From an uncultured Gemmatimonadales bacterium (lineage in GTDB: Bacteria; Gemmatimonadota; Gemmatimonadetes; Gemmatimonadales; GWC2-71-9), in assembly GCA_963739455.1 (NCBI GenBank), contig CAVUAK010000001.1, positions 672,001 to 736,000 of the forward strand: a stretch of 64,000 bases of DNA, in the 5' to 3' direction. Below the pieces are notes generated by a model. That model had not been told where the DNA came from and searched no databases. It saw only the letters and a list, made by a program, of their open reading frames with translations. A program made the position numbers and the translations under genes. Of this stretch, positions 1 through 64,000 are shown one piece after another. Positions within the stretch are counted from its first letter, which is position 1, and each line of letters opens with the position of its first letter.

Positions 1-2034
1 ACAGCCGGCGGTACCCTCTTCCCGCCATGTATGACGACGTCCCTGGCGGCACGCACTACGACGGATACGTCATCGAAATGAAGCGGCTCCTGACGGAGGA
101 ACCGACCTTCGAGCCGGCCATCACCTGGCTGGCTGAAATGCTGAGCGCGGAGGCCGACCGCGAGCAGCCGAAGGCGGTCCTGGAACTCCTGCAGTACGCG
201 GCCGATTCCGCGGGCAATCACGACCCGGAAATCCAGCTCATCCTGGCCCGCGCCGAGCGGCTCGACGGGGACGTGCCCCAGTCGGTGCGCCGTATCGATG
301 CCTACGTGCGGGAGGGCGGCGACTCCGGCATCGGTGACCTCGAGATGGCGCACTCGCTCGCCTGGATCGGTGAACTCGAGAATGCCGCGATCGAGTACAT
401 GGCGGGCGCCCACGTACCGACCATCGAGGCGCGGGCCGACTACCGCCGGGACCTGTCGTGGGTGGCCAAGCCTCGCGAGCTGGAGCAATACGACAGCCTG
501 CCGGCGGATTCAATTGGCGCGTGGATTGACCACTTCTGGACCAAGCGTGACGCGCAGGAGTTGCGCCCGGACGGCAGCCGACTGCAGGAGCACCTGCGGC
601 GCTGGGTGTACGTCAGCCTGAACTATCGCGTGCCTGATCCCGGGCGCCGCACGGCGCTTCGCAAGGTGTCCGTCTACTATGTTGGTGGCACGCCATGCCA
701 AGAGAGCGGTGCCAACTCACTCGATGACTATGACTACACTGAACCGGCGCGAGAGGGTGGCTTTCGTACCTGGGAGCGCGTGTTCAACCACCGCGCCATC
801 GTCTACATGCGGCATGGTGAACCGACATACCGACTGGGAGGCGACTACGCCAAGCTGAGCTACGGCTCCAACGACCGGACCAATCCGGCACTGGAGAATT
901 CTCCCCTCCTGGCCACGGGACCGCGCGGACCGGTCAAAGCCGATGTGCCCGTACAGGTCGGGTTCGAGCACGACGTCACCTGGGTCTACTTCATTGGTGG
1001 AGAGCTTCGCGTCTTCAACTTCGGCGGCAGTGACGCGCTTGGGTCCAACACCGCCGGCACGCTCTACGTCAGCTCACCTCCACGCCTCGGCATGTTGCAG
1101 CAACTCGCGCCGCTGTCCCCCATGTACGCGCGCCTGTATCAGGAGGCCGAGTTCGCCACGCTTCAGAAGCCCGATCATCCCGCTCGAATGCCAACGGGGA
1201 TACCTCGCGGCCATCAAGCACCAGCGAGAGGACGCCGCAGTCGCGCTGAAGACGGACAGCTATCTCCGAAAGTTCGCGCAACCGATGCAGGCGGCGATGC
1301 AGCTGGCGGCGATGGGCCAGCCCGAACGTGGCACCGGCGAACTGGTTGCCGTGCTCGCCGTGCGCACCGGCGAGCTGGCCGCCGAGCCCGTGCCGGGAGA
1401 CAGCAGTAAGGTGCATCTCCGCGGTGCGACTGCAGACTGGCCGCCATCGACAGCCTCACCGGCGAGGCTGTCCGCCTGGATACGGTTCGGCAATTCGTGA
1501 GCACGAAGGAGATGGTGCAGCAAAACGCGTGGCTCTCGTTCATAACAAAAGTGCCGCTCCGGCCCGGGCTGCGCGAAGTACGGCTGTCGGTGGAGGAGGA
1601 CGACCGTGGCAGCGTGTTCGACGCGGCGATCGACCCCGCGGGCGCCGACTTCTCGGTAAGCGACCTCGTGCTGGGGAGCGACCGCGGGGCCGTGGCGTGG
1701 CGGCGGGACGACGCAACCGTGGGAGTGAGCCCGTTCATGGCCTACCTGGTCGGGGATCCGGTGCCCCATCTACTACGAACTGTACGGGCTGCAGGGCGGC
1801 GGCACCTATCGCACGACCGTGGGGCTTCGCCGCTTCGGCGATACGAAGCTGGCGAGCAGCCTGTCCTTTACCGACAACGCAAGCGCTCCCACGGCGACGT
1901 CGAACCGGGCACTCACCCTGAACGACGTGAAACCGGGGCCGTACGAACTGGTCGTCACGGTGGACGAGATGGCGACCGGCCGGCGCGTGGTGCGCCAGCG
2001 GGCGATCTCGGTCGAGGCACGCCCCCGCCCTTGA
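1..2034 (+). CDS. GWxTD-like domain protein, paralog 1 (5' partial; about 3 frameshifts near 1165, 1415-1435, 1770)
   Basis: FWTKRDAQELRPDGSRLQEHLRRWVYV...FNHRAIVYMRHGEP resembles the GWxTD domain core. ORFs 27..1409, 943..1500, 1497..2147 and 1819..2034 align piecewise with the intact paralogs at 4063 and 6547. Confidence 0.7.
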
Positions 2035-2059
2035 CACCCGCCGTTCCCGGGACGAAACT
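2031..2059 (+). promoter_or_regulatory. sigma70-type promoter of the aromatic leader
   Basis: TTGACA (2031-2036), 17-nt spacer, GAAACT (2054-2059); ATG follows 7 nt later. Confidence 0.6.
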
Positions 2060-2066
2060 CTCCTGC

Positions 2067-2147
2067 ATGAATATCCGCTCGTGGGACTTCTATTTCTTTA
2101 CCAGCGCCGGCGCGGCTCGAGCTGCGTCCGGTTCCGGTAGCGTGTAG
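2067..2147 (+). CDS. Putative aromatic amino-acid attenuator leader peptide MNIRSWDFYFFTSAGAARAASGSGSV (26 aa)
   Basis: W-D-F-Y-F-F codon cluster (2082-2099) lies between a promoter and a terminator upstream of an aromatic biosynthesis gene. Confidence 0.8.
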   Translation: MNIRSWDFYFFTSAGAARAASGSGSV

Positions 2148-2171
2148 TCGCGCAACCAGAACGGACCCTCG

Positions 2172-2208
2172 ACGCCCCGCCGGCAGCAGCCGGCGGGGCG
2201 TTTTCGTT
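2172..2208 (+). terminator. Intrinsic terminator (attenuator) upstream of the PDT-DAHPS gene
   Basis: 13-bp perfect stem ACGCCCCGCCGGC-agca-GCCGGCGGGGCGT followed by TTTCGTT. Confidence 0.85.
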
Positions 2209-2244
2209 GTCAGCACATATCGACACTCGGCACAACACAGGAGC

Positions 2245-3966
2245 ATGACCCCAATGCGCGTAGCAATCCAGGGAACCCACGGCGCCTTCAGTGAAGCAGC
2301 TGCACGGCGCCGATGGCCCGAGCTCGAGGCGGTTCCCTGCCGTGAGGTCGCCGACGCAGTGGCCGCGGTGCGCGAGGGACGCGCCGATGCCGGTTGCCTC
2401 CCTATCGAGAACTCGCTGATCGGTTCCGTCACCGCCACGTACGACCTGCTGCACGAAGCCTTCGGCGACGGCACGCTGGCACTGACACACGAGACGCTGC
2501 TGCCGGTGCATCACACGATCATGGCGGTGCCCGGTGCCCGGGTGGAGGACATCAAGCGGGTCTACTCGCACCCGGTGGCCCTGGGCCAGTGCCGCCGCTG
2601 GCTCTCGAAGCACCTGCCAAACGCAGAGCTGGTCAGTGCGTGGGATACGGCCGGAAGCGCAGAGATGGTGGCGGCACACGGCGACCTGACCGAGGCCGCG
2701 ATCGCGGCGCTGCCGGCCGCGGCGGCTCATGGCCTGGTGCCGCTGGCGGAGCGGATCGAGGATGATCCCACCAACCAGACGCGCTTCCTCATCTTCAGCC
2801 GACAGGGTGCACCGGTCGTGCCCGCTGGCGCCGGGCCCTACAAGACCTCGCTCATCGTGTCGCTGGACCACCGGCCCGGCATGCTGGCGCATACGCTGCT
2901 CGCCTTCAGTGCGCGCGGCGTCAACCTCACTGCACTGCAGTCGCGGCCCGAGCCATCGGCGCCGTGGACATACCGGTTCTATGTAGACGTGGAAGGTGCC
3001 GCGACCGAGCCACGGGTCGCAGAGGCGCTGGAGGAGGTCGAGGCGCTGGCGGCGCAATTGATCGTCGTCGGCAGTTACGAGGCGTGGACCGAGGGCGTTC
3101 CCGGTTTCCGGATTTTCCACCCGACGCCGGCGCACCACGTGAAGAAGCCGGATATCCCGCTCATCGACCGGCGTCGTGCGCCGTCGGGCTCGATCGTGAA
3201 GGTGCGTCACCTCGAGTTCGGGGGCGAGAGGCCAGTGCTGATCGCCGGACCATGCTCGGTAGAGAGCCGGGAAATGATCCTGGAGACCGCCGAGGCGGTG
3301 GCCGCGGCGGGCGGCGACATGCTGCGGGGCGGCGCGTTCAAGCCGAGAACGTCGCCGTACGACTTCCAGGGACTGGGCGTGAAGGGCCTGCGCTATCTCG
3401 CAGAAGCGCGCGAACGCACGGGGCTCCCGATCGTCACCGAGGTATTGAGCTGGGAAGAGGTTCCGCTGGTGGCGCAGTTCGCCGACATGCTGCAGATCGG
3501 TGCCCGTAACATGCAGAACTTCTCCCTGCTCAGGGCGGCGGCACGGAGCGGCGTGCCCGTGCTGCTCAAGCGCGGGGCAGGCGCCACGATCGAGGAGTGG
3601 CTGATGGCGGCGGAGTATGTGCTGGCGGAGGGCAACCCGAACGTGGTGCTGTGCGAGCGCGGCATCCGCACCTTCGAGCGGGCAACGCGACACACGCTCG
3701 ACCTGAATGCGGTGGTGCTGGTGCGCGAACGGTCACATTTGCCCGTTGTGGTAGACCCGAGTCACGCGGCGGGTGTGGCGAGCCTGGTTACCCCACTCGC
3801 CGAAGCATCACTTGCGGCCGGAGCGGCGGGGCTCATTGTTGAGGTACACCCGAACCCGAAGCAGGCAATGAGTGACGGGCCACAGAGTCTCGACATCCCG
3901 ATGTTCGAGGAACTCGCGCGACGGGTGCACCCGCACCTCGCGCAGAGCACACTACTGCGAGCGTAG
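2245..3966 (+). CDS. aroF: Prephenate dehydratase (with ACT domain) fused to class I-beta DAHP synthase
   Basis: N-terminal PheA motifs (QGTHGAFSE, PIENS, SHPVALGQC, NQTRF, LQSRP); C-terminal DAHPS motifs (IAGPCSVES, RGGAFKPRTSPYDFQG, QIGARNMQN, LCERGIRTF, DPSH). Confidence 0.93.
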   Translation: MTPMRVAIQGTHGAFSEAAARRRWPELEAVPCREVADAVAAVREGRADAGCLPIENSLIGSVTATYDLLHEAFGDGTLALTHETLLPVHHTIMAVPGARVEDIKRVYSHPVALGQCRRWLSKHLPNAELVSAWDTAGSAEMVAAHGDLTEAAIAALPAAAAHGLVPLAERIEDDPTNQTRFLIFSRQGAPVVPAGAGPYKTSLIVSLDHRPGMLAHTLLAFSARGVNLTALQSRPEPSAPWTYRFYVDVEGAATEPRVAEALEEVEALAAQLIVVGSYEAWTEGVPGFRIFHPTPAHHVKKPDIPLIDRRRAPSGSIVKVRHLEFGGERPVLIAGPCSVESREMILETAEAVAAAGGDMLRGGAFKPRTSPYDFQGLGVKGLRYLAEARERTGLPIVTEVLSWEEVPLVAQFADMLQIGARNMQNFSLLRAAARSGVPVLLKRGAGATIEEWLMAAEYVLAEGNPNVVLCERGIRTFERATRHTLDLNAVVLVRERSHLPVVVDPSHAAGVASLVTPLAEASLAAGAAGLIVEVHPNPKQAMSDGPQSLDIPMFEELARRVHPHLAQSTLLRA

Positions 3967-4062
3967 GTCAATCGTCCCATGGCAGGGGGCCCGGTGCGCT
4001 GTGCGTGCCGGGCCCCCTGGCGCGTCATAGCCCCAAGGCCGCAGCAGAAACCAGGGGGATGC

Positions 4063-6489
4063 ATGTCCCACCGCGCCACGACGGGAAGGCGGTTCACTTC
4101 CTTCCGCGTGATTGTCGCAATATTTGCGTTCGCGCTGCCCCTGCACGCCCAGGATGCGCCCTACCGTCCCGCACTCGCGTCGCTGCGAGCCGCCCTCGAC
4201 AGCGAGGGCACTCCCCTCGGAATTGATCGCATTGCCGCCCATTGGGATTCCACGGCGGCATCGCCAACCAGGCGCCTTGGCAAGGCCTACATCGAGTTAC
4301 GCCGCGGCATCGTCGAGAACGACAAGGGCATTCTTCAGTCCGCCTGGGACGGATTCGACCAAGTGGTCAACGTGCATCCGGATTGGCCCTACGCCGTCCT
4401 GGGGCTCGCGATTTCGGCCCTCGAGATCGATATGCGCGGGTACAAGGTGCCCGGCATCTACGACGGGAGCCCCGGCCTCACGCACTACGAGGGAGCGGCG
4501 AAGCAGTTTGCGCGGCTCCTCGCCGAGGAACCCGATTTCCAGCCGGCGCTGGATTGGATCGCGAGCAGCCTGCTGACCGACGAAGGGGATCGGCTGCAGC
4601 CAGAGGCGTTCATGCAGGCGCTGGGCAAGGCGATCGACAAGGATTCATCCGCCGACCCCCGGCTCCAGCTCATGGTGGCGCGATCCCTCCGGCAGCAGGG
4701 GAATGGGCCTGAGTCAGTGCGACGCATTGAACTGTACCTGCGCCAGGGCGGAGACAGTGGCGTCGGCGAGTTCGAGCTGGCCCGGTCGCTCGCCAGCATG
4801 GATTCGCTGGCCCAGGGCGCGCGGGCGTACCTGGCAGGCGCGCAAGTCAGGACCTCGCCCACGCGTGCCATCTACCGGCTGGATCTCTCCTGGGTGGCCG
4901 CACCTCTCGAACTTGCCATTTTCGACAGCCTGCCCGCCGATTCCGTGGGCGCGTACGTGGCCCGGTTCTGGGACCAGCGTGACGCGCGCGAGTTCCGGGA
5001 CCCGGGGAGCAGGCTGCAGGAACACCTGCGTCGCTGGGCGTACATCAACCAGCACTTTCGGATCGCCGATCCCGGCGCGGTATCGGTGATGCAAAAGGTC
5101 CTGATTCCCAACCCGAACGAGAAGTGTGCGCTCGGGGGCACCATGACGATGGAAGACTACCAGTTCGTGCATCCCGCCTCGCCGACGGACTATCGGGCCG
5201 GCGAGAGGATCTTCGACCACCGTGCAGTCGTCTACATGCGACATGGCGAGCCGCTGTACAAGTTCGGTGGTGACACGCTCTCGCTGGCGGTCAATGCGAC
5301 GCAGCGGCAGGGTGGAGGCGGGAACCTCAGCGGGGGCGCGACGATGGACCAGTATGACCCGGTGATTGCACGAAACGGCGCGACCTCGATGGGCCTCGCC
5401 GAGATTCCGCTATCGCGCGTGACGCAGCCCTTCCTCGATCGCAACGTCACCTGGGTGTACATGATGGAAGGGCAGCTGCGGGCCTTCACCTTCATGGGCC
5501 ACGTTGCGCTGGGCACGGCGCATCCCACGACCTTGATCGTCTACATGCCGCCAAACCTGGACGTGCTTCTCCGGCTTTCGCAGGTCAGTTCGTCCTATGC
5601 CCAGCTCGCCGGCATGACGCAGTCGTACCAGGCCACCGGCGGTGGAATGATTCCCTTGACCTGCCAGCCAGAGTATCGCGACGTCGTGGCGGAGCAGCAG
5701 CATGGCGCCGATGTCGCGCTGCACACCGACAGCTACCTGGAGCTGTTTGCGCATCCGATCGGCGCGTCGATCCAGCTCGCAGCAGTGGGACAGCCGGCGC
5801 TCGGCACGGGCGAGCTCGTCGCTGCCATCGGGTTGCGTGTTCAGGATCTTCAGGAGGTCGAGGGGGTGGGCGACGCGAGCCGGGCGGCATACGCCGTACG
5901 CGTACGCATCGCGGCCATCGACAGCGTGACGGGTGAGGTGGCAAGGACTGACACGGTGCGGCGGTTTGCGGCTCCCAGAGCTGACAGCGGCTGGCTGCCG
6001 TTCATCGTGACGCTTCCGATCAGGAAGGGCTTCAAGGAGGTGCGGGTATCGCTGCAACAGGGGGACGATCGTGGCGCCACCCTGGCTTCCACCATCCAGC
6101 CCGCCGGCGCGGCATTCGCCGCAAGCGACCTGGTCCTGGGCGCCGAGGCGGGAGCGGCATCCTGGCGTCGCGATGGGGGCGTGGTACCGATGACCCCGTT
6201 CAGCACCTATCCCACGAGCGGTGCGGTGCTCATCTACCAGGAGCTGTACGGCCTCAAGCCCGGCGCGAAGTACCGCACGATGATCTCGCTGCGGAAGGCG
6301 GGGGACCCGAAGGCCAAGAGCGCCATTTCCTTCGAGGATGGTGCTTCCGGATCGACCATGGCGTCTTCTCGTCGACTGACGCTCGACCAGGTGAAGCCGG
6401 GAACGTATGACCTTGTGGTGGAGGTGCAGGAGCAGTCGACCGGCCGGAGCCTGCGGCGCACCCGCACCATCACGGTCACGGCGCACTAG
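4063..6489 (+). CDS. Secreted GWxTD-like domain protein, paralog 2
   Basis: Signal peptide ending LHA-QD; FWDQRDAREF...LQEHLRRWAY...FDHRAVVYMRHGEP; GGGGGA RBS before ATG 4063. Confidence 0.75.
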   Translation: MSHRATTGRRFTSFRVIVAIFAFALPLHAQDAPYRPALASLRAALDSEGTPLGIDRIAAHWDSTAASPTRRLGKAYIELRRGIVENDKGILQSAWDGFDQVVNVHPDWPYAVLGLAISALEIDMRGYKVPGIYDGSPGLTHYEGAAKQFARLLAEEPDFQPALDWIASSLLTDEGDRLQPEAFMQALGKAIDKDSSADPRLQLMVARSLRQQGNGPESVRRIELYLRQGGDSGVGEFELARSLASMDSLAQGARAYLAGAQVRTSPTRAIYRLDLSWVAAPLELAIFDSLPADSVGAYVARFWDQRDAREFRDPGSRLQEHLRRWAYINQHFRIADPGAVSVMQKVLIPNPNEKCALGGTMTMEDYQFVHPASPTDYRAGERIFDHRAVVYMRHGEPLYKFGGDTLSLAVNATQRQGGGGNLSGGATMDQYDPVIARNGATSMGLAEIPLSRVTQPFLDRNVTWVYMMEGQLRAFTFMGHVALGTAHPTTLIVYMPPNLDVLLRLSQVSSSYAQLAGMTQSYQATGGGMIPLTCQPEYRDVVAEQQHGADVALHTDSYLELFAHPIGASIQLAAVGQPALGTGELVAAIGLRVQDLQEVEGVGDASRAAYAVRVRIAAIDSVTGEVARTDTVRRFAAPRADSGWLPFIVTLPIRKGFKEVRVSLQQGDDRGATLASTIQPAGAAFAASDLVLGAEAGAASWRRDGGVVPMTPFSTYPTSGAVLIYQELYGLKPGAKYRTMISLRKAGDPKAKSAISFEDGASGSTMASSRRLTLDQVKPGTYDLVVEVQEQSTGRSLRRTRTITVTAH

Positions 6490-6546
6490 CTCGCCGCTGT
6501 GTGCGGGCCCGCTCGTGTCGCGCGTCCTCCTTGATCATTCCATGAT

Positions 6547-9084
6547 ATGGTCGAGGGCCGGATGCGCGAGCAGCACATGCGCAGGGCGAGCTATTTCCTG
6601 CTGACACTGGCATGTGGCGCATTGTGCCCCGCAGGGGCGCAGGCCCAGGACGCGCCTTATCGCCCCGCTCTGGCCCAGCTTCGCGCCGCACTCGACAGTA
6701 CACGGAGCGAACTCGACGTCGATCGTGTCGCCGCCGAGTGGGCCGTCGCGGGAAACGGCCCGACCCGCCGTCTCGGTCAGGCCTACATCCAGTTGCGAAG
6801 AGGAACGCTCGACCAGGAGCGCACCACGCTGGTTGCGGCGTGGGACGAGTTCGAGCAGGTGGTAACGGGTCATCCCGACTGGCCATATGCCCGTTTCGGG
6901 CTGGCGATGGCAGGGTTCCAGTTGTACAACCGGCACTACTCCGCGCCGGCCCTGTACGATGGCATGGCTGGCGGCACTCACTACGATGGCGTCGCGATCC
7001 AGCTGAGCCGGATGCTTCAGGACGAGCCCGGCTTTCAGCCCGGCGTGGACTGGGTTGCTTCCACGCTCGCGAGCGAGGGCGATCGTGCGCAGCGAGCCCC
7101 GGTGGTCGCAGTCCTGCGCTTCATCGCCGACTCGACGGCATCCACCAATCCCGGCATCCAGCTGATCCTCGCGCGCGCAGACCGTCTCGACGGCGATACG
7201 CAGCGATCGCTCGACCGGATCGACTCCTACCTGCGCGAGGGTGGTGATTCGGGGATAGCGGCGCTTGAGCGCGCGCGCTCGCTCGCCGCCCTGGACTCGC
7301 TCTCCTCCGCTGCCAGCAGCTACATGTCCGGCACCGCCATCCAGACTGCCGCGGCACGCGACATCTACCGACTCGACCTGTCGTGGGTCGCAACGGAGCT
7401 GGAGCTCAGCCAGTACGATCGTCTTGCCGCCGATTCTGTCACGGTGTTCGTGCAGCGGTTCTGGGCAAAGCGCGACGCGCGCGAGCTTCGTCCCGCTGGC
7501 AGCAGGCTTCAGGAACACCTGCGCCGGTGGGTGTATGTCAGCCAGAATTTCCGGGTGGATGATCCCGGGCGGCGTACCATGCTGAGCCAGGTACGCATCC
7601 CGAACCCGAATGAATCATGCGCGAGCGGGAAGCGCACGCTGGATGACTACAGCTATGTCGAGCCCACATTCCACGACTATCGAAGCCCGGAGCGTGTCTT
7701 CGATCATCGCGCGACGGTTTATATGCGACACGGCGAACCGCTCTACCAGTTCAGTGGCGACACGACGTCGACAGCGCTGATCGCCACCACTCGCGGCAAC
7801 ACGCGGACGAATGGTTACGACGAGGCCTTCTCTCGCGTTGCACAGCCGGGAATGGCCGCGAGCTCGGATCCCATCGCGGCGATCGCAAGCCAGTATCCGG
7901 GCGCAGGGACAACCAGTCCGGCCAGCGCGTTCAGGGCAACACAGTCGCAGAACAGAGTCATGAACACCCCGACAACAGACCCCCGCGTGCCAACCGCGCC
8001 GTATACCGCCGCCTATGCCGATCGCAACGTGACCTGGGTCTACAACCTCGGTGGCCAGATCCGTGCGTTCACCTTCCAGGGGCACGAAGCGCTGGGCACA
8101 AGTCATCCGTCCACGCTGATCGTGGGTCGGGCACCCAACCTCGACGTGCTCCTGCAGGTCGGCTCGTACTCCGAGTCGTACATCAAGCTGGCCAACGCCG
8201 TCGAACAGCGCCTGTTGCATGACAACATGATCCCGCTGAGTTGTACCCGGGCATACCGTGATGTCATTCGAGAGCAGCAGGAGGGAGCGGCCGTGGCGGT
8301 GCGCACCGACAGTTACGAGCGCCGCTTCAAGAAGCCGATATCCTCGATGATCCAGGTTGCCGCGATGGGTCAGCCCTCATCCGGCACCGGTGAGGTGCTG
8401 GTGGCCGTGGGCGTCAAGATGAATGAACTCGAGGAGGTGGCCGGAACGAGCAATGGTGGAAAGGCGGGTTACATAGTCCGGGTGGAGCTGGCTGCGATTG
8501 ACAGCATCCGCGGCGAGGTGATCTCCGTGGACACGGTTCGTCGTTTCCTGGCTCGGCGCGAACAGTCGGGCTGGCTGTCATTCGTCACGACAATGCCACT
8601 GCGCCCCGGGCTGGCCGAGTTCCACATGTCGGTGTCACAGGGCGATGAGCGGGGAGTCGTGCAGGCCGTCATACTCGATCCTGCGTCGGGGGGATTCTCG
8701 GCGAGCGACATCGTACTCGGAACGGCCTCCGGCCCCGCGTCCTGGCTGCGCGATGGGGCGACGGTCTCGGTGAACCCCTACAATGCCTACCGCACCGACG
8801 ATGCATTGAGCATGTACCAGGAGCTCTATGGACTGACGCCGGGAATGACCTATCGCACGATGGTGTCGCTCCGGGAGGTCAAGAAGGGAAAGAAGGCGAA
8901 GGGAATGAAGGTGGCGCTCAACTTCGAGGAGACAGCCGCCACCCCGACACTTGCCACATCAAGGGAGCTGGCGCTCGACAACGTAAAGCCGGGGCTCTAC
9001 GACCTGCTCATTGATGTGGAGGAGGTGTCCACCGGCCGCACCGTACACCGCGAGCGCTCGATCGCGGTGTACGCCAAGCCATAG
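6547..9084 (+). CDS. Secreted GWxTD-like domain protein, paralog 3 (start may be 6562 or 6577)
   Basis: AQA-QDAPYRPALA N-terminus shared with paralog 2; FWAKRDARE...QEHLRRWVYV...FDHRATVYMRHGEP. Confidence 0.75.
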   Translation: MVEGRMREQHMRRASYFLLTLACGALCPAGAQAQDAPYRPALAQLRAALDSTRSELDVDRVAAEWAVAGNGPTRRLGQAYIQLRRGTLDQERTTLVAAWDEFEQVVTGHPDWPYARFGLAMAGFQLYNRHYSAPALYDGMAGGTHYDGVAIQLSRMLQDEPGFQPGVDWVASTLASEGDRAQRAPVVAVLRFIADSTASTNPGIQLILARADRLDGDTQRSLDRIDSYLREGGDSGIAALERARSLAALDSLSSAASSYMSGTAIQTAAARDIYRLDLSWVATELELSQYDRLAADSVTVFVQRFWAKRDARELRPAGSRLQEHLRRWVYVSQNFRVDDPGRRTMLSQVRIPNPNESCASGKRTLDDYSYVEPTFHDYRSPERVFDHRATVYMRHGEPLYQFSGDTTSTALIATTRGNTRTNGYDEAFSRVAQPGMAASSDPIAAIASQYPGAGTTSPASAFRATQSQNRVMNTPTTDPRVPTAPYTAAYADRNVTWVYNLGGQIRAFTFQGHEALGTSHPSTLIVGRAPNLDVLLQVGSYSESYIKLANAVEQRLLHDNMIPLSCTRAYRDVIREQQEGAAVAVRTDSYERRFKKPISSMIQVAAMGQPSSGTGEVLVAVGVKMNELEEVAGTSNGGKAGYIVRVELAAIDSIRGEVISVDTVRRFLARREQSGWLSFVTTMPLRPGLAEFHMSVSQGDERGVVQAVILDPASGGFSASDIVLGTASGPASWLRDGATVSVNPYNAYRTDDALSMYQELYGLTPGMTYRTMVSLREVKKGKKAKGMKVALNFEETAATPTLATSRELALDNVKPGLYDLLIDVEEVSTGRTVHRERSIAVYAKP

Positions 9085-9092
9085 GAGGCGAA

Positions 9093-10106
9093 CTACGCCG
9101 GCTGTTTCGCGGCTGAGCTGTCGCGCGTCCGCCACTTCATCTCCGGTGCCTTGGGAATGGTGCCCGACACGGTCACCGTCTTCTTGTTGCGCAGGATCTC
9201 GAACTTCACCGCATTCCCCGGATCGTAGGACCGGAGGATGCGGTGCATCTGCGCCGTGTTGGCCGGCTTCCGGCCATCGATCATCAGCACCACGTCGCCA
9301 CCCTTCAGGCCGAGCGTCGATCCCTGCGGCACGTTTATCACGAGCACGCCGTCGGTCGCACCGAAGTACGGGGCCAGGTCAGGGTTGAGCGGCACGAGCT
9401 CCAGCTCCTCGAGTTCCGACGATACGAACACCCGGAACGGCATGTCACCGCCATCCATCGGCATCCGCATCCTCATGCCCGGCTCCATTGGCATGCGCAT
9501 GCCCATGCCCGGCATCAACCCGCCTTCAAAGCCATCGGGGCCCTGGCCGTTGAAATTGAAGGTGAACTCCCGGTTCCCGTCAGGCGTCATGACGAAGACG
9601 TTGTCCGGGTCCTCCTGCGTCACCAGCTTCGTCGTGCGCGCCGCTTTCCCGCGACGGTACTCCACCAGGATCGTGTCGTTGGCGGGCAGGCGAGCCGCAA
9701 GTTCGATGAGGCGCATGCCGGGCAGCGAGCGCTCTCCATTGTCCGGCTTTGCCGGCAGCGGCTTCCCGTCGACGATGGTGACGCTGACAAGTGGCGTGCC
9801 GTCGATCCGCGTGAGGATGTCACCCGACTCGAGACCGGCCTTCGCTGCTGGTCCGCCCGGCGTCACGCCCGCGATGTAGGCTCCGATCGAGTCGCTGGTA
9901 CGCGCCTGCAGGTTGACCTTGATGCCAAGCCGTGCACGCCGGGTCATCATCATGTTTTCCATGTCGCCAGTCATGCTCCGCATCGGGCTGTCGTCGCGCT
10001 CGATGAACACCTGCGACCTCGGCGGCCCCGGCTGCGGGTCCTGTGCTGCGAGCGGCGCGGCGGCGGCCACCAGCGCGAGTGCGATCACCAGGTTCATGCG
10101 GTACAT
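9093..10106 (-). CDS. Periplasmic tandem-PDZ-domain protein
   Basis: Signal peptide (LAA-QD); two PDZ-like segments (GVTPGGPAAKAGLESGDILTRIDG; LGLKGGDVVLMIDG); GGAGGA RBS. Confidence 0.8.
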   Translation of the reverse strand: MYRMNLVIALALVAAAAPLAAQDPQPGPPRSQVFIERDDSPMRSMTGDMENMMMTRRARLGIKVNLQARTSDSIGAYIAGVTPGGPAAKAGLESGDILTRIDGTPLVSVTIVDGKPLPAKPDNGERSLPGMRLIELAARLPANDTILVEYRRGKAARTTKLVTQEDPDNVFVMTPDGNREFTFNFNGQGPDGFEGGLMPGMGMRMPMEPGMRMRMPMDGGDMPFRVFVSSELEELELVPLNPDLAPYFGATDGVLVINVPQGSTLGLKGGDVVLMIDGRKPANTAQMHRILRSYDPGNAVKFEILRNKKTVTVSGTIPKAPEMKWRTRDSSAAKQPA

Positions 10107-10122
10107 GCCATCTCCTCCGGGC

Positions 10123-10731
10123 TCAAAGCCCGACGTTGCTCGCGCGAGTGACGTGCACATCCACCAGCGCATCAAGAAGTCCCACTCGTTCCTGCCAAAG
10201 CTGCGTCAGGTCGGGGCCACCGATTCCGGGTGGCGCCGCGAGCTCGGTGCGTTCCATCCGGCGGTCCACGTCGGCGATGCGATCCTCGAGATCCGCAGCG
10301 ACCCGGCTGGTGCGTCCATCGAGCACGCGCGTCTCGGGACCATAGGCACCGATCGCGGCTTCCAGTGCCCGTGAGCGCTGCTGCAGCGATGACAACTCGC
10401 GTGCCGAAGACGCCGCGGCGGCCGCTGGCATCGGCCGCTTCACCAATAGCGCCAGGGCAAGCGAGGCGGCGAGCGCCATGGCGCCCGCCGTCATCCAGCG
10501 AATCCGCCGCTGCCGGCGCACCGTGTTGACCCTCGCGGCCACGCGGGGCCACTGGTCCCGCGCCGGCCGCAGGGTGGGCAGGGCCCGCAGGCGCGCCGAG
10601 CGCTGCTCAAGGCGATCCTGTTCAAGCCGGCAGGTCTCGCACTGTTCCAGGTGCTCCCGCTGGGCCGTCGTTCCGGGCTCGACGCCCGGCTCACGCAGTG
10701 CCAGCAGTTGTTCCATCGTCAGGTGTGTCAT
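10123..10731 (-). CDS. Putative zinc-binding membrane anti-sigma factor
   Basis: HLEQCETC (HxxxCxxC) motif and one TM segment; start overlaps the sigma factor stop. Confidence 0.75.
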   Translation of the reverse strand: MTHLTMEQLLALREPGVEPGTTAQREHLEQCETCRLEQDRLEQRSARLRALPTLRPARDQWPRVAARVNTVRRQRRIRWMTAGAMALAASLALALLVKRPMPAAAAASSARELSSLQQRSRALEAAIGAYGPETRVLDGRTSRVAADLEDRIADVDRRMERTELAAPPGIGGPDLTQLWQERVGLLDALVDVHVTRASNVGL

Positions 10732-11282
10732 CCGAACGCCTCCTCTCCCAGCCAGACCCGCAAGCGCGTATGCGCGCGGGCGAGCTGGGACTTCGAAAAA
10801 CTTGCGGTCTTCCCCATCATCGCGGCGATTTCTTCGTGGGTGTATCCCTCGACATCGTGCAGCCACACCACCGCGCGCGACGTCTCACCCAGCCGCTCGA
10901 GCGCCGCTTCGAGATCCATGCGAAGCGCGGTGTCCTCGCGCTTGTGCTCCATCACGTCATCGTGCAGCTCATCGGCGTCGCGATACTTGTTCCGCCGGAG
11001 GCGCATGAGCGCCTTGCTCGCCGCGATCGTCCTGACCCATCCCCAGAGGCTGCCGTCCTGGCGATACCGCCCGATACTGCGGCAGACCTCGAAGAAGGTC
11101 TCCTGCAGCACGTCCTCAGCGTCCTCGGTGGTGCGGCAGATCCGGCGGGCGAGGTTGTACACGGGGACCTCGAAGGCTCGATAGAGAGCCTCGAGGGCAG
11201 CCGCATCACCCTGGCGGGCCTGGGCCACCACCGATTCGGCATTGGCGATCGGGTACAAGTCCATTGGCAGCGCTCTGGTCAT
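10728..11282 (-). CDS. ECF RNA polymerase sigma factor
   Basis: DAEDVLQETF (region 2), WVRTIA, LHDVEGYTHEEIAAMMG...SKSQLARA (region 4). Confidence 0.93.
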   Translation of the reverse strand: MTRALPMDLYPIANAESVVAQARQGDAAALEALYRAFEVPVYNLARRICRTTEDAEDVLQETFFEVCRSIGRYRQDGSLWGWVRTIAASKALMRLRRNKYRDADELHDDVMEHKREDTALRMDLEAALERLGETSRAVVWLHDVEGYTHEEIAAMMGKTASFSKSQLARAHTRLRVWLGEEAFG

Positions 11283-11293
11283 GGCACAGGTAA

Positions 11294-11321
11294 AGATGCC
11301 GGAGGGGGGAGGAGGGTTGCA
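11294..11321 (-). promoter_or_regulatory. Putative autoregulatory ECF promoter
   Basis: Minus strand TGCAACC-N15-GCATCT just upstream of the sigma gene; resembles AAC...CGTC/CATC-type ECF promoters. Confidence 0.45.
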
Positions 11322-11378
11322 GGGAGGGCGGGGAGGGCGGGGAGGGCGGGGAGGGCGGGGAGGGCGGGGAGGGCGGGG
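11322..11378. repeat. Tandem 9-mer (GGGAGGGCG)x6, G-quadruplex-competent
   Basis: Six exact copies at 11322-11375. About three reverse-complement copies at 11434-11463. Confidence 0.95.
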
Positions 11379-11424
11379 CCAAGGTGCTGCGAAAGAACAT
11401 GATGAGATGCCCTATATTTCGCCC

Positions 11425-12558
11425 ATGGCGTCATCCCCGCCTTCCCCGCCCTCCCCGCCTTCCGATTGGCTGCACCACCTCGCTGACGAGGCTGATGCGG
11501 CATTCCTCTATCGCGAGCTGGCCCAGGCCGAAAGTGACCCCGGCCGATCGAAGATCTACGGCCAGCTCGCCGAGGTCGAGGACCGGCATGTCGAAGCGTG
11601 GCAGAAGCTGCTCACCGAGCAGGGGCACGTGGTGACGGTACCAGCACCGTCGCGGGACGCCCGGCTCCGCGCGTGGGTAGCGCGCCGTATCGGGCCGGGC
11701 GTGGTGCTGCCACTGCTGCTCGAGGAAGAGGGCCGCGAGGTCAAGAGTTACCTCTCGATGTATCGCGATGAGCCCCAGGGCGCGGCCGGTCCGACGGCCC
11801 TCAAGCTCGCGCGCGAGTCGAAGGAACACGCCGAGCGTCTCGCCTCGATGGGCGGCGGTGCCGCGGAACCGTGGCACAAGACCGGGGCGGGTGGTTTCCT
11901 CCGGAACGTCGTTTACGGCTTCAATGACGGACTCACCGCCAATTTCGGCCTCGTGGCCGGCATGATCGGCGCACAGGGCGCCAACCTTGGCGGTCACGCG
12001 GTGCTGGTGGCTGGCGTCGCAGGCATGGTGGCCGACGCATTGTCGATGGCGTCGTCGGGCTATCTCGCCGCGAAGAGCGAGCGCGAGGTGTTCGAGCACG
12101 AAATCGCGATGGAGCGGGACGAGATCAAGCTCATGCCCGAGCTCGAGGGCGAAGAGCTGAGCCTCATCTACCAGGCGAAGGGCATTCCCGCAGCACAGGC
12201 CGACGCACTTGCCGCCGAGGTGATGAAGGACCCCGAGCGCGCGCTCGCCGAAAAGGTGCGCGAGGAACTGGGCATCGGTGAGGCCACGAGCACGCCGATG
12301 CGTGAGGCATGGATTACCGGGACGGCCACGGCACTCGGCGCGCTTATCCCGGTAGCGCCCTTCTTCTTCGGCCGCGGACCGCTCGTCATCTGGACGTCGT
12401 TCGCGCTCGCAATGCTGAGCCACTTTGCCGTCGGCGCGGCGCGCAGTTTCTTCACCGGCCGCGGCGTGATCCGAAGTGGCATGGACATGTTCCTGGTGGG
12501 GCTTGGCGTGGCCGGCATCGGCTATGTAGTGGGCGACTGGATCGTACGACTCCTCTAG
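11425..12558 (+). CDS. VIT1/CCC1 family transporter with N-terminal rubrerythrin/ferritin-like domain
   Basis: LAEVEDRH and LARESKEH (ExxH) motifs; LRNVVYGFNDGL and SMASSGYLAAKSERE VIT1 motifs. Confidence 0.88.
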   Translation: MASSPPSPPSPPSDWLHHLADEADAAFLYRELAQAESDPGRSKIYGQLAEVEDRHVEAWQKLLTEQGHVVTVPAPSRDARLRAWVARRIGPGVVLPLLLEEEGREVKSYLSMYRDEPQGAAGPTALKLARESKEHAERLASMGGGAAEPWHKTGAGGFLRNVVYGFNDGLTANFGLVAGMIGAQGANLGGHAVLVAGVAGMVADALSMASSGYLAAKSEREVFEHEIAMERDEIKLMPELEGEELSLIYQAKGIPAAQADALAAEVMKDPERALAEKVREELGIGEATSTPMREAWITGTATALGALIPVAPFFFGRGPLVIWTSFALAMLSHFAVGAARSFFTGRGVIRSGMDMFLVGLGVAGIGYVVGDWIVRLL

Positions 12559-12563
12559 ATCGC

Positions 12564-14495
12564 GTGGACTCACCCGGCGCGATCACCCTTCCGCCGCGGT
12601 TCCGGCTCGATCGCGAGATCGGGCGCGGCGGCATGGCAGTCGTTTATCGCGCGCACGACCACCACCTCGACCGTTTCGTCGCCATCAAGGTGCTGTCCGC
12701 CGACTGGTCGCGCGGGGTCGGGAGTGATCGCTTCCAGCGCGAGATCGGGTTGATGGCCCGACTGGTTCATCCCGGCATCGTGGCACTGTTCGATTCCGGC
12801 GAAGTGGATGGACGGCTCTTCTATGTCATGCCGTTCGTCGCAGGCGAGACCCTCCGCGATCGCCTGACCCGCACCGGCCGCATGCCTGTCGAGGAGGCCG
12901 CAGCGCTCGGTGCAGACATCGCCGAGGCACTCGCCTATGCACACGGCCTTGGCATCGTGCACCGGGACGTCAAGCCGGAGAACATCTTCTCGGTCAGCGG
13001 GCGCGCCGTGCTGGCTGACTTCGGCATCGCCCGCGTCAACGACCAGGCTGATCGAAGTGCCCTGACAACGGCGGGAGTCGTCGTGGGGACGCTGTCGTAC
13101 ATGAGCCCGGAACAGGCATCGGCCGATGCGGGCCTGGACGGTCGCTCGGACCTCTATAGCCTGGGCTGTGTGCTCTATGAGTTGCTGACGGGCCGGGCGC
13201 CATTCGTTGCGACCACGCCCCTCGCCATCATGGCGAAGCACATGACGGAGACACCGCGTCCCCCCGGCACGCAGGGCGTGGAAGTGCCTGCCGCAATGGA
13301 TGCGATCATCATGCAACTGCTCGCCAAGGACGCTGGTGAGCGACCGAGACATGCCGGTGACGTGGCGCTGGCCCTGCGCGCGATGGCACAGCGACCCACC
13401 GCCGTCTCACCTCCGACCCCGGCGCCCGAACACTCTCCTGTACCGCGAAGCGATAGCGGGGCCAGCGCGGCGAGCGAGGTGAACCGCCTCATTGCCGAGG
13501 GGAAGCGGGCGTTCCGGTTGTATAGCCCCGGAGAGGGGGCCAAGGCGCGGACACGTCTCGATGAGGCGAAGACCTACCTGGACCGCGCGCTCGCACTGGA
13601 TCCCCGGAACGCACACGGTCTCTCCATGATGGGCAACTGGCACTTCGTGGCCGGCATCAGCGGAATCATGGATCGCGAGGAGGCCTTTGCACGGGGACGC
13701 GAGCTCATCATGGCGGCGCTCGCCGCCGATGACCAGGTCGCCGAAGTGCAGTGTTCCATGGCCAAGCTTGCGCTCTACTATGACGACGATTTCCACGCCG
13801 CCGCGCGCCACGTGGAGCGCGCCATCCAGCTGGACCCATTCGACCGCGAGGCACTGCGGCTGCAGAGCATCGTGTTCAAGATCCTGGGTCGCACCGATGA
13901 CGCGGTGCGCGCCGCCCAGGCCGCGACCGAGCGAGCACCCCGGGAGCCGGTGACGTGGAATTCACTGGGCGATGCGCTGCTGGCGGCCGGCCGGAATGCC
14001 GAGGCGGTCGATGCCCTGAAGCGGGCCATCAGCCTGCAGTCCGGGTACGGCCCCGCCCTCGAGCGCCTCGAGATCGCCCGCGGGCGACTCGGGGAGCATG
14101 AACTTGCGCTCGAGATCCGGAGTTCACGAATTCGCCTTTCGGGCGATCGCGAGCGTGCTGACCTGCTGGACCGCGAGGGGCTGGAGGCGGGCGCGGCAAC
14201 CGCGCTGCAACGCGACCTGCGCCGCGAGCTGAGCGCCCTGCTCTCGGAGGCGGCGCGAACGGACGCATTCGCAGAGTATTTCACCACCCGGACGACCGCC
14301 GACCGAATCGTCATGGTCTGTATCGAACTGGGTGATTGGCAGACCGCGATGGACTGGGTGGAACAGTCCTACCAGCGACGACCGGGACGGCTCCGGCGGC
14401 TGCTCACCGAGCTTCCCTTCGATCGCCGTGCGCTCGCCGTCGACCCACGGTATGCTCGCCTGCTTCGCGTGGCCGGCCTGGAAGAGCTGATCTGA
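12564..14495 (+). CDS. Ser/Thr protein kinase with C-terminal TPR repeats
   Basis: GRGGMAVV, VAIK, HRDVKPEN, DFG, GTLSYMSPEQ; TPR-like helices follow. GTG start inferred. Confidence 0.9.
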   Translation: MDSPGAITLPPRFRLDREIGRGGMAVVYRAHDHHLDRFVAIKVLSADWSRGVGSDRFQREIGLMARLVHPGIVALFDSGEVDGRLFYVMPFVAGETLRDRLTRTGRMPVEEAAALGADIAEALAYAHGLGIVHRDVKPENIFSVSGRAVLADFGIARVNDQADRSALTTAGVVVGTLSYMSPEQASADAGLDGRSDLYSLGCVLYELLTGRAPFVATTPLAIMAKHMTETPRPPGTQGVEVPAAMDAIIMQLLAKDAGERPRHAGDVALALRAMAQRPTAVSPPTPAPEHSPVPRSDSGASAASEVNRLIAEGKRAFRLYSPGEGAKARTRLDEAKTYLDRALALDPRNAHGLSMMGNWHFVAGISGIMDREEAFARGRELIMAALAADDQVAEVQCSMAKLALYYDDDFHAAARHVERAIQLDPFDREALRLQSIVFKILGRTDDAVRAAQAATERAPREPVTWNSLGDALLAAGRNAEAVDALKRAISLQSGYGPALERLEIARGRLGEHELALEIRSSRIRLSGDRERADLLDREGLEAGAATALQRDLRRELSALLSEAARTDAFAEYFTTRTTADRIVMVCIELGDWQTAMDWVEQSYQRRPGRLRRLLTELPFDRRALAVDPRYARLLRVAGLEELI

Positions 14496-14502
14496 CCCGC
14501 GC

Positions 14503-14531
14503 TTGACACCACCGCTGGTTTCGCGTATCTC
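14503..14531 (+). promoter_or_regulatory. sigma70 promoter of the sulfur-relay operon
   Basis: TTGACA (14503-14508), 17 nt, TATCTC (14526-14531). Confidence 0.6.
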
Positions 14532-14548
14532 TGGATACGACAATTGAT

Positions 14549-14600
14549 TCGTGGTCATTTGCCGCGTATTGCAGCCACGTTAAACAAATGCTAAAAAGCG
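14549..14600 (+). ncRNA. SAM-II (SAM_alpha-like) riboswitch aptamer
   Basis: CGTGGTCATTTG...TTGCAGCCACGTTAAACAAATGCTAAAAAGCG. P1 CGTGG/CCACG, UUU loop, TTGC/GCTAA pairing and A-rich 3' end match the SAM-II consensus as I recall it. Lies upstream of sulfur amino-acid genes. Confidence 0.82.
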
Positions 14601-14603
14601 AGA

Positions 14604-14636
14604 CGTCCGCGCCTCGTTGCCGCGGGCGCTTTTTTT
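14604..14636 (+). terminator. Intrinsic terminator (riboswitch expression platform)
   Basis: Stem CGTCCGCG/CGCGGGCG followed by T7 (14630-14636). Confidence 0.75.
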
Positions 14637-14669
14637 CGTCGCCAGTTCCTGGGCGACAGGGATGCCTGC

Positions 14670-15933
14670 ATGACCGCAGCCGCTGTTTCTCCGAAGGTGC
14701 GTGCGCTTCCGCTCCGGTGCCGCAATTGTGGCGTGGAGACCGAGCCGGCGCCCAAGGCCATCTGCGAAGAGTGCCTGGGACCGCTCGAGCCACTCTATGA
14801 TCCTGCGCGGCACTTGCCGACGCGTGCCGAGATTGGCGCGCGGGCAGCGTCGCTCTGGCGCTACCACGAGTGGCTGCCGCTCGAGGGCACCCCGCCCTAC
14901 TCCCTCGATACCGGGTTCACCCCGCTGGTAGAAGTGCCCCGCCTGGCACCACTGCTCGGCGTGGCGCGGGTGTGGGTGAAGAACGACGCGGTGTCACACC
15001 CGAGCCTGTCGTTCAAGGATCGCGTCGTTGCCGCCGCGATCAATGCGGCCGCGGCGTTCGGCATCGATACCGTCGGCTGCGCCTCCACCGGCAACCTGGC
15101 CAATGCCGTCGCCGCGCAGGCTGCCCGCGCCGGGCTGCCTGCCTGGATCTTCATCCCCGACAACCTCGAGCTGGGCAAGGTCGTGGGTACCTCCGTGTAC
15201 GCACCGAACCTCGTGCGCATCCGGGGCACCTATGACGACGTGAACCGGCTCTGTGCCCAGGTGGCCGATCGCTATGGCTGGGGCATCGTCAACGTGAACC
15301 TGCGCTCGTACTACGGCGAGGGATCGAAGACGGTCGCGTTCGAGATCGCGGAACAGCTCGGCTGGCGCCTGCCGACCGCGGTCGTGGCGCCGATGGCAGG
15401 CGGGTCGCTGGTGTCGAAGCTGGGGAAGGGATTCCGCGAGTTCATCTCGCGCGGGACTGGTGAACGGCGAATCGCCGCGGCTCTACGGGGCGCAGGCCAC
15501 GGGGTGCGCGCCGATCGTGCGGCTGGTCGAGCGCGGCGATGGCCAGCTCATTCCCGAGATCCCGGACACGATTGCGCGCTCGATCGCCATCGGCAACCCG
15601 GCGGATGGCGCGTACGCCGCCGAGTCGATCCGGAAGTCAGGTGGCTGGGCGGCGAGCGTGAGCGATGCCGAACTGGTGAAGGGGATCAAGCTGCTCGCCG
15701 AGACGTCGGGGATCTTCACCGAGACGGCTGGTGGGGTGACACTCGCAAGTGCGCTCGAACTGGCGCGCACCGGTCACTTCCGCGCGGACGACGAGGTAGT
15801 GCTCTGCATTACGGGGAACGGCCTCAAGACGGTCGAGGCCCTGAGCGGTTCATTGGATGAGGCACCGGTGCTGGCACCCCGCCTCCGTGACGTCGCGGAT
15901 CTCGTGGCGCGCACGTCGCAGAATTCACGCTGA
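14670..15933 (+). CDS. thrC: Threonine-synthase-family PLP enzyme, possibly an O-phosphohomoserine sulfhydrylase (frameshift near 15450)
   Basis: N-terminal CxxC...CxxC; SLSFKDR (PLP Lys); ASTGN; EGSKT; continues in ORF 15460..15933 (SIAIGNP, ETAGG, ITGNGLK). Confidence 0.85.
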
Positions 15934-15946
15934 GGAGGGATTCATC

Positions 15947-16222
15947 ATGTCCGTAACGCTTTCCCTGCCCGCTGTCCTGACCCGCCTCACCGATGGTGCC
16001 CGTACGCTCGAGGCGACCGGGGCCACGGTGGGCGATGTGGTACAGGATGTGGCCGGCCGGTTTCCGCAGCTCGCGCCGCGCCTGCGCGACGAGCAGGGCA
16101 ACCCATACTCCTTCGTGACGTTCTACCTGAACGACGAGGACATTCGCTTCACCGGTGGCTTTGCCACCGTCGTGCGGGACGGCGATGAGCTGATCATCGT
16201 GCCCGCCATTGCAGGAGGCTGA
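15947..16222 (+). CDS. MoaD/ThiS/CysO-family sulfur carrier protein
   Basis: 91 aa, [10 protein letters not shown]-terminal PAIAGG-stop; GAGGAGG RBS. Confidence 0.92.
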
Positions 16223-16226
16223 CTCC

Positions 16227-17397
16227 ATGACCACATCAATTGCCGCGGAGCCGCTGCCCGAGCTGGGCAACGACGAGATCCTCCGCTACAGCCGCCACCT
16301 GATCCTGCCCGAGTTCGGGCTCGAGGCCCAGCGCAAGCTCAAGGCATCGAGCGTGCTCGTCGTCGGGAGCCGGCGGGCTCGGCTCGCCGCTGGGCCTCTA
16401 CCTGGCTGCCGCCGGTGTCGGCCGGCTTGGCATCGTGGACTTCGACGTCGTTGATGCCACCAACCTGCAGCGGCAGATCATTCACGGTACCGCTGACGTC
16501 GGTCGCCCGAAGCTCGACTCGGCGCGCGACCGCATCCAGGGGCTTAACCCGCACGTGGATGTGCAGACCTACGAGGGGCGCTTCACGTCGGCCAACGCGC
16601 TCGAGATTGCGCGCGACTACGACCTCGTCATCGACGGCACGGACAACTTCCCGACGCGCTACCTGGTGAACGACGCGTGCGTGCTGCTGGGCAAGCCCAA
16701 CGTGTATGGCAGCATTTTCCGCTTTGAGGGGCAGGCCTCCGTGCTCGCGACGGACAGCGGGCCTTGCTATCGCTGCCTGTTCCGTGAGCCGCCACCCCCG
16801 GGCATGGTGCCGAGCTGCGCTGAAGGCGGCGTGCTCGGCGTGCTGCCAGGGCTCATTGGCGTGATCCAGGCCACGGAGGCGATCAAGCTGCTCACCGGCA
16901 TCGGCGAGCCGCTCATCGGCCGGCTGCTCCTGGTGGACGCACTGCGCATGCAGTTCCGCACGCTGAAGTTGCACCGTGACCCACTGTGCCCCGCGTGCGG
17001 CACGCGCGAGATCCAGTCGCTGATCGACTACGAGCAGTTCTGCGGGTTGAACGACGTGGACAGCAGCGTGGATGCCACCATTCCGGAGCTGACACCGAAG
17101 CAGCTCGCCGCGCGCATCGAGCGGGGCGATGACTTCGACCTGATCGACGTCCGCGAGCCGCAGGAGTGGGCGATCGCCCAGCTTCCCGGCGCGCGGCTCA
17201 TTCCGCTGGGCACACTCCCCGCGGCGCTGGGTTCGCTGGACAGCGCTCGCGAGGTGGTGATCTACTGCAAGGGTGGTGTGCGGAGCCTTCGCGCGGCGAC
17301 GCAACTGCGCGCTGCCGGGTTCCGCAAGGTGTCGAACCTCACTGGCGGCATCCTGCGCTGGAGCAGCGATGTCGACCCCAGCGTGCCGACCTACTGA
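16227..17397 (+). CDS. moeB: MoeB/MoeZ adenylyltransferase-rhodanese fusion (frameshift near 16370)
   Basis: [10 protein letters not shown]; GxGGLG split by the frameshift; [34 protein letters not shown]-terminal rhodanese YCKGGVRS. Confidence 0.92.
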
Positions 17398-17489
17398 TGA
17401 CGTACCTGCCGAGCATGCCCATGCCCTGTTGTTGTGACCGTTGCATGCGACGGTCGGGGCTGGGGCATGTCCGGTGGTCACCGCCATAG
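17397..17489 (+). CDS. Putative cysteine-sensing leader peptide [30 protein letters not shown] (30 aa)
   Basis: ATG overlaps the moeB stop (TGATG). TGT-TGT-TGT-GAC-CGT-TGC at 17427-17444. Followed by a terminator and then a sulfurtransferase gene. Confidence 0.75.
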   Translation: MTYLPSMPMPCCCDRCMRRSGLGHVRWSPP

Positions 17490-17519
17490 CGGCGCAACGA
17501 CCAGTGCATGCATCACCCC

Positions 17520-17551
17520 GACCCACCGACACCCGGTGGGTCTCTTTTTTT
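17520..17551 (+). terminator. Attenuator terminator upstream of the sulfurtransferase
   Basis: GACCCACCG-acacc-CGGTGGGTC followed by TCTTTTTTT. Confidence 0.85.
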
Positions 17552-17586
17552 CACCAAGGCCCGATTCACACTGAGGAGAATGAACG

Positions 17587-18486
17587 ATGACTGCCACTCG
17601 CCCCGCGCCAACCACCGCCACGGCCCCCATCGAGGAGCGTGGATATGCCCGCCCCGACGTGCTCGTGTCTACCACCTGGCTGGCTGACAACCTCGATGAC
17701 CCGAAGCTCCGCCTGCTGGAGAGCGATGAGGACGTGCTGCTCTATGACCTGGGGCACATTCGCGGCGCACAGAAGATCGACTGGCACGACGACCTGAATG
17801 ACCCGGTGGTTCGTGACTACATCAACGACGCGGGCTTCGAGCGCCTGCTTCGGCGGCTGGGCATCGACCAGACCACAACGGTGGTGCTCTACGGCGACCG
17901 GAACAACTGGTGGGCCACATATGCGTTCTGGGTGTTCCGGCTCTTTGGTTTTCCCGAGTCGCAGCTGCGCCTGCTCGACGGTGGGCGCGCCGCGTGGGAG
18001 GCAGAGGGCCGGCCCCTCGTCACCTCGCTCAAGTCCTTCACCGCAAGCCGGTATCGCGGTCCCAGGCGCGACGACAGCGGCATTCGCGCATTCCGGGAGG
18101 AAGTACTGGAGCATTCAGCGCGGGGCCGTCCACTGATCGACGTACGGTCGCCCGACGAGTTCACCGGCCGCAAGCTGCACCTGGTGGAGTATCCGCAGGA
18201 GGGAGTGCTGCGCGGCGGCCATGTGCCGGGGGCGAGCAACGTGCCGTGGGCGCGCGCGGCCAGCACCAACGGGACCTTCAAGGACGCTGAGACACTGCGT
18301 GACATCTACGAGGGCGAGGCCGGCCTCAGGAAGGGCGACAGTGTCATCACCTACTGCCGCATTGGCGAGCGGTCGAGCCATACCTGGTTCGTGCTGACGT
18401 ACTTGCTGGGCTATTCGAAGGTGCGGAACTACGACGGCAGCTGGACAGAGTGGGGCAACGCGGTAGGACTGCCGATCGAGAAGTAG
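17587..18486 (+). CDS. Tandem-domain thiosulfate sulfurtransferase (rhodanese, CysA/SseA type)
   Basis: GHIRGA, LLDGG, GGHVPGA, active site [26 protein letters not shown]. Confidence 0.93.
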
Positions 18487-18501
18487 GCCCATGCATCACG
18501 C

Positions 18502-18535
18502 CCACCAGGGGCCCGAGAGAGGAATCCCCTGGTGG
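18502..18535. terminator. Hairpin between convergent genes
   Basis: CCACCAGGGG...CCCCTGGTGG inverted repeat. Confidence 0.55.
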
Positions 18536-18549
18536 AAGCGCAATGCGAG

Positions 18550-19026
18550 CTACTTGTTGAAGACCGCCGAGAACTTCTGGGCCGCGTCCGGACCGGACTT
18601 CGCGCTCACGATGTCGGTCATCGCGGGCACCATCTTCTGGAACTGGTCCTGCGAAACCCCGGCGTTCTTCAGCGAGCCCGACAGGCTCGTCAGCCCCACC
18701 ATCTCGCTGGGCATGCCCAGCTTGGAGCCTTGCCTGATGAGGTTGTCGCTTCCGGGAAAGGCGCTTGCCACCTGCCTGAAATCGGCTGGTTGCATTTGGC
18801 TCTGCGCATAGAAGAGTATGCCGCCCATGGCGTTGGCAGTCTGCAGCTGGGTCAGTTCCGGCACGGACTTCTGCACCTGGCTGACCACCTCGTTGGAGGC
18901 GCCGAGCGGATTCGGCAGGGGCTCCGTGCCGGCCGATGACTGGGGGTGGCTGCACGCTCCCACCACGGCCACGCACGCGAGTGTCGAACCGAAGACCCTG
19001 ACCGACTTCATTGCAAGCGATACCAT
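18550..19026 (-). CDS. Lipoprotein, DUF2780-like, paralog A
   Basis: Lipobox VGA-C; GGILFYAQSQMQPADF...FPGSD; GGAGG RBS. Confidence 0.65.
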   Translation of the reverse strand: MVSLAMKSVRVFGSTLACVAVVGACSHPQSSAGTEPLPNPLGASNEVVSQVQKSVPELTQLQTANAMGGILFYAQSQMQPADFRQVASAFPGSDNLIRQGSKLGMPSEMVGLTSLSGSLKNAGVSQDQFQKMVPAMTDIVSAKSGPDAAQKFSAVFNK

Positions 19027-19166
19027 ACGAACCTCCGTTGATGGCGTAAGCAGGCTCAGTGAAGCCGTCGGGCTACACTGGCACCTGTACCTTCGCATCA
19101 TACGGTCGGCAGGAAGGTCCCACTAGGGAGGGTCGAACGGCCTATGCCTGGTCGGGCGCGCCTCGC

Positions 19167-19190
19167 GCCGCCAGGGGAGCCCCTGGCGGC
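19167..19190 (-). terminator. Hairpin downstream of paralog B
   Basis: GCCGCCAGGG-gagc-CCCTGGCGGC. Confidence 0.5.
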
Positions 19191-19201
19191 ACGGGTTGGG
19201 C

Positions 19202-19693
19202 CTAGCTCCTGAACACCGCCGCGAACTTGTCGGCGACCTCAGCTCCCTCCTTCTCCTTCACGACCTCTGTCATGGCGGGAACGAGCTGGTTGAACTGATC
19301 CCGGGAAATCCCGATGTTCTTGAGCGAGCCCGACAAGCTCGTGAGCCCATACATCTCGCTGGGCATGCCGAGCCTGGTGCCTTGATTGATCATCGCATCA
19401 CTTCCCGGAAACGAGTTCTTCACCTTCCTGAAATCGGCCGGCTGCATCGAACGCTGTGCATAGTACAGGATGCCGCCCATGCCCTGTGCTATCTGCGTCG
19501 GGGTCAGCCCGGGCACCGCACCCTGAACCTCGTTGACCACCGGCGCGGAGGAATGGAGCGGGTACTGCAGCGCAGCAGGCGCGCCGGGCGCCTGCGTGGC
19601 GCCATTCCCACTACAGGCAGCCGCGAGCGCGAGCACCGCGCATGCGAGGGTGGAGCCGACAAACCTCCCTGGTCGAGCCGCAATCATTGCCAT
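19202..19693 (-). CDS. Lipoprotein, DUF2780-like, paralog B
   Basis: Lipobox AAA-C; core nearly identical to paralog A (LGMPSEM.GLTSLSGSLKN). Confidence 0.65.
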   Translation of the reverse strand: MAMIAARPGRFVGSTLACAVLALAAACSGNGATQAPGAPAALQYPLHSSAPVVNEVQGAVPGLTPTQIAQGMGGILYYAQRSMQPADFRKVKNSFPGSDAMINQGTRLGMPSEMYGLTSLSGSLKNIGISRDQFNQLVPAMTEVVKEKEGAEVADKFAAVFRS

Positions 19694-19784
19694 GGACCCT
19701 CCGCGGACAGCGTGGGCGGAAGCAGCGCACCTGGCGGTGCTATGGAACCTGTCTTCCCACTACGAACTGGATCGCGGCAGAGTG

Positions 19785-20255
19785 TCAGGCGGCGAGCGGC
19801 AACCTTGCGGACTGTTCGGGAAGGGGCGCGCGGGGCGCGGTCCGTCGCCAGTCGAGCCAGGCGAGGATGAGGCAGGCGGTGATCGACACCGTGGAGACGA
19901 AGCACCAGGGGCAGAAAACCTTGAGCACCACCCACTCGCCGTACTTGAGGCGCAGGGTGAAGAGGAAGGCGGGAATGATCAGCACCAGCAAGGCGCCACT
20001 CATGCGGCGCGCGTTGATGTTCGGTGGCTGGATGCCCACCAGTGCCACGACCAGCAGGACGGCATAGAACACGGCGCCGATGAGTGCCACATCGACGCCG
20101 AGGAAGGAGCCATACTGGCTGAACTGGGCCGTTTCGCAGCCGCCGCTCGCCGTACACACCAGGGTGCCCACGCGCCCCGTCTTCCAGAGGTGCAGGTAGG
20201 TGGCCACCAGCGTATTGACGAGCGCCAGGAGCGCGATCGTCATGCGGTATATCAC
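19785..20255 (-). CDS. Vitamin K epoxide reductase (VKOR) family protein
   Basis: CTASGGC loop cysteines, CPWC motif, about 4 TM segments. Confidence 0.88.
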   Translation of the reverse strand: MIYRMTIALLALVNTLVATYLHLWKTGRVGTLVCTASGGCETAQFSQYGSFLGVDVALIGAVFYAVLLVVALVGIQPPNINARRMSGALLVLIIPAFLFTLRLKYGEWVVLKVFCPWCFVSTVSITACLILAWLDWRRTAPRAPLPEQSARLPLAA

Positions 20256-20257
20256 GG

Positions 20258-22750
20258 TCAGCCCACGACCAGGTTGAGGAGCCGGTTCGGCACGTACACA
20301 ATTTTCTGCAGTGACTTGCCCTCAAGGAACTTGGCGATCTGCGGTTCCGCGCGAGCCGCGGCGACAACAACGTCCTGGGTCGCGTTGCGCTCAACCGTGA
20401 CCCGACCGCGGGTCTTGCCGCCCACCTGTACCGCGACCTCGGCGGTGTCGTCCACCAGCATGGTGGGATCGAACCCGGGCCAGCGCGCATCGAACACCGA
20501 CGTGCCGTGTCCCAGCCGCTCCCAGCACTCCTCGGCGAAGTGGGGCGCGAACGGGGCAAGCATGACCACGAACTCCTCGACCATCTCATGCTCGCAACTG
20601 CCGCTCTCGCGGATGGTGTTCAGCATCTCCATCATCGCGGCGATGGCGGTGTTGTAGCTCAGCGTCTCGAGGTCATCGGTGACCTTCCTCTTGGTGCGGT
20701 GCCACTTGGCCAGCACCGGGCGCAGCAGTTCCCCGCCCCGTTCGCCCTCCGCCAGGCTTTCGCCGACCAGGTGCCACACCTTGTCGAGGAAGCGCCGGAT
20801 GCCATTGATGCCGGCGTCGCGGAAATCGCCGCCTTCCTGGAAGGGGCCCAGGAACATGAGGTACATCCGGAAGCTGTCGGCACCCCAGCGGTCGATGTAC
20901 TGGTCGGGGATCACCACGTTCCCCTTCGACTTCGACATCTTCGCGCCGTCCTTCACGATCAGCCCGTGCGCGCGGAACTTCCGGAATGGCTCCTCGAAAT
21001 CGAGGTGTCCGAGTTCGTTCAGCACCATCGCGAGGAAGCGCGAGTACAGCAGGTGCAGCACCGCGTGCTCGTTGCCACCGATGTAGGTGGTGACGGGGCA
21101 CCACTTCGCGGTGCGCCCCTTGTCGAACGGGCGGTCATCGAACTCACTGCTCGGGTAGCGCAGGTAGTACCACGCCGAGTCGAGGAAGGTGTCGGAGACG
21201 TCGGTTTCACGCCGGGCGCGCTTGCCGCACGTGGGGCAAGGGACGAAGTACCACTCCTCGTGCCGCGCGAGCGGCGATATGCCGGTGTCATCGGGACGGA
21301 AGTCATCGATGGCGGGCAGGACCACGGGCAGGTCCTTCTCGGGCACCGGCACGGCACCGCAGTCATCGCAGTAGATGATGGGGATCGGCGGCCCCCAGTA
21401 GCGCTGGCGCGAGATGCACCAGTCGTACAGCCGGTACTGCACCCGCAGCTTCCCGAGGCCGCGCTGCTCGAGCCACTCGGTGATGGCGCGCTTCGCCTGT
21501 TCCGGGGGCATGCCGTCGAACTCCCCCGAGTTGACGAGCTGTGCACCAGCGGTCTCGACATAGGCCTGCTCGAGCGGGGCCGACGCGTCATCACCCGGCG
21601 CCGCGATGACGCGCTCGATATCGAGGTCGTATTTCGTCGCGAACTCGAAGTCACGCTCGTCGTGGGCCGGCACCGCCATGATGGCGCCGGTGCCGTAATC
21701 CATGAGGACGTAGTCGGCGATCCAGATGGGGATGCGCTGGCCGGACGCGGGGTTCTCGGCGTACGTGCCGGTGAAGACGCCGGTCTTCTCCTTCTCGCCC
21801 ACCTTGCGGGCAACGAGATCCTTGGCCGCGGCGGCCTTCCGATAGGCGTCGACTGCCTTCTTCTGGTCACCCGTCGTCAGCTGCTCCACCAGCGGATGCT
21901 CCGGAGCGAGCACCAGGAACGTGGCGCCGAACACGGTGTCGGGCCGCGTGGTGAAGACGGTGATGTTCTCCTCCGGCGCCCAGTCCACCTCGAAGGTCAG
22001 CTCAGCGCCTTCCGAGCGGCCGATCCAGTTCCGCTGCGCCTGGGTAGTGGTATCCGACCAGTCCATCTTCGACTTGTCATCGAGGTTGGCGAGCAGGCGG
22101 CCGGCGTAGTCGGTGATGCGGAAGAACCACTGCTCGAGGAAGCGCTGCTCCACGGCAGCACCGCAGCGCTCGCAATGACCGTTGACGACCTGCTCGTTGG
22201 CCAGCACGGTCTTGTCATTGGGACACCAGTTGACCGCCGCCTTCTTCTTGTAGGCCTTGCCGGCCTTGAAGAGCTGGAGGAACAGCCACTGGGTCCACTT
22301 GTAGTACGAGGGGTCGGTGGTGGAGAGTTCGTGGCGCCAGTCGAACATCCCGCCCACGCGCGTCAGCTGCCGCCGGAAGTTCGCGATGTTGCGCGGTATG
22401 AGATCGGCGGGGTTGATGCCCAGCTTGATCGCGTAGTTCTCGCTGTGGATGCCGAAGGCGTCATAGCCGATGGGCTCGAAGACATCGAACCCGCGCAGGC
22501 GCTGGAAACGCCCGAAGACGTCACTGCCGGTAAAGGCGAACATGTTCCCGACGTGCAGGCCTTCGGCCGACGGATAGGGGAACATCATGAGGTTGTAGAA
22601 GGGCCGCCTCGCGCCGTCGAGATCCGGCTCGTTGGTGTGCCGCTCAACCCAGCGCGCCTGCCACTTGGCCTCGACGAGGTCGGGGCGGTAGCCGTCGCTG
22701 CCTTCGGGATGGATCGCGGCGGAGGGGGAAATGCTGTCGCTGGGGTTCAT
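20258..22750 (-). CDS. leuS: Leucine--tRNA ligase
   Basis: MFPYPSAEGLHVGN, FTTRPDT, GTGAIMAVPAHDERD, DWCISRQRYWG, KMSKS. Confidence 0.98.
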   Translation of the reverse strand: MNPSDSISPSAAIHPEGSDGYRPDLVEAKWQARWVERHTNEPDLDGARRPFYNLMMFPYPSAEGLHVGNMFAFTGSDVFGRFQRLRGFDVFEPIGYDAFGIHSENYAIKLGINPADLIPRNIANFRRQLTRVGGMFDWRHELSTTDPSYYKWTQWLFLQLFKAGKAYKKKAAVNWCPNDKTVLANEQVVNGHCERCGAAVEQRFLEQWFFRITDYAGRLLANLDDKSKMDWSDTTTQAQRNWIGRSEGAELTFEVDWAPEENITVFTTRPDTVFGATFLVLAPEHPLVEQLTTGDQKKAVDAYRKAAAAKDLVARKVGEKEKTGVFTGTYAENPASGQRIPIWIADYVLMDYGTGAIMAVPAHDERDFEFATKYDLDIERVIAAPGDDASAPLEQAYVETAGAQLVNSGEFDGMPPEQAKRAITEWLEQRGLGKLRVQYRLYDWCISRQRYWGPPIPIIYCDDCGAVPVPEKDLPVVLPAIDDFRPDDTGISPLARHEEWYFVPCPTCGKRARRETDVSDTFLDSAWYYLRYPSSEFDDRPFDKGRTAKWCPVTTYIGGNEHAVLHLLYSRFLAMVLNELGHLDFEEPFRKFRAHGLIVKDGAKMSKSKGNVVIPDQYIDRWGADSFRMYLMFLGPFQEGGDFRDAGINGIRRFLDKVWHLVGESLAEGERGGELLRPVLAKWHRTKRKVTDDLETLSYNTAIAAMMEMLNTIRESGSCEHEMVEEFVVMLAPFAPHFAEECWERLGHGTSVFDARWPGFDPTMLVDDTAEVAVQVGGKTRGRVTVERNATQDVVVAAARAEPQIAKFLEGKSLQKIVYVPNRLLNLVVG

Positions 22751-22915
22751 AGGACCCGCAAATCTAGGGGCCGTAGGAGGTTGGCGCCAACCGCCCGGAC
22801 CGCACCCCCTGTGCGTAACGACAGCGGCGGATCAGGTCAAGCGGTCTTGCGGTGATCGGATGCGCGCGGTACATCATCATGTTCCTGCAACTGATCATCC
22901 TGGAAAGAGCATGAC

Positions 22916-23548
22916 ATGAGCACTCGCAGCACTCGAAATACTCCACGACCCAAGCGCGCACCGCGGTCCAAGGCCCCCGAGCCCACGCCGGTGCCCGTTC
23001 CTGCGCCAGCGCCGGCAAAGCCCCCGTACGCCCGGGGCAATCCGCTGACCCATTCCGTGACCTTCATCGACATGAGCGGCACCTGCTGGCTGGTCTATGT
23101 CGAGCCGGCACCGCCCGAACCGGCGCTGTGGCCGAATGCGGCCGTAATCCCCGGCCGACGACTCCGCTTCGACTCGGTGGACCGGTCCGTCACGGTATCG
23201 CCGTTTCCGGCAGGAGCACCGTTCCTGCAGGAGCGCACGCTCCAGATCCTGCTGGACCAGTCCCAGCCCCGGACAATCGTGGCTGCGAGCACGACGGTGT
23301 CCACGCCGGCCGAGCGGGCCCCGGCACCGGTGGCCCCCGCGCGACCGGTGGCAACGGCGCCGCGCCGGACCCTTACTCCCAGGGCCATTGCGCCGGTAGA
23401 ACCGCCCGCGGAGCCGATGCGCGACCAGCTGGCGAGCGTGGTCAGCTCCCGGAGCGGAGTCACCTACCAGTTTTCCCGGCTGGTGCAGCCATTTGCCCTG
23501 GTGCTCATGGTGATCAAGGACATGATCCTCCCAAGGGGCCGGGGCTGA
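22916..23548 (+). CDS. Hypothetical Pro-rich protein
   Basis: 210-aa ORF with a compact core (TFIDMSGTCWLVY...RLRFDS) and a hydrophobic C-terminus. Confidence 0.55.
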   Translation: MSTRSTRNTPRPKRAPRSKAPEPTPVPVPAPAPAKPPYARGNPLTHSVTFIDMSGTCWLVYVEPAPPEPALWPNAAVIPGRRLRFDSVDRSVTVSPFPAGAPFLQERTLQILLDQSQPRTIVAASTTVSTPAERAPAPVAPARPVATAPRRTLTPRAIAPVEPPAEPMRDQLASVVSSRSGVTYQFSRLVQPFALVLMVIKDMILPRGRG

Positions 23549-23572
23549 CGCCGGTCGCCCTCAGGTAGGCCA

Positions 23573-24400
23573 GTGCACCTGCCCCGCTGGCTTCGTTTCA
23601 TCCTGATCGCCATCGCGACCACTGTCGCGGTGGCGATCATTGTTGTGTACGGCGGCTCGGAGTACATGCTCCGCCAGCGGCATCCCCTCGCCGGCAAGGC
23701 GGTTCCCCTCCCGACCGACTCGGCGTCCCTGGCCGTGGGCCAGCACCTCGTGACCCTGCGCGGGTGCCTCGGTTGTCATGGGCACCGTGGCGAGGGCGAG
23801 ATCTTCTTCAGCGAGCCGAAGATCGCGACGCTGGTGGCCCCGAACCTTACCCGCGCCTTCGCGACGTACAGCGACACCGAGCTCGATGGCATCATTCGCC
23901 ACGGGATCCGCCCCAACGGCCGGACCCTGCTGGGCATGCCGAGCGTGGCCTTTGCGCGGCTGCGCGATGATGACCTCGCGCACATGCTGGCCTTCCTCCA
24001 CGGCCTGCCACCGGTTGACGGACCTGGCCCGGAGATCTCCGTAGGTCCACTGGGACGACTTGGCCTGCTCACCGGCCAGTTCAGCGTGAGCACGAAGCTG
24101 GTGGCGGAGGTAGCGAACACGCCGCCGGTGGCGGACTCGGTTGCCGAGGGGAGCTACCTCGCGCGCACCATCTGCACGGAGTGCCACGGCCCGAACCTCG
24201 AGGGTGACCCCGGGTTCAGCGTTCCGCCACTGGCCATTGCGGCGACCTACAGCTGGCCCGAGTTCGAGACCTTGATGCGCACCGGGAAGGCGCGAGGCAA
24301 CCGCGAACTCCAGCTCATGTCCGAGGTGGCGAGGGGACGCTTCTCCCAGTTCACGCCGGAGGAAATGCAGGCGCTCTACGCCTACCTGAAGACGCTCTGA
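23573..24400 (+). CDS. Membrane-anchored diheme cytochrome c
   Basis: N-terminal TM; CLGCH and CTECH heme motifs; APNLT; MPS. Confidence 0.9.
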   Translation: MHLPRWLRFILIAIATTVAVAIIVVYGGSEYMLRQRHPLAGKAVPLPTDSASLAVGQHLVTLRGCLGCHGHRGEGEIFFSEPKIATLVAPNLTRAFATYSDTELDGIIRHGIRPNGRTLLGMPSVAFARLRDDDLAHMLAFLHGLPPVDGPGPEISVGPLGRLGLLTGQFSVSTKLVAEVANTPPVADSVAEGSYLARTICTECHGPNLEGDPGFSVPPLAIAATYSWPEFETLMRTGKARGNRELQLMSEVARGRFSQFTPEEMQALYAYLKTL

Positions 24401-24482
24401 ACGGGAGACGTTGCGCCTGCCGTCCCCCGTGTCCCGCGAGTAGCTTCCCCTGCACCTCATTCCGGACCCCAGACACCAGACC

Positions 24483-25775
24483 ATGGCAGACTCACGCCAC
24501 AGCTTCACCCGCAACCTCTACGTAGCCGCCTTCACGGGTGCCGGGCTCGTCGTGGTGCTGCACCTGGTCGCGACCTTCCTCCTCTTACGCGCGGTTGGGG
24601 TGACCCTCAACCCCCGGACGCTGGTGACGGGGCTCCTGCTCGTGGCGGGCGGCGCCAGCATCATCACTTGGCTCCTCGTGCGCCGGTTCATCAACGACGT
24701 GCTCAAGCCGGCCGGCCGTGCGGCCGCAATTGCCCAGCGGGTGTCACAGGGTGACCTGCGCTCGATCAGTGAGTCGGAATCGCGCAGTGACGGCAAGGAC
24801 ATGCTGACCCAGAGCATCTTCGCGATGGTGCGACAGCTCCGCGTCCTGGTGGAGACGATCCATGGCACCGCAGCCGAGGCGGCGGCGATGGCGCAGGAGA
24901 TCGCGGCCTCCACCGAGGAAATGACGGCGTCCACCCAGGAGGTGGCCGGCACGACGGGCGATCTCACCGAGCGGGCGGCGCAACAGGCCATCATCGTCCG
25001 CGCGGCTGCCGACGACGCGAGCAAGATCCTCGAGATCGCCAAGGTACTTGCCAGCGGGGCCGGTGAGGCCGCAACACGCAACGCGGCCCTCGCCGTGGCG
25101 GCGCGCTCGCACCGGGACCGGCTGGATACCAGCACCGCGGAGCTGGCGCGACTCGCCGACGAAGTGGACAAGGGATCGGCTGAGGCCGATGCCCTGGCGC
25201 TCGCGTCGAGCGAGATCAGCAAGTTCGTCACCCAGACCAAGGCAATCGCCAAGCAGACCCACATGCTGGCCCTCAACGCGTCGATCGAGGCGGCCCGCGC
25301 GGGTGACGAGGGCAAGGGATTCAGCGTCGTCGCCGAGGAAGTGCGGAAGCTCGCGGCGCAGGCGGCGCAAGCCGCCACCAGCACGAGCGATACGGTGCAG
25401 ATGGTACTGGAGCGGGTGCAGACGGCTCGCGAGCGGTTGCTGCGCCTCGGGCGCGGCGGCATGGCGGCGCGTGATGCGGCGCATGCTGCCGCGGAAGGCC
25501 TCATCAACGTCGCCAATGATGCCGATGCCAACGACCAGTGGACGCGGGGCATCTCGACCTCGGCCGACCAGGTTCGTGGGTTGATCGAGCAGATCGCCGG
25601 GCGGATGAAGGAGGTTTCGGCAGGGACGGAAGACTACGCGGCAGCGGCAGAAGAGATTGCCGCCGCCGCCCAGCAACTCAACGCTTCCACCGAGGAGATC
25701 TCTTCCTCGGCCAATACCCTGGCGGGCGCGGCCGAGAAGCTGACCAAGGCCACGGGTGGAATCCGGCTGACGTAG
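24483..25775 (+). CDS. Methyl-accepting chemotaxis-like protein
   Basis: Two closely spaced TMs, HAMP-like region, [37 protein letters not shown]. Confidence 0.9.
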
Positions 25776-25776
25776 C

Positions 25777-27627
25777 GTGGCCGACACGCTCCGCTCGGAG
25801 GTCCAGGAGGCGCTTGGCGGCAGTTACGCCATCGAGCGCGAACTGGGGCGGGGCGGCATGGGCGCCGTCTACCTCGCCCGCGACCTGGCCCTGGACCGGC
25901 TGGTGGCGATCAAGGTGCTCCCGCCAGAACTCGCCGTTCGACATGAACTGCGCGAGCGCTTCCTTCGCGAGTCCCGCACCACCGCAGCGTTTTCCCACCC
26001 GAACATCGTGCCGGTGCATGCGATCGTCGAGCAGCCCCAGCTGCTGGGCTTTGTCATGGGCTATGTGGAAGGAGAATCCGTGACGGCGTGGGTAGCGCGC
26101 ACTGGGCCGCTCTCGGCACGGGACGCGCTGCGCCTGCTGCGCGAGGTGGCCTGGGGCCTGTCGTATGCGCACGGTCGCGGCATCATCCACCGGGACGTGA
26201 AGCCCGACAACATCCTGATCGAGCGCGCGACGGGGCGGGCACTCGTTACCGACTTCGGGATCGCGCGCTCCAGTGCAGCCGAGGGGCTGACCGCAGTGGG
26301 CGAGGTGGTGGGCACGCCGCAGTTCATGAGCCCGGAGCAGGCGGCGGGTGACGTCCTCGACGGGCGCAGCGACCTCTACTCACTCGGCGTCGTCGCGTGG
26401 TACGCGTTGACCGGAAGACCCCCGTTCGAGGCCACCAGCGCCGGTGCCGTGATGGCGATGCACCTCACCCAGCCGCTCCCGCCGCTCGGCCCGCTCCGCC
26501 CCGACCTTCCCAAGGTGCTGGTGGACGTCGTGGAGCAGTCGCTCGCGAAGGACCCGGCGCGTCGTTTCCAGACGGGCGAGGAACTGGTGACCGCCCTCGA
26601 TGCCATGCAGGCGACGCAGCGCGAGGTGCCCCCCGCGATACGGCTGTTTCACCAGCGCCTCGGCATCGTCGCGATCGCCTCGTTCTTCCTGCTCCTGTTC
26701 GGCGGCAACATCGTGCGACGCACCCTGGGCAACGGGAGCGACCTCGACGCGCTGATCTTCGGCACTTTCGTCCTGGCGGTGATCCTCGGGCTTGTCGCCA
26801 CCCTCGTGCGTGATGCGCGACAGCTGCTGCTGCGCGGCTTCCAGGCCGATGAGGTGCGGGACGCGTTGCGCGCCATCACCGCGGAAGAGGACGACAATCG
26901 CGCGCAGCTTCGCGCGAACGCCGCCTACGTGAAGCGCCTGCGCGTTCGGCGATCGATGTCGGTGGCGTTCCTCGTGTTCGCAGTGGCGGCCTTCGCCTTT
27001 GCGCTCTCCACCCAGCGCTCGCTCCTCTCCCCGGGTGTGTACGGGATGTCGCGTCCAGGCGTGTTGATGGGGGTCGCCGCCACCGTGATGTTCGGCACGG
27101 CGCTGGTGACCTTCATGACAAGTTCGCTGCGGGGCCCGCCGCTCGGACGGCTGCTCACCCGGCTGTGGAGCGGGGCAGCGGGACGGCTGCTGTTCCGGAT
27201 TGCCGGATGGAAGCTGCCCGCGACCGGCCTTCCGGTTGCGGTCACCGGTCCGCAGCGCGGACGGGGCCCGGGCGCGGTGCTGCAGTCGATGACGGCGGCG
27301 ATGCGGCGGGAATTCACCGATGTCGCAGCCGGGATCACGAAGCTCGAGGCGGAATCAGCGGGACTCGATGCGAGGGTGGCCCAACTCCAGCAGGCGCTGC
27401 AGGAAGCGCGCGCCGGTGTGACTCCAGGCTCCGAGTCATCGGGGGAAGTTCCCCGCGCCGCGTTCGCCGCCGAGGCCGACGGAGCGCTGGCGCTGTCACG
27501 CGGACGGCACCAGGCGATTGCCGCGGGTCTCGAGTCAGTGCGGATGCAGTTGCTGCGATTCAAGGGCGGGCTCGGCAGCGCCGATGACGTGCGACGCGCG
27601 CTGCGCGAGGCCACCCGACCCGACTAG
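25777..27627 (+). CDS. Membrane Ser/Thr protein kinase
   Basis: GRGGMGAVY, HRDVKPDN, DFG, GTPQFMSPEQ; about 4 TM segments C-terminal to the kinase. Confidence 0.9.
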   Translation: MADTLRSEVQEALGGSYAIERELGRGGMGAVYLARDLALDRLVAIKVLPPELAVRHELRERFLRESRTTAAFSHPNIVPVHAIVEQPQLLGFVMGYVEGESVTAWVARTGPLSARDALRLLREVAWGLSYAHGRGIIHRDVKPDNILIERATGRALVTDFGIARSSAAEGLTAVGEVVGTPQFMSPEQAAGDVLDGRSDLYSLGVVAWYALTGRPPFEATSAGAVMAMHLTQPLPPLGPLRPDLPKVLVDVVEQSLAKDPARRFQTGEELVTALDAMQATQREVPPAIRLFHQRLGIVAIASFFLLLFGGNIVRRTLGNGSDLDALIFGTFVLAVILGLVATLVRDARQLLLRGFQADEVRDALRAITAEEDDNRAQLRANAAYVKRLRVRRSMSVAFLVFAVAAFAFALSTQRSLLSPGVYGMSRPGVLMGVAATVMFGTALVTFMTSSLRGPPLGRLLTRLWSGAAGRLLFRIAGWKLPATGLPVAVTGPQRGRGPGAVLQSMTAAMRREFTDVAAGITKLEAESAGLDARVAQLQQALQEARAGVTPGSESSGEVPRAAFAAEADGALALSRGRHQAIAAGLESVRMQLLRFKGGLGSADDVRRALREATRPD

Positions 27628-28064
27628 GTGCAGTCCCGCCGGAACATCTCCAGCACATCCAGCCGGTTTTCCATGCCGCCCGCCTGCGCAGAAATTCGCA
27701 GTGAGTATTCGCGCCGCAGTGAATCGGCATCTACGCCGCGCAGCACGACGATGTGCCACTGGGCGCAGTAGGCCGGGATCTCCGCCTCGATGACCTTCCG
27801 GGCGCTGCCAAGGCTGGCGACCCACGCCTCGCATGAGGGAAAGACGGCGGCCTGCGCCCGGTGCACCTGCTCGTGCGCGAGGACCTCTTCGGCCTGGGGT
27901 GTGCCGACGATGTCGGCCCGGACCCAGCTCTCGGCCAGGCCGTTGCGGCAGAAGGTGTAGCCGAGGAATCCCTGGGGAGGTGACGCCGGGGCCGCACCCT
28001 GCGCCAGCACAGCCGTAGGGGTGTACAAGAGGACGACAGCGAGTGACAGGGCGAGGCGATTCAT
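27624..28064 (-). CDS. Small secreted protein with HExxH motif
   Basis: Signal peptide VLA-Q; EVLAHEQVH...EAEIPAY. Confidence 0.6.
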   Translation of the reverse strand: MNRLALSLAVVLLYTPTAVLAQGAAPASPPQGFLGYTFCRNGLAESWVRADIVGTPQAEEVLAHEQVHRAQAAVFPSCEAWVASLGSARKVIEAEIPAYCAQWHIVVLRGVDADSLRREYSLRISAQAGGMENRLDVLEMFRRDCT

Positions 28065-28104
28065 GCCCTTGCATTGTAACCCGGCGTCGTGGAAGCTTTC
28101 GGAT

Positions 28105-29262
28105 ATGCGCATCGCGATCTATTCCGAGATCTACTGGCCGATGGTGAGCGGGGTCGCGCTCACGCTCCGCCGGCTGGTTGATGCGCTGCATGCGCGGGGG
28201 CATTCGGTGCGGGTGTACTCGCCGCACTACGACCTGCCGCCGGGCGCAGTCGAGCGGCCGGAGGTACATCGATCGCCGGGGCGGCCGTTCTTCATCGCAC
28301 CCGATGTGCAGTGGGCCTTCCCGAAAGTGCGCGACCTCGTGGCCGACATGCGGGAGTTCCAGCCGCAGGTGGTTCACCTGGCCACCGAGTTCGCCATGGG
28401 ATACCCGGGACTTCGCGCGTCGAAGCAGCTCGGACTGCCCATCATCGCGAGTTCACACACCGACTACGAGGCGTACGCCCGGCCCTACGGCAAGTGGCTC
28501 GTTCCCGTCGTGCAGCCGGGCTGGATGTACCTGCGCTGGTTCTACCGGCACGCGCACAAGGTGCTCTGCCCCACGAGGGTGCACGAGGCGCATCTCCACG
28601 CCCGAGGCGTGCACCACACCGGCATCTGGACGCGCGGAGTCAACGCGGAGGAGTTCCACCCGCGCTTCCGCTCCGATGCCTGGCGGGCACGATTCGGCAT
28701 CGGGCCCACCGACACGCTGGTGACCTTCGTCGGGCGCATCGCGCCGGAGAAGAACCTCAGCATCCTGCTCGACGCGTGGCAGCAGCTCGCCCCGGTGCGC
28801 GGCAACGCGCAACTCGTTCTTGTCGGCGACGGACTCCTCGTGGAGAACATTCGCGCGCGGCAGATTCCGGGGATTCACATGCTCGGATACCTGCACGGCA
28901 TCGAGCTCGCCACGGCGTACGCCTCGTCGGATGTGTTCGCCTTTCCCTCCGGCACCGAGACCTTCGGCAACGTACTGCTCGAGGCGATGGCCTCGGGCAC
29001 AGCGCCGGTGTGCGTCAACGCGGGCGGCCCGAGCGACTACGGCGTCAACGGCGTGAATGCACTGATGGCGCCGCCGAACGATGTGGGCGCGTTCGCGGAA
29101 CAGCTGGGGCGGGCCCTCGGCGATCCCGCATTGCGGCGGCAGATCGGCGAAGGGGCGCGGCTGACCGCGCTGAGCCGGCGCTGGGACGCGATCTATGACC
29201 AGCTGCTCGACGACTACGCGGAGACGATCGCCGACCGGAGACAGCGCCGCGCCGCCGCTTAA
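28105..29262 (+). CDS. Glycosyltransferase family 4 (MgtA/PimB-like)
   Basis: MRIAIYSEIYWPMVSGV, VGRIAPEKN, ETFGNVLLEAMASG. Confidence 0.92.
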   Translation: MRIAIYSEIYWPMVSGVALTLRRLVDALHARGHSVRVYSPHYDLPPGAVERPEVHRSPGRPFFIAPDVQWAFPKVRDLVADMREFQPQVVHLATEFAMGYPGLRASKQLGLPIIASSHTDYEAYARPYGKWLVPVVQPGWMYLRWFYRHAHKVLCPTRVHEAHLHARGVHHTGIWTRGVNAEEFHPRFRSDAWRARFGIGPTDTLVTFVGRIAPEKNLSILLDAWQQLAPVRGNAQLVLVGDGLLVENIRARQIPGIHMLGYLHGIELATAYASSDVFAFPSGTETFGNVLLEAMASGTAPVCVNAGGPSDYGVNGVNALMAPPNDVGAFAEQLGRALGDPALRRQIGEGARLTALSRRWDAIYDQLLDDYAETIADRRQRRAAA

Positions 29263-29280
29263 GTCCATAATGGTCAACAG

Positions 29281-29314
29281 GATAGCCCCCGCCATGCCGC
29301 GGGGGCTATCTTTT
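29281..29314 (+). terminator. Intrinsic terminator overlapping the next promoter
   Basis: GATAGCCCCCGC-catgcc-GCGGGGGCTATC followed by TTTT. Confidence 0.7.
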
Positions 29315-29320
29315 CGTGCT

Positions 29321-30286
29321 ATGTCCCGACCCCGCTTTGCCCCCTACGCGTGGGGGGTGGTGGCCTTCAGCTTCGCCGTGATCGTGTGGGGCGCCTACGT
29401 GCGTGCCAGTGGTTCTGGTGCTGGTTGCGGCGCCCATTGGCCGCTGTGCAATGGCACGGTGCTCCCGCGCGATCCGGCCGCGGAGACGTTGATCGAGCTC
29501 GCCCACCGGGCGACGAGCGGCATGGCACTGCTCCTCGTGGCGGGGCTGGTCATACTGGCCCGGCGGGACTTTCCGTCCGGCCACCTGGTGCGCCGCGCTG
29601 CCTGGGCCAGCCTCTTCTTCATGGTGACCGAAGCCCTGGTCGGGGCCGGGATCGTGCTGCTCCGGCTGGTGGCCGACAACGATTCCACAGCTCGCGCCGT
29701 ATATCTCGGCGTGCACCTGGTCAATACGTTCCTCCTGCTGGCCGCCATGACGCTGACCGCCTGGTGGGGATCGGGATGGCCGATGCCCCGGCAGCCCCTC
29801 GAATGGCGCCGCCTGGCCCCACTTTGGGGGGTGCTGGCGGCACTGCTGCTCGTTGGGGTCACCGGGGCCATCACGGCGCTGGGTGACACGCTCTTTCCCG
29901 CAGGGTCATTGGCGGAGGGGATGCGGCAGGATGCATCTCCCACCGCGCACATCCTGGTGCGCCTTCGGGTGCTGCACCCAATTCTTGCAATTGCAACCGG
30001 CGTGACCCTGCTGACGTACTCGGTGCGCGGAATAGTGCGGGAGACGTCTCCTGCGACGTCCCTCGTGGGGCGCGCCGCCGCCGGCCTGGTCGTGGTTCAA
30101 CTGATGGCCGGTGTCCTCAACCTCCTCCTGCTGGCGCCCATCTGGATGCAGCTCGTTCATCTCCTGCTGGCAGACCTGGTATGGCTCAGCGCCGTGCTCC
30201 TGACGGCGTGTGCCGCGGCCGAGACCGCACCGGATGCCCCCGGCAGCCGGTCACCCGCACTCGATACCGCCGTTGCGCATCGGTAG
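29321..30286 (+). CDS. ctaA: Heme A synthase (COX15/CtaA family)
   Basis: GAYVRASGSGAGCGAHWPLCNG, IELAHR, conserved His residues, multiple TMs. Confidence 0.85.
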   Translation: MSRPRFAPYAWGVVAFSFAVIVWGAYVRASGSGAGCGAHWPLCNGTVLPRDPAAETLIELAHRATSGMALLLVAGLVILARRDFPSGHLVRRAAWASLFFMVTEALVGAGIVLLRLVADNDSTARAVYLGVHLVNTFLLLAAMTLTAWWGSGWPMPRQPLEWRRLAPLWGVLAALLLVGVTGAITALGDTLFPAGSLAEGMRQDASPTAHILVRLRVLHPILAIATGVTLLTYSVRGIVRETSPATSLVGRAAAGLVVVQLMAGVLNLLLLAPIWMQLVHLLLADLVWLSAVLLTACAAAETAPDAPGSRSPALDTAVAHR

Positions 30287-30301
30287 GCTCCTGACACCCT
30301 G

Positions 30302-31172
30302 ATGGCCCGACCGCACCCCAAGCCAGAATTCGAGGCACAGCTTCCGCAGCCGGAGCGAAATCCGCTCGCGCCTTCGGTCAGCACGCTGATGCATGCGGTG
30401 TTGATCCTGGTCATTCTCCTGCTGTCGAAGAGGATGGAGGAACAGCAGGCGCAGCAGCCGAAGGCGGATTCGACCAAGACGCGAGAGGTGGCAATGGTGT
30501 ATGTGCCGCCACCGAAGCAGCCAGCACCCAAGCCGGTGGAGCCTCCACCAGCACCACCGGTGGAGTCGCCGCAGACCACAGGCTATCAACAAGACACCGG
30601 AGCCGGAGCCGAACGCACCTCCCGAGGCACCGCGCACCCAGGGCACGGTTGAACCCGACCAGCCACGCGCCCCCGATCCGGTGGGCGATCCCACTGCACC
30701 ACGGGCGCCGGACAACACGCCTCCGGCGCCCGAGCAGGTGAACAAGGAGGATGCGCTCAACGCCTCGATGGAGATGGAAGCGCAGCGGATATTCGGGAGG
30801 AAGAAGGGGGGCGTGGTGGCCGACGCGGGACCGGTGGCGACGCGCCCGTTCGAGAACGCGAATATCCCCGACAAGGTGTGCCCGGAGATCCCCAAGGATT
30901 CAACCGGGGCGACGCCGGATGGAGTGGTGAAGGGGCGGGTGGTGCAGCAGGAGACGGGGCGACCGCTGTCCAATGCCCACCTTCAGATGGTGGGGCAGAA
31001 GTACGCCACGTTCGCCGATGCCAACGGCGACTTCGAGCTGCACTTCGACCTGAACCTGATGGCGGAGTGCCGGGTGCAGTACGTCACCATCATTGCGCCC
31101 GGCTATCGCTCGCAGATGCTGCCCATCGTGATGGGCGGCGGCATTTCCACGGTGCCGCTCAAGCGGCGCTAG
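30302..31172 (+). CDS. Membrane-anchored Pro-rich protein with C-terminal carboxypeptidase-regulatory-like domain (frameshift near 30570)
   Basis: TM STLMHAVLILVILLL; Pro-rich linker; GVVKGRVVQQETGRPLSNA...ADANGDF...APGY in ORF 30501..31172. Confidence 0.65.
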
Positions 31173-31756
31173 GCGGCCCGCACCGCCTCGACGGAGATGT
31201 CGAGGTCAACGTCATCACCCAGCATGACCCCGCCGGCGTCGAGCACCTTGTTCCAGGCCACGCCGAAGTCCATGCGGTTGATCTTCCCGCTGACATGAAA
31301 ACCGACCCGCTGTCTCGCCCCATCGCCGGTCGTTCCCAGGTATTCGCCGCTCAGCGTCACCGGCTTCGTCACCCCACGGATCGTCAGGTTGCCCACCAGC
31401 GTCACCGCATTGCCGGCCACGACGACACTGGTGCTCCGGAAAGTGATCTCGGGGTGGTTCGCGGCATCGAAGAAATCGGCCGAGCGGAGGTGCGTGTCCC
31501 GCTTTTCCAGGCGCGTATCGATGCTCGTCGCCTGGATGACGATCTCGGTCGAGCCGCCGCTCCATGCCGATGGATTGCCGGTGATCGTTCCTTTCCAGTC
31601 GGTGAACGTCCCGCTGACCCTGCTCATGATGTGGCGAATGCGAAACGTGAGCTCGGAGTGCCCCTTGTCGATGTTGAACGTCGCGGTATCGGCCGCGACC
31701 GGTGGCGCCGCAAGGGCACCGGCAAGGGCGGCGGTGGTGAGCAGCAACGGGAGCAC
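31169..31756 (-). CDS. YceI family protein
   Basis: IDKGHSELTFRIRH, SIDT, RDTHLRSADFFDA, GNLTIRGVTKPV. Confidence 0.92.
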   Translation of the reverse strand: MLPLLLTTAALAGALAAPPVAADTATFNIDKGHSELTFRIRHIMSRVSGTFTDWKGTITGNPSAWSGGSTEIVIQATSIDTRLEKRDTHLRSADFFDAANHPEITFRSTSVVVAGNAVTLVGNLTIRGVTKPVTLSGEYLGTTGDGARQRVGFHVSGKINRMDFGVAWNKVLDAGGVMLGDDVDLDISVEAVRAA

Positions 31757-31769
31757 GCGGAAACCTCGA

Positions 31770-32144
31770 TCAGAACGGCTTGTAGATAGCCATGACGACG
31801 GCAATGCCACCGAGCACGGGCAGGAACCAGAAGATGGTGCGCGCCAGCTCGGGCTTCCGGTACGGAATGGCCACGAGCACGGCCAGCACGACCCAGCAGG
31901 CGAGCTTGACGAGAACCCAGCCTGGCAGGTTTCCGTGCATCACGCCCAACCGCGCCAACGCGCCGAAACCGCCAAGCAGGATGATGAAGGTGGCGACGCC
32001 GTGTGTGATGCCGATGAGCCGGCGCACGGATGAGGTGGACTTGGTGGCGCCGTTGGCGACGGTGAGTGCGAGGCCGCCGAGCGTAGCAAAGGCCAGCAGC
32101 ACACCCAGAATGTGCAGGACCTTGTAGGTTTCGTACGGGATCAT
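31770..32144 (-). CDS. Small 4-TM membrane protein (SirB2/DUF2269-like)
   Basis: YKVLHILGV, THGVA, WVLVKL, KPF C-terminus. Confidence 0.6.
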   Translation of the reverse strand: MIPYETYKVLHILGVLLAFATLGGLALTVANGATKSTSSVRRLIGITHGVATFIILLGGFGALARLGVMHGNLPGWVLVKLACWVVLAVLVAIPYRKPELARTIFWFLPVLGGIAVVMAIYKPF

Positions 32145-32171
32145 GACTGCCCTCGAGGAGAAGACGACGAC

Positions 32172-33626
32172 GTGACGAGCCGACAAGGTAGGGCCATCGC
32201 GGCCGTCGCGGGACCCCTCGCCTACCTGGCGTGCGTGCGCATGGGTCCTGCGGCACTCGGCCCCGACCAGCGCGAGGTGCTGGGCGTCGGCGCATGGATG
32301 CTGCTCTGGTGGCTCACCGAGCCGGTGCCGCTCGCGATCACTTCCCTCCTGCCGATCATTGTCCTTCCGCTCTTCGGCGTCGTGACGATGCGGGACATCA
32401 CCGCACCGTATGCCAGCGAGATGATCTTCCTCTTCCTCGCCGGCTTCCTGCTTGCAGCCGCACTCGAGTTCTGGGGCGCCCACCTGCGCCTCGCATTGCG
32501 CATCGTGTCGGCCGCCGGACGGAACGGCAAGCGCATCGTGCTGGCGCTCATGGTGGCCACCGCGTTCCTCTCCATGTGGATCTCGAACACGGCCACCGCG
32601 GCGATGATGTATCCCATCGCGATGGCACTGGGCCAGCTGTTCGGCGAGGGCGCTCCCGCCGATCGCATCCGCTCATCACTCTTCCTCGGCCTTGCGTACG
32701 CCGCATCGATCGGCGGCATGGGCACCCTCATCGGTACCCCTCCCAACCTGATCTTTGCTGCAGCGGCGAAAGAGCTGCTCGGGCAGCCGGTGGACTTTGC
32801 GCGCTACCTGCTCATTGGCGTACCGTGCGTGATCGTGCTCGTGCCCGCCTGCTGGGCGCTGCTCACGTACGTTCTCTTTCCGAGCAATGCCGAGCTGGGT
32901 GAAGCGGCGGAACACGCGGTGGCGGCGCGGCGCGAGCGCCTGGGCAAGTTCAAGGGCGGCGAACGCGCGACGATCGTGGTGTTCGGCCTCACGGCGCTCG
33001 CCTGGATCTTCCGCGAACCGAAGCAGCTCGGCGGCCTGTCGATCCCGGGTCTTACGGCGCTGGCGCCGGGGCTCAGCGACGCCGCAATCGGACTCACCGG
33101 CGCACTCGCGCTGTTCCTCATTCCGGCGAAGGACGTGACGGGCGCACGTCGCCGGCTGCTCAGCTGGCACGAGGCAAAGGGAATTCCGTGGGAGGTCCTG
33201 CTCCTCTTCGGCGGCGGCCTTGCCCTCGCATCCGCCACGGAACTGGTGGGCCTGACCCAGTGGTTCGGCGAGCAGGTGACGGGGCTGCAGGGGGCCTCGC
33301 CGTTCATCGTGCTCCTCGTGGTGGCCGCCGGCACGGTGCTGCTCAGCGAACTCGCGTCGAATACCGCGGTCGCGGCGATGGCGATGCCGATTGCGGCGGG
33401 CCTCGCGTCGGGTGCCGAGCTGCCGGCGATCCGGGTCATGGCGGTGGCGGCGCTGGCAGCTTCGGTCGGCTTCGCGCTGCCGATCGCGACGCCGCCGAAC
33501 GCCATTGCCTACGGCTCGGGCCGGGTCAGTGCGCGGCAGATGCTGCGCGCCGGGCTCGTCATGGATGTCATTGCCGTGATCGTCATCGTCGCGGTGGTGC
33601 TACTGCTCGGTCCGGTCGCGGGGTGA
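32172..33626 (+). CDS. SLC13/DASS family anion symporter
   Basis: LSMWISNTAT, GTLIGTPPN, SNTA, LPIATPPNAI. Confidence 0.92.
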   Translation: MTSRQGRAIAAVAGPLAYLACVRMGPAALGPDQREVLGVGAWMLLWWLTEPVPLAITSLLPIIVLPLFGVVTMRDITAPYASEMIFLFLAGFLLAAALEFWGAHLRLALRIVSAAGRNGKRIVLALMVATAFLSMWISNTATAAMMYPIAMALGQLFGEGAPADRIRSSLFLGLAYAASIGGMGTLIGTPPNLIFAAAAKELLGQPVDFARYLLIGVPCVIVLVPACWALLTYVLFPSNAELGEAAEHAVAARRERLGKFKGGERATIVVFGLTALAWIFREPKQLGGLSIPGLTALAPGLSDAAIGLTGALALFLIPAKDVTGARRRLLSWHEAKGIPWEVLLLFGGGLALASATELVGLTQWFGEQVTGLQGASPFIVLLVVAAGTVLLSELASNTAVAAMAMPIAAGLASGAELPAIRVMAVAALAASVGFALPIATPPNAIAYGSGRVSARQMLRAGLVMDVIAVIVIVAVVLLLGPVAG

Positions 33627-34510
33627 GCGAGAAGGCCACTGACCAGGCCCCGAGCGAAAACCCGCTGAGTCGCGTCGACGCCAGGATTGTCGGTCTTCGC
33701 CTCGGGTTCCGGATCCTCGGACCGCTGCTACCTGGGCCAGCAGCACGGGTGGCGGAGCGGCTCTTCACTCGTCCACCGCACCATCCGGTGCGCGAGTCCG
33801 AGGAGGATTTCCTGGTGTCGGGCGCCCGATTCTCGGTTCCGCTCGACGGCCACAAGCTCGCCTGCTGGAGCTGGGGCGATGGCCCCGTCGTCCTGGTGAT
33901 GCATGGCTGGGGCAGTCGCGCGGGCCGGTTTCGACACTTCGTGCCGGCGCTGCGCCAACTCGGGTTCCGCGTTGTCGCGCTCGATGGACCGGGGCACGGT
34001 CGCACCGGCGGCACCAGCGCTTCGCTCCCCCAGTTTGCGGCCGCCGTCACCGCGGTCGCCGACGCAGTTGGACCGGTCCGGGCGTTCATCGGGCATTCGC
34101 TTGGCGGTGCCGCGATCCTGTTCGCCATGTCCCGCTCAGTGCCGCCCGCCCCCGCCGCGCTGATCGCTCCCCCATCCGACCCCGCGATCTACTGGCGACG
34201 CTTCGTTCGTCACCTGCACGTTCCGCCATCGGTGCGGCGACGCCTCCAGCACCGCCTTCAGGAGCGGTTCGGACTCGAGTGGAGTGACCTGGACCTGCTG
34301 CCGGCGGCGGCGCGGCTCCAGGTGCCGCTCCTCGTCATCCACGACGAGGGCGACGACGATGTCCCCGCGGACAATGGCCGCGGACTCGCTGCGGCGGCAC
34401 CCCGGGGCCGGCTGGTCCTGACCAGCGGCCTCGGTCACCGGGCCATCATGCGGGACCCCGACGTGGTGCGCATGGTGGTGGAGTTCATTGATGCTGAGGT
34501 ATCCCGGTGA
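33623..34510 (+). CDS. Alpha/beta hydrolase
   Basis: HGWG, GHSLG nucleophile elbow, HDEGD, GLGH; GTG overlaps the upstream stop. Confidence 0.88.
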   Translation: MSEKATDQAPSENPLSRVDARIVGLRLGFRILGPLLPGPAARVAERLFTRPPHHPVRESEEDFLVSGARFSVPLDGHKLACWSWGDGPVVLVMHGWGSRAGRFRHFVPALRQLGFRVVALDGPGHGRTGGTSASLPQFAAAVTAVADAVGPVRAFIGHSLGGAAILFAMSRSVPPAPAALIAPPSDPAIYWRRFVRHLHVPPSVRRRLQHRLQERFGLEWSDLDLLPAAARLQVPLLVIHDEGDDDVPADNGRGLAAAAPRGRLVLTSGLGHRAIMRDPDVVRMVVEFIDAEVSR

Positions 34511-34806
34511 TCGTGATGGACCGGGTAAACGCGCTCGCGCCCGGCTGGTCGCATGTGCTCTCCACCACCAATGACCTGGCCGAGCTCGATGCATTCCGGA
34601 TCAGGGTGGGTGCGCCACGGCAGGCGTTTCACCTGCGTGGACGCCGGCCGCATCTCGACCTCAAGGACGCACCCCGACACCTGGCGCTGATACAGCCGGA
34701 TGTGAGGGTGTTTGAGAGGACCAGTGAGATGCTGCGGTTTCTCAAGGAACTGCGTGAGGAGGAACGGCGACTGCGTGAGGGGGAACTGCAACCGCGTGGG
34801 GAGTGA
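34507..34806 (+). CDS. DUF4031-like small protein
   Basis: WSH...LAELDAF...PHLDL pattern; start overlaps the upstream stop. Confidence 0.6.
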   Translation: MIVMDRVNALAPGWSHVLSTTNDLAELDAFRIRVGAPRQAFHLRGRRPHLDLKDAPRHLALIQPDVRVFERTSEMLRFLKELREEERRLREGELQPRGE

Positions 34807-34815
34807 GGGGGCTCG

Positions 34816-35259
34816 ATGATGCGAACGGTTGTGGGCAGCGTCGCGGGGCCGATCGCGGCGGGCGCAATCGCGGTGCTGGCCCGGGCGATGAATGGCCGCA
34901 AGCTGCGCCCGCTGTCGAAGCGCGAGCGAAGCGACCTGGAAGGCGTGGTGCCCGGGCTCGACCTGATGCGCGTACGCGTGGCTGAGGGATGCCGGCTGCC
35001 ACTACTGCCGGAGTTTGTCGCGATCACGCTGGGCCGGTCGATCTACGTGCGCGGCCACCTGGCGCGGCGGTCGTCCACGCTGCTGGCCCATGAGCTGGCG
35101 CACGTGCGGCAGTTCACCGAAAAGGGATGGCTCGCCATGACGGCGGGCTATGCCACACTCTGGCTGCAGCACGGCTATGCAAACCACCCGATGGAAACGG
35201 AGGCACGGGCCGCCGAGAAGGCCTTTGCGTCGCGGCCCAGGGCTACGGGACCGCGCTAG
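34816..35259 (+). CDS. DUF4157-like HExxH protein
   Basis: AITLGRSIY, LLAHELAHVRQ, NHPMETEAR. Confidence 0.7.
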   Translation: MMRTVVGSVAGPIAAGAIAVLARAMNGRKLRPLSKRERSDLEGVVPGLDLMRVRVAEGCRLPLLPEFVAITLGRSIYVRGHLARRSSTLLAHELAHVRQFTEKGWLAMTAGYATLWLQHGYANHPMETEARAAEKAFASRPRATGPR

Positions 35260-35262
35260 CGG

Positions 35263-35844
35263 TCAGCCTGGATGCAAACCGAAGGTGACGTGGATGTGCA
35301 CAGTGATATGCTCGTTCATCTTGAGCACGCCAAGGAACTTGCTGAGGCCCCCGATCTTGTAGTCCTTCAGGTTGAGTGGGGCGCTCGAGTCAATGGTGAT
35401 CGTCTCGTCGTGTCGCACGACGACTGCAGGCAATTCGACGGCCTGCGTCACGCCGTGAATGATGAAGTCCCCGCCCAGCACGGCGTCAGTGGAGTCGCCG
35501 CGCTCCGTCGTCACGCTCACCGTCTTCAGCTCAAATCGAATCGTCGGGAAGGTATCCGACTCCATCGACTTGTTGAGATCCCTGTCGCGCTTGTCGTTTC
35601 CGGTGACAAGCGTGTTTACCGGAGCCTCGACGAAGCCGCGCACATCGGCGAGTGAGGGCCCACCCGTCATGGAACCGCTGACGGTGTGCGTCACGCCGGT
35701 GAAATCGCCGGCCGTCGCCTTGCCGTCGAAGCTGAGGGTGCCCTCGGCGACGGAGCCGTTCGGCACGCCCTGCTGCGCAGCCATCGCATCCGCGCCGCAG
35801 CACAGGACGACGAGCAGGGCCGCGAGCCCGACCGCGCGACTCAA
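35263..35844 (-). CDS. YceI family protein
   Basis: Signal peptide; LVTGNDKRDRDL, FPTIRF, IHGVT. Confidence 0.82.
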   Translation of the reverse strand: MSRAVGLAALLVVLCCGADAMAAQQGVPNGSVAEGTLSFDGKATAGDFTGVTHTVSGSMTGGPSLADVRGFVEAPVNTLVTGNDKRDRDLNKSMESDTFPTIRFELKTVSVTTERGDSTDAVLGGDFIIHGVTQAVELPAVVVRHDETITIDSSAPLNLKDYKIGGLSKFLGVLKMNEHITVHIHVTFGLHPG

Positions 35845-36704
35845 TTCCCCAGCTTTCCGAGCGCGGCGCGGATGGTGAGGCTGACACTGCTGCCGTAGGT
35901 CACCAGGGTGTAGAACTGGCCCGTCACCGACCAGCGTCGCGCCAGTTCCCAGGTCAGGCCGCCGAAAATTGCGGCCGCATTCAGTGTCGCCTCTACCCGA
36001 TTGTCATCGAGGATGCCATCGCGGTTGGTGAAGTTGACCTGGAACGTCGGCATCAGGCGGGTATAGCCACCGCCGATGTAGGGACGCACCGCGCCCTGGT
36101 TGAGGAACGCGCCAAGTGTCAGGTCGGCGCCGTAGACGGCCGGATTGAACGAGTCATCCGACGGCGTGCCCTGATAACAGGAGTTCGCAGGGTTGAGCAC
36201 GTCCTGCTCATCACAGGTGAAAGCGCCGTGCACGCTGCCGAATGAGGCATTGACGCTCAGGTTGGCGATGATGACGCCGCCGATCGGCTGGGACGACCAG
36301 TCAGCGCCGAGCCCGATGATGTTCGCTGAGACGCCCGACACCGGAATCGGCGGAATCCACCCCGCGACGGCGGCGAAGCCCTTGCCGAGCCCGACACGAA
36401 TGCTCGGCTGTGCAGCGACGACGAGCTGGTTGGTGTTGGAGAGCGATTCTCCGGAGCCGCAGGTGGTGGGCGCCAGCGCGTCCTGGTCCACCTCGGGCAC
36501 GGTGAGGATGCCCAGCCCGAGCTCCACGCGTCCCGCCGTGGTGTGGCCAGGGCCACGTGTCGGCGTGAACGCAATGGCTACCGACTTGGTGCCCATCGTC
36601 TGTGCCTCGGGCGAGCCGGGAGCCGCGACACACGTACCCTGCGCTGCAAGCGGCGCTGCACCCAGCACCGCCAGCAGCGGAAGGATGTATTTCATCGACG
36701 ACAT
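35841..36704 (-). CDS. Secreted or outer-membrane beta-rich hypothetical protein
   Basis: Signal peptide LAA-Q; amphipathic strands (RPYIGGGY). Confidence 0.6.
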   Translation of the reverse strand: MSSMKYILPLLAVLGAAPLAAQGTCVAAPGSPEAQTMGTKSVAIAFTPTRGPGHTTAGRVELGLGILTVPEVDQDALAPTTCGSGESLSNTNQLVVAAQPSIRVGLGKGFAAVAGWIPPIPVSGVSANIIGLGADWSSQPIGGVIIANLSVNASFGSVHGAFTCDEQDVLNPANSCYQGTPSDDSFNPAVYGADLTLGAFLNQGAVRPYIGGGYTRLMPTFQVNFTNRDGILDDNRVEATLNAAAIFGGLTWELARRWSVTGQFYTLVTYGSSVSLTIRAALGKLGN

Positions 36705-36714
36705 GGCGCGGTCG

Positions 36715-37411
36715 CTAGTTGACCGTCACCGTGCCGGACATGCCATTGACGTTGCCGTTCGATGGGTTCCCACCATGCACCGTGCAGAAGAACTTGAAGG
36801 TGCCGGCGGTCGGGAACGTCGCTGAGTACTCGAACGGTGCATCCTGGACGCCCGGCAGGCCCGGGCTCGCCGGCAGCGGGGATGGGTTGCCGGTGTCCGG
36901 ACTCACGTTGTGGTTCGTGGCGCCGCTGGCCCACACAAACCGCACCGTCTGCCCGGCACTGATGGTGATGGTCGCGGGCGAGAACTGGGCTGCGTTGCCG
37001 GGGCCAACCGTGATGGTCGGAACGGTCGGCGACGTGGCGTTGAACGTGAGGGGGGAGCCGGTCGCGCCCGCCACGGAAGCGGTGGCTGTCTGCGCCCCAC
37101 CACCCGCACCGAGGGTCCAGTCGTGACCGCAACTCCGTTCGCGTCGGTGGTGCTTGTTGCCGGTGCGAGCGAGCCGCCGCTGGGCGTGGCCCAGGTGACG
37201 GTCGCACCGATTCTGGAGGATCCCACCATCGGCCACTACAACGCGCAGTGGATTTCGCAAGTGCGGCACCTGCGGTGCCGGACTGATTGTCGCCGCTATT
37301 GGTCGCCGTCTTCGCTACCGTGAGCGCGATCGGGTCACCGTTGTCGCTGCTGCAGGCCCCAAGCGTAGCAATAAGTGCGAGGCCAACGACGGCCCTGGAG
37401 GTAAGAGACAT
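36715..37411 (-). CDS. Lipoprotein with Ig-like and C-terminal cupredoxin domains (frameshifts at about 37120-37260)
   Basis: Lipobox LGA-C; SGDNQSGTAG and TTDANG Ig-like motifs; HNV...FCTVH...GMSGTVTV type-1 copper ligands. Confidence 0.75.
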
Positions 37412-37567
37412 TGTGCGCCTCACGCAGAAGGTGGTGATTGAAGACAAGACAGGTTCACGGTGCAAGAGGGATACCCTGCACACATCTTCCTGCGTGTCAG
37501 TCACTTGGCCTGCTGCAAGGTCTCGCACTCGAGGGCGAATCGCCCGCCCCGTCGCGGATCGCCCGCG

Positions 37568-38428
37568 TCAGCGCGGCGGTCCAGTTTCGATGGGCAGGTC
37601 ATGGCGCTGTCCCCACTCCGTCCACGAACCATCGTAGAGCGAAATGTCCGTGACGCCGAGCACATGCAGTGCGAACAGCAGGCTGCACGCAGTGACACCT
37701 GACCCACACGAAGCAATGAGTGGCTGCTTTGTGTCGATGCCGGCGTTCGCGATGGTCGCGCGAAGTTCCGCCGGTGAGCGCAGCAGGCCACGGTCATCGA
37801 CGAGCTGCGCGTAGGGGATGTTCCTGCTGCCGGGTATGTGACCGCCACGAACGCCGGGGCGCGGCTCGGGCTCGGTCCCTTCGAACCTTCCGCGCGAGCG
37901 CATGTCGACGACCTGTGCGGTGCGCTGCTGCTGTGCTTCAAGCACCTGGGGCGCACTTCGCATCATGGCGGGGCGGAGAACTGCGCTGAAGTTTCCGCGC
38001 AGTGGAAGCCTCGCGTCGCCGAACTCCAGTGGGGCGCCGGCGTACTCCGTCCACGCGGCGAGGCCGCCGTCGAGCACGGAGACCGCATCATGCCCGAAAG
38101 CGCGGAACATCCACCAGGCGCGTGGCGCACTGAAGTTGGTGCCCGAGGCATCGTAGACGACGACATGATCGGTGCTGGAAACACCGAGTCGCGATACCAC
38201 CTCCGCGAACTGCGCCGCGGGCGGGAGGGTGTGCGGCAACGGCGACGCAGGATCGCTCGCGTCATCAATGTTGAAGAGCTGCGCGCCGGGGATGTGACCC
38301 ACGCGGAACTCGCCGTCGGGATCGCGGTTCATGCCCGTGAGGTACCAGGAGGCGTCAAGGACCCGGACACCGGGGTCGTCAAGATGGTCCCGAAGCCACC
38401 GAGCCGATACGAGGGGAGGAACAGGCAT
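37568..38428 (-). CDS. sseA: 3-mercaptopyruvate sulfurtransferase
   Basis: VLDASWY, GHIPGA, RAWWM, active site [17 protein letters not shown]. Confidence 0.92.
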   Translation of the reverse strand: MPVPPLVSARWLRDHLDDPGVRVLDASWYLTGMNRDPDGEFRVGHIPGAQLFNIDDASDPASPLPHTLPPAAQFAEVVSRLGVSSTDHVVVYDASGTNFSAPRAWWMFRAFGHDAVSVLDGGLAAWTEYAGAPLEFGDARLPLRGNFSAVLRPAMMRSAPQVLEAQQQRTAQVVDMRSRGRFEGTEPEPRPGVRGGHIPGSRNIPYAQLVDDRGLLRSPAELRATIANAGIDTKQPLIASCGSGVTACSLLFALHVLGVTDISLYDGSWTEWGQRHDLPIETGPPR

Positions 38429-38526
38429 GCATGAAGCTACTCCCCTCATGTCTTCACGTCCTCACGCCCAGTTTGACCGCACGATTCGGGTAGCCGCGCC
38501 ATCTGTGCGGCGCTAACGTGTGCACC

Positions 38527-39594
38527 ATGCGACGCGCCCTCAATCCCCGCACCGCCTGGCGGGCAGTGGAAAATCGTGATGCCCGTTCCGACGGGCGATT
38601 CGTGTACGCGGTGCAGTCCACGGGGATCTACTGCCGACCGAGCTGCCCGTCACGCAGGCCACGACGGGACCGGGTGCAGTTCTTCGCGGCACCGCGCGAC
38701 GCCGAAGAGGGCGGCTTCCGCGCCTGCCGACGCTGCCGACCGGAGCGCGCGGAAGCGCCACTCGCGGAACGCGTCCTTGCCATCATCGATGCCGCCGGCG
38801 GCAGCAACGTTCCGCTTGCCCGGCTGGCCGCGGAGCTTTCGGTGAGCCCGGCGCACCTGCAGCGCACGTTCACGCGAGCGCAGGGAATGAGCCCGCGGGC
38901 CTATGCGGAGCGGGTGCGCGGTGAGCGGATGCGGCAGTCGCTCCGCGCGGGACAGCCGGTGAGCCGAGCCACATACGACGCAGGATTCAATTCGAGCAGC
39001 CGGGCCTATGCCGCTTCAGCGCGCGCGCTCGGCATGACACCAGGGAGCTATCGCAGGGGAGGCGCAGGAATGGACATCCAGTACACACTCATCAACTCAT
39101 CACTCGGCCGGCTGCTCGTGGCCCGCACCGATCGTGGTATCTGCGCGGTGTATCCGGGGAACACTGACGCCACGCTGGAGCGCCAGCTCGCCGAGGAGTT
39201 TCCCAGGGCGGAGCGCCGGAAGGTGGCGACGCCATTCGCCGAGGCGCGACAGGTGCGCGATGCAGTCGACAAGGGTGCCAGGGAATTGCCGGCGTTCGAC
39301 GTAAGCGGAACCGACTTTCAGCGGCTGGTCTGGGCGGCCCTGGCCCGAATCCCGGCGGGGCAGACCCGCACCTATGGTGAAGTTGCGGAATCAATCGGGC
39401 GAGCGGGATCAGCCCGGGCGGTGGCCCGGGCCTGCGCGACGAACAATGTGGCAGTACTGGTGCCGTGCCACCGGGTCGTGCGGGGGGATGGCGGAATGGG
39501 AGGCTACCGGTGGGGCATTGAACGGAAAGAGACCCTGCTGGGGCGCGAGACAAAACAAGGGGAACAGGGAACAGGGAACTTGGAACAGGATTGA
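38527..39594 (+). CDS. ada: Ada bifunctional regulator / O6-methylguanine methyltransferase
   Basis: TGIYCRPSC, GFRACRRC, AraC-type HTH, PCHRV. Confidence 0.95.
   Translation: MRRALNPRTAWRAVENRDARSDGRFVYAVQSTGIYCRPSCPSRRPRRDRVQFFAAPRDAEEGGFRACRRCRPERAEAPLAERVLAIIDAAGGSNVPLARLAAELSVSPAHLQRTFTRAQGMSPRAYAERVRGERMRQSLRAGQPVSRATYDAGFNSSSRAYAASARALGMTPGSYRRGGAGMDIQYTLINSSLGRLLVARTDRGICAVYPGNTDATLERQLAEEFPRAERRKVATPFAEARQVRDAVDKGARELPAFDVSGTDFQRLVWAALARIPAGQTRTYGEVAESIGRAGSARAVARACATNNVAVLVPCHRVVRGDGGMGGYRWGIERKETLLGRETKQGEQGTGNLEQD
39560..39587. repeat. Heptamer tandem repeat (GGGAACA)-like x4
   Basis: GGGAACA GGGAACA GGGAACT TGGAACA at the 3' end of ada. Confidence 0.75.
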
Positions 39595-39681
39595 CCAAGG
39601 CGGCCGCTTCAAGCCTCACGTCCTCACGTCCCGTATTGACGCCCCGGCAGGTAGACCCTACGCTACAGGCAGGAGGTTCCC

Positions 39682-41199
39682 ATGCTTGCGTTCCTGCTTG
39701 CTACAGCGCTGGTCGGCACCAATCCCTCGGTGCCAGTCTCCGTCACCCTGAGCCAGAATGGACGCTACCTGCCCGGATCCGGGGTGCAGGTGACGGTCCA
39801 GCCCGGGGCCGACGGCTACCTGCTCGTCCTCAATGCCGATCCTGATGGGCGAGTGCGGGTTCTCTTCCCGCTCGACCCTACTGATGACGCGTTCGTGCGC
39901 GGAGGCAGGAAATACCAGCTGGAGGACCGTGGCGGCCGGAATACGGCGTTCGTGGTGGACTGGTCGAGTGGCAGCGGCACCATCTTCGCCGCGCTCTCCA
40001 AGGATCCGCTGCAGCCAGGTGACTTCGCACTCAACGGTCACTGGGACTACCGGAACCTGACGCTCAGCAGCGACGACGACGAGGTGGCCCTGCGCACCTT
40101 GGCGGAGCGGATCGCGCCGAGTGGCGTCCAGTACGATTTCTCCAAGTATTTCATCGGCGCCACGGATGTCGGCTTTGATGGCAGCCAGGGTGGCTTCGAT
40201 GGCGGCCAGACAGTGGTGAACGTTGGTCTCGGCGTTGGCTGGGGCATGGGCTGGGGAATGGGCATGGGATGGGGGTGGGGCGGCGGCTGGTGGGGTCCAG
40301 GATGGGGCTGGGGATGGGGTTGGGGCCCGGCCTGGGGCTGGGGTCCTGCCTGGGGTTGGGGACCTGGCTGGGGATGGGGTTGGGGCCCGGGATGGGGTTG
40401 GGGTGGCGGTTGCTGCTGGGGCGGCGGCGGTTGGGGTGGCGGCTGGGGAAATACCGCCGGCGCAATCACGCCGTATCGCTCGCGTGAACTGACGCGGACG
40501 TGGGGTGGTCAGGCGCATCCCGGTGCGCAGCCAGGAGGAGTCGGCGTGCAGGGAACGCTCTCGGGCGCGACCTCGACAACCGGCGGCTATCGTGATCGAA
40601 GCAGCAGCGATCCGGGAGTGCGCGGCTCGCTGTCGAACCCGGCGACGTCTTCGAGCAGGCGCCAGCCAGGTGCGGCGACAACGTCCAGTGCCGCACCTGC
40701 CGGTGGCGCATCACGACGGATGTCGGGCGGCCAGTCGGCGGCGAGCAATGCGAGTGGCGCAACCGCGCCCCGGGGTGACCGTGCTGCCGGTTCGCAGCAG
40801 GTGGCCATGGGCACGGGCAGACGCCAGACAAACGCACAGGGCTACCGTGCGCCGCTTCGCGGTGCGGGCGCCGCGTCAAGTGACATGGCGCGTCGTTCAG
40901 GTGGTGCCGCAGCGGGCAGCTACTCCGGCCGCGCAGGGACGACGGGTGGATCGCGCGCATACGGCGGAACGCGAAGTGGCGGCAGCAGCGCAGGGCGCAG
41001 CAGTCTTGGCTATGGCAGCCGGGGACCGAGCGCGTCGGGGAGTCGCGGGTATGGCGGGTATGGCGGATCGCGCGGCGCGTCCGGCGGCGGGATGTCGCGG
41101 GGAGGCGGCGGTGGCGGCGGTTCCCGAGGATTCAGTGGCGGCGGGGGCGGTGGTGGCAGGAGTGGCGGTGGCGGTGGTGGTGGCGGTGGACGACGCTAG
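39682..41199 (+). CDS. Secreted DUF4384-like protein with WG-repeat block and Gly/Ser/Arg-rich tail
   Basis: AGGAGG RBS; DGYLLVLNADPDGRVRVLFP; WGWGP repeats; low-complexity C-terminus. Confidence 0.75.
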   Translation: MLAFLLATALVGTNPSVPVSVTLSQNGRYLPGSGVQVTVQPGADGYLLVLNADPDGRVRVLFPLDPTDDAFVRGGRKYQLEDRGGRNTAFVVDWSSGSGTIFAALSKDPLQPGDFALNGHWDYRNLTLSSDDDEVALRTLAERIAPSGVQYDFSKYFIGATDVGFDGSQGGFDGGQTVVNVGLGVGWGMGWGMGMGWGWGGGWWGPGWGWGWGWGPAWGWGPAWGWGPGWGWGWGPGWGWGGGCCWGGGGWGGGWGNTAGAITPYRSRELTRTWGGQAHPGAQPGGVGVQGTLSGATSTTGGYRDRSSSDPGVRGSLSNPATSSSRRQPGAATTSSAAPAGGASRRMSGGQSAASNASGATAPRGDRAAGSQQVAMGTGRRQTNAQGYRAPLRGAGAASSDMARRSGGAAAGSYSGRAGTTGGSRAYGGTRSGGSSAGRSSLGYGSRGPSASGSRGYGGYGGSRGASGGGMSRGGGGGGGSRGFSGGGGGGGRSGGGGGGGGGRR

Positions 41200-41259
41200 G
41201 GCAGGCATGAGGGCGAACCAGCACGGTTCGCCCTTTTGACATCCCTGTACATTTCACGC

Positions 41260-41700
41260 ATGCCTTCCCTCGACACCGTCATCGCTCGTTTCCGCAGCGC
41301 CGACCGCAACACCCGGCTCGAGACGCTGCTCGATTACTCACGCAAGCTTCCACCACTCCCGCCGGAGTACGAGGCGCTCAAGGCCGAAGGGAAGAACCTC
41401 GTCCCGGAGTGCCAGACGCCGGTGTATCTCTGGATCGGTGTCGACCACGGCAAGGTGAGCCTGCATGCCGACGTGCCGCGTGAGTCTCCCACCGTACGCG
41501 GATTTGTGGCGCTGCTGCTCAAGACGCTCGACGGTCTTTCACCCGCTGAAGTCGCTGCCGTGCCGGGCGACCTCCTCGACCAGATGCAGCTGACCGAGAC
41601 CCTGGGGATGATGCGCACCCAGGGCCTCACGTCCATTCTCGGGCGCATCAAGCGCTCGGTGGCGAACCCCACCTTGCAGGACGCCAGCCCCGGAACCTGA
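41260..41700 (+). CDS. sufE: SufE family sulfur-acceptor protein
   Basis: RLETLLDYSRKLPPLP, VPECQTPVYL, ESPTVRGF. Confidence 0.88.
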   Translation: MPSLDTVIARFRSADRNTRLETLLDYSRKLPPLPPEYEALKAEGKNLVPECQTPVYLWIGVDHGKVSLHADVPRESPTVRGFVALLLKTLDGLSPAEVAAVPGDLLDQMQLTETLGMMRTQGLTSILGRIKRSVANPTLQDASPGT

Positions 41701-41926
41701 TGTAGTACCGTCAAACAGTTCCGTTGCGATTACTCAGCGCGCAATGCCTTGCAGTTGCGGTAGCGGCCCGGCAATCTGCTGTCTCATAACTACATATTCA
41801 ACAAAGTTTTAGGTTGGCCTGCGGCCACGCCTGAAACGCTCACCGCCAACTGCTGCAGTCCGGCGCGCTAGATGCATAGTAGCCTGTAGAGTTCAAGCTC
41901 TATACATCAACCATCGAGTGCTGGAC

Positions 41927-43345
41927 ATGTATCGAATCCGCCGGGAAACAGGCGAGGAAGTGAACTTCGGCTCCATCGACGAGCTCGGCGCTGCCGTGGC
42001 TTCCGGGGTGGTTACGGCCAAGGCCGAGATCTTCCACGCTCGCGCAGAGAAGTGGCTTCCGATCGCGTCGCATCCGCACTTCAAGATGGCGCACGACCGG
42101 ATCAACAGTGCGACGGCGCCACGGGCAACATCGAGCCAGCGTCCGGCGCTGAGCGCATCGGGACAGCGACCGGCGATCACGGTGCCCCAGGTGAATGCGC
42201 CGGCCCCGGCGCCATCGACCAGCGTGCCTCGCACGCAGGCACCCCAACTGCGCGTGATGCGACCGGACGCACCCGCAGCACCGGCGACCACCGCGACGGA
42301 AGCGGCAACGCAAAAGCCGGCGCCAAGGTGGAACAGTGCCCAGCGTCCCGCGGCGCGTGCGGTGGCCCCGAAACCATCGGCACCGACAGCGCCACCGGCC
42401 AACGACCTGCGTCTCGTGCGCGCGGACATTCGGCTCACTGGCGCGGCCACCGCTCCTGCCTTGCCCGAGGTGGAGTTCGAGTTGTTGCCCGAGATCGAGG
42501 AACCGGCAGTCATCCAGCCCGCCCCGACACCAGCCGTCGTGGTCGAGCAGACCCTCGCTGAGATTCCCGTCGCCCAGTCGGCCGTCATCGAGCCGGTCCC
42601 GGTCGAGCCGGTCGCGTTCGATCCTGCCGTTGTCGAAGCGATGGCTGAACCCGAATTGGAGACGACGGTGGTCGAGCGTTCACCGGCCTCCGTTGAGCTC
42701 GTCTCGCACGAGCAGAAGCCGAGCGCTCATCGCGGCGAGGTGGAGATCATCAATCCCGACCGGTCGATGCCGGTGGTGAACGACAGGGAGATTCCGGCCC
42801 TCGAAATCCCGGCTCCGATCCAGGACTTCGCGCAGAATGAGCCGCCGGCAGCGTCGGCGGCCAAGGCCTCGAAGGCACCGCTCTTTATCGGACTTGGCCT
42901 GGCCGCGGCCGTAGCGGCAGGGATTGGCTACTTCGTCCTCAAGCCGTCGAGTGCGGCGCCCCCGGCGCCGACCCCGACGGTGTCGACCGCGACGGTGTCG
43001 ACCGCCAAGCCGACACCGGTCAGCACCGCTCCAGCCGCGTCGCAGCCGGCACCTGCGCCGGTGGTGGCACCAGCGCCGCCCACGGGCGCGTCAACGGGTC
43101 TCGGTGGCGATGTACAGCCGCGGAAGCCGAAGGCGAAGCCGTCGGACGATGCGAAGGCAACGGTGGGCGACGGCCTCGAGCCACCGCCGGAGGAGGTCAT
43201 GCCGGCCGCGCCGAGCATTGGCACGCTGGGCGACAACGCGGCACTTCCTACGGTTGATGCGGGGGGAGCTTCACTGAAGATGGTGGACCGCGCCAACGCC
43301 CTCGAGCGGCAGCGGCGGCTGATCGATTCGAGCATGAAGCACTAG
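41927..43345 (+). CDS. Hypothetical Pro/Ala-rich single-TM protein
   Basis: Small N-terminal domain (EKWLPIASHP), long low-complexity region, TM LFIGLGLAAAVAAGIGYFVL. Confidence 0.65.
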   Translation: MYRIRRETGEEVNFGSIDELGAAVASGVVTAKAEIFHARAEKWLPIASHPHFKMAHDRINSATAPRATSSQRPALSASGQRPAITVPQVNAPAPAPSTSVPRTQAPQLRVMRPDAPAAPATTATEAATQKPAPRWNSAQRPAARAVAPKPSAPTAPPANDLRLVRADIRLTGAATAPALPEVEFELLPEIEEPAVIQPAPTPAVVVEQTLAEIPVAQSAVIEPVPVEPVAFDPAVVEAMAEPELETTVVERSPASVELVSHEQKPSAHRGEVEIINPDRSMPVVNDREIPALEIPAPIQDFAQNEPPAASAAKASKAPLFIGLGLAAAVAAGIGYFVLKPSSAAPPAPTPTVSTATVSTAKPTPVSTAPAASQPAPAPVVAPAPPTGASTGLGGDVQPRKPKAKPSDDAKATVGDGLEPPPEEVMPAAPSIGTLGDNAALPTVDAGGASLKMVDRANALERQRRLIDSSMKH

Positions 43346-43971
43346 ACGACCCGGCCTGACAGCACTTCCATCGTCGTCACCAGCTTCACCCCGCGGCGCT
43401 CCCAATCCTTGAGGAGCGCCGCGCCGCTTTCGGGATTGATGGCGCGCGTGGCATCCGTGACGAGGTGAATCCGGGCCATCGGCCGGTGGAGCAGGAGTCC
43501 CTCGATCGCAAACCGGTTGCATACGTCGAGTGCCACTCCGTACAGCACGATGTCGCTCGGGTCGAGCAGCTGGAGCAGTGGCACCACGTGAGGATTGGTG
43601 AAGACATCAAACCAGTGCTTGTGCAACAGGAAATCACCGTGATGCCCGCGCACACCGGCCGGGATGGGCAGGCCGGGTTCCAGCACCAGCGGATCATGCA
43701 GGGTGGTCTCGGGGATCTTGCGCTGACCCGGCGTGCCGCGCATGCAGTGCTCGGGGAACGACTCCTGGAAATCGGGTGCGTTGCTGAGCTCCCGGTGCGC
43801 CGGCTCATGGTCATCGGCGCTGGCCACGATGCGGATACCGCGAGCATGGGCATAGGCGGTGAGTGCCGCGAGGTTCGGAATGATCGCCTCGCTATCACCC
43901 ACGTAGAGCTTCCCGGTTGCACGCATGAAATCGTGTTGCGTATCCACGTCCCAGAACAACGCCCCGTTCAT
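43342..43971 (-). CDS. pncA: Nicotinamidase (isochorismatase family)
   Basis: VDTQHDF, FPEHC, K, GVALDVC; overlaps the phosphoribosyltransferase stop. Confidence 0.8.
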   Translation of the reverse strand: MNGALFWDVDTQHDFMRATGKLYVGDSEAIIPNLAALTAYAHARGIRIVASADDHEPAHRELSNAPDFQESFPEHCMRGTPGQRKIPETTLHDPLVLEPGLPIPAGVRGHHGDFLLHKHWFDVFTNPHVVPLLQLLDPSDIVLYGVALDVCNRFAIEGLLLHRPMARIHLVTDATRAINPESGAALLKDWERRGVKLVTTMEVLSGRVV

Positions 43972-45032
43972 GAAACGGGCTCCAGGCGAGGGTTGGGCCG
44001 ATAACCGCGGCCGACCTTGGCACAGGGCTTTCCATCGAGCAGCACTACGTCGGCCGTAAAGTCGAATCGGCCCTCGAAGAGTGACGAACCCACACCGTAG
44101 GCGTCTACCGGCACGGCGAGGCGCTCGAACTCGCGGATCTTGTCGACCGTGAACCCACCCGATACCACGATGCGCACGTTGCCGAACCCGCGGCTGTCCA
44201 GCGCGGCGCGCACGTTCTCCACCAGCCGGGGATTGACGCCGGTGGGGCGGAAGCGCCCCATCTCCTCGAAGAGTGACCGGTCCACCAGCATCTCGCTGGT
44301 GTCGATGCGCACGCCATAGAGCCGCTCGCCCAGCGCCTCGGCCACCTCGAGCGCGGTGCGCACGCAGTCGTTCTCGAAATCGACGAGCGTGACCAGTCGC
44401 ACCGAGGGCGGCATGTACTGGGCGAACTTCTGCGTGGCGCGCACGGTGTCGCCACCATACGCCGCGATGAGGGCATGTGGCACGGTGCCTACCCCCTCGC
44501 TGCCCCACCAGCTGGCTTGCGCATCGGTGGAGACACCGATTGCTCCAGCTATGTGTGCGGCATACCCGTCACCGGTCTGGACCAGCCAGTGGTCGTGCCG
44601 GGCAGGAAAGAACATCACTTCCTTGGGTGCGGCCGCTTCCACGACCCGGCGGGTGTTGGTGCCGACCTTGGTGCGGCGCGCCAGCACACCGAGGTACAGC
44701 GTCTCGAGCTGGGCGAAGGTGTCGTAGGGACCCTCGATCAGCAGTACCGTCTCCCACGGCTCCACCGCGTCACCATCGTGCAGTGCGTGCACGACCAGGT
44801 CGGGCCAGCGATCGCAGCATAGCTTGAGGATCGCGATAGCCTCATCGATGCCGCCGAGGAAGGCGTGCTGCTTGCCGAACACCTGCATGGTGACGTGGGG
44901 GCGGTCGCCGTCGGCCTGGAGAATTTCGCGGGTGCGGACGAAGTACTTGTCGGAATAGTACCCGGCGCGCATCCGCTCCACGGGGAGATTGAAAATGGCA
45001 GGATCGAGCCGTCGGCGGCGGGGTTCTGTCAT
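43968..45032 (-). CDS. pncB: Nicotinate phosphoribosyltransferase (QPRTase-like fold)
   Basis: SDKYF, ETLYLG, GTVPHAL, GVRIDTS, VSGG, YGVGS. Confidence 0.82.
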   Translation of the reverse strand: MTEPRRRRLDPAIFNLPVERMRAGYYSDKYFVRTREILQADGDRPHVTMQVFGKQHAFLGGIDEAIAILKLCCDRWPDLVVHALHDGDAVEPWETVLLIEGPYDTFAQLETLYLGVLARRTKVGTNTRRVVEAAAPKEVMFFPARHDHWLVQTGDGYAAHIAGAIGVSTDAQASWWGSEGVGTVPHALIAAYGGDTVRATQKFAQYMPPSVRLVTLVDFENDCVRTALEVAEALGERLYGVRIDTSEMLVDRSLFEEMGRFRPTGVNPRLVENVRAALDSRGFGNVRIVVSGGFTVDKIREFERLAVPVDAYGVGSSLFEGRFDFTADVVLLDGKPCAKVGRGYRPNPRLEPVS

Positions 45033-45171
45033 GCGTCCTCGGGGGGAGAAGTGGCAAGCGACCGAACTTAAGGCGCGCAAGAAGGCGGCGGCAAGTTGAC
45101 AGGGCGTGACGTGCTCCCTAAATCCCGTGGTCGCCAGCCGCACCTCATCCCGCATCCCAGGACGCCCACGC

Positions 45172-46220
45172 GTGACTGAGCACCCTTCTCGACGTTCGTT
45201 CATCGGCACGGCCGGCAGCCTCGCCGCTGTCATGGCGCTTCCGGGGTTCGGGAGACCGATGTCATTCAGGCTCCCTTCGTCCGGCGAGCGCCTGCGGCCC
45301 AGCCGGTGGCGATCAGCTCCGCCAACAGCCTGGCACCAGTGACGCGCACTGCGGAGCTGGTGCTGCAGGGAACGGACACGCTCGATGCGGCGGTGGAAGG
45401 AGTGAAGATCCAGGAGCTCGACCCGAAGGACGATTCGGTGGGCTATGGCGGGCTGCCGAACGCCGATGGTGTGGTGCAACTCGATTGCTCCTGCATGCAC
45501 GGCCCGACGAGGCGCGCGGGAGCGGTGGGGGCGCTCGAGGGAATCAAGACACCAAGCGAGGTGGCGCGGCTGGTCCTCAAGTACACCAACCACATCCTGC
45601 TCGTGGGTGAGGGAGCGAAAAAGTTTGCGCTGTCATACGGGCTCAAGGAGGAGGACCTGCTCACCCCGGAGTCACGGCAGAAGTGGCTGGTATGGCGGGC
45701 GAATCGCGGGCCGGACGACGACTTCCTGCAGGTGCCCGACAACGAGCCGATGGTGGTGCGCCCCACCGGCACGATCAACCTCGATGTGGTGAATGCGGCA
45801 GGCGACATCTCCTCCATCACCACCACGAGCGGGCTGGCGTGGAAGATTCCCGGGCGCGTGGGTGATTCGGCGATCGTGGGCGCGGGCCAGTACACCGACA
45901 ACGAAGTCGGTGCCGCGGGATCGACCGGGCGGGGCGAGTCGAACATCATGGCATGCGGCGGATTCCTGACGGTGGAGGGGATGCGGCGAGGGCTCAAGCC
46001 CACCGATGCCTGCCTGGAAACGCTCAAGCGCACGGTCGCGATGTCGCCGTCGCGGCTGATCGGCGCGAATGGGCGACCCACGTTCGGGCTCACCTTCTAT
46101 GCGGTGAACAAGAAGGGCGAGTTCGGCTCGGCGTCGATGTATCCGGGCAAGTTCGCGGTGCATGATGGCAAGGAGGCGCGCTTCGCTGATTGCGCGTACC
46201 TGTTTGAGAGAAGCAAGTGA
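45172..46220 (+). CDS. Tat-exported Ntn-hydrolase, glycosylasparaginase family (frameshift near 45300)
   Basis: SRRSFI Tat signal; SVGYGGLPN, GTI, TTSGLAWKIPGRVGDS, STGRGE. Confidence 0.88.
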
Positions 46221-47413
46221 GGGAAGCGTCGGCAGTCGGCAGTCGGCAGTCGGCAGGGAGTCGGAAGTCAGCAGTGGCAATGCTGCTGCTGGCCATCGCT
46301 TGCTTCGCACCGCCCGTGGCGGCGCAGAGGGTCGAGGCAAAGCTGAGGGATCCGGGACAGTGGCTCACCAGCTACTACCCGTTCATCGCGCTGCTGCCAA
46401 ACAACGGGCCGACCATCGAAATGCGCGCGCAGCACTGGCAGATGGCGCCATACGGCGGCCCGGTGACGGCGGCGGTCCTGTTCAAGGGGCGCGCGGCATG
46501 GGCTCCATGGGGCGGGAGCTGGCTGGTGAACTTCGGCATGAATGCCCCGCTGCTTCGGCCTGGCTGGCGGCTCATGGCCGATATCCGTGCCGGCAGCGAC
46601 ACCCGCTACGGGTTCTATGGCTTCGGCAACACGAACGACATCGATCCCGACCTCACCAGGGATTCGGAGCCCTTCCTCTACCGGGTGCAGCGAAACCTCT
46701 ACGCGGCGACAGTGGACCTGACGCGCAGGATCACGGGCCCGCTCGGCGCCTCAGTGATGTTGAACGGCAGCATTGCCGACTACAGCTCGCTGTCGCCCAC
46801 GTCAACGTTCGAGCAGGTGGTCGGGTCCGACCTCAACCAGGCCGAGGGGTCGGTGACGGGTGCGCTGGTACTCGACCTTCGCGACAACGAATACGACACG
46901 CGGAAGGGACTGCTCGCTGAGGCGGGAGGCCAGTTCGGGATCTCGGACAACAACTACACACGGTGGTACGGCATTGCGCGCGGCTGGCTGCCGGCGACGA
47001 AGACGACGGTCGTCGCAGCGCGCATCTTCGTCTCCAACATGACTGGTACGCCGACCCTGCTGGCGCAGCAGGTGCTGCCCGGATGGGAATCACCCTACGC
47101 CGTGCTCGGCAGCGAAGAATCGCACCGGGCCCTTCCCTACGGCCGCTTCACTGGCACCGGCCTGCTCGGCACCAACCTCGAGGTGCGCCAGGGGATCATC
47201 ACCAAGGGTGAGTACGGGGCGCTGGGCGTGGTGCTCTTCCTGGACGCCGGCCGATCATTCGAGAACGATTTCAAGCTGACGTTCGATGAGTGGACGGTGG
47301 GTGGCGGCGGTGGGCTGGTTGTGAGGATCCTGCGGGGCAACGTCTTCATCCTGACCTACGGCATCACCAAGAACGAGAGCCACGTCGGGTTCAGGACCGG
47401 CTGGATGTTCTAG
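46217..47413 (+). CDS. Omp85/BamA-TamA-like outer membrane barrel protein (start 46217 or 46280)
   Basis: Signal peptide VAA-Q; DLRDN, HRALPYGRF, FLDAGR; C-terminal Phe. Confidence 0.7.
   Translation: MREASAVGSRQSAGSRKSAVAMLLLAIACFAPPVAAQRVEAKLRDPGQWLTSYYPFIALLPNNGPTIEMRAQHWQMAPYGGPVTAAVLFKGRAAWAPWGGSWLVNFGMNAPLLRPGWRLMADIRAGSDTRYGFYGFGNTNDIDPDLTRDSEPFLYRVQRNLYAATVDLTRRITGPLGASVMLNGSIADYSSLSPTSTFEQVVGSDLNQAEGSVTGALVLDLRDNEYDTRKGLLAEAGGQFGISDNNYTRWYGIARGWLPATKTTVVAARIFVSNMTGTPTLLAQQVLPGWESPYAVLGSEESHRALPYGRFTGTGLLGTNLEVRQGIITKGEYGALGVVLFLDAGRSFENDFKLTFDEWTVGGGGGLVVRILRGNVFILTYGITKNESHVGFRTGWMF
46228..46279. repeat. Heptamer tandem repeat (GTCGGCA)x4 plus degenerate copies
   Basis: Four exact copies at 46228-46255. 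Confidence 0.85.
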
Positions 47414-47964
47414 TCGTCCTGCTCTGGTGGCGGAAGCGGAGGAGCCGGCCACTCGCCGGTGTTCAGCACTTCACGAATGGTGGTCTCACCGGTGTCGCGG
47501 GCGTACCAGCGGCGTTCCTCCTTCACCTGCTCCGCCGCCGGGATCTTTCCCTTGTTGGCAAGCACCCAGGCCTGCAGCTCCGCCGGCCTCGGACCCCAGT
47601 GGCCGATCTCGCGGAAGTCACCGTCCAGCACAACCACCACTGGAATGGAGCGCGCGCCGTTGGTGAGGTAGCGATCCATGATCTCGGGGTTTGCGTCGCG
47701 CAGGATCAGTCGCAGGCTGATGCCGGGTACTGTCTCCGCGACACGGGCGATGAACGGGACGGTGCTCGAAGTGTCGATGCACCAGTCCTCGGTGATCGCG
47801 AGCAGGTTCAGCGTACGGCCGTCTGCCGCCATTGCCGCCCACTCCGGTGACTTCGCGTTGCGGTAAATGCCCTCCCACAACGGCCGGTGCTGTGGACGCG
47901 CGAGGGCCACGAACTGGTCGAAGGTGAGCGCGCGCTCCCAGACTTTCGCGAAGTCGATCTCCAT
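47410..47964 (-). CDS. Thioredoxin-like protein (Thioredoxin_9 type)
   Basis: EDWCID, RDANPEIMDRYLTNGARSIP, WGPRP. Confidence 0.85.
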   Translation of the reverse strand: MEIDFAKVWERALTFDQFVALARPQHRPLWEGIYRNAKSPEWAAMAADGRTLNLLAITEDWCIDTSSTVPFIARVAETVPGISLRLILRDANPEIMDRYLTNGARSIPVVVVLDGDFREIGHWGPRPAELQAWVLANKGKIPAAEQVKEERRWYARDTGETTIREVLNTGEWPAPPLPPPEQDD

Positions 47965-47967
47965 TGC

Positions 47968-49110
47968 CTACAGCTCCTCGATCACCACCCCGCGCGCCGC
48001 GAGGTCTGCCACGTAGTCCTTGAACGGGACGGCCTCATCGGGGGTGTGCACGCCCTTGAGCGTGACCCGGCCGTCGGCCTGCATCTGTCCGGTTATCGAC
48101 AACGAGTATGCCGTGCAACGCATCATGGCAGATATGCCGTGCTCGGCGTCGTAGTAGTCGATGAGCCGGAAGGTGACCTCGGCCTTCTTTCCGTCCTTGA
48201 TGCCCGAGACCTTGACCAGGAGGGCGATGAGGTCCTTGCCCTGCGGCTTGTGCAGCTTGGGGTGCACTGCCGCGATGAACACGTCGCGCGGCACGACCTG
48301 CTGACCCTTCACCGTGATGGGTGAGTTCTCCAGCAGGCCGAGCTCGCGAATGGGACGCATGATGGCGACGTGACCGGGATAGCGCAGCGTCTTGTACTCC
48401 ATGGCGTCCACCTGGCCCTCGTACTTGAACGGCAGCGTGCTGATCCCGCCCGCAGTGTGAAATGCCTCGAGGCTGCCGACCGGCCTGGGGAACTCGACCG
48501 TCTCCAGCTCACTCAGCGCGTCCACCTGCGCCGGCTTGCCGCCGCGCAGCACCCACGATGGCGTCGTGTAGTAGTCGAGCGCGCCCTCGAGGGAGTAGAC
48601 GATCTGGTAGTTGAGTGGAGGCTCGGGGTTCTGCGGCAGGCCCCCGACGTAGATCCGCACGCGCTCCGTCTTGTCGAGCCGGCGAATCCCCTCCGCGGCG
48701 AGGATGGCCACCATGCCCGGTGCCACACCGCAGTCCGGGATGATCGAAAGTCCCTTCGCGGCCGCGGCGGCCTGGAGCTTCTTCTGCTCGAAGACGATCT
48801 CGGTGTTGCCGCCGAGGTCGCTGAAGTGGCAACCGCACTCGACGGCGAGCGCGGCCATCGGGCCGTTGAAGTAGTAGGGCAAGGCGCTCATGACGGCGTC
48901 GTGTCCGGCCATGACCTTGCGCACCGCGGCGTGGTCGGAGCCGTCGAGCTGCTTCAGGACGAGCTTGTCGCTTCGCACTCGCTCGAGGAACGGTGGAAGG
49001 AGATCAATGTTCAGGTCGGCGAGGGTCACCTGGGTGACGCCGTCGCTGTGAAGTAGGTCGTAGGCGCAGGCTGATCCCTGCAATCCAGCGCCGAGGACGA
49101 GCATCTTCAT
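47968..49110 (-). CDS. Saccharopine dehydrogenase / lysine 6-dehydrogenase family
   Basis: LGAGLQG, SDLGG, CGVAPG, VGGLPQ, YKTLRYPGH. Confidence 0.9.
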   Translation of the reverse strand: MKMLVLGAGLQGSACAYDLLHSDGVTQVTLADLNIDLLPPFLERVRSDKLVLKQLDGSDHAAVRKVMAGHDAVMSALPYYFNGPMAALAVECGCHFSDLGGNTEIVFEQKKLQAAAAAKGLSIIPDCGVAPGMVAILAAEGIRRLDKTERVRIYVGGLPQNPEPPLNYQIVYSLEGALDYYTTPSWVLRGGKPAQVDALSELETVEFPRPVGSLEAFHTAGGISTLPFKYEGQVDAMEYKTLRYPGHVAIMRPIRELGLLENSPITVKGQQVVPRDVFIAAVHPKLHKPQGKDLIALLVKVSGIKDGKKAEVTFRLIDYYDAEHGISAMMRCTAYSLSITGQMQADGRVTLKGVHTPDEAVPFKDYVADLAARGVVIEEL

Positions 49111-49272
49111 TCGGAAGCCTGCCTATGAGATAAAAGCCTGAGATAACTGGACTTACGAAAGCCCATGAAGATAGCCAAGCGGCCCGGTTGACTCAACGGG
49201 AAGGGGTACCGCGTGAGGAGGAAAGGCGTCGACGCAAGTAGGAAGAGACGCCGCGTGACATGGCCCTTGTGA

Positions 49273-49293
49273 GTGAGGGCTCACCATTAGATT
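49273..49293 (+). promoter_or_regulatory. Putative TetR operator and -10 box of a leaderless tetR
   Basis: Palindrome GTGAG-GG-CTCAC (49273-49284); TAGATT (49288-49293) 6 nt before ATG 49300. Confidence 0.6.
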
Positions 49294-49299
49294 GCCTCC

Positions 49300-49912
49300 A
49301 TGACCGTACCCGTCCCAGCCCCAAGGAAGCGCGACGGCGAGGCGACCCGGCAGAAGCTGCTCCGGGCGGCGCTCGACCTGTATACGACAGTGGGGTTCAG
49401 GGGCACGACGACGCCGGCGATCGCGGCAAGGGCCGGGGTGGCCGAAGGGACGATCTACCGGCACTTCACCAGCAAGGAGCACCTGCTGAATGAGGTGTAC
49501 CGGGGTGCACAGAAGTGGGCGACGGGCGTGATCAAGGAGATCGAGGAGCAGGCCCAGGGAGCGCGGGCCGCCGAGCGACTGCAGCGGGTGGCGCGACGCT
49601 TCTTCGAGGCGGCCGATCGTGATCCCGCCGCGCTCCGGATGCTGCTCTACAGCTCGAGTGAGAAGGGTCTCGACGAGAAGAGCCGCGATGCGTCGCGCGA
49701 GTTTCGCGAAGGGCTGCAGCAGAGTGGTGGCGAGCGGGAAGTCGGACGGCCTGGTGCGCCCCGGTCCGGCCGACCTGTGGGCATCGGCATGGCTCTCACT
49801 GATCGCGTTCGGTGGCGAGAAGGTCGCGAGCAAGGAGTGGCCCGTTGATCATCCGCACCTGCAACTGCTGATCGACTCCGCCTGGGATGCTGTCTCGGCC
49901 AAGCCCGGTTAA
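49300..49912 (+). CDS. TetR/AcrR family regulator (frameshift near 49720)
   Basis: IAARAGVAEGTIYRHFTSKEHL HTH; C-terminus in ORF 49619..49912. Confidence 0.88.
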
Positions 49913-50661
49913 GGTGTTTCGCGCCGCCGACCGGTGAACACCGTCAGGTCCCTCGGGTTCACCAGCGACGTTCGCCACCGCACGATCCGTTCACGGCCCG
50001 GACCCACCGGCCGCACCACCAGGTCCCCATCGAGCTGATACGCCAGCGAATCGTCGCCCCAGCGCACCGGGTCGGTGGCACCTGTTGCGATCGCAGCGGG
50101 AGGTCCATCGTCGGGGAAGACGCACAGCGCACCGCCCTCCTCACACGCTGCAACCCGGGCGAAACGCCGGCGATCCCACGATGACACTCAGGGCGCGAGT
50201 CGGCCGACGCCATTTCGCCGGGTGGCTACCTCGGATGGTGCCGGGGAAGCGGGCGGCGCATTGATCCGGTAGATCGTGCGAGTGGTGCGGACAACCAGGG
50301 CACGTCCGTCGTCCGTCCAGGCGATTGCGATTGGCGCGCCGGAACTATCGGGCATGCGCACCTCGCGCTCGGAACCGTTGAGAAGGTTCAGGAGCCAGAT
50401 GCGGGTGCGCGCGGTGTCGCCCTGCTCGCGGGAGCGGAGGAAGGCGACAACATCACCGGCCGGCGTGAGCCGCGGCGACCACTCGGCGGGGAGCGAGAAG
50501 GTGATCTGTACGAGGTCGGAGCCATCGGGGCTCATGGCCCAGATGTCGCCGCGGCCATCGGGCGCATCGGCGACGAGCAGCACGTAGGGATCGCGTCCGA
50601 CCTCGAACCGGTGCCGCAGCGGCGGCAGACCGGTGCACGCCACGAGCAGCAGCAGGGGCAC
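49909..50661 (-). CDS. Putative lipoprotein with TolB/PD40-like repeats (frameshift near 50185)
   Basis: LLVA-C lipobox; DIWAMSPDGS, EWSPRLTP, IAWTDDG. Start is uncertain. Confidence 0.55.
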
Positions 50662-50678
50662 AGCCGAACAATGCTGCG

Positions 50679-52295
50679 CTACGGCGCACGTTCCACCTTT
50701 GCCTGCAACAGCCACTTGTGCTGCGGGTCGACGACGATCGAAGTCGGTTCCCGCGTCACTGGTACCGTGACCCTGGTAGGCGAAGCGCTCGCATCGACCG
50801 TGACCAGCTTGCCGTCCACCGCGATCTCGAGCTTCGGGATCTGCCGCAGGCCCCACGCCGGCGGCTGAACCTGGGTGATCTCGAGTTCGACCGTGCTGCC
50901 GACGGGACGCCACCGCACGGTAAGCATGGGATATCCGGGCAGCATCAGCGCCTGGGTGAAGAACCAGTCGAGATCCTGGCCGGAAACCTCCTGCATCACC
51001 TGTTCGAAGTCAGACGACAGCGCCGTGCCGTTCCGGTATCGGCTGTAGTAGAGCTGCAGGCCCGCAAAGAAAGCCGAGTCTCCCACCAAACCGCGCAGTT
51101 CGTGCAGGACCCAGGCACCCTTGGGGTAGTTATTGCTGTTCAGCAGCCCCATGAGATCGGTGGCCGTCGTATCGACGATGGGCGTCTCGGTAACGGGGTT
51201 CTTCACGCGGACCCCGTCCTTGCCCTTCTGGTAGAACACCGTCTCGGCGTTGTGCTGCATCTTCGCCTGGAAGACGCTGTCACCGTGCACATGACCGAGC
51301 CAGAGCGCCGCGAGGTAGGTGGCGAACCCTTCCGACAACCAGAGATGATGCCAGTCGTCCTCGGTGACGGCGTCGCCGAACCACTGGTGCGCCGTCTCGT
51401 GCGCGATGATCTCCTCCGCAACATTCCTCGCGGCGTACATCTGCGCGGCATAGAAGATCGCGGTGGCGTTCTCCATGCCACCGAAGCGGGTACTGGTCTC
51501 CACATGGGCCAGGCTCGGGTATGGAAACGGTCCGACGATCTGGCTGAAGTACTCGACGATACCCGGCGCGATGCTGAATGCCTTCGCGGCGTACGCCGAG
51601 TCCTGCGGATAGGACCAGGCGGCCTGGGGGACGCAGGGCAGCGTGCACGAGGCCGGGGTCAGCGGGGTCACCGCCATGTGCGCCGCGCCGAAGACGAAGT
51701 TGGACGGCGGAATCCGCGTGCTGAGCCGGTACTGCCAGGCGGCGCGATTGCGAGCCAGGGTATCGACCTTGATGAGCGTTCCGTTGGCAATGACCTGCAG
51801 GTCGAGGGGGACTTCCACCCGGAAGTTCACCTCCGCCTTGTCGGAGGGGTGATCCTGCACCGGCAGCCAGAGATGGGCGCGGTCGGGCCAGTTGTCGGCG
51901 AAGAACGTCCGATTGCCGCTGGAGTCGATCCTGACGACAAGCCCGTCGCGTGCGGTGCCGTGGTAGCGGATGCGGGTGGTGAGGGTGTCGCCCGCCTTCT
52001 TGTCGTGCGGGATGTAGACGATGTTGTCCTGCCGTCCGTACTGGGTGCGATGGACGCGGGTGTTCTCCCGGCCGTCGATCAGCACGCGCACCACGCGCAT
52101 GGCGGAGTCGAGCGGCACCACCACGGGCGCATCGGATCCCAGCACCCAGACCGTCTCCACTTCGCCGACGAAATGGGCGCCGGTGTCACTCACCGCGATG
52201 AGGATATCGTAGCGGATCGCGTCGTGGGTGGTCTTGACGGTATCGGCGCGTGCGGCGAGCGGACCCTGGAGCGCCAGGAGTAGGGCGAGAATCAT
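50679..52295 (-). CDS. M1 family aminopeptidase
   Basis: GGMEN, HETAHQWFG, WLSEGFATY, YPKG. Confidence 0.93.
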   Translation of the reverse strand: MILALLLALQGPLAARADTVKTTHDAIRYDILIAVSDTGAHFVGEVETVWVLGSDAPVVVPLDSAMRVVRVLIDGRENTRVHRTQYGRQDNIVYIPHDKKAGDTLTTRIRYHGTARDGLVVRIDSSGNRTFFADNWPDRAHLWLPVQDHPSDKAEVNFRVEVPLDLQVIANGTLIKVDTLARNRAAWQYRLSTRIPPSNFVFGAAHMAVTPLTPASCTLPCVPQAAWSYPQDSAYAAKAFSIAPGIVEYFSQIVGPFPYPSLAHVETSTRFGGMENATAIFYAAQMYAARNVAEEIIAHETAHQWFGDAVTEDDWHHLWLSEGFATYLAALWLGHVHGDSVFQAKMQHNAETVFYQKGKDGVRVKNPVTETPIVDTTATDLMGLLNSNNYPKGAWVLHELRGLVGDSAFFAGLQLYYSRYRNGTALSSDFEQVMQEVSGQDLDWFFTQALMLPGYPMLTVRWRPVGSTVELEITQVQPPAWGLRQIPKLEIAVDGKLVTVDASASPTRVTVPVTREPTSIVVDPQHKWLLQAKVERAP

Positions 52296-52723
52296 GAATC
52301 CCTGAGACTGAGCGTGAAGTGATAGGCACCGACGTGCATGCCCTCGCGGAAATAGAAGCGATGGGCCCGGAACCGATGGACCCCGGAATCGAGATCGAAG
52401 GAGTCACAGTCCTTGTCGCGGGCGTACTGGATGAGCCACTGGAGGAGCGTTGACCCATACGCGTGCGAGCGGCTGGCCTCGGCGGTGACGAGGTCATCGA
52501 CGTAGAGGTTCTTGCCGCGGGCCAGGAGGACGTTGATGCGGAACCCCGCCACGGCACGCACCTCACCATCGGCGTCCAGCGCCGCCAGCACGTAGCCCTC
52601 CCGCTGCATGGCTCGCACGAGCCGCACGAATGTGTCGGCCGCCAGGTGGGGCCGTAGCTCGTACATCACCGGGAAACAGCTGGCGATCTGGGCGTCGGTC
52701 TCGGCGATCCAGATGGCAGTCAT
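52292..52723 (-). CDS. GNAT family acetyltransferase
   Basis: LYVDDLVT...RSHAYG, LDSG, AHRFY. Confidence 0.9.
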   Translation of the reverse strand: MTAIWIAETDAQIASCFPVMYELRPHLAADTFVRLVRAMQREGYVLAALDADGEVRAVAGFRINVLLARGKNLYVDDLVTAEASRSHAYGSTLLQWLIQYARDKDCDSFDLDSGVHRFRAHRFYFREGMHVGAYHFTLSLRDS

Positions 52724-52725
52724 CA

Positions 52726-52746
52726 GTCGGCAGTCGGCAGTCGTGA
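52726..52746. repeat. Heptamer repeat GTCGGCA/GTCGTGA x3
   Basis: Intergenic between the Dabb and GNAT genes. Confidence 0.65.
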
Positions 52747-52751
52747 GTAAG

Positions 52752-53063
52752 TCATCGGTCGTCGGTCGATGCCACTTCGAAATCGATGGCTAGACGGGCC
52801 TCCCGAATGGGCAGCAGGTACGTCTTCGCGACGTACACGTGGTGAGGGTGATCGACGTAGCGCTTCACCGCGGCCATGTCATCGACCACCACCAGGAGGG
52901 CGTGGGTGTATTCAGTGCGGCTTTCGGCCTGATTGGGACCGAAGGCGACGCTGTGCACCTCAGGGATCTTGCCCTTCATGCCGAGGAGGGCGGCGCCGGC
53001 GGCCGCAACTTGCTCCGGCGTGGCGGAGGGGGTCCAGCGAAAGAGGACGATGTGGTGGATCAC
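52752..53063 (-). CDS. Dabb (stress-responsive A/B barrel) protein
   Basis: IHHIVLFRW, YTHAL, YVDHPHH, DF. Confidence 0.88.
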   Translation of the reverse strand: MIHHIVLFRWTPSATPEQVAAAGAALLGMKGKIPEVHSVAFGPNQAESRTEYTHALLVVVDDMAAVKRYVDHPHHVYVAKTYLLPIREARLAIDFEVASTDDR

Positions 53064-53070
53064 CTTGGGA

Positions 53071-53112
53071 GTCGGCAGTCGACGGTCGTGAGTCGTGAGT
53101 CGTGAGTCGGAA
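53071..53112. repeat. Heptamer repeat GTCG-NNA-like x6
   Basis: GTCGGCA GTCGACG (GTCGTGA)x3 GTCGGAA. Confidence 0.8.
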
Positions 53113-53146
53113 CGGGGGGAAGTTAGCGCGGTGGCAGGTGGGCGCG

Positions 53147-53170
53147 AAAAAGGCGGGCACCTGGCCCGCC
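53147..53170 (-). terminator. Intrinsic terminator after the small ORF
   Basis: Minus strand GGCGGGC-caggt-GCCCGCC followed by TTTTT. Confidence 0.75.
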
Positions 53171-53176
53171 CGGTTC

Positions 53177-53335
53177 CTAGGTTCTGAGCGGCTTGCGCCG
53201 TGTTCGAGCCCGAAAGGCCTCGTCCGCCTCATGGTCGATGTAGTCAACATCGATGGTCGACGCATGCAGGCCCCACCAGATCAGCCCCACCGCCGCAGCC
53301 GCCGCCATGGCCATTCCCAACGTGGCACCGTCCAT
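53177..53335 (-). CDS. Unannotated 52-aa small membrane protein MDGATLGMAMAAAAAVGLIWWGLHASTIDVDYIDHEADEAFRARTRRKPLRT
   Basis: GGAGG RBS 6 nt upstream, N-terminal TM, own terminator immediately downstream. Confidence 0.7.
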   Translation of the reverse strand: MDGATLGMAMAAAAAVGLIWWGLHASTIDVDYIDHEADEAFRARTRRKPLRT

Positions 53336-53397
53336 TGCATACCTCCCTCAATGGTGTCGGCGTGAGGCGCCGATCGCACGCAACCACCACAAGTTGC

Positions 53398-53413
53398 TGA
53401 AAGAGATATGCCA
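53398..53413 (-). promoter_or_regulatory. Putative sigma54 promoter
   Basis: TGGCAT-ATCTC-TTTCA versus consensus TGGCAC-N5-TTGCW; the -12 element is imperfect. Confidence 0.4.
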
Positions 53414-53530
53414 CAATGAAGGTGATGGTACGGCATCACTTCGCCGCAGTGGTACACGTTTCATCGCCGCACTTGCAGCAATACCGCCATAGCAAGCGCA
53501 CCGCGACATACTGGCGCTGTCGTGACGGCG

Positions 53531-54510
53531 TTACGTGCCGAACAGGCGCCGAAAAAATCCCTTCTCCTCGGCCGCGGCCAGCTCATCCGCAAACGCCTGC
53601 ATCGACTGATACCGCTGATCGGGACTGAGTGCCATGGCGCGGTTGAGCACCACCTCCACCCGCGACGGCAAGTCGGGCCGTACCGAGCGCGCCGCCCGCG
53701 GGCGACCCCTCAACCGGGACATCATCGACTCCTGCGACGTCCTCCCCGCGAACGGCAGCTGCCCGGTGAAGAGCTCGAACGCCACGATGCCGAGCCCGAA
53801 GATGTCGCTCCGCGCGTCAATCTTCTCCCCGCGCACCTGCTCGGGGCTCATGAACTCCGGCGTGCCGAGAATGATGCCGGTCTGGGTAAGGCGCACGAGA
53901 TCGAGGGTCGGGCTGGATGGCCTTTCCCAGCCCGAAATCCATGACGACGGCGCGAATGCCGCCGGGCACCGTCTCATCGGGCACGAGCATGATGTTCTCG
54001 GGCTTGAGGTCGCGGTGGATGACGCCCAGGTCGTGCGCGTGCTGCAGTCCATGGCACACCTGCACCAGCAGCAGCACCGCCTCGCCCACCGGATAGGGAC
54101 CGCGCCGCGTCTCGGAGTCGTTGAGCGACTCACCCCGCAGGTACGGCATGGTGAGGTAGAGCATGCCGTCGGCTGGTCTCACCGACATGGAGGATGCGGC
54201 AGACGTTGGGGTGATCAAACCGCTCGGCCAGCAGTGCCTCGCGCTTGAGGCGCTGCACCGATGCGGGATCGGCGGCGAGGCGCGGCGTCAGGACCTTGAT
54301 GGCGACGTCAGAGTTCGCCACCTGGTCGCGGCCCTGGTACACGCAGGACATGCCGCCCTCGCCCAGCCGGCGCACGACGCGATACCGGTCATCGATGACC
54401 TGGTTCAGGTGAAGCGTGGGAGGAAGGGGTGCGAGCGGATCTTCGATGCGATGGGAGCGAACGTCTCGGCTGGGTCTCGACGTCGGCAAGGGGAGTACCG
54501 TCCCGGGCAC
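53531..54510 (-). CDS. Soluble Ser/Thr protein kinase (frameshifts near 54180 and 53915)
   Basis: LGEGGMS, VAIK, HRDLKPEN, DFG and GTPEFMSPEQ across three ORFs. Start is uncertain. Confidence 0.82.
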
Positions 54511-54564
54511 AGAAGCGGGCCGGCGGTTCGAACAGCAGCTGGCAGCGGGGACAGCGACGGGTGC

Positions 54565-55493
54565 TCACACCGGAGGTCCCGTTCGCTCCCCGGCACCTGC
54601 CTCCGCGATCCGCTCGAGGGTACGGACCGCGGCATCGACAATTTCACGGGCGAACCCGACATCGCGCTGGTCGAGCGGCGCGTCGGCGGTGGTGGTGCGG
54701 AGGAAGAAGACGCCGGCGGGTTCACCGCGCAGCTCGAACCGGATGGCGATGGCGGAGCGAAGCGGCACCGCCAGGCCGTCGGCGCGCCAGGCGTCGCGGA
54801 TGGCCTGGTAGAGCGGATCGGTGGCGACGTCTTCCACGTGCACCACCTCGCCGGTATCGAGCGCGCGTCGGAGTTCCGGATAGCGCGTCAGGTCCACCGC
54901 CAGCGACTGGACCGATGGATCCTCATAGGCGGCAACCACGGTGCCCTCGATGTCACCCGGCCTCGCCAGGATGATGGAGCAGCGGGGAATGCGGAGGCCC
55001 TGTGCCACGCGGCGCACGAGGAGCTGGAAGATCTCGCTGGTGGTGAGGCCGGTGGTGACGTCGGCCATCACGTTGGCGGGGGTGCGCGCCACGCGCTCCA
55101 TCTGCCCATCCTGGGCCTCGTGTCGCGCGCGGAGCTGCGCCTTCACCCGGGCCACCAGTTCATGCACCCGGAACGGCTTGGCGATGAAATCCTGCGGCCC
55201 CGCGCCGAGTGCGGCATAGACATCGGCGTCGGGAGGTCGCGACGAGAGCAGCAGCAGCCCCGGCACCGGTGAGGCGGCAGCGCGGAGCCGGGCGACCTCC
55301 GCGGCAGCTGTCGTCTCCCGCGGCGACGATGTCCACCAGCAGCAGGTCGGCGGGCCCGTCCGCGAGCGCCGCGGCCAGCTCCTCGACGTCGGGCACCGCC
55401 GACCGCATCGTAGCCATGTTCGCGAAGGACGCGGATCAGCGTGCGTCCGAGCGAAAGGTCGGGATCGAGGATGACGAGCCGGGGCGGCGTCAT
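54565..55493 (-). CDS. Response regulator receiver plus GAF domain protein (frameshifts at about 55310-55400)
   Basis: LLLVD and DFIAKPF receiver motifs; GAF segment RCSIIL...YPELRRAL...GVFFLR. Confidence 0.7.
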
Positions 55494-56448
55494 CCTGCGA
55501 TGAATCTCGAGAAGGCGGTGTCGTCCACATTGCCGCCCGATGCGATGACGGCAACGGGACCGGTGGGGCGATAGCGGCCGGCAAGAAGCGCCGCCGACCG
55601 ACGCCGCGCCCGACGGCTCGACCCGAAGCCCGGCCTCGACGTGAAGGTGACGCACGGCGGCACCGATGTCGGCGTCGGTGACCTGCACCGCCTGTGCTAC
55701 CGCATCGCGGAACACCTCGAAGGGCAGCTTGCCGACGCTGGGCGGGATGAGTCCGTCGGCGACGCTGGTGGGTGACTCGAGCGTCACGGGCGCACCTGAC
55801 CGAAGCGCGGCCGCCAGCTTCGCCGCGCCCTCCGGCTCCACCGCGATGAGGTCGACCTCGGACCCGGTGGCCGCAATCGCCGCGGCGGCGCCGGCGATGA
55901 GACCGCCGCCGCCGACCTGCACCAGCAGCGCACGCACCTCCGGCCACTCCTCGAGGATTTCCATGGTGAGGGTGCCCTGCCCCGCGATCACGTCGGCGTG
56001 CTCATAGGGCGGGATCAGCACCAGTCCCTCGCGCTCGGCGATGTCGGCACAGACCCTCACGCGTTCATGTCGCTCCACGAACACGATCTCGGCGCCGTGG
56101 CTCTTCACGCCCGGCCACCTTCACTGCCGGCGAGTCCTTCGGCATGACGATGACCGCGCGCACGCCGAATTTCTTCCCGGCGAAGGCGACGGCCTGGGCG
56201 TGATTGCCGCTGGAATGGGTGACGATGCCGCGCGCCCGCACCTCTGGGTCGAGGCGGGAGATGGCGGTCCAGGCGCCGCGGATCTTGAAGGCGCCGATGG
56301 GCTGGAGGAATTCGGCCTTGAGGCGGACCGGAACGCCGAGTTGTTCGGACAGTGCGACCAGCGGGATCAACGGCGTCCGGACCGCCACCCCGTCGAGCCC
56401 GGCTGCGGCGCGACGGAGGTTCGCGAGGTCGACCAGCGGCGGCCTCAC
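55490..56448 (-). CDS. Threonine/serine dehydratase family PLP enzyme without regulatory domain (frameshifts near 56115 and 55595)
   Basis: LKAEFLQPIGAFKIRGA, SSGNHAQAVA, AGQGT, VGGGGL, VEPSGA, SGGN. Confidence 0.85.
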
Positions 56449-58951
56449 GGCCGCCTCAGGCATCCCCGTCCGCTGGGGCCGCCGCCTCGGTGGCGTCCCC
56501 TTCCTCGGCGGCACCCGTCTTCCTTCACGACGCGCGCGACACCAACCACCGCATCGCCACCATCGAGGTTCATGACCCGCACGCCCTGCGTGTTGCGGCC
56601 GATGACGCGGATGCCGTCCACCGGCACCCGGATGATGATGCCCTGCTTCGTGATCATCATCAGCTCGTCCTCGGGAATCACTTCCTTGAGGGCGACGATG
56701 GGGCCGGTCTTGTCGGTGACCTTGAGGGTGATGATGCCGCGACCGCCGCGCTTCTGCACCCGGTAGTCGATCAGCTCGGAGCGCTTGCCGTAGCCCTTCT
56801 CGCTCACGACGAGCATGGTGCAGTCGCGCCGCACCACGACCATGCCGATGACGCGCATCGCCTTCATCGAGCTCGACGCCCTTCACCCCGGTGGTGGCGC
56901 GGCCCATCTCGCGGACATCGCTGTGATGGAACCGGATGCTCATGCCGCCGCGCGTGGCCAGGACGATGTCGCTGTTCGCGTCGCAGACCTGCACGTCGAT
57001 CAGCTCGTCGCCTTCCTCGATGTTGATGGCGCGGATGCCGTTGGTGCGCACGTTGCCGTACTCGGAGAGCACCGTCTTCTTCACGGTGCCGTTCCGGGTG
57101 GCGAAGAAGAGGTGCTTGTCGTCGGAGAACTCGCGCACCGGCACCAGGGACGCGATGTGCTCGGTCGGCTTGATGGCGATGCAGTTGACCACCGGCTTGC
57201 CGCGCGCCGCGCGCCCCGCCTGCGGGATTTCATGCACCTTGAGCCAGTAGACGTGGCCCTCGTTGCTGAAGAACATCAGGTAGTCGTGCGTGCTGGCGAT
57301 GAAGAGGTGCTCGACCCAGTCGTCGGCCTTCAGGTCGGCGCCGGTGGCGCCGCGGCCGCCGCGCCGCTGCTTGCGGTAGCTGGAGACCGGGATGCGCTTG
57401 ATGTAGCCGGTGTGGGAGATGGTGATGACCATGTCCTCCTCGGCGATCATGTCCTCGACCGTGAACTCGCCCTGGTCGGCGAGGATCTCGGTGCGGCGAT
57501 CGTCGCCGAAGTCCTTGGCGACCTCGCGCATCTCTTCCTTGAGGATGGTCATGCGCCGCTCACGGCTCGCCAGGATGCTCTTCAGCTCCTTGATCGTGGC
57601 GCGCACCTCCCCCAGCTCGGCTTCCAGCTTCTCGATTTCGAGGCCGGTGAGCTTGGCGAGGCGCATGTTGAGGATGGCGTCGGTCTGCTTCTCCGAGAGC
57701 TTGAACCGCGCGCGCAGCTTCTTGTCGGCGTCGGCGGTGTCCGTCGGAGCCCCGGATGATCTTGATCACCTCGTCGATGTTGTCGACGGCGATCTTGAGC
57801 CCCTCGAGGATGTGCTCGCGCGCCTGTGCGGCGTCGAGGTCGAACTGGGTGCGCCGGGTGATCACCTCGTGCCGGTGCGCGATGTACCGGAGGATGATGT
57901 CCTTCAGGTTCATCACCTTCGGCGCGCCGTTGTCGAGCGCGAGCATGATGACGCCGAAGGTGGACTGCATCGAGGTGTGCTTGTAGAGCTGGTTCAGCAC
58001 GACGTTGGGAATCGCGTCGCGCTTGAGCTCGATGACGATCCGCATGCCGTCCTTGTCGGACTCGTCATTGACCCGGAGATGCCCTCGAGCTTCTTCTCCG
58101 CCGCCAGCTCGGCGATGGCCCGCACCAGGTTCTCCTTGTTCACCTGGTAGGGGATTTCCGTCACCACGATCTTCGACTTGCCCGACGTCTCGTGCTCCTC
58201 GATCTGGGCCCGCGCGCGCATGATGACGCGACCGCGGCCGTTCTCGTACGCCTCGGTGATGCCCTGCCGGCCGTAGATGTATCCGCCGGTGGGGAAGTCG
58301 GGACCCGGGAATGACCTTCCGCAGGTCGGCGATGGTGGCGTCGGGGTTGTCCACCAGCAGCTCGACGCCCTTCGCCACTTCACGCAGGTTGTGCGGCGGA
58401 ATGTTCGTCGCCATGCCGACGGCGATGCCGCTGGAGCCGTTGACGAGGAGGTTCGGGATGCGGGACGGGAGGACGGTCGGCTCCTGGAGCCGGTCGTCGT
58501 AGTTCGGCTGGAAGACGACGGTGTTCTTGTCGATGTCGTCGAGCATCGTGACCGCGACGCGCGTCAGGCGCGCCTCGGTGTACCGGTACGCCGCCGCGGG
58601 ATCGCCGTCGACCGAGCCGAAGTTGCCCTGCCCGTCCACCAGCGGATAGCGCAGGGAGAACTCCTGCACCATGCGCACCATCGCGTCGTACACCGAACTG
58701 TCGCCGTGCGGGTGGTACTTGCCGAGCACGTCGCCCACCACCGTCGCGGACTTCTTGTAGCCGCGGCCCGGTACCAGGCCGAGCTCGTTCATCGCGTAGA
58801 GGATGCGCCGGTGCACCGGCTTGAGGCCGTCGCGCACATCGGGCAGTGCGCGCGACACGATGACGCTCATCGAGTAGTTGATGAACGACTGCTGCATTTC
58901 CTCTTCGATGAGGCGCGGAACGATCCGTTCGCGACTGTTCGGTGCGGTCAT
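56445..58951 (-). CDS. gyrA: DNA gyrase subunit A (about 5 frameshifts)
   Basis: [40 protein letters not shown], GyrA-box QRRGGRG. Confidence 0.95.
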
Positions 58952-59076
58952 GAGCGTCCAGGGTCGGGTGGGTCAGCGGCCGTTTGGGGGCGGCCGGAAC
59001 AGGCCCGAAAGATACCCGGGACGCCAGCGTTGCGGCAAGCGAAAAGTGAGCTCCTAAACGCTTGGGAGACAGGTGC

Positions 59077-62000
59077 TTATGCGGTGCCCTCCGACCGGAC
59101 CACGGTTCCCGCCCGCCGGGTGGCAAACCAGTGCTGCAGTTCGTCGAACCAGACGTAGAACACCGGCGTGATGTAGAGCGTCACCAGCTGCGAAAATGCC
59201 AGCCCGCCCACCACCGCCAGGCCCAGCGGACGGCGCGACTCGGCACCGGCTCCGGCGCCGAGCGCGATGGGCAGCGTGCCCATCAGGGCCGCCATGGTGG
59301 TCATCATGATCGGGCGGAAGCGGGCCGACGCCGCCTCGAGGATCGACTGCTCCGGCCCCTTCCCGGTCCGCTCCGCCTCGATGGCGAAGTCGATCATCAT
59401 GATCGCGTTCTTCTTGACCAGGCCCACCAGCAGGATGATGCCGACGAAGGCGTAGACGCTCAGGTCCTGCCGGAAGATGAGCAGCGTGAGCAGTGCGCCG
59501 AACCCGGCGAACGGGCAGGCCGGTGAGGATGGTGAGCGGATGGACGAAGCTCTCGTACAGGATGCCGAGCACGATGTAGATCACCGCGACGGCGAGGATC
59601 AGGAGGATGAGCAGGCCCGCCTGGGCGTCGGCAAAGGCCTGCGCCGCGCCCGGAGAAGCTGGCGGTGATCCCGGTGCCGATGAGCGGCGTGGCGGCGGCC
59701 TCGACCGCCTTCACGGCGTCACCGATGGCCACGCCCGGCGCCAGGTTGAACGAGATGGTGACCGACGGCAGCTGGCCCGAGTGGTTCACCGAGAGCGGAC
59801 CCACCGTCTCGCGTCACGGTGGCGAGCGCGGTGAGCGGCACCAGGGTGCCGTTGGGCGCGCGCACCGAGAGGAGCCGCATGGCGTCGAGGTCGCGCTGGT
59901 ACTGCGGCAGCAGCTCCATCACCACGAAGTACTGGTTGTTGTCGGTGAAGATGGTGGAGACCTGTCCCGCGCCGTAGGCGTTGTACAGCGCCTGCTCGAT
60001 CTGCTGCACCGTGACACCGAGCGACGAGGCCCGGTCGCGATCGATGGCGACGTTGATCTGCGGATTCTTGATCTGCAGGTCGCTGGTGACGTCGCGCAGC
60101 TGCGGCAGCGCCGCCAGGGTGGCCTCGAGCTTCTTCTCGGTGGCGTAGAGCGCGTCGATGTCGCTCCCCTGCAGCGTGTACTGGTAGAGGCTCTTGGAGG
60201 AGCGGCCGCCGATGTTGATGGGCGGCGGGTTGGTGAAGTACACCCGGATGCCCGGCACCGCCGAGAGCTTGCGGGTGAGCTGGCGGGCCACGCCGTCGGC
60301 GTCGAGCTTCCGGTCCTGCCCTCGGCTTGAGCTTGACGATGAAGCGGCCCTGATTGGTGGCCGCCGCGCGGCCGCCCGACCCGATGGCCGACATGAAGCC
60401 CTCGACGTTCTCGTCGGCCACCAGGATCTGCATCGCCGCCTGCTGGTACCGCACCATCGCCTCGAACGACGTGCCCTCCGCCGCCTCGGTGGTGCCGCGA
60501 AGCTGGTCCTGGTCCTCGCTGGGAATGAATCCCTTGGGCACCATCTGCCAGAGCACCACGGTGCCCAGCCAGGATGAGCAGGCTGAACACGAGTGCGGCG
60601 GGACGCCGGGCCATCACCCAGGCCAGGGTGCGCTCGTAGAGCGCGAGCGTCTTCTCGTAGCCTCGCTCGAACCAGGCGGTGGCCTGCTCCACCCGGCTGG
60701 GCTTGCCGCCGTGCTGCGTCGGCTTGAGGAAGCGGCTGCCGAGCATCGGCGTGAGCGTCAGCGACACGAAGGCCGACACCAGGATCGACACCGCGATGGT
60801 GACGGAGAACTCGCGGAAGAGCCTGCCGACAATGCCGCCAAGGAACAGCAGCGGAATGAAGACCGCCACCAGCGACAGGGTCATCGAGAGAATGGTGAAG
60901 CCGATCTCCTTCGACCCGTTGAGCGCCGCCTGCATCGGGCGTCTCGCCCATTTCCATGTGGCGGACGATGTTCTCCAGCATCACGATGGCGTCGTCCACC
61001 ACGAAGCCCACCGAGAGCGTCAGCGCCATGAGCGACAGGTTGTCGAGGCTGTAGCCCAGCACCTTCATGACCGCGAAGGTGGCGAGCAGCGACATCGGCA
61101 GTGCCAGGCTGGGGATGATGGTGGCCGAGATGTTCCGGAGGAACAGGAAGATGACGAGCACCACCAGGCAGAGCGTCAGGTAGAGGGTGAACTTCACGTC
61201 ATCCACCGACTCGCGGATCGTCTCGGAGCGGTCGTAGATGGTGGTCACGTCCACCGACGGCGGCAGGGTGAGCCCGATCTCGGCCATCGTCTTCCGCACG
61301 CGGGCCGCCACCTCGACGGTGTTGGTGCCCGGCTGCCGGATATATGGCGAGGACGATGCCGCGGGTCTGGTTGTACCAGGCAGCGGCCTTGGTGTCCTGC
61401 ACGCTGTCGATGACGCGGCCGAGATCCTCGAGCCGCACCGGGCGGCCATTTCGCCAGGCCACGATGAGGGGACGGAACTCCGAGGCGTTCTGCAGCTGGC
61501 CGGTGGCCTGCACGGCGTAGGCCCGGTCGGTGCCCCAGAGAATGCCGGTCGGCAGGTTGACGTTGCCCTGGTCGATGGCATCACTCACTTCATCGATGCC
61601 GATCTGCCGCGCCGCCATGGCCTGGGGATCGAGCTGTATCCGCACGGCGTACTTCTGCGAGCCGTAGACCTGCACCTGCGCCACGCCCTCGACGGTCGAG
61701 AGCCGCTGCCCGATCGTGACCTGGCCGAACTCGTCGAGCTGGGACAGCTTGAGCGACGCCGAGGTCAGCGCGTAGACGATGATCGGCGACTGCGACGGGT
61801 CCACCTTCTGGTAGGTGGGCGGAACGATGTTCTGCGGCAGCTGCCGGATGGTCTGGGTGATCGCAGCCTGCACGTCGCTCGCCGCCGCATCGATGTCGCG
61901 GTCGAGGGCGAACTGCAGCGCGATCTGGGTGTTGCCCTGGAAGCTGGTGGAGGTGATCACCTCCAGGCCGGCGATGGTGGAGAACTGCTTCTCCAGCGGT

Positions 62001-62194
62001 GTCGCCACCGAGGCGGCCATGGTGGTGGGGCTCGCTCCAGGCACCGACGCGCTCACCGAGATGGTGGGGTAGTCCACCGGCGGCAAGTCACTGACGGGAA
62101 GGGTGCGATACGCCACCAGCCCGAACACGAGAATGCCGGCCATGAGCAACGTCGTCATGACCGGCCGCTTGATGAATGGTTCGCTCAGGTTCAT
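59077..62194 (-). CDS. RND efflux permease, MdtB/MdtC-like (several frameshifts)
   Basis: [52 protein letters not shown]. Confidence 0.92.
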
Positions 62195-63282
62195 GACGCG
62201 CCTCCCTTCAGCACCTGCACCTTCGCACCGTCGGTCAGCCGCAGCTGCCCGTCCACCACCACCTGCTCTCCCGCCGTGACGCCGGCGGAGAGCACGGCAA
62301 TCGAGTCACTCTGCCGTCGCAGCGTGACCGGCCGCATGTGCGCCGTGCTGCTGTCCACCACGTAGACGTAGCTGCCCTGCTGGCCGGTCACCACGGCGCT
62401 CGACGGCAGGACGATGGCGTCCTTGTCCACCGAGAGGGCGAGCTGCACCCGCACCAGCCCGCCGGGCCAGAGGCGGCTGTCCTTGTTGGCAAACTCCGCC
62501 TTGAGCGTGATGGTGCCGGTGAGCGAGTCCACGGCGTTGTCGAGAAAGTCGAGCGTGCCGGTGACGGCGGACGCGGTGTCGCCCACCGGGATGGCGCGGA
62601 CATCCTGCTTGCTGCCGGCGAGTGCCCGCAGGTCGGAGAGGTAGGCGGCCGGCACACTGAAGCGCACGCGGATGGGGGCCATCTGGTTGATCACCACCAG
62701 CGCGTCGCCGCTGCCGGCGCGCACGAGGTTGCCCTCGCGCACCAGGAGCGACCCGGCGCGACCCGTGATGGGCGCGCGCACCGTGGCGTACTGGAGGCTC
62801 AGGCGCGCCTGGTCGATGGCGGCCTGGTCGGAGCGCAGGGTCGCCTCGAGCGCCGACGCGGTGGCTTTCGCCTGGTCGAGCTGCTGCGCGGTGACGTACT
62901 CCTTGGCGGCGAGCGTCTCGAACCGGTCGCGGTCGCGGCGGGCACTTTCCCACTGCGCCGAGTCGCGCGCGAGGGCCGCTTCGGCCTGGCTCAGCGCGGC
63001 GCGGAAGGACCGCGGGTCGATCTGGAAGAGCACCTGTCCCTCGGTGACCTGGTCGCCCTCGCGGAAGGTGACCTTGTCGATGAGCCCCGAGACCTGCGCC
63101 TCGACCCGCGCGGTGCGCACCGGCTCCACGGTGCCCGTGGCCTCGAGCACACGGGGGACATCGCGCTGCACCGCCGCGGTGAGGGTGACAGGAGCCGCCG
63201 CTGCCTGCGAGGCGGGGCCCTTGGTCTTGCAGGCCGACGCGGCCGCGACGAGGACGAGTGCGAGGTGTCGGAGCCGCATCAC
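62191..63282 (-). CDS. RND periplasmic adaptor (MdtA-like)
   Basis: ASA-C lipobox; FREGDQV, LFQIDP, RAPITGRAG, DNAVD..TGTI. Confidence 0.92.
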   Translation of the reverse strand: MMRLRHLALVLVAAASACKTKGPASQAAAAPVTLTAAVQRDVPRVLEATGTVEPVRTARVEAQVSGLIDKVTFREGDQVTEGQVLFQIDPRSFRAALSQAEAALARDSAQWESARRDRDRFETLAAKEYVTAQQLDQAKATASALEATLRSDQAAIDQARLSLQYATVRAPITGRAGSLLVREGNLVRAGSGDALVVINQMAPIRVRFSVPAAYLSDLRALAGSKQDVRAIPVGDTASAVTGTLDFLDNAVDSLTGTITLKAEFANKDSRLWPGGLVRVQLALSVDKDAIVLPSSAVVTGQQGSYVYVVDSSTAHMRPVTLRRQSDSIAVLSAGVTAGEQVVVDGQLRLTDGAKVQVLKGGAS

Positions 63283-64000
63283 TTGGTTGAGTCCGTGGGT
63301 TCAGAGAGACGAATGCGCGCGCCACCATCAGGATCGAGCAGGGCGGCGTCGTGCGCCAGCTGCACCAGTGCCGAATACCAGAGGAGCCGGGCCTGGATGC
63401 GCTGGGCCCGCGCATCGGCCAGGGCATTCTCGGCGGCGAGGAGGTCGATGAGCCCGCCGACGCCTTCCTTGTATCGTGCTCGCGCCGCATCGGCCGAGGC
63501 GCTGGCGCTGGTGAGCAGCTCCTCGCTGGTGCGCACCTGCTGGCTCGCGGCCCGCTGCGCCTCGTAGGCCGCGAATACCTGGAAGGTGACCTGCTGCGCC
63601 AGGCTCTCGGTACGCGCGCCCTCGGCGTCTGCGGTGGCGGCGGCGGCGCGTGTGTCGTACTCCCAGCGGAAGCCGTTGAAGAGCGGAATGCCGAGTGCCA
63701 GGCCCAGGGTGTAGTAGTTCCCGCCACCGCCGCCGGTCGAGAGAATGATGTTGCGGCCCACGCCGCCGGTGGCAGAAATGGTGGGGTAGCGAGCCGACCG
63801 GGTGGCGCGGGTGCGCTCCTGGGCCGCGGCCCATGTGGCCTGCGCAGCGACGAGATCGGGCCGGTTGACCAGCGCGTGCTTCACCAGCACATCCACGCTG
63901 TCCGCGACTTCGGCGATCTCACCGTGACCGGCGGCCTCGTCGGCATCCAGGTCCATGGTGGCGGGGAACCCCGCGGCGGTGGCGAGCGCACCGCGCGCCG
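63279..64000 (-). CDS. TolC family outer membrane factor (5' partial)
   Basis: NRPDL, YPT, IPLFNG, RYKEG..LIDLL.AE; in operon with the adaptor and permease. Confidence 0.85.
   Translation of the reverse strand, partial: ARGALATAAGFPATMDLDADEAAGHGEIAEVADSVDVLVKHALVNRPDLVAAQATWAAAQERTRATRSARYPTISATGGVGRNIILSTGGGGGNYYTLGLALGIPLFNGFRWEYDTRAAAATADAEGARTESLAQQVTFQVFAAYEAQRAASQQVRTSEELLTSASASADAARARYKEGVGGLIDLLAAENALADARAQRIQARLLWYSALVQLAHDAALLDPDGGARIRLSEPTDSTK

Follow-up and report, generated by a model that had tools for sequence, protein, structure and literature searches.

The closest described counterpart of the locus analyzed here is the MetM/MetO/MoeZ/Mec system of Streptomyces albulus (Hasebe et al. 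2024, as recounted in GapMind 2026 and in PMC12172450), in which MetM was demonstrated to form homocysteine from O-phosphohomoserine and carrier-bound sulfur. GapMind 2026 lists Mec as the maturase of MetO-Cys. A subfamily member from Microcystis is reported (PMC12172450) to have threonine synthase and deaminase activity and not to raise methionine in vivo. Partial parallels also exist for the regulatory elements. In mycobacteria, the cysteine-rich small ORF Ms5788A precedes cysA2 and exerts cysteine-responsive control over a thiosulfate sulfurtransferase; as described (10.1101/834739), control is translational, the ORF is leaderless and there is no intrinsic terminator. Regulatory codons, competing stems and a U-tract terminator are combined in uORFC-8-2 ahead of cysS in Rhodobacterales (PMC8632094), itself only predicted, and in attenuators of the trp/thr type. 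A SAM-II aptamer followed by a terminator is described at metZ of Sinorhizobium meliloti (PMC9373788).

The window analyzed, a 64,000-nucleotide stretch from the genome of an uncultured Gemmatimonadales bacterium, carries at positions 14503-18486 what we interpret from sequence as a MetM/MetO/MoeZ operon that would make homocysteine de novo, with a Cys/Met attenuator, a reading to which we assign a probability of roughly 0.8. The core route has been known since 2024, and this copy is a Gemmatimonadota variant of it. Shared with S. albulus, as far as described there, are a ThrC-homologous enzyme of the same clade, an adjacent downstream Gly-Gly carrier, MoeZ, an upstream SAM riboswitch, and separate ThrC and ThrB. 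In contrast to that system, the riboswitch is a SAM-II of the terminating type in place of a SAM-I, moeZ lies within the operon, the carrier is made without a C-terminal Cys, no Mec was found, an extra sulfurtransferase follows a conserved, predicted Cys/Met leader attenuator, and metY-metX coexist. The Streptomyces pathway would thereby extend to a large, mostly uncultured phylum in which databases label the enzyme threonine synthase. Neither homocysteine synthesis via a sulfur carrier protein nor a SAM-II riboswitch was found reported for Gemmatimonadota in the literature searched, outside of which lay most subscription journals; distribution tables or supplements of Hasebe et al. 2024 may already list the phylum.

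The initial annotation had placed a promoter, a SAM-II-like aptamer with terminator, a ThrC-like PLP enzyme, a Gly-Gly carrier, a MoeB-rhodanese protein, a Cys-codon leader with terminator and a sulfurtransferase on one strand, and each element was recovered on the + strand in this order.

A MetM-clade enzyme annotated as threonine synthase

The first gene (14670..15933, + strand) encodes a PLP fold-type II enzyme with two CxxC motifs and the PLP lysine in SFKDR. We followed the proposal of the initial annotation to place it by phylogeny against MetM and true ThrC, with Streptomyces orthologs standing in for S. albulus MetM, UniProt A0A059WBP2, as the reference. In quick trees (the second with 25 of 68 rows), the enzyme forms a clade with SAM-I-led homologs of Streptomyces and Nonomuraea with SH-aLRT values of 99-100, and its grouping with ThrC is rejected by an AU test (p 5e-18). 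The intact ortholog of congener G001 shares 47-49% identity with these SAM-I-led homologs and 30-35% with ThrC. The enzyme reads NVNLRSYY where solved ThrCs have NSVNPYR. Classification as ThrC was rejected on the AU test and the differing motif, although the G001 protein clears the TIGR00260 thrC cut-off (237.6 versus 167.1). Two unrelated classes of SAM riboswitches head the clade in two phyla; SAM-I precedes 10/10 tested actinobacterial MetM-clade loci as compared to 0/8 other thrC-family loci, and a carrier adjoins 74 of the 80 actinobacterial MetM-clade loci.

Taken on phylogeny and gene context, a MetM function of the enzyme in this operon is highly probable. The initial annotation had argued from SAM control that the 'thrC' is a homocysteine synthase, and this argument is strengthened by the phylogeny, a separate thr operon, the SAM-II regulon and the thrB and hom operon partners seen in relatives; its description of the Streptomyces MetM/MetO route agrees with the account in GapMind 2026. 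An unlikely alternative would be a further threonine synthase, or a threonine/O-phosphohomoserine lyase, alongside a carrier and MoeZ that form a general sulfur relay serving thiamine, the molybdenum cofactor or the thiolation of tRNA. The TIGR00260 score and the Microcystis homolog reported as threonine synthase/deaminase (PMC12172450) are in line with such an enzyme, and MoeZ as the sole ThiF-family gene found with such a relay, but a canonical thr operon is already present, the riboswitch classes in two phyla and the substituted motif argue otherwise, and a carrier is linked in 37/39 Gemmatimonadota and the above 74/80 actinobacterial loci. Even less credible, to the point of being very improbable, is a carrier thiocarboxylate serving cysteine or cysteate synthesis in the manner of CysO/CysM. 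The Cys-rich leader within the operon and a weak hit of 31-37 bits against TIGR03844, the cysteate synthase profile, could be read this way; however, this hit is far under the cut-off of 324.9, the enzyme is ThrC-like and not CysM-like, and SAM control together with co-operonic thrB/hom points to a C4 substrate.

Sulfur carrier, MoeZ and the missing Mec

The second gene (15947..16222, + strand) encodes a MetO-like ubiquitin-fold sulfur carrier of the ThiS/MoaD family (91 aa; PF02597, 47 bits). It ends in AGG without a C-terminal extension, as 48 of 74 actinobacterial carriers likewise end at GG, and G90-G91 are invariant across 26 aligned homologs. It is followed by moeZ (16227..17397, + strand), whose product joins an E1-like adenylyltransferase (ThiF) to a rhodanese domain; the gene is frameshifted here and intact in congeners, and the nucleotide-binding, zinc and rhodanese Cys motifs are all preserved in G001. 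MoeZ would adenylate the C-terminal Gly of the carrier, and its rhodanese Cys would convert this to a thiocarboxylate, as established for the family. With O-phosphohomoserine coming from ThrA/ThrB, the ThrC-like enzyme would eliminate phosphate from this substrate and, judged by orthology and context, take the sulfur from the carrier to yield homocysteine, which MetH would methylate. No ThiF-family gene other than moeZ was found in the genome, and ThiS- and MoaD-like carriers exist elsewhere in it, which makes tight SAM repression of moeZ awkward.

The initial annotation had noted that no JAMM/Mec peptidase lies in the window. Beyond the window, a Prok-JAB/PF14464 profile search returned nothing above the cut-off for this genome and four congeners, while Mec is present in 16 of the 39 MetM genomes of the phylum sample. 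Mec would not be needed if the carrier, as its lack of an extension suggests, is made already mature, and we treat Mec as conditional rather than defining for the MetM/MetO pathway. A Mec-free system is useful for asking how homocysteine leaves the carrier.

Genome context, distribution and frameshifts

A check of the genome for a second thrC, as initially proposed, found a thrA-thrB-thrC operon on contig C3, which provides O-phosphohomoserine and a canonical ThrC. The genome also holds metY-metX, a redundant homocysteine route that the initial annotation had left out, and the MetM route is therefore not required here. For sulfite reductase, a search with the NIR_SIR profile gave no match in five congeners. 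Across the phylum, the enzyme occurs in 39/150 genomes, with the carrier nearby in 37 of these, a SAM-II upstream (up to 5.6 kb) in 35 and thrB present in 37; in relatives, the operon itself includes thrB in five cases and hom in three. For 30 of the 39 genomes, no metY and no strong MetX-like gene were found, and MetM may be their sole route to homocysteine. The expected anti-correlation of MetM with metX/metY was not seen, MetX-like genes being present in 9/39 MetM genomes versus 30/111 others.

The ThrC-like gene and moeZ, read as intact in the initial annotation, both carry a one-base frameshift. Relative to three congeners, there is one extra base near 15450 and one near 16365. One could propose a decaying pseudo-operon, in which real frameshifts in two of the four genes are tolerated since metY-metX supplies homocysteine, and the operon is indeed missing from congener G006. 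This is improbable: across the assembly, splits of this kind affect 13 of 34 test genes, with relatives in frame, sequence on either side of each break is ~91-100% identical to intact congeners, and the regulatory RNA is near-invariant. From these comparisons, both frameshifts are very likely assembly errors.

Candidate promoter and SAM-II riboswitch

The claimed promoter is a candidate sigma-70 element on the + strand, composed of TTGACA (14503-14508), a 17-nt spacer and TATCTC (14526-14531). A consensus scan returned no promoter above threshold at 14503..14531, but both boxes are conserved in 4/4 aligned congeners and the spacer sequence between them varies. Downstream, the SAM-II (SAM_alpha, RF00521) aptamer at 14541..14613 (+ strand) scores 40.8 bits (E 9e-6) against a gathering score of 36. 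Its P1 stem is formed by 14550-14554/14575-14579 and its pseudoknot by CGC (14563-14565) with GCG (14598-14600), which covaries in 34/35 parsed copies (19 CGC/GCG, 15 GGC/GCC).

The expression platform (14598..14636, + strand) consists of an intrinsic terminator-like hairpin at 14598-14629 with a predicted energy of -16.6 kcal/mol, followed by a U7 tract, and is near-invariant in four congeners. SAM bound to the aptamer would favour early termination; in folding models, the terminator forms in both states, with the aptamer blocked or free, and the nascent RNA shows a weak alternative pairing. A second small hairpin (GTCGCC...GGCGAC, 14638..14657, + strand) occupies the gap between terminator and start codon, and its stem is kept and its loop varies in the alignment of four congeners. 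The only other SAM-II found in the genome sits ahead of metF-metH. Compared to the aptamer of the same class described at metZ of S. meliloti, these elements differ in phylum and in their targets, metM and metF-metH.

A putative Cys/Met attenuator ahead of a sulfurtransferase

A 30-codon leader ORF (17397..17489, + strand) overlaps the moeZ stop and encodes Met7, Met9, Cys11-13, Cys16 and Met17, and may thus sense Met as well as Cys. It is followed by an intrinsic terminator (17520..17552, + strand) with a 9-bp stem and U-tract. In this GC-rich genome, a short Cys-rich ORF followed by a terminator carries no significance by itself: a loose genome-wide scan yielded 33 rows, mostly by chance. 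Peptide core and stop position are, however, conserved in 4/4 congeners, including G001, G003 and G009 (with TAG changed to TGA in G009), which supports the Cys-codon leader of the initial annotation.

Within 17452..17523 (+ strand), constrained folding predicts an antiterminator in which GGTCGGGG (17452-17459) pairs with CCCCGACC (17516-17523). The latter overlaps the 5' arm of the terminator, and a ribosome on Cys11-13 would free the antiterminator; the region folds with a z-score of -3.9 versus shuffles. In the equilibrium model, the terminator remains dominant (0.72-0.74) with the ribosome on Cys12-13, and its dip at Pro10-Asp14 in 3/3 congeners goes down only to 0.6-0.75. The nascent-RNA proxy is noisy for this leader, with non-Cys codons equally high, and cleaner for the metY leader. 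A leader rule, tuned after the leaders had been seen and counting kin that are not independent, is matched by 8/1308 genes of the genome, including this sulfurtransferase and metY, and by 16/21 metY loci in families f1/f2, 0/9 in f10 and 9/30 sulfurtransferase loci. Similar leaders occur ahead of metY, cysH and metM across the order. The leader probably is a functional attenuator. It would add a short cysteine/methionine-sensing transcription attenuator to Cys elements that, in the literature accessible to us, are only predicted or translational. It differs from Ms5788A as described in its predicted terminator/antiterminator, coupling to the upstream gene, Met content and position downstream of a riboswitch, and from uORFC-8-2 in sequence, phylum and targets (sulfurtransferase, metY, cysH, metM).

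The gene behind the leader (17587..18486, + strand) encodes a tandem rhodanese sulfurtransferase of the thiosulfate/mercaptopyruvate type with active-site Cys257 in CRIGERS, in agreement with the initial annotation. We take it to resemble mycobacterial CysA2/SseA. RNA polymerase that has passed moeZ would meet the leader, and stalling of the ribosome at Cys/Met codons would free the antiterminator, such that the sulfurtransferase would be made only with low SAM and poorly charged Cys- or Met-tRNA. Under cysteine scarcity, it would then probably draw on thiosulfate or mercaptopyruvate to supply MoeZ with sulfane sulfur. Riboswitch and leader may therewith form a two-input gate, as proposed in the initial annotation, and we lean slightly towards true SAM-and-Cys gating of this gene.

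Less probably, with MetM and MetO correctly assigned, the sulfurtransferase could be a passenger with transcription of its own, whose leader module arrived behind moeZ in this genus and answers to Cys/Met only or to nothing, leaving no SAM-and-Cys gate. In eight other genomes, a sulfurtransferase that has neither carrier nor moeZ close by is preceded by a similar leader, and among the MetM loci examined only this genus has the sulfurtransferase behind moeZ. The gene is broken in G003, where the leader terminator is also lost (it is kept in G001 and G009), and a second family member without leader lies at C1:1010981. Against a passenger, the moeZ stop and the leader start are 0-7 nt apart in 4/4 congeners, no ribosome-binding site is evident for the leader, and a pattern search for a TTGACA-type internal promoter ahead of it gave no match. 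Moreover, SAM-II and leader stand in direct tandem before metM in five genomes (G159, G079, G251, G207, G191), which is in line with the two-sensor gate. No riboswitch-plus-leader tandem was recognizable from titles or the beginnings of abstracts in the literature searched.

A PanB paralog in relatives

Outside the window, the operon of many relatives also carries a PanB paralog, for example at L109:5393-6274, with its aminotransferase at L100 near 3079-4275. The paralog was found in 22/27 MetM genomes without homoserine dehydrogenase compared to 2/47 with it, a distribution that suggests a natural route to homoserine from pyruvate and C1 units. Ordinary PanB is reported to promiscuously convert pyruvate and a C1 unit to 4-hydroxy-2-oxobutanoate, with partial rescue of a hom mutant of P. 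putida (PMC7918591, PMC6966089, 10.1101/2025.02.17.638773). The synthetic homoserine cycle or HOB pathway shares this chemistry, with transamination of 4-hydroxy-2-oxobutanoate to homoserine; as described, however, it is engineered and HOB is termed non-natural, whereas here a dedicated PanB paralog seems to stand in for homoserine dehydrogenase in genomes from the wild. No description of a natural PanB route to homoserine was identified; the HOB literature found consisted of engineering papers and reviews, with most subscription journals outside the search, and PanB is not mentioned in GapMind 2026.

We somewhat favour, from gene content, an aspartate-independent route in which the PanB paralog would hydroxymethylate pyruvate to 4-hydroxy-2-oxobutanoate, an aminotransferase of the operon would yield homoserine, ThrB would phosphorylate it, and MetM/MetO would lead on to homocysteine. 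Transcription attenuators with Cys/Met and Thr/Met codons, found across the order and placed in series after SAM-II, would tune these modules. If true, nature would hold an alternative to the aspartate pathway, with an enzyme ready for use in engineering C1 assimilation. In these relatives, the PanB paralog lies under SAM-II or Thr/Met/Ile leaders and is often accompanied by an aminotransferase and thrB under SAM-II.

Operon structure and enzyme identity

On a single strand, the window (G000:C1:672001-736000) carries a SAM-II riboswitch (14541-14613; the sole Rfam family in the window) with a hairpin and seven U after it, followed by genes for a PLP enzyme labelled threonine synthase, a 91-aa Gly-Gly carrier and a ThiF-rhodanese fusion (MoeZ), a 30-codon leader (17397-17489) with terminator (17520-17552), and a tandem-rhodanese sulfurtransferase (17587-18486). 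This bears out the anatomy proposed in the initial annotation. Its promoter stays a candidate: both boxes are kept in four congeners, which is the sole support found. The enzyme's named homologs come from Gemmatimonadales. In the genome assembly (G000; 3.6 Mb, 84% complete), the enzyme gene and moeZ have one extra base apiece compared with three congeners. Because 13/34 test genes taken from congener loci are split across frames in this assembly (11/32 without these two), the breaks probably represent assembly errors, and intact proteins of the related genome G001 stood in for the frameshifted ones in later analyses.

The enzyme passes the cut-off of the threonine synthase HMM, and MetM is frequently misannotated as threonine synthase according to GapMind 2026. 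Homologs form two groups, with a copy of at least 54% identity in 39/150 phylum genomes and all remaining matches below 40%. At the locus of a Nonomuraea homolog (48% identity), a SAM-I riboswitch and a gene for a Gly-Gly carrier are present. When this homolog seeded an actinobacterial search, the carrier was present at 74 of the best 80 loci among at least 600 matches, and SAM-I at 10/10 of those tested. In both trees the Gemmatimonadota enzymes cluster with these actinobacterial SAM-I/carrier homologs (SH-aLRT 99-100) and stand separate from both operon ThrC and the ThrC of Bacillus/Brevibacillus. A topology forcing the Gemmatimonadota enzymes together with ThrC was rejected (p-AU 5e-18). 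The earlier proposal that this 'thrC' is a MetM thus holds on sequence grounds. The assignment is not clean, however, because a homolog from Microcystis that shares the motif region is reported to have threonine synthase and deaminase activity (PMC12172450). Of the genes that the initial annotation suggested looking for elsewhere in the genome, a second thrC is present in a canonical thrA-thrB-thrC operon on contig C3, and metX/metY as a metY-metX pair. Streptomyces albulus MetM is described as converting O-phosphohomoserine to homocysteine, working together with MetO thiocarboxylate, MoeZ and the maturase Mec (GapMind 2026), and its gene is preceded by a SAM riboswitch (PMC12172450). The operon core is therefore a known pathway, present in the window with variant regulation. 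The same genus also has a third ThrC-like family, placed on a long branch (loci L063, L065, L066; G000:C2:22300-23039).

SAM-II riboswitches and operon partners

The carrier accompanies 37/39 phylum homologs of the enzyme, one locus ending at a contig edge. SAM-II lies upstream at 35/39 (32 detected with a strict pattern, 2 with Rfam and 1 with a relaxed pattern), with pseudoknot covariation in 34/35 parsed copies; a terminating SAM-II is known at metZ (PMC9373788). The one other SAM-II found in G000 leads metF-metH (G000:C1:632546-637299; L158-L162) and is present in 5/5 congeners. Homoserine kinase sits within the operon in five relatives and homoserine dehydrogenase (hom) in three, which points to O-phosphohomoserine as the substrate. 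In 30 of the 39 genomes with the enzyme, metY was not found and no MetX-like match reached E 1e-60, three of the 30 having weaker matches; the TIGR01392 cut-off was reached by no match. G000 itself has metY-metX, so the MetM route is redundant there.

A PanB paralog possibly standing in for homoserine dehydrogenase

Several SAM-II operons of relatives encode a PanB-like protein together with an aminotransferase of class I. These paralogs lie in or near the metM operon, SAM-II-led and often with the aminotransferase and thrB (L100 in genome G073, L101, L103, L107, L109, L115, L117, L123, L353, L378-L390), and are the most valuable new item of this analysis. The paralog occurred in 12/150 genomes of the first sample, 11 of which had MetM, 11 a second, ordinary panB and 11 no hom. 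Among MetM genomes of this sample, it was found in 10/12 without hom versus 1/27 with hom. A second sample of 230 order genomes, overlapping the first, added 35 MetM genomes, in which the ratios were 12/15 versus 1/20. Combined, the counts are 22/27 versus 2/47, drawn from incomplete and related genomes such that independence is overstated. Five hom-negative MetM genomes lack the paralog, one paralog genome (G094) lacks MetM, and most genomes without both hom and MetM also lack it (63/64, first sample). Many genomes of the phylum sample have thrB and neither hom nor the paralog. G000 has hom and one panB; the module is absent.

SAM-II precedes the paralog in 11/12 (first sample) and 12/13 (second sample). 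In G122 (L349:6160-6325), a Thr/Ile-rich leader with terminator stands instead of SAM-II before the aminotransferase and paralog, and in G251, G207 and G191 (L391, L392, L393) SAM-II is followed by a Thr/Met leader with terminator before the aminotransferase-PanB pair. At E. coli PanB position 214, which we take to line the donor pocket, Ile occurs in 25/25 paralogs versus Val in 18 ordinary copies; at position 200, Tyr occurs in 25/25 versus Ile/Val. In engineered strains, ordinary PanB interconverts pyruvate plus C1 and 4-hydroxy-2-oxobutanoate, and it gave partial rescue of a hom mutant (PMC6966089, 10.1101/2025.02.17.638773); YfaU-based homoserine synthesis has been reviewed (PMC7918591). 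We propose, with a probability of roughly 0.6, that the paralog serves a natural route from pyruvate and C1 to homoserine in these relatives. In G245 (L396), a SAM-II-led paralog away from metM is followed by a canonical-looking thrC; in G094 (L348), one lies back-to-back with a second SAM-II leading ATP-grasp-like and flavin-monooxygenase-like ORFs (names read from translation).

Carrier maturation

The initial annotation had noted that a JAMM/Mec peptidase was missing from the window, and no Mec match exceeded the cut-off in five congeners. Carriers ending at Gly-Gly prevail (34/37), and of the three extended ones, two share their operon with a JAB peptidase, which fits Mec being a maturase that the G000 carrier would not need. 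A separate module (L176-L204) combines a JAB peptidase with a carrier-MoeZ fusion protein, sometimes with a sulfurtransferase; of 28 carriers encoded next to JAB genes, 24 are fusions with MoeB. This module is common in MetM genomes whose operon is without moeZ. MoeZ is the sole ThiF-family gene found in G000, where ThiS- and MoaD-like genes exist, and may be shared, which would imply leaky repression.

A predicted leader attenuator

The Cys/Met-rich leader begins at a distance of 0-7 nt from the moeZ stop; four congeners retain the leader's core and the place where it ends, and GGTCGGGG at 17452-17459 is predicted to pair with the terminator's 5' arm. With the ribosome modelled codon by codon, terminator probability falls only at Pro10-Asp14, to ~0.6-0.75, in three congeners. 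A nascent-RNA proxy gave noisy values here; for the metY leader the signal was cleaner, at 0.83-0.88 across Cys5-Cys13 against 0.01 with the ribosome at the stop, in 4/5. A leader rule, tuned on the leader examples themselves, selected 8/1308 genes in G000, 9/30 sulfurtransferase loci and, among metY loci, 16/21 in the two main families versus 0/9 in a distant family. Precedents include mycobacterial polycysteine sORFs before cysA2, which act on translation (10.1101/834739), Cys leaders predicted in Actinobacteria, which are terminator-less (PMC1262725), and a Cys attenuator predicted ahead of cysS (PMC8632094).

Only in this genus does the sulfurtransferase gene come after moeZ; in the related genome G003 it is broken, and a paralog located elsewhere has no leader. 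The proposed gate formed by SAM-II and attenuator in series, which would limit the sulfurtransferase to low SAM and low Cys, is thus local and dispensable. No sulfite reductase was found in five congeners, and given this the sulfurtransferase may supply sulfur taken from thiosulfate under cysteine shortage.

Similar leaders were seen elsewhere. The G000 operon of metY, a carbonic-anhydrase-like ORF (read from translation) and metX (G000:C1:2070971-2067882, - strand; L138-L142, L206-L235) comes with a separate Cys/Met leader, whose terminator is strong and whose antiterminator is conserved. In G161 (L123), a promoter and Cys/Met leader precede cysH-cysI (names read from translation) just downstream of moeZ. 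In G159 (L092) and G079 (L099), a Cys/Met leader comes immediately after SAM-II, ahead of metM, and a Cys leader replaces SAM-II before metM-carrier-JAB in G145 (L126).

Surroundings of the operon

A Ser/Thr kinase-TPR gene (12309-14495) directly upstream of the operon looks like a lineage-specific insertion, because it is absent in G001 and G003, where a VIT1-like gene (read from translation) abuts the operon promoter. Two tandem paralogous secreted proteins of ~840 aa are encoded at 3979-9084; at 18550-19693, a tandem pair of paralogous genes for small lipoprotein-like proteins converges on the operon end. About 20 kb downstream lie another tandem rhodanese (37568-38449, - strand) and a SufE-like ORF (41260-41700, + strand; read from translation).

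Follow-up and report, generated by a model that had tools for sequence, protein, structure and literature searches.

A putative cysteine- and methionine-responsive leader-peptide attenuator within a sulfur operon of a Gemmatimonadales bacterium

Introduction

Among the leader-peptide attenuators related to trpL of E. coli and hisL of Salmonella in their principle, thrL and ilvL have a dual input. Attenuators are also found between two genes, as is the case of rph-pyrE, where the attenuator senses UTP via polymerase pausing. The passages describing this E. coli system present an intercistronic attenuator whose read-through depends on the ribosomes of the upstream gene (10.1101/162834).

As far as cysteine is concerned, the mycobacterial element Ms5788A is a leaderless short ORF (sORF) with a polycysteine run. 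According to the sections dealing with its mechanism, it acts by occlusion of a Shine-Dalgarno (SD) sequence, and cysteine had no effect on a transcription reporter (10.1101/834739). The mycobacterial class is described, in the parts of the two sources that concern it, as leaderless and acting on translation (10.1101/834739; PMC13236596). In a passage of the same 2020 paper, attenuation for cysteine by an upstream ORF (uORF) is said to be previously undescribed (10.1101/834739). Cys runs also occur in actinobacterial leader ORFs located before cysteine genes; the passage on these leaders reports no conserved terminator hairpins and suggests Rho dependence (PMC1262725). In Rhodobacterales, uORFC-8-2, which precedes cysS, is predicted from tandem Cys codons and an intrinsic terminator, as stated in the passage devoted to it (PMC8632094). 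Cys leaders are not mentioned in the accessible part of PMC2965389.

A route to homocysteine involving MetM, MetO, MoeZ and Mec was described by Hasebe et al. (2024), as summarised in a passage of 10.1101/2024.10.14.618325. Below, we examine a short Cys- and Met-rich ORF followed by a terminator within an operon containing homologues of some of these genes. A search of the literature outside subscription journals and supplements found no paper on leaders of this type in Gemmatimonadota.

The host operon

The window is a stretch of 64,000 nucleotides from an uncultured Gemmatimonadales bacterium. The operon runs from a SAM riboswitch through a threonine-synthase-like gene, a MoaD-like carrier and moeZ to the leader with its terminator, and then to a sulfurtransferase gene:

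14541..14613, plus strand: SAM-II (SAM_alpha, RF00521) riboswitch aptamer at the operon head (Rfam, 40.8 bits for a gathering score of 36)
14601..14636, plus strand: hairpin and T7 tract, probable riboswitch terminator (sequence and fold)
14670..15933, plus strand: threonine-synthase-like PLP enzyme (NCBIfam thrC matches on both pieces)
15947..16222, plus strand: MoaD/ThiS-like sulfur carrier with a Gly-Gly end (NF041918 and TIGR01687, both below cut-off)
16227..17397, plus strand: moeZ-type gene (MoeB and rhodanese; NF005646, NF005902), whose stop overlaps the leader start
17573..17578, plus strand: SD-like GAGGAG of the sulfurtransferase gene (sequence)
17587..18486, plus strand: sulfurtransferase (tandem rhodanese), last gene and proposed regulated gene (NF008557, E 4.9e-29, below cut-off)

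An earlier note made from the sequence overlooked the riboswitch at the operon head. This match (14541-14613) is the sole Rfam family of the window at gathering scores. SAM_alpha, described as an alphaproteobacterial riboswitch, is detected above cut-off in 131/151 genomes of the order; no paper on its presence in this order was found in the literature searched, that is, outside subscription journals and supplements. The name moeB initially given to the upstream gene is right for its MoeB part; the full gene combines MoeB with a rhodanese, as in MoeZ, its best matches (NF005646 and NF005902) being below the cut-offs on the fragment scanned. On the basis of the literature summary cited above, the threonine-synthase-like enzyme is possibly a homocysteine synthase of the MetM type. 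Both the thrC-like gene and moeZ are frameshifted by single extra bases, near 15449 and near 16368, respectively. Because one base is missing at 15449 and at 16368/16369 in related contigs (from four contig sets of related strains), these frameshifts are probably assembly errors.

Two PF00581 stretches are found in orthologues of the sulfurtransferase. Its transfer from family f2 was considered, as the protein nests among f2 proteins in a 62-row tree, yet an AU test on 27 rows, for which the quick free search was suboptimal, does not reject a topology with the f1 rows together (p 0.647), and this scenario was not retained. A paralogous sulfurtransferase at C1:1010981 is also broken into pieces. 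The paralogous sulfurtransferase clade (about 60% identity; L009, L013, L017, L018, L024 and L026) has no leader upstream, and by eye these six share a repressor-operator-like motif between the -35 and -10 boxes. On the 3' side of the operon, two tandem paralogous lipoprotein-like ORFs are found on the minus strand (18550-19101 and 19202-19693).

The leader ORF and its start

17397..17489, plus strand: leader ORF of 30 codons with 4 Cys and 4 Met (ORF list and sequence; conserved in L002, L003, L033 and L212)
17415..17435, plus strand: predicted control codons Met7, Met9 and Cys11-13 (codon-by-codon ribosome-mask folding), within a modelled sensing window of about codons 6-15

The leader ATG overlaps the moeZ stop (TGATG) and begins on its last base. 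Three consecutive TGT codons at 17427-17435 and one TGC at 17442 encode the four Cys residues, so that the ORF is present as the earlier note had described it; consecutive Cys codons in a short ORF are also a feature of the mycobacterial polycysteine class. The Cys run, on whose conservation that note had made its reading depend, is kept in 5/5 close loci, whereas Cys16 is not conserved. Within the genus, the leader peptide is well conserved. In the five close loci, the leader ends with Pro-stop, the stop being located in the loop of a small hairpin (17484-17493); a C-terminal Pro can slow termination.

The location of the leader after moeZ, and not in the 5' leader of the operon, departs from the usual position of attenuators. 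An in-frame ATG is found 0-4 nt from the moeZ stop (overlap, 1 nt or 4 nt) in the five leader loci, with N-termini differing in length and sequence, and at that place in none of seven moeZ loci without the leader. In the same five loci, there is neither an SD sequence before Met1 nor a promoter-like site suitable for a start at any early Met (best case, 7/12 consensus matches; sites with both key -10 bases scored at most 6). These features indirectly support the coupling to the upstream gene that was first proposed, and suggest that the leader is probably fed by a stop-start mechanism at the end of moeZ. Strict stop-start overlap is not universal, since the junction between moeZ and the leader carries 11 additional bases in one related contig. 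Moreover, leaders linked to riboswitches (L330, L338 and L359) are also devoid of an SD sequence, and uncoupled starts may therefore be possible in this lineage.

The same genome contains a second leader (G000:C1:2070971, minus strand, in L521), with 32 codons, 4 Cys, 5 internal Met and a terminator. The gene that follows passes TIGR01326 (O-acetylhomoserine sulfhydrylase family) and belongs to the metY family. The same switch is modelled over codons 4-13 of this leader. Since promoter-like hexamers, identified by eye, end 5 nt before its ATG, it looks leaderless.

RNA helices and modelled switch

about 17402..17481, plus strand: long anti-antiterminator stem, with hairpin 1:2 (17436-17443 with 17448-17455) as its tip (folding)
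17452..17459, plus strand: segment 2 (5' antiterminator strand), located in Arg-Ser-Gly codons, for which most relatives have Arg-Pro-Gly
17516..17523, plus strand: segment 3, 3' strand of the antiterminator, overlapping the lowest 4 bp of the terminator
17520..17551, plus strand: intrinsic terminator, with a 9-bp stem (17520-17542), a 5-nt loop and a U-tract to 17551 (about -17 kcal/mol)

The four segments originally quoted begin at 17436, 17447, 17452 and 17516. Hairpin 1:2 (8 bp, 4-nt loop) is indeed predicted at 17436-17455, not as an isolated element but as the tip of the much longer stem, in which 8/9 Cys-codon bases are unpaired. This fold has a z-score of -2.9, with 1/200 shuffles equally stable. 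When a ribosome mask is placed on Cys12/13 of a nascent RNA ending in the terminator loop, the pairing probability of 2:3 is 0.97-0.99; it is 0.02 with the ribosome at the stop codon and 0.00 without ribosome. This modelled switch is stable across three footprint sizes. The permissive window (about codons 6-15) contains Met7 and Met9, where stalls give P(2:3) values of 0.94-0.99, as well as Cys11-13; Cys16 is at its edge and Met17 outside. In full-length RNA at equilibrium, the terminator of the window is favoured in every state (0.93-0.97 even with a stalled ribosome), and therefore the switch has to be kinetic. In 13/23 leaders, the equilibrium model also gives the antiterminator a probability above 0.5 when the ribosome is at the stop codon, and in 14 it does so without ribosome; for the close relative L002, the value is 0.94 with the ribosome at the stop. 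The folds extended to 17560, short of the SD sequence at 17573. A pairing of the Cys codons with 17495-17501, spotted by eye, found no support in these folds, and no Rfam family matched 17397-17551 at gathering scores.

The 2:3 pairing is present in 173/207 alignment cells, as compared to 58-140 for slid registers and to 0/2000 column shuffles reaching 173, in a test that is generous given related rows and a GC-rich, nearly palindromic helix. In this test, segment 2 was anchored by the frame and segment 3 by an alignment column, the anchor being picked near the best duplex; MAFFT had displaced segment 2 by one column in 8/23 rows and by five in one row. At one 2:3 column, U-A is found in 4 close loci, C-G in 18 and U-G in 1; the change between U-A and C-G counts as one event, and independent double-sided changes backing 2:3 amount to about one only. 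Ribosome-mask folding and alignment pairing both argue for the initial assignment of helices 1:2, 2:3 and 3:4, and for a ribosome-mediated attenuator with an intrinsic terminator.

Cys-rich short ORFs near gene ends are not rare, since 18/78 short ORFs starting near 2462 gene ends contain at least 3 Cys. Terminator-like sites occur twice in 4 kb, for a shuffle mean of 1.9. Of 259 frames ending 40-70 nt before 363 genomic terminator-like sites, only two have 4 Cys in the scored 20-codon window, and both precede sulfur genes (the window leader and C1:2070971 on the minus strand). Hence, the ORF and the terminator are each unremarkable alone, and their combination is rare. A further coupled Cys-rich ORF (C1:1721140) was rejected, being antisense within a kinase-like gene.

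A family of leaders in the order

Up to 480 nt were examined upstream of 139 sulfurtransferase homologues (29 + 107 + 3, the group of 107 being a selection from 150 listed of 254 matches). A hairpin followed by a U-tract was detected in 29 of these regions and none was detected in the other 110. The search for Cys-run sORFs suggested in the earlier note gave a Cys-containing leader of the same layout in 24 of the 29 terminator-bearing regions, from 9 genera and 2 families (four leaders were called by eye and one is degenerate). Two of the five remaining regions have a SAM riboswitch alone; in the other three, the hairpin is weak and no convincing leader is seen. G003 (L033) brings the total to 25 leaders, distributed among genus g1 (family f1), eight genera of family f2 and one metagenome contig; its leader is intact, its terminator and sulfurtransferase start are deleted and the gene is truncated, through decay or misassembly. 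From these comparisons, the window leader is one member of an order-wide family usually found first in the transcript. Thus, the mid-operon position first noted stands, while the idea of a lone invention does not.

The distance from the leader stop to the U-tract is 46-65 nt in 23/24 cases. The leaders are 25-63 residues long (15 in the degenerate case) and have unrelated N-termini; the only other conservation in the peptide concerns residues for which the antiterminator strand codes. Over 25 leaders, Cys accounts for 109/915 residues (11.9%, against 0.8% in the long ORFs of the genome, about 15-fold) and internal Met for 60/915 (6.6% against 2.1%, about 3-fold). TGT is used for 62 of the 109 Cys and TGC for 47, the share of TGT being 18% in the genome. 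The frequency of Cys is highest 6-9 codons ahead of segment 2, and no Cys occurs in the nine codons starting at segment 2. Stand-alone leaders have a canonical leaderless geometry in five cases and a looser form in five more, and the leaders of L330, L338 and L359 directly follow a SAM_alpha riboswitch. Downstream of the sulfurtransferase, cysK is found above cut-off in 4/4 such genes scanned. In G151, the same genes are rearranged: the leader and the sulfurtransferase come first, and a homoserine kinase joins the threonine-synthase homologue, carrier and MoeZ set.

The module as arranged in the window is present in 4/12 genomes of the genus, and beyond moeZ no other genus matched in 401 genomes of the family. 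Searching these 401 genomes with the leader DNA retrieved the window and two same-genus genomes, the remainder being noise at a loose threshold. A gapped pattern matched 30/401 genomes, with a similar number of control matches, and added G304. Loose pattern scans of genome and metagenome contigs gave at least 120 and at least 119 loci, numbers with no bearing on the distribution outside the order; among the matches listed, the contig scans added L212, and L159 has the same operon and type of leader, its leader repeating one already counted.

Several other loci came to light. At L439:7603-7860, APS kinase and PAPS reductase genes are preceded by another leader in mid-operon position, which has 46 codons and 3 Cys and begins 14 nt downstream of a stop; a strong hairpin comes after it, with a U-tract of poor quality. 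Possible leaders in front of purE-like genes (L085-L088) were not retained. One of the riboswitch-leader tandems of L495, L515, L518, L519 and L520 is Cys-rich and precedes an osmC-like gene and probable sulfate-assimilation genes.

Methionine codons deserve attention. Met is found at codon -10 in 12/23 leaders. Because the modelled sensing window includes Met7 and Met9, a response to both Cys and Met is plausible and can reasonably be proposed from the model. The label "polycysteine" first given to the sensor is therefore apt for Cys11-13 and too narrow for the whole, Met7 and Met9 lying in the same modelled window and Cys16 being unconserved and at its edge. In L443 (7572-7890), a SAM_alpha riboswitch and terminator are followed by a leader of 31 codons, which contains 6 Met and lacks Cys, and then by a second terminator, before a metX-like gene; this leader is a candidate methionine attenuator in tandem with the riboswitch. 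Met-rich, Cys-poor leaders with a second terminator after a SAM riboswitch occur in L443, L515, L518 and L520. The Met-rich tandems among L495, L515, L518, L519 and L520 precede aminotransferase-like or PanB-like genes, named by eye. Such a Met-rich leader was found in 5/51 riboswitch loci scored and in 0/17 more examined separately.

Proposed mechanism and alternatives

Several features of classical attenuators are found at this locus and in its relatives: an ORF enriched in control codons, an intrinsic terminator and a conserved antiterminator that excludes the terminator. Supply of the sensed amino acid is suggested by cysK, which follows in relatives, and by the metY-family gene located after the paralogous leader; for the sulfurtransferase of the window, such a role is presumed. 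With good confidence, we propose a classical ribosome-mediated transcription attenuator that would sense charged tRNA-Cys, and probably also tRNA-Met, and would control the last gene of the operon. A ribosome finishing moeZ would restart on the overlapping ATG. When sulfur amino acids are plentiful, it would proceed to the leader stop and cover segment 2, which would then re-pair upstream; the terminator would form and the transcript would end near 17551. When Cys-tRNA (or Met-tRNA) is short, stalling at codons 7-13 would open the long upstream stem, segment 2 would pair with segment 3 ahead of the synthesis of segment 4, and the polymerase would read into the sulfurtransferase gene. Without ribosome, the default would be termination.

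Since a SAM riboswitch heads the operon, the sulfurtransferase is probably under two controls, and would require low SAM together with low Cys/Met-tRNA. A bolder reading, which we regard as doubtful, is that three inputs gate this gene on one transcript: low SAM, complete translation of moeZ, which alone would supply the leader with ribosomes, and a shortage of either Cys- or Met-tRNA. If it were true, the wider family would include methionine-sensing leader-peptide attenuators, some of them in tandem with a SAM riboswitch, of which no description was found in the literature searched, subscription journals and supplements being outside that search.

The alternatives bear on the entry of ribosomes, on the nature of the signal and on the role of the ORF. 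The same attenuator could have a leader started without moeZ, from an internal promoter or de novo at Met7 or Met9, its place after moeZ being a chance outcome of how the genes are ordered. Weak SD-like pairing (-1.8 to -3.2 kcal/mol) ahead of the second conserved Met, the riboswitch-linked members that begin with neither SD sequence nor adjacent upstream gene, the 11-base junction insertion and the L439 leader that begins 14 nt after a stop all point in this direction. Nevertheless, we consider such a start rather unlikely, in view of the lack of a promoter-like site in the 5 loci, of the burial of Met7 and Met9 inside the long stem, and of an ATG kept in frame beside the stop through three spacings and missing where the module is missing. 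It is quite possible, though not what we would expect, that the sensor responds to Cys only and that the Met codons are incidental: the enrichment is about 15-fold for Cys and about 3-fold for Met, some members (L330, L356) contain only one Met, or no Met, close to the sensing window, and Met17 is outside the sensing window. The recurrence of Met at codon -10, the P(2:3) values obtained for stalls at Met7 and Met9, and the Met-rich, Cys-poor leaders before metX-like and other SAM-controlled genes (L443, L515, L518, L520) argue for a methionine input.

More radically, the locus could be the usual leaky terminator of an operon, or an RNA switch that works by structure alone and responds to a protein or a metabolite, with the Cys ORF as a by-product of a conserved RNA sequence. 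Short frames rich in Cys are frequent (18/78) in a genome as GC-rich as this one, and the terminator dominates at equilibrium; moreover, the Cys codons are DNA-identical in the five close loci, which therefore cannot separate coding from RNA constraint. Over the 25 leaders, however, both Cys codons are used, and the leader frame is open in 23/23 whereas stops interrupt the two other frames in 4 and 6 leaders (the frame being partly chosen on Cys). The Cys codons are also mostly unpaired in the fold of this leader, Rfam has no family at this locus at gathering scores, and this explanation appears very improbable. Even less credible is a functional peptide, for instance a small metal- or sulfur-binding protein. 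Its conservation within the genus would be in keeping with such a role, and a Cys/Met cluster could bind metal; the variable length (25-63), the unrelated N-termini and the restriction of other conserved residues to those encoded by the antiterminator strand argue against it.

Comparison with known systems

The locus resembles the leaders of E. coli trpL and Salmonella hisL by its short ORF with control codons, its 1:2, 2:3 and 3:4 helices and its intrinsic terminator, as well as by the distance of about 15 nt between control codons and segment 2. It differs from them by Cys and Met as control codons, by its location between operon genes 3 and 4, by a start that overlaps the upstream stop and by a riboswitch acting upstream. 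The rph-pyrE attenuator, as far as the passages on it go, similarly lies between two genes but has no dedicated leader ORF.

With Ms5788A-type sORFs, as presented in the sections cited above, the window leader shares a Cys run as sensor and a sulfurtransferase (cysA2) among the controlled genes, and several of its stand-alone relatives share the leaderless geometry. By contrast, it has a conserved terminator and antiterminator and is not leaderless; the two are likened by input, not by homology. The mycobacterial precedent invoked at the outset is accordingly pertinent for its input and not for its mechanism: the tested element, in the sections concerned, works by SD occlusion and not by termination, and is therefore an analogue by input only. 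The actinobacterial cys leaders, as described in the passage on them, have in common with the window leader the Cys-run ORFs, not the terminator hairpin. As for uORFC-8-2, it is found in another phylum and precedes cysS, not a sulfurtransferase gene; its motif was compared by description, and the passage on it describes no mid-operon coupling (PMC8632094). Judging from the same passage, the only prior terminator-type Cys leader found in print is a prediction (PMC8632094). The present family offers some two dozen naturally occurring variants of a Cys/Met sensor of the terminator type, and the element is of a size suited to reporter assays.

The host operon recalls the MetM/MetO/MoeZ/Mec route, within the summary cited above, by a threonine-synthase homologue, a sulfur carrier and MoeZ (family-level matches only), here under a SAM riboswitch; it differs from it by the sulfurtransferase, which is an optional add-on. 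A little-studied soil phylum may in this way layer a SAM riboswitch and tRNA-charge sensing on its sulfur metabolism. The window copy raises the question of whether stop-start coupling can feed a mid-operon leader peptide; with such coupling, the downstream gene would require its partner to be translated in full. Overall, the principle is that of textbook attenuation, and what sets this locus apart is its mid-operon position and its probable start from the stop codon of the previous gene.
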